A stretch of DNA of 51,236 nucleotides, counting the filler, from Stramenopiles sp. TOSAG23-2 (taxonomy: Eukaryota), in NCBI GenBank assembly GCA_900128395.1. It is 2 parts of 2 records of this genome, joined end to end, with 100 filler letters (N's around TTAATTAATTAA, not from the genome) between each part and the next. Parts side by side here need not be neighbours in the genome. Positions count along the whole stretch, not along the records: positions 1 to 25,595 come from LT649452.1; 1 more part is not named here. One strand, written 5' to 3'. The notes under the pieces are model-generated. The model was not told the DNA's origin. It ran no database searches and saw only the letters and a list, made by a program, of their open reading frames with translations. The position numbers were made by a program, and so were the translations under genes. This document shows, one piece after another, positions 1 through 51,236 of the stretch; within the stretch, counting starts at the first letter, position 1; each line of letters opens with the position of its first letter.

Positions 1-289
1 TAAATTTACGGCCAGTAGATCTTTTTTTTATTTTTGGTTTTGATGTAAATCTGCCTGGACTTCTGCCTCTACCATAATTAAATTTACGGCCAGTAGATCT
101 TTTTTTTATTTTTGGTTTTGATGTAAATCTGCCTGGACTTCTGCCTCTACCATAATTAAATTTACGGCCAGTAGATCTTTTTTTTATTTTTGGTTTTGAT
201 GTAAATCTGCCTGGACTTCTGCCTCTACCATAATTAAATTTACGGCCAGTAGATCTTTTTTTTATTTTTGGTTTTGATGTAAATCTGCC
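1..289 (-). repeat. 78-bp perfect tandem repeat, ~3.7 copies, coding GRFTSKPKIKKRSTGRKFNYGRGRSP
   Basis: Unit starts at 1, 79, 157 and 235; period divisible by 3; open on the minus strand. Confidence 0.95.
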
Positions 290-1678
290 TCTAGATGTAG
301 ATGTTGGCTTACTCGTTGCAGGCCTTGGGCGTGGTCTTGGTCTCGGTCTAGGCCTTGGTCTTGGTCTTGGTCTCGGTCTCGGCCTTGGGCGTGGTCTTGG
401 TCTTGGACGCGGCCTTGGTCTTGGTCTTGGTCTTGGTCTTGGTCTTGGTCTCGGTCTTGGGCGCGGCCTTGGTCTCGGTCTAGGCCTTGGTCTTGGTCTT
501 GGTCTCGGTCTCGGTCTTGGGCGCGGCCTTGGTCTCGGTCTTGGGCGCGGCCTTGGTCTCGGTCTCGGCCTTGGTCTCGGCCTTGGGCGAGGTCTTGGTC
601 TCGGTCTTGACCTCCTTCGAGATGGTCTAGATCTTCTTCCTCCCCTACCACCAAACTTATCCACTGCACTTTCTGTTTCCAACAAACTCAATTGCATCCC
701 CTCTTTGCCATCATTATGACATTTAATATTAAATTTCGTTACCAACCCAGGCATAACATCGATACATTTGCATAATAAAACATTCTTATCATGACGTGAT
801 GGCACTACACTTAGTTTATTCAAATGATCTAGAAATTCTACAACATACTGACATGAAGCAGTTTTACGCATGTTTTCATTCATATGGCTACATGTATCTT
901 GAGACTTAGCCTTCACTTCATACGCAACAGTTTGAAACTCATACAAAGGTGTTTTTCCTAAATACAACCCATATTCTGTCAATGCATTCAACTTCTTTTC
1001 GTTGGTTGAAGGTCGTTCGCGAATGATAATTTTATTCCACAAACATCGTCTTTGCATATCTTTACCACCGGCACATGACAATTTGCATGCTTTTTGAGAA
1101 ATTTTAGCCCTATATTTTAATATATTCTTTCCATTATATATACGACATAAGTTCCTTCTTGGTCGTTTTCGGATTACTATTTTCTGGTTATCATGATCTG
1201 ATCCTTCCTGAGCGTCCTTATCGTCTTCCTGTTCACTACCAGATCCTTCCTGTTCACTACCAGATCCTTCCTGAGCGTCCTCATCGTCTTCATTTTCACT
1301 ACCAGATCCTTCCTGAGCGTCCTCATCGTCTTCATTTTCACTGCCAGATGCTTCCTGGGCGTCCTCATCGTCTTCCTGTTCACTGCCAGATGCTTCCTGG
1401 GCGTCCTCATCGTCTTCCTGTTCACTACCAGATCCTTCCTGATCAGTACCAGCAGCATGTATTTTTGCTTTATTCTTCGCTTGAATCATACTCATCATAT
1501 TCTTTTTATTAGCTAATGATGTTGCAAATGCTGCTTTCTTATCTTCTACATTTATAGATTGTCGATCTTTCATTTGTTGATCTATCGATGCACCATGTGT
1601 AGATATTATATTAAATATATACAATATTATTAAAATCAACAATGTTGTGACGGAAACATCTTTGATTTTTTTCTTCAT
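1..1678 (-). CDS. Secreted-type repetitive precursor (>=559 aa, truncated at the window edge): signal peptide, acidic repeats, Cys-rich domain, (RP)48, 26-aa basic repeats
   Basis: Manual translation from ATG at 1678 (MKKKIKDVSVTTLLILIILYIFNIISTHGASID...) found no stop down to position 2. It is absent from the ORF track, probably because it has no stop in the window. All variation in the RP tract is synonymous in this frame. Confidence 0.9.
   Translation of the reverse strand, partial: MKKKIKDVSVTTLLILIILYIFNIISTHGASIDQQMKDRQSINVEDKKAAFATSLANKKNMMSMIQAKNKAKIHAAGTDQEGSGSEQEDDEDAQEASGSEQEDDEDAQEASGSENEDDEDAQEGSGSENEDDEDAQEGSGSEQEGSGSEQEDDKDAQEGSDHDNQKIVIRKRPRRNLCRIYNGKNILKYRAKISQKACKLSCAGGKDMQRRCLWNKIIIRERPSTNEKKLNALTEYGLYLGKTPLYEFQTVAYEVKAKSQDTCSHMNENMRKTASCQYVVEFLDHLNKLSVVPSRHDKNVLLCKCIDVMPGLVTKFNIKCHNDGKEGMQLSLLETESAVDKFGGRGGRRSRPSRRRSRPRPRPRPRPRPRPRPRPRPRPRPRPRPRPRPRPRPRPRPRPRPRPRPRPRPRPRPRPRPRPRPRPRPRPRPRPRPRPRPRPRPRPRPRPRPRPRPATSKPTSTSRGRFTSKPKIKKRSTGRKFNYGRGRSPGRFTSKPKIKKRSTGRKFNYGRGRSPGRFTSKPKIKKRSTGRKFNYGRGRSPGRFTSKPKIKKRSTGRKF
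320..607 (-). repeat. Hexanucleotide-based coding repeat giving (Arg-Pro)48
   Basis: 288 nt read as alternating Arg (AGA/AGG/CGC/CGT) and Pro (CCA/CCG/CCT) codons without interruption. Confidence 0.95.
1200..1441 (-). repeat. ~42-bp coding repeat giving acidic QE(G/A)SGSE(Q/N)EDDEDA units
   Basis: Five to six imperfect copies, in frame with the 1678 ORF. Confidence 0.9.
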
Positions 1679-1777
1679 ATTATATCTAATCCTATGAAGT
1701 TACGTATACAAATATTAATATTTTTAAAATATATAATTATTATTCCTCTCACCAAGGATCTCCAACAATTAACGTTG

Positions 1778-1810
<33 letters not shown>

Positions 1811-2485
1811 CTGTCGCTATTATTCCTGCTACTGACAATAGACGATTATATATAATATAGTCTACGAGGATATATATAAACGATATACTATATCTGATTC
1901 TACATTACACAGAGTCTATATTAGTCTATAAAAAAAAGTCTAGCTGGCGAGGTAGGACTCCTACAAATAATATACCGCCCCTCTTTTTTTTTAGTGTTGC
2001 TAGTCTTTTTCTGAGGACTGAGGATCTGAGGACTGAGGATCGCTTTTCTCTATATACTTTATTATATACTAATTAGTATACGAGTCTTTATACTTGTAAA
2101 AATATATTTAATTATATCAGGCCAACTTTCTTCTTCATCAAATGATGTGATGAAGAAAATATTGAAGAATCGATCCGAAAATATTAGAATATAATAGGAA
2201 TAGCATTATAGCTTATTGATTTCGATCCCAATGGTCGTCCGTAGTAATTTTTTTAAAGACAAGCACGTGGCCGGCGTTGGTGTTCCGTGTTCCAAAAAAT
2301 CTTTATACCTTGAAGTGTAGCGAAAGATAGTACACACACACACAGGTAAACATACAACAGATAAATTGATTAAATATAATAATAATAACAATAATAATAT
2401 ATACAGAATTATTAAATAATATAACGAAAGAATAATAAAAACATATATATATACCTATATATTTTAAAATTAACAAAAAAAAAAG

Positions 2486-5400
2486 ATGAGTTCAATTACT
2501 GTGTTAGAAAGAAAAAAAAATGATATTGATCTTGCGGTAATGTCCTATTCCTATGCCTATTCATCATGTGTTGAAAATGAAAGATTAAAACATAGAAATA
2601 TAGGACGTAGTGCAACGCAACATGTTCAACAATCATTAAAAAGCTTTAAACAACAATGGGTCATGTATAAGTTGGAAAACTGTTTTTCATGTTTTTGTGA
2701 AGGCAAAAAATATGCAAATCAATTAACATTTGCGAGAGTCGACGGGGTGATAAACGCAAAAATTAATTATAATATGGACAATAACAACTATAATGATGAA
2801 AACTGGAAAACATTTTTTGCTATTCCCATACAACGCTGGTTTAAAAAAGTACACGCAGTTGAAATAAAAGTATTGAAAGACAAAAATGAAAATGAATTTA
2901 TAGCTGCAAGAAAAATACAACGTTATTGGAGGTCTATTTTTCCAAAAAATATAATTAAAAATACTTTAAACAAGGCAAAGAATTTGAAAGATTTTTGTGA
3001 TATTGCTAGTGCAATGGAATATAAAGATCAAGGCAAAACGTTATTAGCAGTTTCAAGAATAATAATCCATTCAAAATATTTCAAGGAAACCTACAATTTT
3101 CAAACGGTTCCCGATTATCTTGTAAAACTAGTTGAAAAAATTTATTCGAAAGTCCATAAATTGACAAAAGTATGGAACAATATGGCAACCAAATCTAATA
3201 ATAATAATAATAGTAGTAGTAGTATTGGTAGTGATGCTTTTTACCATTATCGTTGTAAGATTGGTTCAAGGGCACTTTATAAAATTATATCTTGGATATT
3301 GAAAATAGATCATCAAAATACATCTAAATTAAGCAATAAAGAAGATGTTAAACGAATTTATTCCATATTTAAAAAAACAATGAAAATGGGTGATATTATA
3401 AAAGCAGGAACAACAAATGAGATTAGCATTGAAAATGATAATAATAATAATAATTCAAACAAAGAAATTAATGATGGAAATTTCGTAAAAGTTAATAATC
3501 AATTAATTGATGAATCATTTGAGTTAAATAGTGAAGATAGCGATGATGATATTGCCACAGATGAAGTACTTTCGTCCTCTGACGACGATGATGATGACGA
3601 TGATGATAATGATATGCCAAAGTATAGGGTAGGAGATCGCATTGAAGCAAAAGTTAGTGGATGGAAAAAATACTATGGCGGTGAGGTGATATTTGTAAAT
3701 GAGGATGATGAAACATATGATTTAAAGTTTGACAATGGTGAACGTAAACGTGGTGTTGATGTTAAATATATCAGACAGATAGGTGAGAAAACGTCAAAGA
3801 GCGAAAAAAAGTCGAAAATCAAGCAAAAGCAAAAAAAACTCAAAGAAATTACTTGGAGTAAAAAGACAAACTTAAGACCAATTTCAAATAGCCGCAATGA
3901 TTTTACTATTGGTTTTAACAAATCAAGTAATAATTGGGAATCGGTTATTTCAGATACCAAATTGAAAATACCAAAAGGCTATAACATGAAAATAAGTTTT
4001 GATGTACCAGACCCTTGTGATGGAACCAATACGTGGGGATATTGTGTCTGTGTTGGGAAAGATAAAAAAACACACACTACAAACTTTGAAAAAAGTTTTC
4101 CAGGTGCTGTGAACGATTCTATTGGTTTTTCTTGGATATTGTTAGATGGTGGATTGTTACACGATGGTAAGAAAAAAGATATTTATCATCAAAAAAAGTC
4201 AAAACTCACCAAGGGGCAAAATGGATATATCATTATCGATCCAACTGCTACAACTCCTAGTGGCCATTTCCAATGCTATGGAAACGATGGTACAAAGTTT
4301 TTTTCTGGTGGTCAATGGTGGGATAATGGTATGTATTTAAGTATATATATATCCAAAAAATCTGCATTAAACTTGAAAGTAGAGTTGGTATCATCTGGAA
4401 AGACGAAGGGGAAAAAAATTTCTTCTAGGAAAAAAAAAAGTAAAGAAAAGAAAAAAACAAAGAAGGGAAAAAGAAGAAATAAATCTTTTGATCAGGCAAA
4501 ATTCAATGCAGTTAAAAAGAAGCATGGGAATAATGATGATGCACTAGTAAAGTGTTGTAAAGATGGAACATTTGATGAAGCAAAACTTTTAATTGATGGA
4601 GGTATGGATGTTAATCGAAAAGCTCCTACTATATATGACAATACTGCGTTAACAAGAGCTGCTGCTAGTGGTAAATTGGAAATATGCAAATATTTACTAA
4701 ATGAATGCGGTGCAGATGTAAACTTAGGTGGCTATAAAAATCGAAGTGCACTTATCATGTGTTGCTGGGAAGGTCATGAAAATATAGTAAAATTTTTTTT
4801 AGAACAACCTGATATTGAAGTTACGCTAACAAGACCAGATGAAACTGGTGTTACTCCATTAAGTAAGGCAAAAACAACAAAAATAAGGAATCTAGTGCAA
4901 TTCAGGATAGATAACAAACCTAAGAAGAAAAAGAGACTTACTAAAAGGAAATCTTCTACGAAAAAACGAAGTGTAACGAATAATGGAAGCAGTAGAAAAG
5001 GAAATCAAATTTTAGATATTAAAGAGCTTGATTTAAATACGGATATAAATACAGAAGATGGTGCAGAGAAGTTGTTAGATGCAATTTCTAGAACATTGAT
5101 TCTTCGTGGTGCACAAAATTTAACATCATTTGGCATGAAACTAACGGATTTGGTTGATATACTTAGCGATTCAAAAACAGGTCGTAAAACAATTGCTAAT
5201 AATACTGTAAACGCTCGTATTGATACCTTTTCTACACTTACCAACAAAACATTGCTTTGTGCAGAATTAAGCGACGATGGGAAAAAAGTAATATTTGTAG
5301 CATTAGCGAATAAAACCGATGCAGTAAAATTTGAATATCGTGGGAAAACATCAACTGCAGGTTCATGGACCAAATTATCTGCTACATATAATGCCACTGA

Positions 5401-8400
5401 AAAACTTTGGAAATCTAGTACTTGGTCAAAAGGCAATACACAGTATCATCAACGTTTGTCGATTAATGGGGAGGTTGTAGATACTACTGATGAAGCAGAA
5501 GCATTATCTCGGAAACCAATGTCATATGCGGAACAAATAGAGAGCCAAAAGGTACGAAATAAAATCATAAGCCTTTATCGATGTTACGATCCTATTTCGT
5601 TAGAGTTAGTAGAACAAGATTTAGATGAACTTGATGGTGTTAAGGAAGAACAAGAATTCTTAGAAACGCTTCAAAAGGAATTTAGTACTATAGAAAAACC
5701 AATTGAAAATGTAATTGATTTAAAATTAAAAAATGAATGGGATTTAGAAGAATATGGCGACATTGAGGATTTTTTACGAGATTACAGGGAATATTTTACT
5801 TGTGATGGTAAAGAAATTAATGATGAAATGACCATGTCATTATGGCCAGGATCTAAATGCTGGAGCTGCGGGAAAACAGGAACAATATGTAAACAGCTTC
5901 ATCCAAAAAGTGCAAATAAATCACGAAACGATGCATATGCAAAGAATGGATGGTTTGCCGTATGTGATGCTCACAAAACCTATAATCCTGATGCGTCCAA
6001 AAATTATGGTCCATTACCAGACACGGGTACTGAGTTTGATGGTGATTCTATCATTGCTTTAAAACCTGGCATTGCAGATGAAGTATATAAGGAATATGTT
6101 GGGTATTTATTGTCAAAGAAATTTCCAATGAAAACAAAACCAATTGAAAAAAAGAAAAGTTTAGCATTATTGAAAGCAGAACGTGAACAGCGCCAAAAGT
6201 CTATTGTAGCAGCAAAAACATCTTTGAAAATTCTTGAGATTATGGCTGAAAATTTAAAGAAATTAAAAAATGGTGTTGATCAAACAGATAATTCAAGTAA
6301 TGCTATGAAAATTTTCTTTCGGGACTTATTTGGTTACATTGTTTGTACTGTGATACCGACAATTGGCAACGAAGATAAAACACTAATAAAGTCAGCAGAA
6401 TGGGCTATTATTCCATTGTTAAATTCGTTATCAAAAACAAATGAATTTGATATGAAAAAAATTGAACCGTTTATGATTTTATATTTTCATCCATACAAAA
6501 CAATACATGATAAAATTAAATCAAAGAGTATTTTGTCAAAACTGAATTGTATACAAAAATTTTTTTCCTTGCATTCTCCTAAAGTTTTTGCTGCAATAGA
6601 AGCTAGAAGAAGATTGAAAATATTTATTAAACGTCTTCGTGTTATGAAAAAGAGAGGTACTATAGGTAAAATTGATTTCTACGAAATCTGGAATGCTATT
6701 GTGGAGTACAAAGATGAGGAAGAGAATAAAAAAAATAAAAGTACAGGGAACATTGATGATACCAACCTCAAGTTAGCAATCGAGGGCTTAATTCAAACAA
6801 CGCTACGTCGTAGAGCGCCAGAAATACGCAAAGAAGCCGCGATGCGTTTAAAAGAAGATGAATCAAAACGAGCAAGTATGCATTCAAAATCTGCATATAC
6901 TCAAAGAATCATAAATATGATGGGATTTCGCAGTAGGGAGGCTGATAAAATTGGAGATTTATGCGCAATGCAAGAGAAACTAGTCGGTTTTGAAGAAGTT
7001 AAAAGTTTCTGCAATGCTATTGTTGAAGATGCTCTTGGTAGAAATACGTTAAATGAGAATCGACCTTTACGACATGTATTGATCAGTGGAAATCCTGGAA
7101 CTGGTAAAAGAACTGCTGCGTATTTATTTGCAAAATGGTTTTACTATACACAAGCAAAGAAAAAAAGGAGCTTGTCGAAAAAAGATGTCAAATTTCCAGC
7201 TAAAGGTTCCAAATGTAAATTGGCAAAAGATTATAAAAAAGATAAAGAAGCGGAAAAGGGGCCTTTGAAACCAGGAGAAATTGCAGTAATAGAAACTGGT
7301 TCAACGCACAGCACAGCAGTTACTATTAAAGGATGGTCGTATAAGGTCAACATATTAGTTCCAGTGGTAAACAAAGCTGGGGAATGTATCAATATTTATA
7401 ATATTGATGATTTAGAAGAGCAAATTGAAACGAATGATGAGAAATTTGTTACATTTTATTGGTCAATAATTAACCCAGACGAAGTAAAAGAAAAAAAGAC
7501 TTTGATGAAAGTCAGTGCACTTCTGACAATGGCATTAGCAAAGCAAATTCGTGTCATAATAGGTGCTCATGATGTTGTTATACAACGATTGGCACCATTA
7601 CCATGTTATCGAGCTTTTGAAGCAAGTGTCATGAAATTGCCTATTTTATCTTCCTCAAATTTAGCAAAGATATCATTGATGCGTTTAGAGGAAAAAGGAT
7701 ATAGCCTTGCTGCAGATGATGATCGTCGTAACAGGCTTTCAACAATGAAAAGGATTGTAAGAAGCAAATATGATAGCGCATCTATTCAAGCTAGAAATGC
7801 ATATTTAGCAGATGATTGTATTGAATTGGCTATTTCTAGAAAGAATAGGCGTATTTTGGAGAATATAGAGGAGCGCAACGATTACGATAAAGCTCCATTG
7901 GTACTTACGGTAACAGATTTTGATGTGAAAACGACGACTGCACAAGAGAGAGATCGACTAAGAAAGGATATCGATGAAAAAATTGAAAGCATGTTAGGTT
8001 GGGGTGTTGAGGAGGAACATGGAACGCCTAGATGGTGGTTTGCAAGAATGAGAGAACTAATTGAACAGGCAGAAAACGATGAACATAATCTTGAATTAGA
8101 AGACATTTTAGAGAATACTTCCATTTCCAAATCTCAAGATGATCAAAAAGATGACTTAGCGCCACCAAAAATTAAGCTTAAAAGAAGCATTTCATACGAT
8201 GATGAAGCTGGTATTCAAACTTCGTCCCTTCGTCCTTGGGAATTCAATACTATTATTGAAGGCAATGAAGGAGTAGGGAAAAGTTTATTTGCACAAGTAG
8301 CAACAGAATTTCTATTTGCATATAGTATTTTGCCAACCAACAAGATGATGAAACAGATAGGCCAACCATCAATGGCATTTGATACTTTGAAAAAAACGGA

Positions 8401-10941
8401 TGGTGCATTATTAATTGCCCAAGCGGAGAAAATAATGCCAAATTTACAACAAGCAGCAAATAATTTAGATGCTCCATTAGATGCTGGTGCAAATATTGCT
8501 GAACATGCTACAAAACCAAACACATTCATAGCATTATCCTGCCCAGTTGGTAGTGCCATTGGTACTTTAAATTCACATGTTGATTTGAAATCTAAGGTAC
8601 CGTTTAGTGTGAAAATGCCTGATCCAGAAATTTATACATTAGTATTGATTGCAACTAAATATTGTGCTGAGAAACGTGGTGTTTATTTTGAAAAAGGATT
8701 AGATGTAAAGTTGAAGAAATATTTAGAAGATACATACAGCTCAAAACCAGAGGGTGGTGTCCGATTTATTCAACAATTAGTTGATCAAGCTCTCCTTCGA
8801 AGAAGTGAACGAAGAGCAGCCCATCAAACTGGTCAAAAAGCAAGTATATGTTTGATACCATCTGATTTTGAAATTGGAAAAGAATTAGGTGACCCGGAGG
8901 AAATCAAGAAAATTATGGATGAAGTAAATGGCTTGATTGGCATGTCAAATGCAAAAGAATGGCTAGAAAAAATTAAAAAAAACATTGAATTTGTAAATAT
9001 TACTGGAGATCGCAGAACCATTAAACGATGCTATAATTTAGTCTTGACTGGTGCTCCAGGAACAGGTAAAACGACGTTTGCAAGAATGGTTCATAAATTT
9101 TTAAAAGCACATGGTGTTCTAACTGGGGAATTTATAGAAAAAAATGCATTGGAGCTGAAAGGTGAATACGTTGGAAGTACGACGCCACTTGTGAAAGCAT
9201 GTTTTAAGGATGCGAAAAATGGCACATTGTTTTTGGATGAAGCTTACTCATTAGCTAGTGAAAATGGTGGATCTGGTGATATATTCTCCAAAGAAGCTGT
9301 TCGAACATTGTTAACGGAAACTGAAAACAATCGAACTGGTACAGTCGTCATCATGGCTGGGTATGAAGATAAAATGAAACGATTTATGAGAGAAGATCCA
9401 GGATTACCAAGGCGATTTCCAGAATATTTGCATTTGGAAAACTATAGCACTACTGAAATTGCAGATATTGCAGAATATGTTGCACAAACTCGGTATGGTC
9501 GCCAATTTGAAGATGGTTTGAAAGAAAAACTTGCAAAACATGTTGGGATAACATATCGTCGACAAATTGAAGAACAAAATGGTGGACTTGCAGTGAACCT
9601 TGTACAAGATGCAAATAAAGAGCAACAAAATAGATTATTAAATTCGATAACTGAAGTCCAAGGTGTTGATCGGAAACAGCAATTGTTAGAAGCTGCTACT
9701 ATTTTAACTGCTGAAGATTTTGGTATCGCTGAATTGGGTAAAGGAACACTTGGAGCTGGTGAAATGTTAAAAGCGGAAGCAGAAGAAAAAGTTGGAAACT
9801 TAGTGTCGATGGTAGAAGTTAAGAAGTTTTTCGCCAAAATGAAGAACACTGCTAAATTTGTAGAAAAGACCGGAAATTCTGCTCCATTATTTAGTTGTAT
9901 GAATCTGGTCTTAATGGGCAATGCTGGTACTGGTAAATCTACTACAGCTCGAATTATTGGTGAATATTTGTATGCATATGGCATTTTACAAAGTGGTACT
10001 TTTCATGAAGTAAATGCGTTACATTTAAAGGGACAATATATGGGACAAACAGCACATCGAGTTTCCGAAATTGTGAAAGATGCTTTGGGTGGATGCTTAT
10101 TCATCGATGAAGCGTATAGCTTAGTATCGGATGGAGGAGATTCATATGGACGTGAGGTTGTTCGCACTTTATTAACTGAAGTTGAAAATCATCGATCTGA
10201 ATTATTGGTAATCTTAGCGGGATATGAAGGTCCAATGGAAAACTTGCTTGATGCAGATCCAGGATTGAGAAGACGCTTTAGTACTCGTTTATTATTGCCA
10301 AATTATAGCGGAAAAGAGTTGGCTAAAATTGCAAAATTAGAGGCAAAACGAAAAGGATTATTATTTGAAGAAGGTTTAGAAGAAAATCTTGGAAAGTACA
10401 TTGAATTTGCTCATTTTGATGATATGGAAGATCAAAATGGAGGCCTTGCCGTGAATTTAGTTGAAAGGGCATTAGAGCGTTTGGCAGATCGATTAATTAA
10501 TCAAGACTTGCCTGATGAAGAAATAAGAAAATTAGGTAGGACATTTACAATTTAGTTGAAAGGGCATTAGAGCGTTTGGCAGATCGATTAATTAATCAAG
10601 ACTTGCCTGATGAAGAAATAAGAAAATTAGGTAGGACATTTACAGCAGCAGATTTTGATATTGATTTTACGAAAAATATATCAACCACCATGAAGAAAAA
10701 ACGCAGCAGCAGTAGAAAACATGGTTGCAAACACAATGCATGTGATGTAAGTGATAACAATCATAACCACAACTATCCTCGGAATCAGCCAGTAGCACCA
10801 AACAGTAATTTAACCGTTTTTGCCCCACCAATTCTTACAGTGAGGACTCGTCCACCTAGAGTTAAAAAAACTCCAGGTGGCGGTGGATCCAATTCACGAG
10901 TAAAAGAAGCACCAACTCAAGAACAAGTTGAAGAAGAATAT

Positions 10942-10973
<32 letters not shown>

Positions 10974-11166
10974 TAGGAAAGAAATGACCGAAGCAGAAGC
11001 ACTGGAAAAATTGAAAGAAATCGGAGTATGCCCACAAAGTTATCAATGGATTCGTGGAATTTATGAAAATCAAACATGTCAGAAATGCAATTGTCCATTT
11101 AATAATGGATATCGTTGTGCTGGTGGTACACATTATGTCTGCATATCATGCGTTAATTCGGCATAA
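2486..11166 (+). CDS. Giant multidomain protein with four CbxX/CfxQ(SpoVK)-like AAA+ modules; ~2861 aa once the 95-bp duplication is removed
   Basis: IQ-like AARKIQRYWR; Tudor/Agenet-like YRVGDRIEAK..YDLKFDNGE; SPRY-like region; ankyrin repeats (TALTRAAASGKLEICKYLL). Walker A motifs at 7088, 8261, 9050 and 9917; LFxDEAY and DPGLxRRF in modules 3 and 4; C-terminal CPQSYQW...GYRCAGGTH. ORFs 2486..10555 and 10576..11166 join in frame when one duplicate copy is deleted. Confidence 0.88.
10455..10644 (+). repeat. Perfect 95-bp tandem duplication causing a frameshift (likely assembly overlap)
   Basis: 10455-10549 is identical to 10550-10644; 95 is not a multiple of 3. Confidence 0.93.
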
Positions 11167-11202
11167 AGAGAGGTGGGTGGAATATATAAAAAATTAAGTT
11201 AA

Positions 11203-11420
11203 AATATTGAGTATTTTAAAATAAAATATGCAACACGTATATGATTACTTTTAATTACGCGATTTAGATGGATAATTCGAACCGAAACTTACACCACTAT
11301 CCTTTTTTTTTAATATTGAGTATTTTAAAATAAAATATGCAACACGTATATGATTACTTTTAATTACGCGATTTAGATGGATAATTCGAACCGAAACTTA
11401 CACCACTATCCTTTTTTTTT
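11203..11420. repeat. Perfect 109-bp tandem duplication (likely assembly overlap)
   Basis: 11203-11311 is identical to 11312-11420. Confidence 0.93.
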
Positions 11421-11665
11421 CCAAAATCTGTACGTGGATCCAATCTAACTGGTAAGATAGATCTTAATGGTCTTTGCTTACGTGGGACTTTTTGAAAGCA
11501 TCTTGGTGGAGGCCTTGGTTTAATTGGTGATGTATTTGTTACTAGCATTGATTTTGTAGGTGTTATATGTGTTCCCATACCCATTTGGCCCATCCATGCG
11601 CCTTGTGCAGATTCTGGATACCAAAATGCTTTTCCTTGTGTTGTATGATTGACTAAATCTGACAT
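11360..11665 (-). CDS. Small hypothetical protein (101 aa)
   Basis: ATG preceded by an A-rich leader; GC higher than flanks; protein-like composition; no recognisable domain. Confidence 0.6.
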   Translation of the reverse strand: MSDLVNHTTQGKAFWYPESAQGAWMGQMGMGTHITPTKSMLVTNTSPIKPRPPPRCFQKVPRKQRPLRSILPVRLDPRTDFGKKKDSGVSFGSNYPSKSRN

Positions 11666-12056
11666 TTTTTATGTTATATTGGTAAATAACCACGGTTCGT
11701 AATATGTACATATACATATATATACATTTGCTATCGTTGTGTCTCTGATGTCCATAGACGACTATATATATTTTTATGTTTAATTTTTGGACATAATAAA
11801 ATAATTGATTCGTTACTTGATTGAATTGATGATTGATAAAAAAAATTAGAAGAAGAAGACACACATTATAAAATACCTTATTGTTTTAACATAATTTTGA
11901 GCAACTTATAGCTATAAATATTTGATAGGTAGATCTTGGAAGATAATAAATCCATAAAATCCAAAAATGACCAATGTTAATTGGATGAAAATATCTAGAA
12001 TATCCGATTTATGGTATTACCTATATAAATATATATTTATGGTATACTAAATCTGT

Positions 12057-12111
12057 ACTAATTAGACCACGCCTGTTTTGAGGAGAGTTTCATCCGTCTT
12101 ATTTACAAGGA
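12057..12111. repeat. Dispersed 55-bp repeat; second copy inverted at 51182-51236
   Basis: actaattagaccacgcctgtttt(g/t)aggagagtttcatccgtcttatttacaagga, one mismatch between copies. Confidence 0.9.
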
Positions 12112-12426
12112 TTAACATGGGAATAGGACTACAGTATAAAAATGGAAGGAAGCCAAAGCATAAATAAAAAATAAAAAAAAAAATCTTCTTCTTCTAAAAA
12201 TACATTTTTTAATCCTCTTTTTGCACGGATATATACATGTATATATATATTGATGTACACATCATGAACGTAAGAAATGTGTACATACATGTTTTTCTGT
12301 TCATAACTGTATTGCTGACATTCATTCGTTGCCCCGCAGTTGTATATGGAAAGAATACCACATGGGATATACATATATAAAACGATAAGTGCAAAACAAA
12401 AAAAACAAAACAAAAAAACAGGCAAC

Positions 12427-13416
12427 ATGGAGGAGAATATATTTGATGATATAATAATAACTAAGAAACATACAAAAACAAAAAACAATAATAAAAAGAA
12501 TGTATCAACGAAGAAAAAGAAATATGTAGTAACAACAAAAAATGAATTTGATGATATATTTATTTCAGATAAACGGAAGAAAATAATAGAATTAGAACGA
12601 AAAATACAAGAGGAAGAAAATGAACAAAGATTGAAAGAAATGGAAAGAAAAAGACCAAAAACACCTTTGTTATTACAACGAAAAACAATACCGTGGATAG
12701 AAATCAATAAATCCTTCCAATTTTTACGATTAGAGCGTTGGAGAACACCATCATCATTTCCCAATGGTGTAAAATTATTAAAGAAATGGTTAGTGAACAA
12801 TAATGAATTATTATCAAGAAGTTTTTATCAATATAAATTAAAAAAACTTGCATTTGAAAATTTTTGTATTCATGCCTTTCAAACAAATGTACAGAATCTT
12901 GAATTAGCAAGAATATTAGCAAAACAACATAAATTAAAAAGACATCAAAAAGAAATAGAATATGAAGTAAGATGTGGCAATTCATTTAATTTAACTATGG
13001 AATCAACCAGGAAACGTATGAGATTGCTTTTAAAATGTTGGTATAATTTTGTATCTGATCAAAAAATTGACAATACTGACAATATAAAATGGAATAGATA
13101 TATTAGATATAAACGTAGTAAAATGTTATCCAAAGAAGAAGAAATTAAATTAATAGAAAGTCGAATATCATCTGACAATTATGATGTAGATAATAGTTTT
13201 CAAACATCAATGTCTGTTACACATCCATATAAAGTACGAGAGGCACTTGTCGGAATTGGCATGGAGCCATGGCAAGAACATGCAAAAAATGCTAAGCATT
13301 TACATAAAATGGAGGAAAGAATTTACAAAACAAAATATGCTGGTTATCAATCTAGTATTTTTGATACATTTAATCAGACGGCATTAGGAAGAGATGATAC
13401 CTATGAGAGGGACTGA
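12427..13416 (+). CDS. Hypothetical basic, coiled-coil-rich protein
   Basis: Long ORF; first ATG at 12427 (MEENIFDD) chosen over the TTG start in the track; no confident domain. Confidence 0.7.
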   Translation: MEENIFDDIIITKKHTKTKNNNKKNVSTKKKKYVVTTKNEFDDIFISDKRKKIIELERKIQEEENEQRLKEMERKRPKTPLLLQRKTIPWIEINKSFQFLRLERWRTPSSFPNGVKLLKKWLVNNNELLSRSFYQYKLKKLAFENFCIHAFQTNVQNLELARILAKQHKLKRHQKEIEYEVRCGNSFNLTMESTRKRMRLLLKCWYNFVSDQKIDNTDNIKWNRYIRYKRSKMLSKEEEIKLIESRISSDNYDVDNSFQTSMSVTHPYKVREALVGIGMEPWQEHAKNAKHLHKMEERIYKTKYAGYQSSIFDTFNQTALGRDDTYERD

Positions 13417-13579
13417 GAGATTTTAAAATATTTAATTTTTACATCTGTGTATTATAAGTGCGTGTAGAAATACTTTTAATTCTCAAAAAAATTTACGAAG
13501 TCACGAATCACGTATATTATATACAAACATTTTACAATCTTTACAACGCACACACACACACACCCTTTTCTTTTATCTT

Positions 13580-15898
13580 TTATCCAATCATCACTTGTTG
13601 TACAGCTAATCTTGCTTCTTCCATCATTTTCAACACAGATGATAAACGCTCACGCTTTGCTTCTGTTTCCGCTGTTTCACTTAATAGCTCATTCACTTTT
13701 GCAGGATCATATAAAGCTTGAACCAATTCCGTATGTAATGATTTGGAAACATTACTAACTAATTTTAATGTAATTGCTTTCGGTATACTGTCTAAAATCT
13801 TTTTACGAACTATTTCAAAATATTCAGTCAATAATGTTTCAACAACACGTGTTTGAATTACATCACTATTTGTCATAGATGGTGTCCTTCCTGGCCTATT
13901 TGTCGGTGGTGTTTTAGCTTTAAAACTTTGTTGAAACATTGGATTTGCTTTCGGTTGCTTTAATTTCCCTGCCACAAATGCATCCCAACTTTCTTGGTTG
14001 GATGCGATTTCAATGCTATGGCACCATTTCGTAGCATTTCCATGATCACTTGCTTTAAAGGTGTATCTAGGTCCATTACTTGCAACTGTAACTTCCAACT
14101 TGCAATCGGATTGGCCAGGTGCTAACGTACATTTTGCACCATCAAGTTCGATTGCAGTAGCATTTTCACCTTCTTCCGTGTCACTGACAACTAAAGATCG
14201 TTTTGCTAATACACACCACTTCCGTGTATATGCACTTTTAAAGCTTAATTTAACACCACCAGATGGCATTTCTTTTAACTCCATCCAACCTTCCATTAAA
14301 GATAATTCATTTGTTGAACTTGTATTTTTTTTATTTTCAACATGTGTTTTTAATGAGGTAACTGCTGTTGGATCGTTTTTTTCAACGTATTGAGCTGCTG
14401 ACATTAAATCCCAAACAGTCATGCCTTTTAAAAAATCAGGATGATCTGTATTAATCAATGCTGCTTCCATATCAATCAACGTATTCACCAACGCCTCGGT
14501 TTGCTCTTTTCTTGATGAAATAATATTCCTAGTTTGCCTACGAATCGTTTCTCTCAATACATTATATCGCCCCATCGATTCCGTTTCAATACTCATTGCT
14601 TGATTTAACAATTCATCATATACATTTTGTAAACAAATAATAGATGGAGCTTTTAATTGCTTAATACCTTGTCGTATAACTACTTGAAATGCCTCGTCTG
14701 GGATGAACAACCCACCTTTCAATCCACCACTATTATTAATAATGTTACGAATTTGAGCTGGTGCTAATGAGGATAATACATCCACGTTTTCAATATTTTT
14801 TAGAAATTGTCCTTTAAATAACGAACGCAATTTTGCACCACCTGTTAATTGATCAATAGTAGCATCATCATCATTCCCTTCCATCTTGTCTTTAAATTTT
14901 TGCGCATAACCAACAATACAGCCGAGAACCGCTTGTGATTTAGCTGCATCATCTTTCAATTCTTTCAATTCAATTAATTCATTTTTCTTTAAATTAGTAA
15001 AAGCACCAATTTTATTATTGATATCTGGTAAACAATTTTTAATATGTTGCATCAATGTTTTATTAAGTACTTTTGCTAAATATTCTGTCCCACATCGTTC
15101 TTTAATCATTCTATATGCTGGATGGGAAGAAAAATAAGAATCTTCTGCACTCCATTGTGTTTTGATATCCATTTTTTGTTCAATATCATGCTGACTTCGA
15201 TTGACCACCGGGATGTATCCTAATTTTAATGGAATCACTTCGTTGTTTAAGATAGGCATTGCATTTGTACCTTTATCCATTAAATCAAGTTTCGTCAAAA
15301 CACCAACTGTGCGAAACCCATCGGGATCAACTTCTTTTGCCAATTGAATAGCATCACTGTTTGCTAAATCTTGATTTGCTGGAGATACTGCTAATATAAT
15401 TGTATTTTCTTGTTGAATATATTTTAATATTAAAGCACGAATCTGGTCGTTAATATCTTTTGGTTGGTCTCCAACTGCTACACGTGTTAAACCAGGCAAA
15501 TCAATTAAAGTTAAATCTAAAACTTGCGCACTATGAACTGTTAAATTAATAGGTGCATCACTAATAGATTTATTTAAACATCTCGGATCGTTTTCCGTAG
15601 CATTTTCTATTTCTTTACGAGCATCTTCATAACTAAATTTTTTGTTTGGTAAATGAAGAAATTCACAATATTCCACCTTTAATTCAGGTTCATTAATTAA
15701 TTTTAAAACCAATGGTCTCCTCGTAACAATTCCACTTCCCCGAGGTAAAAAGTCTCTTCCAACAATATTTTCTAAAACACTTGACTTACCTGCTGATTGT
15801 CCACCAACAACAGCAATTTGTGGCAACGATAATGGATCCTCGCCTAATATTGTAAATGCATCTTGCAATTTATTAATTACTTTAATTAAACGGTCCAT
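13580..15898 (-). CDS. Dynamin-family GTPase with GTPase, middle, PH and GED domains
   Basis: LPQIAVVGGQSAGKSSVLE, LPRGSGIVTRRPL, DLPG, TKLD motifs; PH-like MEGWMELK...RKWCVL...KWCHSI; GED YFEIVRKKILDSIPKAI. Likely start is MDRLIKVINKLQDAF at 15898. Confidence 0.95.
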   Translation of the reverse strand: MDRLIKVINKLQDAFTILGEDPLSLPQIAVVGGQSAGKSSVLENIVGRDFLPRGSGIVTRRPLVLKLINEPELKVEYCEFLHLPNKKFSYEDARKEIENATENDPRCLNKSISDAPINLTVHSAQVLDLTLIDLPGLTRVAVGDQPKDINDQIRALILKYIQQENTIILAVSPANQDLANSDAIQLAKEVDPDGFRTVGVLTKLDLMDKGTNAMPILNNEVIPLKLGYIPVVNRSQHDIEQKMDIKTQWSAEDSYFSSHPAYRMIKERCGTEYLAKVLNKTLMQHIKNCLPDINNKIGAFTNLKKNELIELKELKDDAAKSQAVLGCIVGYAQKFKDKMEGNDDDATIDQLTGGAKLRSLFKGQFLKNIENVDVLSSLAPAQIRNIINNSGGLKGGLFIPDEAFQVVIRQGIKQLKAPSIICLQNVYDELLNQAMSIETESMGRYNVLRETIRRQTRNIISSRKEQTEALVNTLIDMEAALINTDHPDFLKGMTVWDLMSAAQYVEKNDPTAVTSLKTHVENKKNTSSTNELSLMEGWMELKEMPSGGVKLSFKSAYTRKWCVLAKRSLVVSDTEEGENATAIELDGAKCTLAPGQSDCKLEVTVASNGPRYTFKASDHGNATKWCHSIEIASNQESWDAFVAGKLKQPKANPMFQQSFKAKTPPTNRPGRTPSMTNSDVIQTRVVETLLTEYFEIVRKKILDSIPKAITLKLVSNVSKSLHTELVQALYDPAKVNELLSETAETEAKRERLSSVLKMMEEARLAVQQVMIG

Positions 15899-16344
15899 AT
15901 ATTGATTAAAAGTAGCAAAAAAAAATATTATACAAAATAACAACAATAATAATACAATAATAAGATTGACAACAATCGTTTTCTTTCCTTTTGTTGTATA
16001 TAGTTTTGTGTCAATTATACGATCTTTATCCATTAGTACGTTCTATGAAATCTTTTATTATCCAAAATTGCGTACTTTTTTTTATTTTATTTATTATTTT
16101 TATTATTTTGGCCATCGGGAATTTTCTTACCGGAAGGGACAAATATAAATCTTAGTATACAAATATCTATACTTAATATATTTTTAAAAAAAAGTATGAA
16201 AGGTTTTCCTTCGATATTATTAATTAATATAAATAGGTGAAATGATGACACACATACTGTATCATAACAAAACAGAAAATTTTTAAAATCTCTCTTATAT
16301 GTGCGGGTAAATATTCTCCCTTCTCTTCCCATATACACACACCC

Positions 16345-17526
16345 TTACGCTAAATCATCAAAGTCATCTTCAAAACCATTTAACAAATCATTCGTTTCTG
16401 CAATTGAATTTTCTAATGTAGCACTTGCTGTTGATGTACGAGCAACAGTATCATTAATTTTTTCTTCGTCATCATTTACAATGTTAGTATTATTATTGTT
16501 GTCTAAACTATTTGCAATAGACTTGCTAGTATTTTGTAATGATTTTTGTATTGATGATAAATCCATTGGGCTTTTTTTTCTTTGTGTATCACGCATTGCT
16601 GCAGGCATTGTTGTTTTTTTTGGATCACTTTGTGGTGCATTGCCAATAATTTTGTCCATAACTTCATTTGCTAATCTACCTATTTCTGGAACTGGTAAAA
16701 ATTTCATTCCAGGCAAATTTTTAACAGCTTTTAATTTCTCCGCATTGTTTTCTTTCACACCTTTTAAAAAATCTTCAGCAGCTTCACCTTGATCAGACAA
16801 TCCATAACGCCCATACCCTAACGCTTCTAAAAGTGCTTCATCAGCTCCTATGATATCTTCACGATACACCATCAATATGGTTTCACTTAACAGCCATTGA
16901 TATACCGTGTTCGTTTGATTCCCTTTTGTAAAGGCTTTGATAGCTCGTTGAATCAATGTTAATACCATCCCATAATCTTGATCACGTAAAGCCATTCGTG
17001 TCACGTCACGATATAATTGAAATGTATATGCCCATTGCTCCAACGCTTCCAATGCATCGATAATTCGTACATACATTGCAACTGCTCGGTCAACATCAAA
17101 TTTAGCAATAATATCAGCAGCTTGCTTTCCTGCAGTTTGTGCGGTAACCATATCTCCATTATCTTTATATGCATTAAAAGCTTGTTCGAAAAAATCTGCA
17201 GCCATTTTAAAGTACTCTTCCGTTTTCATAGATTTTGCTATCATACCAGCTTGTTGATTATGCTTTCCAACTTCAAATTCTTGTCCACATTCCGCAGCAC
17301 ATGTAGCAGCTTTCACTAAACAATCAATCGCCTTTTGTGGTTCTTTTCCCATACGATAATGATTCGATGCCTTCGCATACAAAGGTGATGCACTTAAATA
17401 ATCTTTTTTCCAATTAAACATACTTGTTTTTAAACAAGCATCTGCTTCTTTAATAATTTTCAACGCTTCTTTGATTGCATTTTTTTGTGATGGTGTTTTT
17501 TCTTTCCCAGCTGCTAACGATGCCAT
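16345..17526 (-). CDS. NAPG: Gamma-soluble NSF attachment protein (gamma-SNAP)
   Basis: N-terminal LKTSMFNWKKDYLSASPLYAKAS typical of gamma-SNAP; TPR-like helices; acidic C-terminal DDLA. Confidence 0.8.
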   Translation of the reverse strand: MASLAAGKEKTPSQKNAIKEALKIIKEADACLKTSMFNWKKDYLSASPLYAKASNHYRMGKEPQKAIDCLVKAATCAAECGQEFEVGKHNQQAGMIAKSMKTEEYFKMAADFFEQAFNAYKDNGDMVTAQTAGKQAADIIAKFDVDRAVAMYVRIIDALEALEQWAYTFQLYRDVTRMALRDQDYGMVLTLIQRAIKAFTKGNQTNTVYQWLLSETILMVYREDIIGADEALLEALGYGRYGLSDQGEAAEDFLKGVKENNAEKLKAVKNLPGMKFLPVPEIGRLANEVMDKIIGNAPQSDPKKTTMPAAMRDTQRKKSPMDLSSIQKSLQNTSKSIANSLDNNNNTNIVNDDEEKINDTVARTSTASATLENSIAETNDLLNGFEDDFDDLA

Positions 17527-17842
17527 TGTTGTTGTTGCTGTTGTATATATCTAAGTGGTAAGTCCTATTTCTTTATGAAAGAAATTTTATATATACATAT
17601 ATAATATATATATTGTTTTCAACTAACAACCATAAAACTATAAAACTTTATTAATTATTAAATCTATTTTTTGCATTTTTTGATGAATTTTAATGAATTT
17701 TATGTCTTCTTTGATGGTAATTTGTTGTTTGGAACAACAAAATTTAAAAAATATTGTATATACACTTACAAGTACAATAGACCTATGTATACCATTTTTT
17801 TAAAAAATCAACATTGTCCAAAATAGCGCAAAGGGCTTATCC

Positions 17843-17934
17843 CAAGAGGTCTACACGGTGCCCTCGTCTATTTCGTGCACTTCACTCTTGAGGAGCGAAG
17901 CGACGAATAGACTCGGTGTGAAAATGGCAACTAG
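17843..17934. mobile_element. Degenerate palindromic element (possible MITE or rolling-circle remnant)
   Basis: Hairpin gtctatttcgtgcacttcactc / gagcgaagcgacgaatagac (17866-17912), then CTAG at 17931; 17911-17933 matches the reverse complement of 18791-18813 at 20/23. Confidence 0.4.
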
Positions 17935-18861
17935 GAAAGATTAGTATATTCTAAGAAGTACGATTTTTGTACCTAAAATTGCTGATGTGAAATCTATAGA
18001 AATATTTGAGCACTAACAAGTATAAGCTTCCTATCAAAAAGGCAAAAATGAAATCTATAGATTTTGGATTTTGGGAGAGTGCCGGTATTATACATATAAA
18101 TAGCATAGGAGATGCATAGTAAGGGAATAGCATAAGAAAGAGTAGAGGAAACTGTCGATCAGAGATATACATTAAGACATGGTGCCCGGAAGTGGTGTGC
18201 ATAACGAATAGACACATGTACACATATATATATTAATATATATGTGTAAGAGGATGAGAGAAAAAGAGATAGATAAAATATATGTAGACAATCTACGTTG
18301 TGTTTTATTATACCTGTATCTATTTGTAGTCATGGCATCTATTGCTAATACTTGTGACAACTGCAATGATATGTATGAAAAATTAGCAAATGCTATAAAA
18401 CATGAAAAGCAATTGAATATTACCCAACTTTTGCGCGTCTGTGAGCTTGGGTGGCATTGTATTGTATTACAGCAGATACGTATGTTCTTAATGAAATGAA
18501 CAGTAATATTTATGGATACGGATACTACTCGTTGCGTTGCAGCGAGGCATGTGCAACAAGCACACTGTTGTGATGAATAATTAATTGTTATTATTAAAAT
18601 ATATTATTAATGCGCTACAAGTAATAATAATAATATGTACATCTCTGTGTATAATATGTGCCACAGTTGATGGATGTGGCCTTGAATAAAATATAAATAT
18701 TTTCGGAAATTTATGTTATCAAAAAATTAAAAATATACGTTTTTGTCATTTTGGTTAAATATAAGTATAAAATAGACTACATCATGTTGATAGGTGCCAT
18801 TTTCACTTCGAGTACAAGAGGTCTACCGGTAGTCTTGAAGGTGTGAAATAGCGAGTAATAT

Positions 18862-19081
18862 TGTGACACCTTCGTAATATTGTTGTGCATAGGAGCTAAA
18901 AATTTTTCCGTGGTTTGTGCGTATATTGATGAGTAAATAAGGGAATCTGCATCATCAAATTTCACATACAAATTTCACTAGTTTCTTTTTTGTACTTAAT
19001 AATAAAGTAATTCGTAATATTTTTCCTATCTTATATATTTTACTTTTGGATTGTTTTTGGTTTCTTTTCGTATTACCTTAA
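18862..19081 (+). repeat. Diverged ~220-bp repeat, copy A
   Basis: 43-bp core 18933-18975 identical to 20964-21006; colinear flanking blocks; ends taccttaa. Confidence 0.85.
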
Positions 19082-19409
19082 CACTCCTCCCTGGGTGTGT
19101 GCCTGCTAATTATTATTATTCTAAATAATCCGGAATAATAGCAAAAAAATATATAATATATATACCCAAAAAAAGATTTTGTATTATATAAGATGGTATA
19201 GGACACAAGAGAAGAAACATATAAGATATCCCTGTAATATATAGCTATATAACATAATATTTGAGACTCTATAATAAGGAAATAAGAATCAACATCTACA
19301 TCACATCGAATTGAAGTTCATTGAAAAACTAGATACAATCGTATATATATTCAGAATTTAAAAGAAGAAATAAATATTAATTAAATAATTATTATAAATA
19401 GTAAATAAT

Positions 19410-20717
19410 ATGGAAATGAAGAAAAAATATACTGTGCAATCAACAGAGAAAGGTGATGGGGAAGAGGATGAAAGAATAGGTTTAATGGAAGATGGGAAGA
19501 AGGAAACATCCTTGGCAGATTTGCCACCACCAAAAGAACAGTGGCTTCAAAGACATAGAGCTTTCTTAAATTTCAATGTAGTATGGTTTGTGAAGTTAGT
19601 ATATACTTTGACTGAAAATCCTGAGAGCAAATTATTTCATTTCTTTATGAATAACATTATTACGCTTTTTGTCGAAGGAAGTGTTCCTCTACTTGGGACG
19701 TTAATATGGACTCTTGGGATACCAAAAGCAGCTGTATATAGTATGTCCATATTTTCTTTTGTATTAGTAGGATATGGCATCTATATTAAAACAATCGAAT
19801 TCAAAAGAAGAAAATATATGAAAATGTATCACTACTATGATATTCACCAACCAACGATTTGCGAACCCTTAGATAGATCATCTAATTTTTGCAGGGTCAT
19901 GGAAGAAATGGAGAATACAAAATCTACTATCTTGATTATGCCATTTCTTAGTAGTGGGATATGTCTATGGTCTATTTGGTATTTAATTGCTTATTCTGTA
20001 TTAAATGGGCAAATTGCTGCTGCTTCCAACCTGGATTTTTATTTAGCATGTTGCGGAACTGTTGCAGTCGGAATAGCTCACGTTTGGATTACCCTATTAT
20101 TTGGCTATCACTTTGCAGTCGGTAAAGCGACAAAAAAGGTTAACAAAAAGTATACTAACAATAAACGGGCTAGTTTTACTAAATATCTTGTTACTGAATT
20201 ATGCAATATTTTGGGAAAAGATCCATCTACGGAAACGTTGGAAGAATTAAAAAATCATAGCAAAATAATGAAATTGTACATTGATTCTTTAAATTATTAT
20301 GAAGGTCATAAAATTTTGCATTCTTTTTTTACATTGATAATAAACGTCATTGGTTCCTTTGTTGTTGCACTTTGGCCCAACTCAGAAGGGGCTATCGGTA
20401 TTTCTCAAGTCCTTGTTGGTGTTCTAGGTGCTACATTTTTTTTTTACTTTTTATCTAAAAGTCCAATTGCTAAACCTGCAATGGGATTTGATAAAATTTA
20501 TAGCCGATTCACAGATGCAAAATGGTTTAACGCGGCATTAAAACATTTTCATGGAAATAGTGTAAATTTATTACTATATTTAGAACAACATCGATATGGT
20601 TTTAGAGTATTTGGTATACGAATTGATATGAAACTTTTCCGCCTTGTTATAAGTCTAGTCGCATCTGGTTTTGCAACTGCAACTTTTTATTCGATAAGAG
20701 GTTTGGCAGCAGGTTGA
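19410..20717 (+). CDS. Multi-pass membrane protein, candidate gustatory-receptor-like/DUF3537-type 7TM ion channel
   Basis: About seven hydrophobic segments with a long loop after the fourth; C-terminal LYLEQHRYGFRVFGIRIDMKLFRLVISLV resembles the hairpin-plus-TM7 motif of GRL/DUF3537 proteins. Confidence 0.65.
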   Translation: MEMKKKYTVQSTEKGDGEEDERIGLMEDGKKETSLADLPPPKEQWLQRHRAFLNFNVVWFVKLVYTLTENPESKLFHFFMNNIITLFVEGSVPLLGTLIWTLGIPKAAVYSMSIFSFVLVGYGIYIKTIEFKRRKYMKMYHYYDIHQPTICEPLDRSSNFCRVMEEMENTKSTILIMPFLSSGICLWSIWYLIAYSVLNGQIAAASNLDFYLACCGTVAVGIAHVWITLLFGYHFAVGKATKKVNKKYTNNKRASFTKYLVTELCNILGKDPSTETLEELKNHSKIMKLYIDSLNYYEGHKILHSFFTLIINVIGSFVVALWPNSEGAIGISQVLVGVLGATFFFYFLSKSPIAKPAMGFDKIYSRFTDAKWFNAALKHFHGNSVNLLLYLEQHRYGFRVFGIRIDMKLFRLVISLVASGFATATFYSIRGLAAG

Positions 20718-20888
20718 GAAATGGAGTGGCAGACTGAAGTTGCCATGGCCTAGAAAACGTTGGCATGTGCCAATGCTAATTAACCGAAACGATCATATGT
20801 GAATGAAAGGTATATACTAAAATTTTTGTTTTCTTGTGAGTTTATTACTACAAATACCAAAATAATTTCACAGATACAGACAACAAAG

Positions 20889-21114
20889 TGTGACACCTCG
20901 TATAATATATTTTGACAAAGCTTATAATTTTTCCGGTGGTTATGTGGTATTTAGTAGTAATGTGTAAATAAGGGAATCTGCATCATCAAATTTCACATAC
21001 AAATTTTACGTTTCTCATTTTTTATACTTGCTTATAAAGTAATTCGTCATAATTTGTCTATATCATTTTCTGTTGGATTGTTTCGAATTGTTTTCTCTTC
21101 TAATTGTACCTTAA
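20889..21114 (+). repeat. Diverged ~220-bp repeat, copy B
   Basis: Direct-orientation partner of 18862-19081; also ends taccttaa. Confidence 0.85.
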
Positions 21115-21548
21115 AAGATAACATCCCTTTATCACATCAAAAATCGATTTTCGTTATACATTTGCACATCGATCACTAGAAAAACGTTGTGGCATGTGCC
21201 ATGAGGTTTTCCAAATACATGGACATACCATTGCAGTTTTCAACCTCTACACATATCAATTCCACACATTAAATACACATAAACTACATGTTTATAGATG
21301 ATATAGATGAAGAAAATGTAGAATCGATAGATACACAGATATATGTAAAGAGATACGTATCCGAATGAGAATTGAAACACGTGGTGATTTGCATCGTATA
21401 TTTCATTTGATATTAATCTGAACACATACAAAAAAGCATTTATTGCATTTGGATAGTATATCGAAATATATTTGATAATATATAAAAATTATTACGTCAA
21501 TATACATTTTTTTTTTTCAGAGAGATATATTTAAATATATTTTTTAAT

Positions 21549-22295
21549 ATGATGTGGAAAATATTCTTATTGCAAATAATTGTAACTAATGTATATTCAG
21601 TATATGCAGATCAAAGTTATTGCCAATGGAAGGTAAATGGTATTTGTAAGATTTGTACATTTAATTTACATTTATTAAATGGCACATGTGTGAAAAGTTG
21701 CCCGAATGGTTATGTGGAGAGAAAACCAAATTGGATGTTTGGATGGAAAAGAGAAATTGGTGGAAAATGTGAGATTAAAAAAGAATTAGCCATTGCAGCA
21801 ACGTGGGGTGATTCGAGTCGTGGTGGTTCTGGTGCCCCTAGTAGTGTCTTTCCTGTTAAGAAACTGTGTTGGAAATGGAGAAAGACTGACAACAATATTT
21901 CGCCAACTAGTGTTGTTCCTACTAAATCTAGAACATCGAGACGTAGGATAAGAGAACGCAGTATGACTTCAAAACTTTTTGATAAAGATCGAGAAGGAAC
22001 GACAATTTTAACTTTAAAAACCAATGAAGACAAGGAAAAGGCATCAAAAAGATTACAAACGCGAAAGATGGCAAGAAAAAATGGCACCCCAAGAAGCTCA
22101 ACAAGGAAAAACAATAATAATGTGAAAAGGGATCGAAGTTTACTAACAAAATTGGATTTTGAACAACAAGGTGCAGCAGCTGTTTTAAAGGGTCATATGG
22201 AACGAGAACGTCGAGATTCTACCATTCGGTTACAAAATCGTATTGAAAAAAGAAAATCATCAAAAGGTTCAGCAAATGATTTTGAATTTTTGTAG
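21549..22295 (+). CDS. Signal-peptide protein with a furin-like Cys segment and a basic tail; possibly an internally deleted larger gene
   Basis: MMWKIFLLQIIVTNVYSVYA signal; CKICTFNLHLLNGTCVKSCPNGY; single TWGDSSRGG RCC1-like repeat start; abrupt switch to a K/R-rich tail with two RLQxR helices. Confidence 0.65.
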   Translation: MMWKIFLLQIIVTNVYSVYADQSYCQWKVNGICKICTFNLHLLNGTCVKSCPNGYVERKPNWMFGWKREIGGKCEIKKELAIAATWGDSSRGGSGAPSSVFPVKKLCWKWRKTDNNISPTSVVPTKSRTSRRRIRERSMTSKLFDKDREGTTILTLKTNEDKEKASKRLQTRKMARKNGTPRSSTRKNNNNVKRDRSLLTKLDFEQQGAAAVLKGHMERERRDSTIRLQNRIEKRKSSKGSANDFEFL

Positions 22296-22689
22296 TGTAG
22301 AAAATAGCGTATATTTTAATTTGTTAGTAATTTAATAAATTAATAATTTTGCAACCTAAACCTTCTATATAGGGGCGTTTTAAATTTCATACTTGTTACA
22401 ATACAATACCCAAAAATATCCAAATTCTATGTCTACCTCTACACTCTACACTCTAAAAAGATGTAAAAATATATATTACAGTATTATACATTATTGTGTG
22501 AGAGAGTTGGTATATATGTTGGTAAATATATGTAGAGATCACAAAAAGTCACTCTATAGACAGAATAGACAATATTCAATTTCATATATAATATTGAAAA
22601 TTACATACTATACTAGATATCACGTATTCATATCATAATAATAATAATATTTTTTTTGAATTATTTTACCATAATTATTAACTTGAAGA

Positions 22690-23934
22690 ATGACATTAAG
22701 CAAAGAGGATAATGATGTAGAAAAAAATAAAGAAAGTTTAACAATAGCAAGGATGACTTTTTTACATCATTTACAATTCTTTATTACAACTAATGGCAGA
22801 ATGGAAATATTATTACCATTTTTCAAAAATGATACGGCGCTTTATTCCATTGCTGTGAATAATGCCATTCGAACTTCATATGTTTTATCTATTATTTTAA
22901 ATCCATTGATGTTAGAATTATCGAAAATTTTTGGACGACTAAATATTATCAATTTTGGCATATATTATCGTACTGCAACAAAATTATTAGTTTCTCTATT
23001 TCCAACTGGAAATATTGAATTGTTAACCGCGTATGCAAATGCACCTGGTGAACAAACTATCAATTCCTTCAGTGTCTATTTATCTGATATTTACAAAGGC
23101 GATGCTACTAAACTTGCAGCTGCACAAGCGCAAAAAAATGCCTATACATTTGCTGGGTTAATTATTGGGCCATTGCTTGGTGGTTTTTTAGTTCGTCAAA
23201 ATGTTCGTTTACCATATTTATTTGCTGGTATGTGTGGCTTGGGTGAAATGTATTTAAGTAACCAATTAAAAGAATATGTACCAAAAGAAGATAGAATGAC
23301 TTTTGGTGACATTGATTATTCGAAAATCAATCCATTTGGTTTTATCAAATTATTTTTATCTGGTGGAAAAATGGCAGCATTGTCTTTCATGCATATTTGT
23401 AGTCATATTAGCGGACCACGTGGATATGGAATCATGGAAGATTTATTACGTACAGAATGGTATGGAAATACATTTTCAATTATGGATAGATCATATATTA
23501 AATCCTTCTCTTCAGTTTTATTAGTAGCTGGATATGCAAATGGTGGACGTTTAGTTAAAGCATTTGGTGGTGCAAGTAAATTGTTTTTCACTTCGTCGTT
23601 AATATTAATATTGCAACGTTTATACCAATGGTTGTTTTCAAAAACATTATTTATGGATTATTTATTTCAAATTATTAATTTATCAAAACCATTATCTGAT
23701 GTTGGAAGCAATGTCATGCTACGTCAAGAAGCAAAAAGACAAAATGTAAAACCAGCAGAATTAGAAGTCATGTTAGGTAACATGGAGGAAATAACATCTG
23801 TATTTTGTTATCCTGCGTGGGCGATGGTATATGCATATTGTTTACGTAGCAATGATGTACGTAGATGGTATGGTGCATTGGCATTTATAACTAGTGTACA
23901 ATATGTATTAGGCACGTATGCAAATTCATCATGA
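22690..23934 (+). CDS. MFS transporter (TetA/DHA1-like)
   Basis: About 12 hydrophobic segments; LSKIFGR motif-A-like loop; YLSD; GLIIGPLLGGFL motif C; INPF linker. Confidence 0.85.
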   Translation: MTLSKEDNDVEKNKESLTIARMTFLHHLQFFITTNGRMEILLPFFKNDTALYSIAVNNAIRTSYVLSIILNPLMLELSKIFGRLNIINFGIYYRTATKLLVSLFPTGNIELLTAYANAPGEQTINSFSVYLSDIYKGDATKLAAAQAQKNAYTFAGLIIGPLLGGFLVRQNVRLPYLFAGMCGLGEMYLSNQLKEYVPKEDRMTFGDIDYSKINPFGFIKLFLSGGKMAALSFMHICSHISGPRGYGIMEDLLRTEWYGNTFSIMDRSYIKSFSSVLLVAGYANGGRLVKAFGGASKLFFTSSLILILQRLYQWLFSKTLFMDYLFQIINLSKPLSDVGSNVMLRQEAKRQNVKPAELEVMLGNMEEITSVFCYPAWAMVYAYCLRSNDVRRWYGALAFITSVQYVLGTYANSS

Positions 23935-24220
23935 GAAGAGAGAGTATATTTTTAATTTTATTATTAATTTTTATTTAAAAAAAAAAAATAGGGAGAACCG
24001 TACAGCGGGGGAAATGTGTCCCTTCAGTTGATATAAAAAAACACAGAGGGCATCATATGAAATATATTTTTTATTATTTTAATTTTAATGTTTTTTTGAA
24101 AAATTACTCGTACCAAGAACGCACATGTGCGCGCGCGCACACACCGGACACCAGATCTTTTTTCTCTTTTCCTCCTATAGCTCCTCCCACCTCAAAGCGC
24201 AAAAGAAACACTTTTTTTTT

Positions 24221-25057
24221 TTAGTCTTCTTTTAATAAAGCTAAATCATCATCTTCTTCCTCCTCGTTATTATTATTACTATTATTGATGTTATTATTGC
24301 CTTTTACAGGTGTACCTAATCGTTGTTGTCTCCTTGCTTCCTCTTCTTTTTCAATTTTTCGTCGCTTTTGACGATACACATCCATTTTTTTCCTGCAATA
24401 CATGATTAAACCGATGAACATAAGCATTGTAAACCAACCCCATATAAATACAGCCGTCGCAGCCATTGTAAATCGTACAGGTGCACTTTCAGAACATAAT
24501 CCTTTAACTGCATTTAATACGAAAACCATTCCAACGCAATTTGTTACGAATTCACCAAACGCTATGAAATACAACAGGGACCATTGTGTTTTTGTTCTTG
24601 GTGCCCCACGTACACATGATATCCAACATACTAAACATGCTATGCCACCGTAACATGTCATGATGATACAATAATCTAATAATGGTTGGTTTTGTGGGCA
24701 TACAGCATTTTTCTCCCACATTTCAGATCGCATTAAACCAATTGTATAAAATATACAAAAAAAACATAACACTGCTAACGTTGCTAATGCTAATGCACCT
24801 TCCTGTTTCATCGATGCTCCACTGCGTACATATGATAATTGATTTTCCAGATAATTTCGTCGTAAGAAATATCTTGGATTGCCTACAAAATAAACAATAC
24901 CATGCATCCACACCCATTCTGGATGAGGCACTTTCTTCGAATTTTTCTCACCAGGTATAATATTCCTCATATTTTTTCTATTTGGATGTCCATCTTGTGA
25001 TAATTCAAAATGTCCACCCATAAACAATAAAAATATCAACATCAAATAGCAAAACAT
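24221..25057 (-). CDS. Hypothetical four-to-five-TM membrane protein with luminal Cys residues and a charged tail
   Basis: Hydrophobic helices; CPQNQPL and CSESAP loops; C-terminal coiled coil and acidic tail. Confidence 0.75.
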   Translation of the reverse strand: MFCYLMLIFLLFMGGHFELSQDGHPNRKNMRNIIPGEKNSKKVPHPEWVWMHGIVYFVGNPRYFLRRNYLENQLSYVRSGASMKQEGALALATLAVLCFFCIFYTIGLMRSEMWEKNAVCPQNQPLLDYCIIMTCYGGIACLVCWISCVRGAPRTKTQWSLLYFIAFGEFVTNCVGMVFVLNAVKGLCSESAPVRFTMAATAVFIWGWFTMLMFIGLIMYCRKKMDVYRQKRRKIEKEEEARRQQRLGTPVKGNNNINNSNNNNEEEEDDDLALLKED

Positions 25058-25595
25058 GGTATATTGCTTGTTGTTGTTTGTATGTGTGTCTCTTATATTT
25101 ACGTCGTTATATAAATATATTCACGTATCTCTATATCTTTGATATGATGTACGAAATACAACAAATAACAAAATAATATAATATATAATGAAAACTTTAA
25201 AAATGGATAATGACGTGTGGTCAATAATGAATGTGTAATTTTCTTATTCGAGTTATGTATAGTCAAAGGTAGGGTGCTACGTGCAGATAACGAAATTCGT
25301 TGTGTAATGAATATTATAATACAATATGTATACACACCTCTCTCCACTGATACACAATCTGTGTATATATATCTATCTATATCTATCTATTTATTAATTA
25401 ATTATAAAAAATGTGTACGTGCCGCCGCCTTCTCTTAATTAAATTAAAATGGACAATAGTTGGCAATGGTACACCAGTATACTAACGACTACGACTCGGT
25501 CCCCTTTCACACTAATAATATTAATATATTGTCTTGCTATATATAACCTTATTATAGATTATCGATATAGTGCTGATGGATGATGGAGTGTGACA

Positions 25596-25695
25596 NNNNN
25601 NNNNNNNNNNNNNNNNNNNNNNNNNNNNNNNNNNNNNNNTTAATTAATTAANNNNNNNNNNNNNNNNNNNNNNNNNNNNNNNNNNNNNNNNNNNN
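25596..25695. other. Artificial contig spacer (44 N + TTAATTAATTAA + 44 N)
   Basis: Exactly 100 nt and symmetric; the palindromic 12-mer places TAA stops in all six frames. Confidence 0.97.
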
Positions 25696-26229
25696 GGGCT
25701 GGAAAAAAAAAGTTGAAAAAAAAAAAAAAAAAAAATTTTTCGCCATCTTTAATGTAGATAACTCTATGATAAATAAAATAATTTTTACGGTATTGGCCAT
25801 ACGAGGATTATCCGCTTTAGTAATACTATTCCCATATTAAATTTTGTTTAAGGTGTTTGTATTTTCACCACCAAGAAATTAAAATATGAAAAAAAATATA
25901 GACGTTATAATTTTTATTGGGTATAGAGTATGGAGACGTACACATTTTAATTCTTATTTTAAAGTAGGTAAGAGATATATATTGTAAGACAGTGCATGGA
26001 TATATGTGTTATGCGTGCCTTTAACACATCTACTACAACATTGTCATCATCCGTAAATAATTATAATCACATGTTCTGAGATTAGATAGTAGTACATCCA
26101 TTATCATCTTCATCATCTCTGTGTGGCTTTTCTGATTAGACATATAATACTTCATCATCATCGTTTCCGTGTGGGACTTCTCGATTATAGAGAGATACAT
26201 CAACATTCATCATCATCGTCATATCAACC

Positions 26230-27980
26230 ATGGAACGACGAAACAATAACAATACATCCGTATTTCCAAGAATTAAATTTAATAATAATGTTGTGAAACA
26301 TACATATGATCATACTACCTCCCCCGTTCTACACCGTTCGACGATATTAATCACAGATACAATTACATTAAAAGAAAAGAAAATGAAAATGAAAGGAAAG
26401 AAAAAGCATTTGCCAAAATTAGAATTAATTAATCATGATTATCAACATGCAAAACCAGAAAAACCATTTTATGCTGTTACGAATGATATGGATAATCTTA
26501 CAGCGGAAGAACGTGCAATATGTAAAATAGATAAATTGAAGTCGAAATGGAATAAGAAAGACAAGAAAAGGAAAGCAATGCAGAAACAGAAGTTAGAAAA
26601 AGTAATGTCGATGTCTCAATCTGTATTATTTGGAACCGTTGGGACAGAAAAACGTACGTTGCAACATGAAACAAAGGAAATCAATCAATTAATGAAAACA
26701 GACCCCGAATGGTCCCCTAAAAGACGTAAACGAAATATTAAAAAACGACGTAGTCCAAAGAAAAATAAAATAGAATCAATATTAGGTAAATTGCAATTAG
26801 ATTCAAATCAAATTGAACGATTAAACTTTGTATTAAACGTCGCTTGTTTAATAAAATATTATATTTTGGAACGAAAGCATTGCGGCAATTATACCATGTA
26901 CGCAGAAAAATAAAAAAAACCATCATTATACAAACATGTTGGAGAATGTATCTAGCAAAAGTAAAATTACAATATATGAAAACAATAGCAATAACTGATG
27001 AAAAAAATAGAAGTTTAGAGGAAGATTTACATATTCATGTAAATTTAAGAAGAATACAAAATGGCAATGAATTGCGTAAAAAAATATTAAAGAAAACAAA
27101 ATTCAAAACAATACGAATGGTAATGAAAGAAATTCGTAAAAATAATAAAGTACCTAGAAAACATTTCAATCAATATAGAAAATCAAAAAGCATGATGGAA
27201 AATAAGATCATTTCACCTATAAACCAAACTGTATATTTAATTGTAAAAAAAAGCCATGAGGAAACGAATAATAATAATAAAGATGATTATTACAGTAAGA
27301 AAAAGAAAAGGAAAATTATGAAAAAATTAAATTTAAAACGGAAACCAATTGTTGGTATACATTTTGATTATATTCAATTGATATATGAAGCTTTTTTATC
27401 TTATGATTTTGAAGAAACTGGCATGATAACATATGAAAATGGATTATCAGTATGTAAATTGTTCATACCAAATTTGAAAGTAAAATCGTTTAATACGTTT
27501 TTCAATGCAAATAGATTAGATAGTAGAAGGGGGTTGGTAATATCATTTGCAACATTTTCATATTGGTTATATAATATGATCGTAGATAAACGAATATATA
27601 TATATAACCGATTTGTACAAAGAACGGCTAACATCAAGCGATGGTTTAAACATACGTTTATATATAGTCGATTTAGAACAGAAGCAAGAAGGAAAGTTGT
27701 ATATTTTCATGAAGAAAATGAAATTATTTCAAAATTTGAAAAGGAATTTAGAACTTACAAACCACCAAACCATGAATGTAAAATATGTGCAAAACCATTT
27801 GCATTGTATCAACATAAATTTTATCATGAAACCTTACACCATAAACATCAGCACCCAAATGATCATTTGTATTTAAAGAATAGAAAAAAAATGAAAACGG
27901 AGAAATATACTCAATTAGATTTAGATTTAATTGAAGTCGTATCGAAAATTATCGGAGCAATGAATGTTGGAAGTGAGTAG
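26230..27980 (+). CDS. Basic protein with IQ motif, EF-hand-like region and C2H2 zinc finger; split over two frames
   Basis: Overlapping ORFs 26230..26913 and 26844..27980, the second without its own ATG at the start; IIIQTCWRMYLAK, AFLSYDFEETGMIT, CKICAKPFALYQHKFYH. Confidence 0.7.
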
Positions 27981-28391
27981 AAGGGGGAAGGGAAAGGGCA
28001 GCAATGTAAAATAAATACAAATCAACGTAAAATGTGTGCGAGTCGTGAAAAAAAAGAAGTGTTTAACAGTTTAAAATTCAAAAAAATATTATAATATAAA
28101 AAAATATATCAAAATAAAGTCCGTCTTTGTAGAGTAAAACATAAAAAAAATTATATACGAGTAGAAGCACACTTTTTTTATTAAATCTGTGTTGGGTGTT
28201 GGTGCAGTGCACCACACAACACACACACACACTGTGTAACGTACATATATAAATATATGAAAAGAACCTTTTTCATTATGAAAGAGGTTCTAATTCGCAC
28301 ATACAATTTTTGAGGCAAAACCACATGTATAATGTTAAAACATGAAATAATGAAACTATGATCTGGGTAAACTCTTCCATATATATATTCT

Positions 28392-29618
28392 CTACCTTGG
28401 TGTTAGTCTTTGTTGTACTCTTACTTTTGCCATGTGTGCGTAATGTTTAATATGTAACATTTGATCAAAATTTGCCTGTGTAATTGATCTGTTTTCTTCT
28501 TCTGCAGTAATTTCTATTTTTTCGTATTCAGGTTTTTTAGTAGTAGTTCCTAAATATGGGTGCAATAATACTTCATCCGCAGTTGGTCTTTCATCTGGAT
28601 TTTTTTGTAATAAAAATTGTACAAACTCTTTCAAATCTGCATTTTCATCAAAAATTTTATGATTATAATCAATCTCGCCTTTTTCAATTTGATCAAATAA
28701 AGCTGGTATTGATTTTGCCCGAAAAGGAGGGTGCCCAACAGACATCATGTACAGTGTTATTCCAGCTGACCATATATCATGTTTTTTGGCATGAAATTTA
28801 CCTTTTTGAACCATTTCTGGTGACATGAAATGTGGTGTACCTGCTGTATTACCAACTAAATCTTCTTCTCTACAACCGTCATTTTCAAACATTTGGGATA
28901 CACCAAAATCAGTTACCTTTACTGTACCATGTTTATCTAACAACATATTTCCAGGCTTTATATCGCGATGCGCTACTTCTTGAAAATGCAAATAGGATAA
29001 AGCTTTAAATAAATCTATCATATATTTTTTCGCTGTTGCAATAGGTAACGGGTCAACATTTTCACCTTCTGGCAAAACTTGTCCACGAGGCATGATTTCC
29101 GATACTAAATAACAATGATGATGTTCATCATCATCAATCACTTCTACTAAATTTACAACATTTGGATGCGTTACTTTTTTCCATACTGCAATTTCTTTTT
29201 TCAACAATTGCAATGCATTGGAAAAACGCCCTACGCGTTTTCTTTTCAACCGTTTTTTATCCATAACTTTTATTGCAAATGTTTGTTTCTTTCCAAGTAA
29301 ACCATTTACTTCCCCTATAAATACTTGTGCGAAACCACCTCTACCAAGTAATTTACCAATATGATATTGGTTGACTTGTAACACTTGATCCGTTTCTTCA
29401 TCATGCAATTCATTTACTTTCCCCGTTTCCAATGTATTGCGTATAACAACTGGACTATTTGGTGCTTTTGGTTCTACACCTGTTTCTAAAATATCAATTA
29501 AAAAATCATATACATTAACCGGTTTATGTAAGGTAACATGTTGTAATAAATTATGTAATAATTTTTTAATTTCTTTTTTTTTCATATAATCATTGATCTG
29601 TGCTTGTTCACTCATCAT
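28392..29618 (-). CDS. CAMKK-like Ser/Thr kinase with N-terminal RIIa/Dpy-30-like docking domain
   Basis: LGRGGFAQV, AIK, EIAVWKKVTHPNVVNLVEVIDD, HRDIKPGN, DFG, GTPHFMSPE; N-terminal YMKKKEIKKLLHNLLQHVTLHKPVNVYDFL. Confidence 0.92.
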   Translation of the reverse strand: MMSEQAQINDYMKKKEIKKLLHNLLQHVTLHKPVNVYDFLIDILETGVEPKAPNSPVVIRNTLETGKVNELHDEETDQVLQVNQYHIGKLLGRGGFAQVFIGEVNGLLGKKQTFAIKVMDKKRLKRKRVGRFSNALQLLKKEIAVWKKVTHPNVVNLVEVIDDDEHHHCYLVSEIMPRGQVLPEGENVDPLPIATAKKYMIDLFKALSYLHFQEVAHRDIKPGNMLLDKHGTVKVTDFGVSQMFENDGCREEDLVGNTAGTPHFMSPEMVQKGKFHAKKHDIWSAGITLYMMSVGHPPFRAKSIPALFDQIEKGEIDYNHKIFDENADLKEFVQFLLQKNPDERPTADEVLLHPYLGTTTKKPEYEKIEITAEEENRSITQANFDQMLHIKHYAHMAKVRVQQRLTPR

Positions 29619-30217
29619 TGCGTTGCCTCTCTCTCTATATCTATATATATATATTGTATTGTCCGCCGTCTATCGTTTTGTATTTTTCTACTTTGTAATT
29701 TCTCTTGCCTAAAAGTGTTTTTCTATACGATGAATTCTTTTATTGGGGCTTTAGGAATTAATAATAACGGTTGTTGAAGAATGTTCAAAACCCTCAGGAA
29801 AAGCTTATCTCAGCCATATTTTGTACTTGAACGTTATTACATAGCAAATTAGAATACCAATAATAAATTATAAAAATATTATAAAATATAATTTCTTGAA
29901 TTGATTGATGAAATGGATTTATTGTTTATTGAAAACTACATGTATGGGGTAGAGGTACTCTGGACACCAGAGATTTTCCTTGCCAGTATTCTGAGGTGAT
30001 GCGGGGGAAAGTGATATATATGAGACATTTCTTAATTCCATTCCAATAATAAATCCAATCTTCCCTGTTATTTATTGAATTGCATCTATCTCTTTTATTG
30101 TTATTCATATTTCTTTAATAGGATCACGTAATTGAAAGGTTCTTTTTTTTTTAAATTTTTTAGTCAAAATAATTTCCCTTTTTGTTTTTTTTTTAATAAC
30201 ACACAGGAAGATAAAGC

Positions 30218-32654
30218 ATGCCATTTGCTGCATTTTATCACGTTGCCGAAGCGAAAAAAAATACTTTGTCACCAACAAAAAAAAGAAAACAACCATTATT
30301 CATACAAACGAATGGTAATAATAATAATAATAATGAAGAAAATTCATCGATATATATTGAAAAACGTATGCGGGACAGAAAAGCTGCTATGACCGAAGGG
30401 GAAATAACAATTTCAGCCTTTTTAAAAACATTTTTTTTATATGAACTTCCCCCACCATTTATAGGTGGATTCTTATGTAAATTAATAGATGGTGGAAATG
30501 CAGCAGCTGGACGTTTACTTACTCCCCCATCCAATACTCCAGTTGGGTGGTTTGCCTATTTATTTGCCAACTTTGTTGGTGGGAGTGCTATTTGGGCATG
30601 TATATTAGCGTTTATGTTAAAAACGGACGAGGAGACAGAATGGTCTATTGTCGAGCCTCTACAAATGATAGTATATTATGTTTTGTGGAAATTCACACTA
30701 TCTGCAAAACATGCATTGAGCAATAAATTAGATCACCGCGGACTCTATGGCATGAATTCAGGTAGATATATTAAAGCAAGACGTTTAGAACGTAAGTCAA
30801 TTTGATTCCCCAATACCTAGAAAAAAAAATATACCCTTCCTAACACATAACTCACTCATATACGCTACGCTCTACATTATAGGTATGCAATTTGCCTGCT
30901 GGGTAATGGACAACGGAAGCAACCAGCCAGGTGCTGTATTGGAAGAATTATATACAGCAAGTTTACGAAACGATTGTGATTTAAGTAAACTTCATTTTGA
31001 TGTAGGTAGTGAAACAATAGCACGTAATATTACAAAACATGTTGTGAGGTGGAAATTAAAAGCTGCAACGTCATTAGTATTTCAAGGAAAAGAAAAAGAT
31101 ATCCCAACGTGGCATCCACAACATCCGAACCATATTAATATGAAAGTGTTGAAGAATTATCGTGATCAAAAATTACAAGAAATACAAGAAAAACAACAAG
31201 AGCAAAGCATCAACATCATATCATCATCATTACCTACTATTGATAATGTGGAGACAAATGATAATGCATCATCGGTAAAGAGAGAAAATAACAATATTGT
31301 TGTTGAAAAAACAATTGAAATAAAAAAAGATGAAGAAGAAAAAGAGAATAGGATAAAAAATAATACAAATCCTTACCTTGTTAAGAATAATAAAGAAGAA
31401 GAAGGTGGTAAAACAATGGATGATGGTGAAAATAAGTCAATATCGTCCATTTCTTCTATTACTGATGAAATATTATTACCAACTCTATCTGTATCAAAAT
31501 ATGCTGAAGATGATAATTTTTGCTTATTTCGTGAATATTTTAAAAATACAAATGATCCAAATTGTGAATATGTTGAAAATTTATTACAACAAGGTAAAGT
31601 ACCTGCATCGTATGTTTGTTTTTTAATTGGTGTAGAAAATTGGAGATCTGATATGAATTTAATGGGAAAGGCCAATGGATGTATGGTTATATTAGTATTC
31701 TTAATGGCATTTATGCCGGCAATTTGTCGTGCTATATATACAGATGAACACCTTGCCTTTGGTAAATCTCAAAATGCGCAATATGTATTTGGTTTTGGAT
31801 TTGTAGGCTCCTTATTTCCTATATTTTTACTTTTTGGGTATTTAATCAATTGTTCGTTAGAAATGAATTTTCGTTTTAAAGCATCTAAATTTATGAAAAA
31901 TATTTTATTGCCAGAAGGAGCTTATGTGATTGGAGCTACTTTTGATTTTGAGCAGAAAAAAAAGAACAAAGAAACCAAGAAGAAGCAAAAGAATGGGATA
32001 CGAATACGTGTAAGTTTAAGGCAATCTTGTAATATTGTTGCATGGGCTGCAGTTAGAGAACTTTGCCATGGTGCTGCATTTTGTCCTTTTATGCACGCGA
32101 AAACACAAGCATATGTTGCAAGTTCATTTGCTGCTGCTATTTTAGTTACATCAGTTGCAAGTTTCGGTGCAGCTTTGGTTGGTGACTCTGGTGGTGGAAT
32201 TACAGTCTCATTACCAGCCGTCATCAATTCATTCGTATTCAGTGTTGGATTAGGAATATATGTTTTGCTTGCATATCGTGTAAATTTTTCTACAAGGTAT
32301 CAAAGGCAAGAAATAGCAAAAGCACGTTTAGCAGTACTTGCTGAAATTAATGATTTAGAGAAACGATTAGGAGATGCAATGTTGTCATTGGGAAACCATA
32401 ACAATAATAATAATGGGAATACATCATCTCCGGAAATCATAGAATTGAATCGACAAATCAATTCAATGCATCATTGTTCCATGTTATTACAAGTGACTGA
32501 TAAACAAACGACTGTTAGTGACCATGCAAATCCAGTCAAAGCAATGGGGTTAGTAGCTGATCCTGCCGTCTTATCTATTATGCTATCGATTTTAGCAGCA
32601 AGTGTATGGCTTGAAATACAAAAAATCAGCCGTGCAGTGACAACTACTACTTGA
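30218..32654 (+). CDS. Two-exon 781-aa multi-pass membrane protein, PHTF-like 7TM ion-channel candidate
   Basis: Exons 30218-30791 and 30883-32654 join in frame (GAA C|GT ATG); seven hydrophobic segments; NIVAWAAVRE and NPVKAMGLVADP motifs resemble the PHTF C-terminal region. Confidence 0.75.
30792..30882 (+). other. Spliceosomal intron, 91 nt, phase 1
   Basis: GTAAGT donor, CCTAAC branch-like motif near 30839, TAG acceptor; removal fuses two ORFs in frame. Confidence 0.88.
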
Positions 32655-32944
32655 AAAAAGGTGGTGTAAATAAAATAATATTTAACAAGTGAAAGAAAAA
32701 TATATTTAGTGTACACACACACACATTTAAAAATCATAAAATATATTATACGTATATATATATATATATATATACGACCAGCTCTATACAATTTTTCCCT
32801 CTTTGTTAAAGAAAAATAATAGCGTGTGTGATTTATCCTCTCTTTGTTTTTTATTTCGTACCGAATATTATAAGTAATCATTTTAAATATAAAAAAACAA
32901 AATATTATTATCATATATAATTATTTTGCTTCCCCATCATCATT

Positions 32945-33910
32945 ATGTTAATAGCAAAACAAAATCGTGGTCCGCCAGTGTGTCTTCGTGCATTGTACAT
33001 TCTGCCTGTATGCGCTGTATTATTTGCATATGTATTGTTCATTGGTGCCTTTATTGGTGGATTTGTTGCAACACGCATTATATACCATCATGAAATTCCA
33101 AAAAGTAAAACATTATTTTTTGATTATTTCATTGCATTTATATTTGGAATGTCTGCAACGTTATCTTTAGTATCTTATCTAAAATGTGTATTTACAAATC
33201 CTGGAACATCAAGATGTAGTGGTGCATTCTCATATACTATTGTTCAATTAGAAAATGCAGAAGAAGGTCAAAATATGCCAAACATGCCGTCTTTTACCGA
33301 CGATAATGATGAGAATGAAGATGAACAACCAATGATTGGAAATGATAATAATGATAATACTATTATTATTGAAAATGAAAAGAAAAAAAAACAACAACAA
33401 AATAATAATAATATATGTAAAAAATGTAATTTAGAGAAACCAATACGTAGTCACCATTGTGCCATTTGTAATTATTGCGTTTTGGAGATGGATCATCATT
33501 GTCCATGGACAGGTAATTGTATTGGAAAATATAATTACAAATATTTTTTTCTATTCGTTATGTATGGGGCCATTGCATGTATCATAAATTCAATTGTTTC
33601 TGTACCTCAATCATCATTATATGCAATTGGTTATACATTTTCAACTGTAAATATGATAAATTTCATATCAATATTATCAATTGGAATTTCATTTTCATTA
33701 TCAATATTTGTTTGTATGCACAGTATATTAATATGTTTAAATACAACAACTATAGAAATACATATATATAATTGTAAGCGATTTCCATTTCGATTACATA
33801 CAATAGTTGAAAATATTAAAGTTAAATTTGGTGCAAATATATGTATATGGTTTTTGCCAATCAGTCCACATTCAGATAAAAAAGAAGGCAAGTGTTGTGT
33901 ACCAATATGA
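32945..33910 (+). CDS. DHHC palmitoyl acyltransferase
   Basis: CKKCNLEKPIRSHHCAICNYCVLEMDHHCPWTGNCIGKYNYKYF; NPG and TTIE motifs; four TM segments. Confidence 0.97.
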   Translation: MLIAKQNRGPPVCLRALYILPVCAVLFAYVLFIGAFIGGFVATRIIYHHEIPKSKTLFFDYFIAFIFGMSATLSLVSYLKCVFTNPGTSRCSGAFSYTIVQLENAEEGQNMPNMPSFTDDNDENEDEQPMIGNDNNDNTIIIENEKKKKQQQNNNNICKKCNLEKPIRSHHCAICNYCVLEMDHHCPWTGNCIGKYNYKYFFLFVMYGAIACIINSIVSVPQSSLYAIGYTFSTVNMINFISILSIGISFSLSIFVCMHSILICLNTTTIEIHIYNCKRFPFRLHTIVENIKVKFGANICIWFLPISPHSDKKEGKCCVPI

Positions 33911-34476
33911 TGATGGAGATGAAGGGTTTGGGGTTTGGGGTGTGTGTTGTTAATTGTAACATAAAAATACGAACCAAGAAGTATATTCTTGTATAAAAAA
34001 ACATTAAAAAAATACTTTTAAATAAAATAACCTGCTGTCTTAAATGTTACGCGCACATTTATGTTATGTATTTTATGAGATAGATTATTTCAATTATTGT
34101 ATCATATATTCTTTTGAAGAGTATCATATCATATCATATCATATCATATCATAGGAATTATTATGATATGAGTAAATTAAAAAATAAATTATGCGTAAAC
34201 TTAAAAATTTATGTGATATGAAAAGACACACACACATATATCGTACAAATAATAATCTTTATCTTGTACGAGTAATTTTATCTTTTTACCAACATTAATA
34301 ATACGAACTTCATACGCGCGTGTTTTTTTTTTCCCGTTTGTTATTCTCTCTCTCTCTCTAAATTATTATTTTATTTTATATTTAAAATATAAAATAAAAT
34401 AAAATTTGTGTAATAAAATTTACAAAAAGCGTTGATACATTTTGTATGATGTATATCTAACTTTCAATTTGCAATT

Positions 34477-35553
34477 TTAAACAGCATCAGCCACCGTTGG
34501 TGGATGCATAATCATTGGCCTTCCTTCTTTCATCGATTTAATATAAAAATAAAAGTAATCACCCATCAATAAAAGTTGCAATACTTGAGATGCAACGACG
34601 AAATGACCTACATGTTCACCACCTGGACTAGAATTAAACTTATCATTTAATTCATGGTAGGATGATATCCAAAACACTAATTGGAAGAAACGTGCAAGTC
34701 CTAACGCTGCAACTACGTGCGAGGTCCATTCATCCACTACACCAGCCTTTGACATGAACATGACAATTTGTGGTAAAATAGCAACTGATTCCAAACACAA
34801 TGCCCATGTCCATGCCGTATCTGTTAACATGTTGGAATTTAATGATGGATGAAATATCAAGGAAAGCAAAAAAGTTGGTACTAATGCATATATTGCACCC
34901 AACTCCGATGGTACACCCCACCAACTACCAAATTTATCATGTTGTTTCTCATACGTATGTTTGTATGGCCCTACTATAAGGAATGCGCATGTAAGCGTCG
35001 CAACCAATGATATCACTTCAAATGCTTGGTAAATAAAATCACCACTACGATCGAATGGTAAGTACCCTTCATAAAATAAGATGGAACTCAAACGAAAGCA
35101 GAAAACGCATATGTAGCATTGTAAGAATTTAAACGATACACCACTGATAGATCGCTTAGCAAATAGAAAATATGCCAATATCATGAATGCAAACATGCGT
35201 ACCATAGAACCTAATGTAAGTAAAAAGGAAAAGTCCCCATCACTAAACATGTGATATACGAATAGTACTACTAATGCCATAGCACACCACATAACTAAGT
35301 TTTTTTGATTCCTTCTTATCCATGATTTTACTTTTTCTGCCTCGTTTACAGTACGTGTCCTTCGTGTTTTTGATGGATCCCCACTTGCATTTTGATCGTA
35401 TGGTGTGCGCCCTGGGCTAGATGGCGGTTGTTGTTGTTGCATTGGCGTCTGACCACCATACATATTATTATTCATCCCAGGTTGTGCATTATATGGTGAA
35501 TTTGGTGGACCACCATGTTGCATACGTCTTTGTGCAAACGCTGAATTACTCAT
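34477..35553 (-). CDS. ER lumen protein-retaining receptor family (ERD2-related, N-terminally extended)
   Basis: SISGVSFK, TYEKQHDKF, LESVAILPQ and DYFYFY motifs; extra N-terminal TM and Q/P-rich extension. Confidence 0.92.
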   Translation of the reverse strand: MSNSAFAQRRMQHGGPPNSPYNAQPGMNNNMYGGQTPMQQQQPPSSPGRTPYDQNASGDPSKTRRTRTVNEAEKVKSWIRRNQKNLVMWCAMALVVLFVYHMFSDGDFSFLLTLGSMVRMFAFMILAYFLFAKRSISGVSFKFLQCYICVFCFRLSSILFYEGYLPFDRSGDFIYQAFEVISLVATLTCAFLIVGPYKHTYEKQHDKFGSWWGVPSELGAIYALVPTFLLSLIFHPSLNSNMLTDTAWTWALCLESVAILPQIVMFMSKAGVVDEWTSHVVAALGLARFFQLVFWISSYHELNDKFNSSPGGEHVGHFVVASQVLQLLLMGDYFYFYIKSMKEGRPMIMHPPTVADAV

Positions 35554-36171
35554 TTTATTATTATTATTATTATTATTATTATATTCTTGTACTGTGTATA
35601 ATATATATATATAATATAATGTATATAATTTATAATGAAGAACTAGTCAAAACTAATAAAAAAAAATGAAAAACAACACGATAAAAACGAAACAAACAAG
35701 AAGAGTATTTATTATACGTAATATGTATATCTATCTACCTCCTAAGATACGTACGTCAATATATAATTGCTCTATTATACTTTTTCCAATTGATACGTTG
35801 CATTCTACCATTGCCTATCTATCTATGTATATATATATTCCCCTACATTTTAGGACTCACCCCATTTATGAGGTGAAAATATCCATTTAATACCTGTATG
35901 GATAAAGTATAATAAGATGATAATACCATTATATAAACATTCTCACATACGGATATAATATTGTAAAATTTCCATGCAAAATGAATAAATGAAAACAGAA
36001 CGTCTCAATAATTATTAAGGTATATTGTATAATGATACATAATAAATATCACTATTATTAATATCTTAATATTAAACATTAATATAATATATTATCCTTA
36101 AAAATAAATAAAGATGGACAGTTGAATCCTCCAAGCGGAGGAAAATCGGTGGTGTAGGCATTGCTACCTGG

Positions 36172-36408
36172 TACCCTCTAAAACATGCAAAAAATGTACA
36201 AAACATGCAAAAAATGTACACTTAACACTGTTCACTATGGGGGAAATATTCATCATTTTTTCTATATTTTCGGATATTTGCTATTTTTTCCAAATATATG
36301 AAAAATAAAATTGGTATTTTAGAAAACGATATTTACATATTTCCCATAGTGAATAGTGTTATTTTGTTATTTTGTTAAGTGTACATTTTTTGCATGTTTT
36401 AGAGGGTA
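36172..36408. mobile_element. MITE-like fold-back element
   Basis: taccctctaaaacatgcaaaaaatgtaca at the left is the exact reverse complement of the right end; inner arms cttaaca and ttcactatggg/cccatagtgaa; TA at both ends; no ORF. Confidence 0.85.
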
Positions 36409-37301
36409 GCACTGCGTAAGGGGGGGCGTACTTGAATTTGGTATATAAATACCCCAATAAAATTCCTGTTAGCTAATGGTATTCTTATGTATTGTGTAAT
36501 GGTATAATCTGCTTATTGTTTTGTAAATGAAAACCATGAACAATTCAGCACAGAATACTATGTGGCAACTAATATTGGTGGAAAATATGTTGGAATTTAT
36601 AATAAGAAAAATAAATACAATCTTTTACGGATGGATAAAAAGGAGGTATTCTATGAGCATAGAATTGTTAATTTGTACCGGATTAAAAATAATTATGTAA
36701 TTAAATAATAAATATTTATTGGAAATACTGATATAAAATCATCTTATTAGGTATATGTTTTAGTCGTCTTCTTCAATATATTCCGTGCAAAAAAACTTCA
36801 TGAGAGGAGATGAGGCGGAGAGAGTGCCAAAGGATTTAGATGCTATGATGCTGTGTCATGCTAATGCTGTCGGCTGCCAATATTATGCTGTGTGGTCTTA
36901 ATAAGAATTAGAAATAATCTAACCAGCTATAATACTGTAAATCATCAATTTTTGGAAAATAATAAAAAAGCACAAAACCTTCTTCTTACTTCTTTCCAGA
37001 ATTTATGTATAAGGTATGTATATTATATAATAGCATAGTAATAATATTGTACCTACTCTAAATAAACAACTTAAACTTGCTTCTTGAAGAAAAAGGAGAT
37101 AATTATTAATAAATAAATAACACACACAACAATTATTTATAGGAATATATATTAATATCTTTAATAAGAGAGGTAGTAAGAGATATATCCTTTGTAGATA
37201 TAGATAGATATATATATATAGATTGATAAACAACAATCGTGAAGAAAAGAATTATATAGAATAACGTTTATATTACATATATTATTATATAAACCATACC
37301 G

Positions 37302-40300
37302 ATGACGGAACATATCGTATTAGGGGAACGTTTGGAAATATTATCTACAGCAAATGAAGGTAGAGCATGGTCAACTATTAAAGAAAAACGTGGGATATTT
37401 GCTGGGGACCAACATCATTTGGATACAAAAGATTATCATGATTTAATTTTAAGCGATTTAATATGCTTTAAAGGTAGCCAAGGCGAGCAAACCGATGGAA
37501 GTGATGATTATGATGACGTAGTGCGATTTAGTAAAGATTATACGATACGTGCATTAACAACAAGTAAAGCAGGTGGACGTTTTTTAACTACAAATGGTAG
37601 CAATGCCGTATATAGTATATCCAATGCCGATGTTACTCTTGAACGTGGTTTTAATAAAACATGTTTATTTAAAATTAGAGCAGTGAATGAATCCAGCAGA
37701 GGTATTTCAACGCAATCGATGTTTGCAGAGGAAGTATACCCAAATGTTAAAGTAGTTTTTGAAAGTACTTCGAGTCCAGGCAAATTTATATGTATTAATT
37801 CTGGAAAAACACAAATTAGTATGGAAGGTATTTCAGAACGATGTGTATTTACTATTAGAAGAGCAAATTTAAAAAAATATTTAAAAGATTCTGATGAAAC
37901 TGCTGGTAAAGTAAGGGATGGGATATGCTTTGAATGTCAAAAAAAAATTGGAAGTAATTGGGTGGCACGTAGTAAAACGGAACATTATGTCGATTCATCC
38001 GGTAAAACACCATTAGGTACAATGGATACGTTAGATGGATTAGGTACATGGCGTGTGGAACAACGAGATGGTTGTGATTTACAAGGATGGGATTATGGCG
38101 CTGGAAGATGGGAACATTTCTTGGATAAGAAAAGGAGACCATTTCAATACACTGGGAAAGAAACAACACGTTGTAGAAAATGGGTTCATACAAATAGTAG
38201 ATACTATTCAGATTCTACTGGCGTTGGTGGCGAAAACGATGATGGTAAAGGCAATGGCAGAAGATCAACATTTGCAACAGGTGCAGGTGAATTAGGCAGA
38301 TTATCTTTTATACCTGATGTACATGAAGCTATGAAACAAGCTGCAGTGAATACTATTTTAGAAGAAGATATCTTAAATGATAGTGATTTAAATGATGGTA
38401 GTATAATGAATGAAGAAGGCGGGGATAATAGTGTACCAGGTACTCCAACAAGAAGTAGTCGAAAAGGAAAATCTGATGGGACTTCTCCACAACGTGGTTC
38501 TACTACAATGACACCGAAAAAATCTTTTTCTGGAGATTCACCATTTGGCTTTGATGAAAAAGAATTACTTATGCGTGATAATTCCGATAAAGCTTTATGG
38601 TCAATGAGTGAAACAATTGAAACATCCGATTCATGGTCCGGGGAAGTATGGATACGTAGTAAATGGATTACAAATGATGATGATACGAATATACAAGATG
38701 GTGCAGTTATGAATAAAATATGTGCTAAAAGCAACACGCCAATAACAAGTGATGATAGTAATAATAATATGGAGGAAGATAATAACGATAATGGGGATAG
38801 CAGTGATAACAATAATGATGATGAAAAAAAAGAAGATTCAAATAATAATAATAACAATAATAACAACAACAATCAAAATGTAGCTGATGCAAAAGTAAAA
38901 GTAACATTCACCATACTTGGTAAAGAGAAACAAGCGAAAATTATCTTAAACAATAGTAATGGTGATAGTGATGATGAGCAACAAAAAGAAATTATTCTAG
39001 ATTTAAATCATTTAACTTTGGTAAAAGTAATCAAAGATGAAAAAATGGCACATGATTCTCTAGCTTTAGCTGAAAAAAGCGAATGGATTTCGCGATCAGG
39101 AAGGTTGGAAGCGCAAGTAGCAGCGCTAAAAGAGAAAAGAAAAGGCCTAACAAAATTAGAACAACAACCGGTGACAAAGAAAATAAATCAACTATTGATG
39201 AGACGTTTAGCATATAAAGATCAAGCATTAGGTAGACCAGAAGCAGAAGGATGGCTGAAATTGCAATTTGCAGTTGATGATGGTAAAAATATATGTGAAT
39301 GGGTTATATCACCAATTGAACCTGTAAGTTCCTTTGTATATGGTGTGCAAGAGGGCAATGGTTATATTCAAGGTAAACGTGACAATTATAGAAATCAATT
39401 TGAAATATGCAGGCAAGTCTTGGTTGATAATTTATCAAGTGATATTAGTAAAGAAATGGATGCAGAATTTGTTCAATCCATTGCAAAATTATGTACAGAT
39501 TTAGCAGGCATGACAGCATATCAAGCTAAAAATTGTGCTAGAGATGCTACGATGCAAGCAAAGCAAGCATCAGCAGATGCTTTGGAACGTGAGAAAAAAT
39601 TAGCAGCATACCAAAAAGAACAAATGGAATTGCTAGAAGCAACGGATGATAAAATATTTGATGTAATTAATAATAATAAGACGACGCCGTTTGTTAATGC
39701 ATGTGATGAATGGTTGGTGGATATTGATAATACAGAAAAAATATCGTTAGATGCTGCAAAAGAAGGTTTGGAGATTTTAGAAGGACAGACGGGGAAATTA
39801 GAACATGTATTAGATACAATGAAAAAATCTGCTGAAATGCAAGCGTTGTTAACATTGCAATATGCAGTTCCATTAATTCCTGGGAATTACAAAGATTGGC
39901 CATGGAAAGGTTCAAGAGAATGGCGAGATAAATTGGAAAGAGGTGAAGCATCTGGTTTAGACAAAATGATTGATGGGTTGGAGAAAAAAGCGAAGAAAGA
40001 AGCTGGTATACCTGTCATTTCTAACCCGTTAGAAATTTCATCTGGAAAGGATGATAGTGAAAATAAAGATACTAGTGGAGCATCATCATCAACAGTAAAT
40101 GTGAAAAAAGAAGAACAAGCAAAAGACGCGACAAAAACAGATGATGACAATTACAAAGAAGCGCATGAAGCTGAAATTGCAGAGGAGACAACTACTTTAT
40201 TGCATGGATTTGCAAGGCAACCTGAAGAATGGGAAAATCATAAATCCATTTGCGTTTGCATTTGTTGGTTATTGTGTATAAATATTATTTTATTTGCAAT

Positions 40301-40328
40301 ATATAATATTGTGCCGTCGCCAGCATAA
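37302..40328 (+). CDS. Tail-anchored 1008-aa protein with a DysF (dysferlin/Pex30-type)-like domain and coiled coils
   Basis: WRVEQRDGCDLQGWDYG...TRCRKWV fits the DysF consensus; beta-rich N-terminal region (fascin/beta-trefoil-like, tentative); single C-terminal Cys-rich TM. Confidence 0.75.
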   Translation: MTEHIVLGERLEILSTANEGRAWSTIKEKRGIFAGDQHHLDTKDYHDLILSDLICFKGSQGEQTDGSDDYDDVVRFSKDYTIRALTTSKAGGRFLTTNGSNAVYSISNADVTLERGFNKTCLFKIRAVNESSRGISTQSMFAEEVYPNVKVVFESTSSPGKFICINSGKTQISMEGISERCVFTIRRANLKKYLKDSDETAGKVRDGICFECQKKIGSNWVARSKTEHYVDSSGKTPLGTMDTLDGLGTWRVEQRDGCDLQGWDYGAGRWEHFLDKKRRPFQYTGKETTRCRKWVHTNSRYYSDSTGVGGENDDGKGNGRRSTFATGAGELGRLSFIPDVHEAMKQAAVNTILEEDILNDSDLNDGSIMNEEGGDNSVPGTPTRSSRKGKSDGTSPQRGSTTMTPKKSFSGDSPFGFDEKELLMRDNSDKALWSMSETIETSDSWSGEVWIRSKWITNDDDTNIQDGAVMNKICAKSNTPITSDDSNNNMEEDNNDNGDSSDNNNDDEKKEDSNNNNNNNNNNNQNVADAKVKVTFTILGKEKQAKIILNNSNGDSDDEQQKEIILDLNHLTLVKVIKDEKMAHDSLALAEKSEWISRSGRLEAQVAALKEKRKGLTKLEQQPVTKKINQLLMRRLAYKDQALGRPEAEGWLKLQFAVDDGKNICEWVISPIEPVSSFVYGVQEGNGYIQGKRDNYRNQFEICRQVLVDNLSSDISKEMDAEFVQSIAKLCTDLAGMTAYQAKNCARDATMQAKQASADALEREKKLAAYQKEQMELLEATDDKIFDVINNNKTTPFVNACDEWLVDIDNTEKISLDAAKEGLEILEGQTGKLEHVLDTMKKSAEMQALLTLQYAVPLIPGNYKDWPWKGSREWRDKLERGEASGLDKMIDGLEKKAKKEAGIPVISNPLEISSGKDDSENKDTSGASSSTVNVKKEEQAKDATKTDDDNYKEAHEAEIAEETTTLLHGFARQPEEWENHKSICVCICWLLCINIILFAIYNIVPSPA

Positions 40329-41221
40329 ATAATTTAATATGATAAGGTATACCAGGTGTGTGTGTGTGTGTGTGTGTTTGTTTATTGTTTTTTAATGTCC
40401 AAAATATAGTGTGTGTGTGTATTTGTACGATTCGTATACTAATACATTTTATTTTTGTAAACAACTTTTTTATTATTATTTTGTGGTATTATAAATTTAA
40501 GGAAACAGTCAAATTAGGCACTCAAAATGGATCACTTTTCTCGTCATTAGCTTTTAGGTACTACTTGCCTACTGGAAAGAGAGTTTTGGAACTTGTTTTT
40601 TGTTCCCTTAAACAAATAGCAGACACACAGCAGCAATCCCTAATAGCGGGGCACAGCATTACGGGTTTCTGTTTTGATAGCGTTAGAGACTTAGACTAAT
40701 ACAAAGTACAAACAAACAAAAAAACAACATAGTGCTGTGACGGCCTAAATAACATGACCCCTTTAAATTCCCTATCAAATCATTTTCAATGAACTAATTA
40801 AAAATTGAATTATATTTATCTTAATTTACTTGTTCAGATGGTAGTCTAATAATCGTACTTCAACACGTAGTTTCACCTAACTTTTCTCTCGGTGGGATCT
40901 CTAATGCTGTTCAGCTGCTCTGAATAATCCAGGCTTTTAATTGGGCCTTTGCCCTTTGACGGTTGGTTGGAATATTTTTATTTATTTATTTTATTGAGAT
41001 GGAATTTTTAAATATTGAGAGAGAGGGGAATTGCGTATGTGTGTGTGTGTGTGTGAATATATATAGTATATATTACATATTATCAACTGGATAGAATATT
41101 ATTCGTGTAAGTAAATATACAGGCCACGTCTTTCTATACATATACAGCGATATATTATTTTTTTGTTGATTTTTTTCTTTTTTTTTTTCTTTTTTTTTGA
41201 TTATCATAATAAAAGAAGAAT

Positions 41222-44200
41222 ATGATGGAAAATAACCGTGATAATAATAATAATAATAAATACTCCTTCGCGTCGTCGTTATCTTTCTCGTATCGTCGTC
41301 GTATTATTTATAACCATATAAACATGTTTGTTGTCATTGTTTTATATTTTTTCACTAGCAACGTCATACAATCAACAAATGCTTTACAATGCCCACCACC
41401 TAGTTGGTTACCTAGTAGTGAAGCTGGATGTCCATGCAAATGTAATGGTATATTACCAGGTGCTTGTGTATTGCCATGTGCTTCTTCTTTTTCATTGTGT
41501 TTACCTAGTTGGAAATCGTCTGTATGTAGAAAACAAGTAACCGTTACCGTATCTAATTTGCCACAAACATCGACATATGAGGGTGGCATGAGGTACATTT
41601 TTGGACATACTCCATATCAACCATTAGAAACATACCAAGATGAGCAACGAAAATATCAGAATTACGACACCTATACAGGTGGTGTTGTACAATTTGATCT
41701 GCAACGTAAAACTGAAGTAGAAACGTATCCAGGTGGTGTCGTAGAATTCGATCAATATGACCATACAAATGCATGGCATCCGTTACAAATTATTGATGAA
41801 GATGGCACTGTCATACAAACATCTACTGGGACATCCCAACGTCCAGCAACGTTGGTTTTTGAAGCAACACAAAGTCAAGCTGGGAAAACATTTTATTTTA
41901 AAGATGCATTGCATGGGCCAAGTCTTGCCTCTGGTTTAAGTTTAAAAGTAATAGCACCTTCCGTTGAAAATTTATTATCGATTCCAACTGATGTAACGAC
42001 AAGGGTTCATCAAATTTCAACTGGTGTTCCACTTGTAGCAAATAAAACACAAATTACAAGTATGTTAGGTGAAGAGACGAATACAACTATATGTATTCCA
42101 GGCATTATACCAAACCGTACGGAAAATAATTATTGTATGAGTAGTGCAGTTGTAGTAACAACTGTTATTGAAGAAAAGGAAACAATATTTCAATCAACTG
42201 CATGTGGTTTAGATGGTCAATTTCAACAACATAAATTAGCAATACCGCATAATCCAGATAGACATGCAACGGCAGGTTTAGTAAAAGATGGCAGTCCAAT
42301 TGGAATGCTCGTAGATGGGGCGTTCCTATTTAGTAGTACTTCCAATAATAATAATAATTTAATATATCAACAACAAATACGAACAAATACAAATAATTGT
42401 TCCATAAATATAGATCAACATGGAAGACAATTTTATAATGAAATTCCATTATGCCTTTTAAAACGTTTAGGTGGCACAGTTCCACCAGAAAATACATGGA
42501 GTCGGAGTGTAAATATCACCGCAAATGAAATACATGAATGGGTCCGAGTATGGCCGTCAAAGGGTGACCCATCGCCTTTATTAGGATATGCAATTGATGG
42601 TTTTCCAATTTATGGACCATATACGGAAGATGGTGAATTACTTAGTTGGGGTGGATCTTTTCCGTCAACGGATCATCCATGGTATGATGTAAAGTCCAAA
42701 TTAGATGCTTGCAATGGTAGAACGCGCAAAGATGGCACGTATGCATATCATTTAACACCATCGCCACCATATACAATCGGTTGCCTTCGTGAAAAACCAC
42801 ATGGTACATCAACATCTATCAATTTAGATATTCCATGCACAAATATTATTACACCAAAAACGAATGTTAATATTAATGGAAGTGCAATTATAAGTAACAA
42901 TAATACGGGTACAAATAACAATAATACAACACCCGATACAAAGCAACCAGAAGTATTTGTACAACCACCGCATAAAATTCCATCAAAGGAAGCATTAGAA
43001 GTTGCAATTGAATCTGCACCAACTGATATTAAGCCTTTATTGGATAATAAAGAAAATGTATCATCCACGTTTTGCTCCAATACAATACACGCAGACTCAT
43101 TATGCCTCTGTTACAAAGTAGATACAAATAGATATTGTGCTGGGTTTTGTAGTACATCATATTCAGGATATATTGGTACACAATCAGATGGGTATGATGG
43201 GACTGTTGAAGTTACAGGATGGACATGTTTCTTTTCCAGAAAAGCATATGTTGCACCGACGAAATTAGAATACTCTTGCCTTGATCAAAAAAGTGAAGTA
43301 AATATAATTCAATCTGATGATTCGAATAAATATTTTACATTTAACAATTTAAAAACGTATAGCTCAACAATGAAATATACCATTGGATTAGGTATCACAA
43401 CCTTTACGAATATACCAATGCAACATCCAATTGCTATTTTAAATGCTGGAGTAGAAAATCAAATCTCCTACATTGGCAATGATGGATCAAGCTCTGTACA
43501 AACTGTAAATGGTCATGAATATAAGTTTTATTATGGCGATGTTAATATTACAGTAAATGGTAATTTCAATGAAATATCATATTATTGTGCAAACCATGGT
43601 TACATGGGTGGTGAAAATAATTTAAAATATTCGGATGCATGTATGAAATATGAATGCCTGAACGAGGCATCGAGTGTTTCCATTCAAAATCAAAATGGTA
43701 ATAAATTTGCCTTTAATAATCATGTAGATTTTTTGTCTAGTCGGCGTTATCGTGTAGGTTTAGGTACGATTACATTGGTCAATGTACCTGCATATCATCC
43801 AATAGCGATTTTAAATGAAGGTAAAACAAATTTAATACAATATAGCGGTATTGATTTTGGTGCGCAAAAAATCGTTAAAGAGCATTTGTATAAATTTTAT
43901 TATGGTAATGTAACGATTACGATAAATGGCGATTTTGGTGTGGTTGATTATTATTGTTATCAACATGGATATATGGGTGGAGAACAAGGTTTAGAATTTT
44001 CGTCCGGTTGTCCTACATATGGCAATGTCAATAATAATAGCAACAACAACAAGAACGCCCAATCATCATCTGGAACAACCACAGCAGCAGTAGAACAGCC
44101 GAAGGAACAAGCACCAGGGGGAAATAATAAACTATCACCATCCAGTTCATGCAGTGGTATATGTGGTGACTTTTTAGAGTCGAAATATCAAGAGTTTTCA

Positions 44201-45136
44201 AACAATACACATATAACTATTTTGACAAATGCTGTACCTAATCATCCATACCATGTTGATCGTACCAAACCAAATCCAAATAACGTTTGCGAGGATAAAC
44301 GGCGTTTAACAATCCCAAGAAATCCACAAGTAAATGATCAATATACGAAACCAATAGAAACGGAACTTGGTCCAATTGGGATTTTAAAAACCGGTGCATT
44401 TTTATACAATCATTTAGCACATGGAAATGGCACAATTGCAAATCATGCCGATACAGAGAAAGAATCGTTTGATAGTTGCCATGGACATGCAGATCCTAAT
44501 TGCCATTACCATTATCACGAAATATCAAAATCACATGCGTGTGCATATGATTGTGTTTGGGATGAATGTGAACACATCGGTTACATGAGGGATGGGTTTA
44601 AAATCTATTCACATTGTCGTAAAGGTGCTGGCTTTTTAAAAAGTTGTTATCGATTAATTGATGGTGAAAAAGGTACAGATATGGCACATTATGAATATAG
44701 ACCAAATGTTGATTGTGATTTAGATGAGGCTAATGGTTTTGATTTTACAAATAGAGGTTATACTGATCATTTAAATAACGTCATAACTGGTTATGCATAT
44801 ATTGCATCTGAAACGTTTCCATATGTGATGCCAAAATATGCTGGTACGCCAATGCCAATGGACAAATATGATGGTGCAATAGATAAAAATTATAATTATA
44901 AATGTCCAGTTGGAAGTGGCACTGCTATTCCTTTGGCTTCACCAAGTAGTAGTGGTTCCAGTAGCAGCAGTAGTTCCAGTAGCAGTAGTAGTAGTGGCAG
45001 CAGCAGTAGTAGTAGTAGTTCTAGCAGCACAAGTAATACAGCATCGACATCATCACAAACAACAACAGATGATGCACCAACTGTTCAATATATCCAACCA
45101 AATCAAAACCAAGGATATTCATATGGTTATCGTTAA
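41222..45136 (+). CDS. Secreted YHYH-domain protein (two YHYH domains) with cupredoxin-like repeats and a Ser-rich tail
   Basis: LGYAIDGFPIYGP...LDACNG...YAYH and DSCHGH...HYHYH...GYMRDGFKIY...LDEANG; two HPIAILN...YYCxxHGYMGG repeats; hydrophobic N-terminal segment (alternative start 41324). Confidence 0.88.
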   Translation: MMENNRDNNNNNKYSFASSLSFSYRRRIIYNHINMFVVIVLYFFTSNVIQSTNALQCPPPSWLPSSEAGCPCKCNGILPGACVLPCASSFSLCLPSWKSSVCRKQVTVTVSNLPQTSTYEGGMRYIFGHTPYQPLETYQDEQRKYQNYDTYTGGVVQFDLQRKTEVETYPGGVVEFDQYDHTNAWHPLQIIDEDGTVIQTSTGTSQRPATLVFEATQSQAGKTFYFKDALHGPSLASGLSLKVIAPSVENLLSIPTDVTTRVHQISTGVPLVANKTQITSMLGEETNTTICIPGIIPNRTENNYCMSSAVVVTTVIEEKETIFQSTACGLDGQFQQHKLAIPHNPDRHATAGLVKDGSPIGMLVDGAFLFSSTSNNNNNLIYQQQIRTNTNNCSINIDQHGRQFYNEIPLCLLKRLGGTVPPENTWSRSVNITANEIHEWVRVWPSKGDPSPLLGYAIDGFPIYGPYTEDGELLSWGGSFPSTDHPWYDVKSKLDACNGRTRKDGTYAYHLTPSPPYTIGCLREKPHGTSTSINLDIPCTNIITPKTNVNINGSAIISNNNTGTNNNNTTPDTKQPEVFVQPPHKIPSKEALEVAIESAPTDIKPLLDNKENVSSTFCSNTIHADSLCLCYKVDTNRYCAGFCSTSYSGYIGTQSDGYDGTVEVTGWTCFFSRKAYVAPTKLEYSCLDQKSEVNIIQSDDSNKYFTFNNLKTYSSTMKYTIGLGITTFTNIPMQHPIAILNAGVENQISYIGNDGSSSVQTVNGHEYKFYYGDVNITVNGNFNEISYYCANHGYMGGENNLKYSDACMKYECLNEASSVSIQNQNGNKFAFNNHVDFLSSRRYRVGLGTITLVNVPAYHPIAILNEGKTNLIQYSGIDFGAQKIVKEHLYKFYYGNVTITINGDFGVVDYYCYQHGYMGGEQGLEFSSGCPTYGNVNNNSNNNKNAQSSSGTTTAAVEQPKEQAPGGNNKLSPSSSCSGICGDFLESKYQEFSNNTHITILTNAVPNHPYHVDRTKPNPNNVCEDKRRLTIPRNPQVNDQYTKPIETELGPIGILKTGAFLYNHLAHGNGTIANHADTEKESFDSCHGHADPNCHYHYHEISKSHACAYDCVWDECEHIGYMRDGFKIYSHCRKGAGFLKSCYRLIDGEKGTDMAHYEYRPNVDCDLDEANGFDFTNRGYTDHLNNVITGYAYIASETFPYVMPKYAGTPMPMDKYDGAIDKNYNYKCPVGSGTAIPLASPSSSGSSSSSSSSSSSSSGSSSSSSSSSSTSNTASTSSQTTTDDAPTVQYIQPNQNQGYSYGYR

Positions 45137-45271
45137 TTACATATAATATTATTATATTATATAGAGATGAAGTTCTTTTAAAAATTACTCGTCGTATGTC
45201 GTATAATTTTTCTTTTTTAATATATGCATTTAAATGCTTCCGACCTTCTTCGTGTGTCCTCTATAATATAT

Positions 45272-45883
45272 TTACTTTTTACTCCCACCGACATTCCCTT
45301 CATTTTTCATTCTATTTATTTTTGCTTTCCTCTTAAAATCTCTCACGAAGTCTTCAAAACTTAAAACGGAAAATAATATCTGCATGATTTCAGAACTATC
45401 CTCTTTTTTACTATTTAATGATGACGATGTAATTTTATCCACATTATTACTTTCATCATCTCGAAATTTTAATAACAGTTTATAAAACGTTTTCGGTGTC
45501 ATTGAAAACTCATTCTCTAAGATATTACAAATTTCACTTTCAATTATTTGTTGAAATTCTTTATGTATATTAGACATTTCAAATGTATATTCTTCATCCT
45601 CGTCAATATCAAAGATGGGTATATATGCATCTTCAAATTTTTCTATCTCTTCCCTAAAATTCCTTCCGTCTTGTGTTTGTTTTACATTCCATAAATTGTT
45701 TACATTACCGTTTTCCGCATCTTCATCACTATCTTCATCATCAAACTTGGGCATATCTAAACGATATTCTTCAAACAATGCATCTTGCAACCGTTCTAAT
45801 ATTAGACTTAATGTTGGTGTTTCCCCTTCGTCTTTTGCCACACCACCATCATGATCATCATCATTTGTTTTCTTTGACGCCAT
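45272..45883 (-). CDS. BART-domain protein (ARL2BP/CFAP36 family)
   Basis: FEDAYIPIF...EEYTFEMSNIHKEFQQIIESEI...SFEDF pattern; first ATG at 45883. Confidence 0.75.
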   Translation of the reverse strand: MASKKTNDDDHDGGVAKDEGETPTLSLILERLQDALFEEYRLDMPKFDDEDSDEDAENGNVNNLWNVKQTQDGRNFREEIEKFEDAYIPIFDIDEDEEYTFEMSNIHKEFQQIIESEICNILENEFSMTPKTFYKLLLKFRDDESNNVDKITSSSLNSKKEDSSEIMQILFSVLSFEDFVRDFKRKAKINRMKNEGNVGGSKK

Positions 45884-46222
45884 CTTGTTTATGACACCCA
45901 CTGTGCTATGTATATATAATATATGGATATATGCAACATATGATTACTATGATGGTCTCAACAATATCTATTTCATGCTGCCTATAGTTTACATTACCTG
46001 GGCCTTCATTTGTTGAATTTTATCGATTTGTTGTTGTTTGTTTGGCAATTGAAATAGAAATACAATATTATACTCGGGGGAAATAAAAAATTCAAAATTA
46101 TATATATACGATATACAATATATCAGTGAGAAGAAAACATTGGTACATTGCATTGATAATATATAGATATACATATATACATCATAGGTCAAAAAAAAAA
46201 AAAGAAGAAATATACAATTAAA

Positions 46223-49200
46223 ATGGAAGAAGAATCATTATTTGATGAAAATATTGATATTGAATTACTATTAAAAGCAACAGAAAATGCTGAAAAACAA
46301 CAACAAGCAAATAAAAACACAATGAAGAAAGTTATTGCCGTCTCTCCTAAAACAGATAAGAAACCAGCATCTATCGTATCCACAACAGCGACAACCACCA
46401 CCATCACTAATACAATGTCCAATAAATTAAACAACAAAATCAACGATAGTGACTTTTTAAATAAAATTACTGTAAAACATGCTGAAAAACCTCCAGTCAC
46501 ATTTCCATTTCCATATCCACAACCATATGGGATTCAAACCCAATTAATGACACAGTTATGGAAAACAATTGAAAATGCTCGGCTTGGAATATTTGAAAGT
46601 CCAACTGGGACAGGAAAATCATTAAGTATTATATGTGGATCTGTACATTGGCTGGTAGAACGTGGAGAATTCTATACGCAAGAAGCAATAAAACGTAAAG
46701 TAGAAAATAGATTGAAAGATACAAATGTTAATAATAACCATGGCCAACAACCGCATAATAATACTAATAGTAATAGTAATAATAATAACAACAACAATAA
46801 GATAATGATCACTGGCAAACCGAAAATAAATATAGAAATAGATTCTTCAAGTAATATATCGTCGACCTCTTCATCCTCCTCATCGTCGTCTAGAATTATA
46901 TCAAATCGAACAATGTCTTCCGTGGCATCATCTTTATCATCAACATCATCAACATTTTTACCATTTGGACGATTTCAAAATGTTGTTTTTCAAAATGTAA
47001 ATAACAATAGTAAACCTGATTGGGTAAAACAACATGAAAAGAAACAAGTTGAACGTGAAATTGATGAGCTAAATGAAAAAAGAGAGAAGGAGCGTGAGAA
47101 GTTAAATAATCAAATACAATCATTAAAACGTAAGGCTATATCAATAAGTTATAAAAAAGGTATTATTAATGGGGTAATTATGGATGAGGATGGAAGTAAT
47201 AATAATAATAATAATATTCAAAATAAATTGAAGAAAAAGAAGAAGAAATATGAAAAACATTGGGATGATAGTAGTAGTAGTGGTGAAGATGATGACAATT
47301 ACGATGCGATTTATCATAATGGTAACAATAATAATAATAATAAAACGAAAAAATCAAAATCATGGTTAAAAGATTATATATTAGATCCATATTATAGCGC
47401 AGATGAAAATGATGAAAATAAATTGTTATTATCAGATGATAGTGATGATGAACATGGAATGACATTTAATGCATACAATAAGAATGATCAAAAGAACACA
47501 GCTGAACAAGTTGAAAATATAAAAATTTTATATTGCAGTCGTACACATTCACAAATCACACAATTCATCAATGAGTTGAAACGAACGAAATTTGCTGATA
47601 AAGTTAAAATTGTATCATTAGGTTCTAGAAAGACACTATGTATTAATGAAACTTTGAAAAACAAATCTGGAATGTCTACTATGAAATTAAATGATATGTG
47701 CTTAGATTTACAAAAGTCAAAAAGTAAGAAAAAATGTTGTATGTATTATGATAAAACAAAACGTGCTACATTTTCTGCAATGGCGTTGACGGAAATACAC
47801 GATGTAGAAGATTTAGTTAGTGTCGGGCGAAGAATACGTTCATGTCCATATTACGGTTCAAGAAATTCAATTAAAAATGCAGATATTATTACCATGCCGT
47901 ATTCCATGCTATTGCATGAAAAAACACGTGATTCATTAGGTGTCAATGTAAAAGGAAATGTTATCATTTTTGATGAGGCACATAATATCATCGACACTAT
48001 TAATCAATTGCATTCAGCTATATTGACACAAAAACAAATTGATGTTGCATTGTTTCAAATAAAAGAATATAAAAATCGATATGAAAAAAAGTTAAGTTCT
48101 AAAAATTTGTTTTACGTCAATCAAATTATTACGATTTTAAATGCATTTCTAAGATTTGCATCGAATTGGCCAAGAGGAAAAGATATTATCTCAAAAGTAA
48201 CAGATTTTATGTGTAATGTATCGATTGATGATATGAATGTCATGAAAATCAATCGTTATATAGAGGAAAGTAAAATATGTAACAAAATTATGGGTTATAG
48301 GAGCAAGTTGCAGGAAATAGAACAAGAAGAAGCAAAGGAAATGGAAAAGAACAACAGTAGTAACAACAGCAAGTATACAGGTAGCTCAACGACAACTACT
48401 ACCACTACAACAACTCCTGCTGTAAAAAAACAAACAAATAGCAATACATCCAAACATATTTCACCATTAAGTTATATTCAAACATTTTTATTATCAACAT
48501 CAAATGCTGATACCGATGGGCGTATACGTGTATATTATAACAATGATTTAGAGACAGTAGTATTTAAATATATTATGTTAAATCCAGCATTGCATTTTCA
48601 AAACATTATTAAAGATGCGCGTAGTGTTGTATTAGCCGGTGGTACCATGCAACCTATAAAAAGTGTTATTCGTGATTTAATGTCAGTTGATGAGAAACGT
48701 GTCGATATATTTTCATGTGGTCATGTTGTATCACCAGATAATGTCTTTGCTATTACGTTTCAAAAAACACCATCCAATCGTTTATTTAATTTTAATTATA
48801 CTGAACGAAACAAACAAACAACGATTGATGAACTTGGTAATTCGATATTAACATTAACAAATATAGTACCAAAAGGCATGGTAGTTTTTTTGCCATCATA
48901 TGGCTACTTGGATATTTTATTGGCACGTTGGAAACATACCAAACTACTAAATCGCATACAGCAACATAAAGATATATATTTTGAACCGAAATTAGCAAAA
49001 GACGTAGATGAAACATTGAATAAATATAAACATTCTATTGAAGTAAATAAAGGTGCAATTATATTTTGTGTGGTAAATGCAAAATTAAGTGAAGGTATTA
49101 ATTTTGGGGATGACATGGCTCGTGCAGTAGTCATGGTTGGATTGCCATTTCCACATGCCGGTGATGCTGAATTGAAAGAGAAAATGAATTTCTTAGATAG

Positions 49201-49474
49201 GAAATATGGCTTTGCATCTAATACTGGACGGCAATATTATGAAGATTTATGTATGAAAGCAGTAAATCAATCTATTGGCCGTGCCGTTCGACATCAAAAC
49301 GATCATGCAGCAATAATATTATTAGACCATCGATATTCTAGAAAATCAATACAAAATAAATTACCAAAATGGATTATGGGTGATATGAGATGCAATGCCA
49401 ATCATAACTTTAATAATTATTTAAATATGCTTCGTAATTTTTACAATAAAATGGGAAGGAAAAAATTGATGTGA
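46223..49474 (+). CDS. DDX11: DDX11/Chl1 Fe-S DNA helicase (XPD family)
   Basis: FPFPYPQPYGIQ, ESPTGTGKSLS, YCSRTHSQ, SLGSRKTLC, CPYYGSR, DEAHN, GGTMQP, SEGINF, NQSIGRAVRH; long insertion after motif I containing an LDPYYS segment. Confidence 0.95.
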   Translation: MEEESLFDENIDIELLLKATENAEKQQQANKNTMKKVIAVSPKTDKKPASIVSTTATTTTITNTMSNKLNNKINDSDFLNKITVKHAEKPPVTFPFPYPQPYGIQTQLMTQLWKTIENARLGIFESPTGTGKSLSIICGSVHWLVERGEFYTQEAIKRKVENRLKDTNVNNNHGQQPHNNTNSNSNNNNNNNKIMITGKPKINIEIDSSSNISSTSSSSSSSSRIISNRTMSSVASSLSSTSSTFLPFGRFQNVVFQNVNNNSKPDWVKQHEKKQVEREIDELNEKREKEREKLNNQIQSLKRKAISISYKKGIINGVIMDEDGSNNNNNNIQNKLKKKKKKYEKHWDDSSSSGEDDDNYDAIYHNGNNNNNNKTKKSKSWLKDYILDPYYSADENDENKLLLSDDSDDEHGMTFNAYNKNDQKNTAEQVENIKILYCSRTHSQITQFINELKRTKFADKVKIVSLGSRKTLCINETLKNKSGMSTMKLNDMCLDLQKSKSKKKCCMYYDKTKRATFSAMALTEIHDVEDLVSVGRRIRSCPYYGSRNSIKNADIITMPYSMLLHEKTRDSLGVNVKGNVIIFDEAHNIIDTINQLHSAILTQKQIDVALFQIKEYKNRYEKKLSSKNLFYVNQIITILNAFLRFASNWPRGKDIISKVTDFMCNVSIDDMNVMKINRYIEESKICNKIMGYRSKLQEIEQEEAKEMEKNNSSNNSKYTGSSTTTTTTTTTPAVKKQTNSNTSKHISPLSYIQTFLLSTSNADTDGRIRVYYNNDLETVVFKYIMLNPALHFQNIIKDARSVVLAGGTMQPIKSVIRDLMSVDEKRVDIFSCGHVVSPDNVFAITFQKTPSNRLFNFNYTERNKQTTIDELGNSILTLTNIVPKGMVVFLPSYGYLDILLARWKHTKLLNRIQQHKDIYFEPKLAKDVDETLNKYKHSIEVNKGAIIFCVVNAKLSEGINFGDDMARAVVMVGLPFPHAGDAELKEKMNFLDRKYGFASNTGRQYYEDLCMKAVNQSIGRAVRHQNDHAAIILLDHRYSRKSIQNKLPKWIMGDMRCNANHNFNNYLNMLRNFYNKMGRKKLM

Positions 49475-49919
49475 GTTTTGATATTTTAAATTAAATAAAT
49501 ATATATACGAGAGTAGCGTAATACTGAATCGGGTGTGTAATTATAGAGAAGGTCACATCTTGTGATGCACGCTTTTTAAAATTTAGAAATATTAGAAAAA
49601 ATACTCTGTTCGTATTTCGTACGTATATTTTTTTTCACACGTGTAATTTTAATTTTATTTTACAATATACAAACTCACTCTACTCTCTCCTGATATGTGT
49701 TGTGTTATGCTTACCGAGCAGGTGTTTGTTTTGTCCCTCCCGTCCTCTCTCTCTCTCTCCTCCCTCTCTCTATGTACGTTCGGTATGTGTAATTAATATA
49801 TCTCGGGATGATTTATATATATATAACACGCTGTTCTATTCTCCTCATAAACATAATGCGATATCATACGTGTCGTATTATATTATATTACACAAATGAA
49901 GTATTGACATCAACAAAAT

Positions 49920-50510
49920 TTAACCACGTTGATACAATTCAACCCATGGCTCTTTTGTATAAAATTTAGGATCACCTAAACGTATTATTGTACGTAAATT
50001 TGTTACATAATATACGCAAGCTAATATTTTGTGAATAACTGTAAAAATAAAATAACCATTTGTCCATAATGATAAATAGCTACCACCACTTTGCACTAAA
50101 CTCATGCGCTCTAAACCTAAAATTGCTGTCCATACTATATATGTAAAGGAAACAGCTAATACTAATTTGAATTGTTCGCTTAATAAACTGATCAAACCGA
50201 CGCGAAATAAATATGTCGCGCATAAAAGCAAGAAGAAAACGACAAATAATAAAATCTGTCCAACTACTTGTGCACCAAATAATATCATCGTAGCCGTTGT
50301 TTGCCTTGAACCATCTTCTGCCTCGTCATGATCTACTGCACTATTAAATGTTACATCGACGACTATGAATATACCTACGAATATTATTTTAATCATATAC
50401 CATAATCGTATTGCTGTGTAATCCACAGTTGTTTTCGTGATCCATTCATTATGAAGTGTATCAATCTCTGAATATTCTAAACGTTGTTGTAATGATTTTG
50501 GCAATACCAT
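49920..50510 (-). CDS. TMEM138: TMEM138-like ciliary membrane protein
   Basis: Four to five TM segments; TYLFRVGLI..L..QF and C-terminal YYV...RLGDPKFY motif. Confidence 0.8.
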   Translation of the reverse strand: MVLPKSLQQRLEYSEIDTLHNEWITKTTVDYTAIRLWYMIKIIFVGIFIVVDVTFNSAVDHDEAEDGSRQTTATMILFGAQVVGQILLFVVFFLLLCATYLFRVGLISLLSEQFKLVLAVSFTYIVWTAILGLERMSLVQSGGSYLSLWTNGYFIFTVIHKILACVYYVTNLRTIIRLGDPKFYTKEPWVELYQRG

Positions 50511-50963
50511 ATTGTCCTAAATTATGTATATATATATATATCCTCCCACTATATTTTTAAATCAAAAAAAATGGATACTTTTCTTTCCGTGTTGTTTATT
50601 TTTATAGTATATATATAGATATATACTCTAGACAGATAGACAGATATACACTGTTTTTACTTCTTGTTTCTTGATTTTTACAAACTGTTTCTCTTCACTA
50701 ACGTAGATATATACATATATTTCAGTATTTTTTATTGTTTTTTGAATGATAAAATTATAACGGCGATGTGTTTGCTCGATCGAGAGGGTTAAGGAGCAGC
50801 ACACAGCATGAGGATATCAGCAGCAGCAAGAATAAAAAAATAATTAAAAAAATTATCATGATGCTCTCGTGCTCTCGTTTGATGTGTATTATATACCACC
50901 AAAATCCTTAATATTTACAGGCTACTATTTTAGTAGTAGCAATAGCTCCACGCTCCTATGATG

Positions 50964-51166
50964 TTCAAAAACCTGTTGCACACTTCACACAGTATTCACC
51001 TGCTATATATATGGCATTTGGTATTATATTTATTTGCCCGGTGATCCACTTCGTACTTATTATATACTAAATACTGTAATATTATCGATCAAATATATAC
51101 CATGGTATGTCTATCTTGCATGCTGTAATATAATAGCAGGTGAATACTATTCATCAGGTTTTTGAA
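50964..51166. mobile_element. Second MITE-like fold-back with nested inverted repeats
   Basis: ttcaaaaacctg/caggtttttgaa (12 bp), agtattcacctgctat/atagcaggtgaatact (16 bp) and a weaker inner pair. Confidence 0.7.
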
Positions 51167-51181
51167 ACAACATGGGATAAT

Positions 51182-51236
51182 TCCTTGTAAATAAGACGGA
51201 TGAAACTCTCCTAAAAACAGGCGTGGTCTAATTAGT
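51182..51236. repeat. Inverted second copy of the 12057-12111 repeat, at the window end
   Basis: 54/55 identity to the reverse complement of 12057-12111. Confidence 0.9.

Follow-up and report, generated by a model that had tools for sequence, protein, structure and literature searches.

Why should an AT-rich microbial eukaryote encode 48 uninterrupted Arg-Pro pairs, the poly-PR composition that is toxic in humans, within a protein predicted to be of a secreted type? In human C9orf72 disease poly-PR poisons ribosomes, nucleoli and nuclear transport, and nearly all study of the polymer concerns its role as a product of disease. In the main texts of the literature searched, runs of at least eight RP units were found in one C9orf72 study only, as preprint and published version, and phrases denoting Arg-Pro repeats led to C9orf72 work and to short antimicrobial peptides. 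The repeat described here is encoded near one end of a 51,236-nucleotide stretch of DNA from Stramenopiles sp. TOSAG23-2, which we refer to as the window.

The genes of the window are eukaryotic and consist of long uninterrupted ORFs (e.g. one of 2689 aa), so introns appear to be rare, and to call the organism a protist, as the initial annotation does, is a fair guess; Rfam and tRNA scans of the whole window gave no matches. A neighbouring dynamin is 100% identical to P0012, its next relatives being at 62% and 59% and named proteins at no more than ~40% over their full length. The ORF that hosts the repeat starts with an ATG and is still open where the window ends; its C-terminus is therefore missing and may hold a GPI or membrane anchor or a further domain. 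The probability of meeting no stop codon over 559 codons is ~7e-21 at the base composition of the window, and ~1e-12 for the some 330 codons that are not repeated. From the N- to the C-terminus the encoded protein is made up of the following parts, and its net charge runs along the chain as -39, +17, +7, +48 and +37.

2-1678, minus strand: ORF (P0001) that opens with the ATG at 1678 and runs for at least 559 aa up to the window edge without a stop
1592-1678, minus strand: signal-peptide-like N-terminus, residues 1-29, with a basic n-region, ~19 hydrophobic residues and THG/AS, by inspection
1190-1447, minus strand: acidic repeat array, residues 78-163, with units resembling GSGSEQEDDEDAQE and a net charge of -39
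629-1186, minus strand: orphan Cys-containing domain, residues 165-350, comprising module A and a helical module B
1001-1165, minus strand: module A, motif C-x19/20-C-x3-C-x4-D-x2-R-x-C, beta-beta-alpha-beta-beta with four invariant Cys
608-649, minus strand: GGRGGRRSRPSRRRS, a basic Gly/Arg linker whose RR and RRR sites immediately precede the tract
320-607, minus strand: (Arg-Pro)48 tract, 96 codons, residues 358-453, net charge +48, 47 overlapping PRP motifs
1-290, minus strand: 78-nt tandem repeat (TRF) with 3.7 copies, 100% identical, extending off the window

The acidic array shows TRF periods of 42 and 84 at 1246-1442. At the other end, the 78-nt repeats encode identical 26-aa basic units, GRFTSKPKIKKRSTGRKFNYGRGRSP, three of them complete and the others partial, and residues 469-559 carry a net charge of +37; compared with the PDB these units gave a composition-level match only (E 0.05). 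RR, RRR and KKR sites lie around the tract and are found again in each 26-aa unit, and we infer that the RR and RRR sites of the linker may be cleavage sites. The initial annotation had described the protein as of a secreted type, which agrees with the N-terminus as judged by eye (MKKKIKD, then the hydrophobic residues and THG/AS) and with the presence of a Cys-containing domain, but the hydrophobic stretch of ~19 residues could also be a membrane anchor instead of a signal peptide.

Minus-strand translation of 2-1678 gave an unbroken series of 48 RP units at exactly 320-607, in agreement with the earlier reading of 96 codons alternating between Arg and Pro, and the use of four Arg and three Pro codons stated then is likewise borne out (AGA 31, AGG 10, CGC 6 and CGT 1; CCA 28, CCG 16 and CCT 4). 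AGA and CCA are the leading Arg and Pro codons of the tract, as they are in the other long ORFs of the window (AGA 33% of 434; CCA 67% of 353), and the G+C content of the tract is 63.5% vs. 32% for the window. The units fall into seven hexamer types with the consensus AGACCA, of which positions 2, 4 and 5 are constant in 48/48 units, and all 44 nucleotide departures from this consensus are synonymous. A C at the first position is always paired with a pyrimidine at the third (CGY, 7/7), and AGY (Ser) codons are absent from the 48 units although CGY is used. That the changes are synonymous in the RP frame only, as had been claimed, is correct because the five other frames all vary or contain stops (DRDQDL..; TETKT.., 2 stops; RPWAWSW..; GLGRGL..; ALGVVL.., 2 stops). 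Outside the locus, the window contains neither a paralog nor another dipeptide run of at least six units. In a word-indexed search with the tract region one of the 8000 scored candidates passed, a membrane protein (P0132) with an unrelated tail rich in Pro, Arg, Gly and Thr, a result that, given the composition correction of HMMER, says nothing on the frequency of RP tracts.

Higher-order blocks of 54/60 nt occur inside the tract (TRF periods 54 and 60), and the substitution events are not fully independent since blocks of units have been duplicated; the chance test was based on a floor of six independent events taken from the 44 departures. The probability that six events are all synonymous is (5/18)^6 = 4.6e-4. 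When six random substitutions were simulated, (RP)48 was retained in 0.054% of 50,000 trials, and with ten it was retained in 0/50,000. Chance is excluded as the source of the all-synonymous variation.

A close ortholog (L001) is found on a syntenic contig of another, independent assembly; its DNA is ~95% identical to that of the window in the flank and 98% identical in the domain. Its N-terminus is identical to that of the window protein, and it reaches the RP tract at the same place, the contig then ending inside the tract. Past the shared a-f-d anchor the two tracts differ by 6 nucleotides in 5 units, all synonymously, and over the comparable units the difference is ~20% of nucleotides and 0 residues. 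Together, the wholly synonymous departures within the tract and the synonymous-only differences of the L001 tract indicate that the tract is real and constrained at the protein level, which bears out the selection on the protein proposed in the initial annotation. Outside the tract, dN/dS between the window and L001 is ~0.5 over 268 codons, a value that comes from just 12 differences (4 synonymous, 8 non-synonymous) and gives no strong sign of constraint. In place of the acidic array L001 has unique sequence, and since its 108 corresponding residues include 17 K+R and 17 D+E, charge masking is not conserved. A 33-aa segment with RRS repeats at its flanks is likewise a presence/absence difference between the two.

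Relatives of the Cys-containing domain amount to 7 matches among 1.84 billion representatives. The domain matched no Pfam family, its best E-value in a PDB profile search was 6.8, and a word-indexed protein search gave 251 candidates, none at E <= 0.01. The ESM Atlas held no usable match for the domain or for P0010, none of 109 pattern matches in viral contigs was a relative, and a locus search with the closer alignment A2 gave 90 pattern matches and one relative. When seven sequences were aligned, the invariant columns of module A were C7, A26, C27, C31, D36, R39 and C41. The AlphaFold model of module A has a pLDDT of 84.5 and a pTM of 0.62, while that of the whole domain has a pLDDT of only 62; Foldseek found no matches at E <= 0.001 for either model, and VIA-align against known folds gave a best Z of 6.7 (a generic helical hairpin), with a Z of 4.7 for module A. 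A likeness of module A to the GYF domain was considered and rejected (Foldseek E 0.35-2.7, probability <= 0.38; not in the top VIA rows).

Among ten database relatives, three begin with a hydrophobic N-terminus (P0005, P0007 and P0010), five begin inside the domain and two (P0006 and P0009) begin without a hydrophobic N-terminus. The hydrophobic N-termini of L001, P0005, P0007 and P0010, together with the invariant Cys, fit a protein predicted to reside outside the cytosol. A GG-x-RRS junction before the tail region is shared with L001, P0008 and P0010, and as P0008 and P0010 (29-30% identity) carry basic Gly/Arg/Ser/Pro-rich tails after it, a basic tail is characteristic of the family, and RP is the form that it takes in this lineage. 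Homologs had also been proposed as a check on non-synonymous drift of the tract, with a divided outcome: the close syntenic ortholog retains RP with synonymous differences only, and the distant P0008 and P0010 have no RP tract. In P0002 (96% identical, on a contig of 1796 nt), known from its protein sequence alone, SRPDAKRFRRH stands at the expected start of the tract.

By kind, the protein belongs with the X-Pro repeat and Pro/Arg-rich cationic proteins. The X-Pro rods of exported or surface proteins include the EP procyclins of Trypanosoma brucei, whose Glu-Pro repeat is rod-like, TonB with its (EP)n(KP)n, and the algal (SP)n hydroxyproline-rich glycoproteins. The likeness lies in a long alternating X-Pro run within a signal-peptide protein, probably acting as an extended, protease-resistant spacer; unlike in these rods, X is Arg in the tract, which makes it a polycation and not acidic or glycosylated-neutral. 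Matches to such proteins were weak and at the level of composition (Trypan_PARP E 0.79; TonB E 0.008-0.11), and homology to procyclin/PARP (PF05887) was not found, the score being 10.1 bits vs. a cut-off of 100 and the E-value composition-driven. Basic C-terminal tails for matrix retention, and polycationic proteins of biominerals or adhesives such as silaffins and heparin-binding tails, are secreted and bind polyanions through a repetitive basic tail, sometimes in combination with acidic regions. With these the protein shares a repetitive basic tail on a predicted secreted protein, but theirs are built of Lys/Ser or mixed basic residues and are irregular or far shorter, and no sequence relation was found to matrix-retention tails, silaffins or heparin-binding tails.

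The antisense poly-PR of C9orf72, for which PR20-PR50 are the usual models, is made of the same alternating residues and is similar in length, and by analogy the tract would be expected to share its affinity for polyanions and ribosomes. In contrast to the C9orf72 type, a pure hexanucleotide repeat without a normal start codon, the tract uses seven hexamer types, lies in a normal ATG-started ORF behind a predicted signal peptide, and is kept by selection instead of being a pathological product of RAN translation.

The PrAMPs (Bac7, PR-39, apidaecin, oncocin) resemble the tract in being strongly cationic, with ~50% Pro and repeated PRP motifs, and in their precursors the Pro/Arg part follows a signal peptide and a pro-region containing Cys, with dibasic sites nearby. 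In a review that defines the class, PrAMPs have at least 25% Pro, a net charge of at least +1, a PRP motif that is common but not required, and antibacterial activity via a target inside the cell, the 70S ribosome or DnaK; its PrAMP-like set consists of short free peptides of 6-79 residues (PMC7736402). At 50% Pro (48/96), a charge of +48 and 47 PRP motifs the tract lies within this composition, but it is 96 aa long inside a protein of at least 559 aa. The known peptides are irregular, 18-60 aa long and, in Table 1 of the review, of charge 0 to +11 (PMC7736402), whereas the tract is a strict dipeptide polymer. Its producer, moreover, is a microbial eukaryote, and it has no cathelin or other known prodomain: the cathelicidin family was absent from Pfam scans of P0001 at E up to 10 and of eight family members at E up to 1.

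The explanation that we tentatively prefer, while rating it at somewhat below an even chance, is that the tract is translated as one segment of a modular protein, specific to the lineage and changing fast, that is routed into the secretory pathway, and would serve outside the cytosol as an extended polycation binding polyanions. The alternating Pro would hold the chain extended in a polyproline-II-like form, roughly 30 nm at full extension, and set its 48 guanidinium groups at intervals on a stiff polycation, which should be protease-resistant as well. The tract and the 26-aa basic repeats, which add at least +37 more, would jointly form the polyanion-binding half of the protein. Once exported, this half may stick electrostatically to anionic material, such as particles, the envelopes of prey, or the surface or matrix of the cell itself, and so tether or concentrate the folded Cys domain. 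The putative signal peptide would hold the polycation apart from the producer's ribosomes and nucleolus, the RR, RRR and KKR sites could permit its kexin-type release, and the acidic array of this strain could serve to mask charge in transit.

That the repeat belongs to no protein, and is instead a microsatellite in untranslated or intronic DNA, a pseudogene, or an artefact of assembly or amplification, is very improbable. Assemblers do struggle at the locus, as seen from the window starting in a repeat and L001 ending in the tract, and other assemblies yield only fragments as predicted genes (P0002, P0004); nevertheless, the junction into the tract agrees between two independent assemblies, the frame is intact on both sides with exclusively synonymous variation, plus-strand ORFs over the tract reach merely 42 and 47 aa, and introns appear to be rare. 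A translated tract might still have no dedicated role and no function tied to its length, if a short basic linker of the RSRPSRRRSRP type, lying in a disordered tail, grew through slippage or unequal exchange and selection removed only frame-breaking or strongly disruptive variants. The gene is indeed a mosaic of unstable arrays (the 78-nt repeats at 100% identity, the 42/84-nt acidic repeats and the 54/60-nt blocks of the tract), the acidic array and the 33-aa segment are present or absent between the window and L001, and distant relatives lack RP. Were the tract merely tolerated, some non-synonymous changes of a conservative kind (to K, S, G, Q, L, A or T) would be expected, but there are none among the 44 changes; AGY is avoided while CGY occurs, and the ~20% nucleotide difference of L001 leaves every comparable residue unchanged. 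Long RP runs are also reported to stall ribosomes in human cells from ~20 repeats (PMC9652226), so the tract should be costly and not neutral. On this evidence we hold a tolerated expansion to be rather unlikely.

A cytotoxic or antimicrobial effector precursor, from which dibasic cleavage would free poly-RP and perhaps the 26-aa units too, to enter bacteria or other cells and block ribosomes or nucleic-acid machinery, was the main idea of the initial annotation and is an unlikely reading in our estimate. Pro/Arg-rich antimicrobial peptides and C9orf72 poly-PR are both known to block such targets. Besides the PrAMP-like composition, the layout of signal peptide, Cys prodomain and C-terminal Pro/Arg peptide resembles that of cathelicidin precursors, the basic sites flank the tract and are repeated in every 26-aa unit, and PDB matches, composition-driven only, include PR20 in ribosome entries (7top, E 7e-6) and Bac7 (5hau, E 1). 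Against this, no cathelin or other known AMP prodomain appeared in the Pfam scans, the review's PrAMP-like set has lengths of 6-79 residues and a highest charge of +20, and known PrAMPs there bind the ribosome or DnaK via motifs beyond RP, e.g. YLPRP (PMC7736402). Since distant homologs have Gly/Arg/Ser-rich tails in place of RP, generic charge fits better than a ligand of the ribosome tunnel. An antimicrobial or toxic role of the tract is possible. A stronger form of this idea, which we consider quite doubtful, is that poly-PR is a deliberate exported weapon or tool: at least 48 RP units would be translated in spite of the stalling reported in human cells from ~20 repeats, co-translational export would shield the producer, as would an acidic pro-region in some strains, and dibasic release would yield a cell-penetrating polycation that stops translation in prey, competitors or host. 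The interpretation given in the initial annotation, that the organism may purposely make a poly-PR polycation as an effector or as an adhesive or structural polymer, is as a whole partly supported.

The analysis defines a small orphan family of Cys-domain proteins, predicted to be exported, with basic repeat tails. If the exported-weapon reading were true, adaptations for the safe translation and handling of poly-PR would exist and be discoverable. A genomically encoded, selectively maintained (RP)48 would mean that a cell can make and tolerate poly-PR, and the organism may thus offer a natural system for the translation of long Arg-Pro runs, the containment of their toxicity and the uses of a rigid extracellular polycation.

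The gene that carries the Arg-Pro tract occupies a minus-strand frame at window 2-1678 (559 codons, ATG at 1678) that reaches the window edge without a stop, and its product, P0001, is laid out as follows, all parts being on the minus strand:

Residues 1-29: signal-peptide-like N-terminus, judged by eye
Residues 78-163 (window 1190-1447): acidic array of GSGSEQEDDEDAQE-like units, net charge -39
Residues 164-343: domain with nine Cys, net charge +17
Residues 344-357: linker GGRGGRRSRPSRRRS, net charge +7
Residues 358-453 (window 320-607): (Arg-Pro)48, net charge +48
Residues 469-559 (window 1-290): 26-aa basic units GRFTSKPKIKKRSTGRKFNYGRGRSP, net charge +37

Tandem repeats of 78 nt (3.7 copies, 100% identity) encode the 26-aa units, and because the repeats continue past the window edge, the C-terminus and stop codon of the gene are missing. 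That the copies are perfectly identical points to a very recent expansion, to concerted evolution or to collapse in assembly. RR, RRR, KKR and RK sites lie on the flanks of the tract and recur in every 26-aa unit. Pfam assigned P0001 to no family, giving just two sub-threshold, composition-driven matches, and its PDB sequence matches were all of low complexity (circumsporozoite repeats, PR20, TonB and Bac7). Directly upstream of the gene, the 5' intergenic region holds an (AT)14.5 microsatellite (window 1782-1810), which is shorter in L001, a contig of another assembly.

The initial annotation had described an unbroken (RP)48 run that uses four Arg and three Pro codons, is not a pure microsatellite, varies synonymously in this frame only and points to selection on the protein, and this observation was confirmed in every detail. 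Exactly 48 Arg-Pro units are encoded, built from seven hexamer types (AGA 31, AGG 10, CGC 6, CGT 1; CCA 28, CCG 16, CCT 4), and residues vary or stops occur in each of the remaining five frames, with plus-strand ORFs across the tract of merely 42 and 47 aa. All 48 units have the same bases at hexamer positions 2, 4 and 5, and positions 3 and 6 vary freely, while position 1 is C only with a pyrimidine at position 3 (7/7): CGY (Arg) is used and AGY (Ser) never. All 44 nucleotide departures from AGACCA are synonymous, as are 5 of the 18 single changes possible in this hexamer. The probability that six independent events, a deliberately low count, would all be synonymous is 4.6e-4, and in a simulation of 50,000 trials (RP)48 survived six random substitutions in 0.054% and ten in none. 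Substitution events are partly non-independent, unit blocks having been duplicated (TRF periods 54 and 60; hexamer string); despite this, the real number of independent events clearly exceeds six. The G+C content is 63.5% in the tract vs. 32% in the window.

The locus search (90 pattern matches, one relative) led to L001, a 29-kb contig that shares synteny with the window and is 95.1% identical to it across 4.7 kb of flank and 98.1% across the domain. The first 78 residues of its gene are those of the window gene save one change. The acidic array is missing from L001, where unique sequence and an extra copy of the four-Cys part of the domain (module A) stand instead (L001 4665-4987), this 108-aa replacement segment having 17 K+R and 17 D+E; the absence weakens the idea of the array as a charge mask. 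Before the L001 tract lies a 33-aa segment (FNNVNAPRFLEK...SRSRSS; L001 5559-5657), set between two RRS motifs (repeated RRS-coding sequence) and missing at window 608-649, a difference that resembles an indel between short direct repeats. L001 enters the tract with SRRRS and then RPRPRPRPRPRPRPRPR, and the contig stops inside the tract after eight complete units (AGACCA, AGACCT, CGCCCA, AGACCG, CGTCCA, AGACCG, AGACCA and AGGCCA). In the five units past a three-unit anchor common to both genomes there are six nucleotide differences from the window, 6/6 of them synonymous; these units thus diverge by about 20% at the nucleotide level yet encode identical residues, and the domain next to them diverges by 2%. 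At the level of sequence, the L001 tract is direct between-genome evidence of constraint on the peptide. It also rules out an assembly artefact. It is very improbable that the tract is a non-coding element or artefact. Outside the repeats, dN/dS between the window and L001 is about 0.5, a value resting on just 12 changes. Two database fragments, compared as protein sequence, agree less well with the tract and its surroundings: P0002 (96% identical, 1796-nt contig) has SRPDAKRFRRH at the expected tract start, and P0004 (95% identical) departs from the window protein after YLGK. The P0004 fragment is a third variant, with the acidic array arranged differently.

An exhaustive HMMER search of 1,835,955,588 representatives gave seven proteins related to the Cys-containing domain at E <= 0.001, and a cluster look-up gave three further members, longer or shorter; all come from environmental assemblies and EukProt and are "hypothetical" or unnamed. 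Module A has the motif C-x19/20-C-x3-C-x4-D-x2-R-x-C with four invariant Cys and is present once in the window protein and twice each in L001 and the relative P0005; module B is helical. AlphaFold models the whole domain at pLDDT 62 and module A alone at pLDDT 84.5 (pTM 0.62), the latter with a predicted beta-beta-alpha-beta-beta fold. Foldseek with both domain models returned no match at E <= 0.001, VIA-align no convincing fold (top Z 6.7, a generic helical hairpin; 4.7 for module A), and the PDB profile search, Pfam on family members and the Atlas search no match to the domain. The family is an orphan. Whether homologs keep the RP tract has a divided answer, L001 retaining it and P0008 and P0010 (29-30% identity) lacking it. 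After a similar GG-x-RRS junction the latter two have tails of other basic Gly/Arg/Ser/Pro-rich repeats, e.g. NRKGGRPPA x3, and because distant members carry such tails, the basic tail is a family trait and strict RP is lineage-specific.

The window carries eukaryote-type genes as long uninterrupted ORFs. In one set of ten ORFs, six have a Pfam family match, including one weak B3 below cut-off (dynamin with PH domain, SNAP-like protein, protein kinase and DEAD_2 helicase are among the families), and in a second set three of nine do (ankyrin plus AAA protein, DHHC palmitoyltransferase and ER-retention receptor). Three ORFs of the window are:

Window 2486-10555, plus strand, divergent to the RP gene: ankyrin plus AAA ORF, 2689 aa, uninterrupted
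Window 12346-13416, plus strand: ORF of 356 aa with a weak B3 DNA-binding domain (E 8e-4, 19.7 bits vs. gathering 30.1)
Window 41222-45136, plus strand: YHYH ORF, 1304 aa, whose one recognisable part, at the C-terminus, is the YHYH domain (E 1e-26)

The 2689-aa ORF has ankyrin repeats near residues 680-770, two or more AAA ATPase modules, a C-terminal AAA_lid_6 and long low-complexity stretches rich in Asn and Lys. Pfam matched nothing in the first ~1000 residues of the YHYH ORF and found no family at window 19410-20717, 22690-23934, 30885-32654 and 37302-40328 or in six shorter ORFs (family-less ORFs number 4/10 in one set and 6/9 in the other); so many long ORFs of this kind fit a poorly sampled eukaryotic lineage. 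The dynamin is 100% identical to its relative P0012; its next relatives, environmental proteins, share 62% and 59% of its residues, and named proteins at most about 40% across the full length. The host is an AT-rich, intron-poor microbial eukaryote.

The tract is coding, is kept as Arg-Pro and lies within a protein bearing predicted features of export. As the most economical reading we tentatively favor one in which the tract and basic repeats form a polyanion-binding half that would tether or concentrate the Cys domain after export. Alternating Pro would give an extended chain, hard to digest and some 30 nm long if fully polyproline-II-like, Arg at every second residue would make it a very dense polycation, and the 26-aa repeats would lengthen this polycation; once exported, it may stick to anionic material and hold the Cys domain there, the putative signal peptide separating the polymer from the producer's own ribosomes. 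A merely tolerated repeat expansion would match the general repeat instability of the gene, but is rather doubtful, as it leaves unexplained both the total lack of conservative replacements and the likely cost of translation; in human cells, RP runs are reported to stall ribosomes once they reach about 20 repeats (PMC9652226; PMC9830226), and translation of the tract is therefore likely to be costly. It is unlikely that the protein is an antimicrobial or toxic effector, which would add cleavage and cell entry to the electrostatics of a tether: the tract has the composition of proline-rich antimicrobial peptides as defined in PMC7736402, but its size and regularity misfit such peptides and P0001 is without any known prodomain.

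Among the main texts searched, eight consecutive RP units appear only in one study of C9orf72 (preprint and published version), whose poly-PR is a human-disease polymer, and the texts on Arg-Pro repeats deal with C9orf72 or with short antimicrobial peptides, e.g. those of oysters and the cathelicidins of marsupials. Of 20,386 human proteins surveyed in one study, 40 have at least 10 (X-R/K) repeats, with X mostly D, E or S (PMC10275993). To call the tract "unprecedented" on the strength of these main texts would be too strong. It is akin to known kinds, namely X-Pro repeat rods and Pro/Arg-rich cationic peptides, and is borne by a new orphan family.
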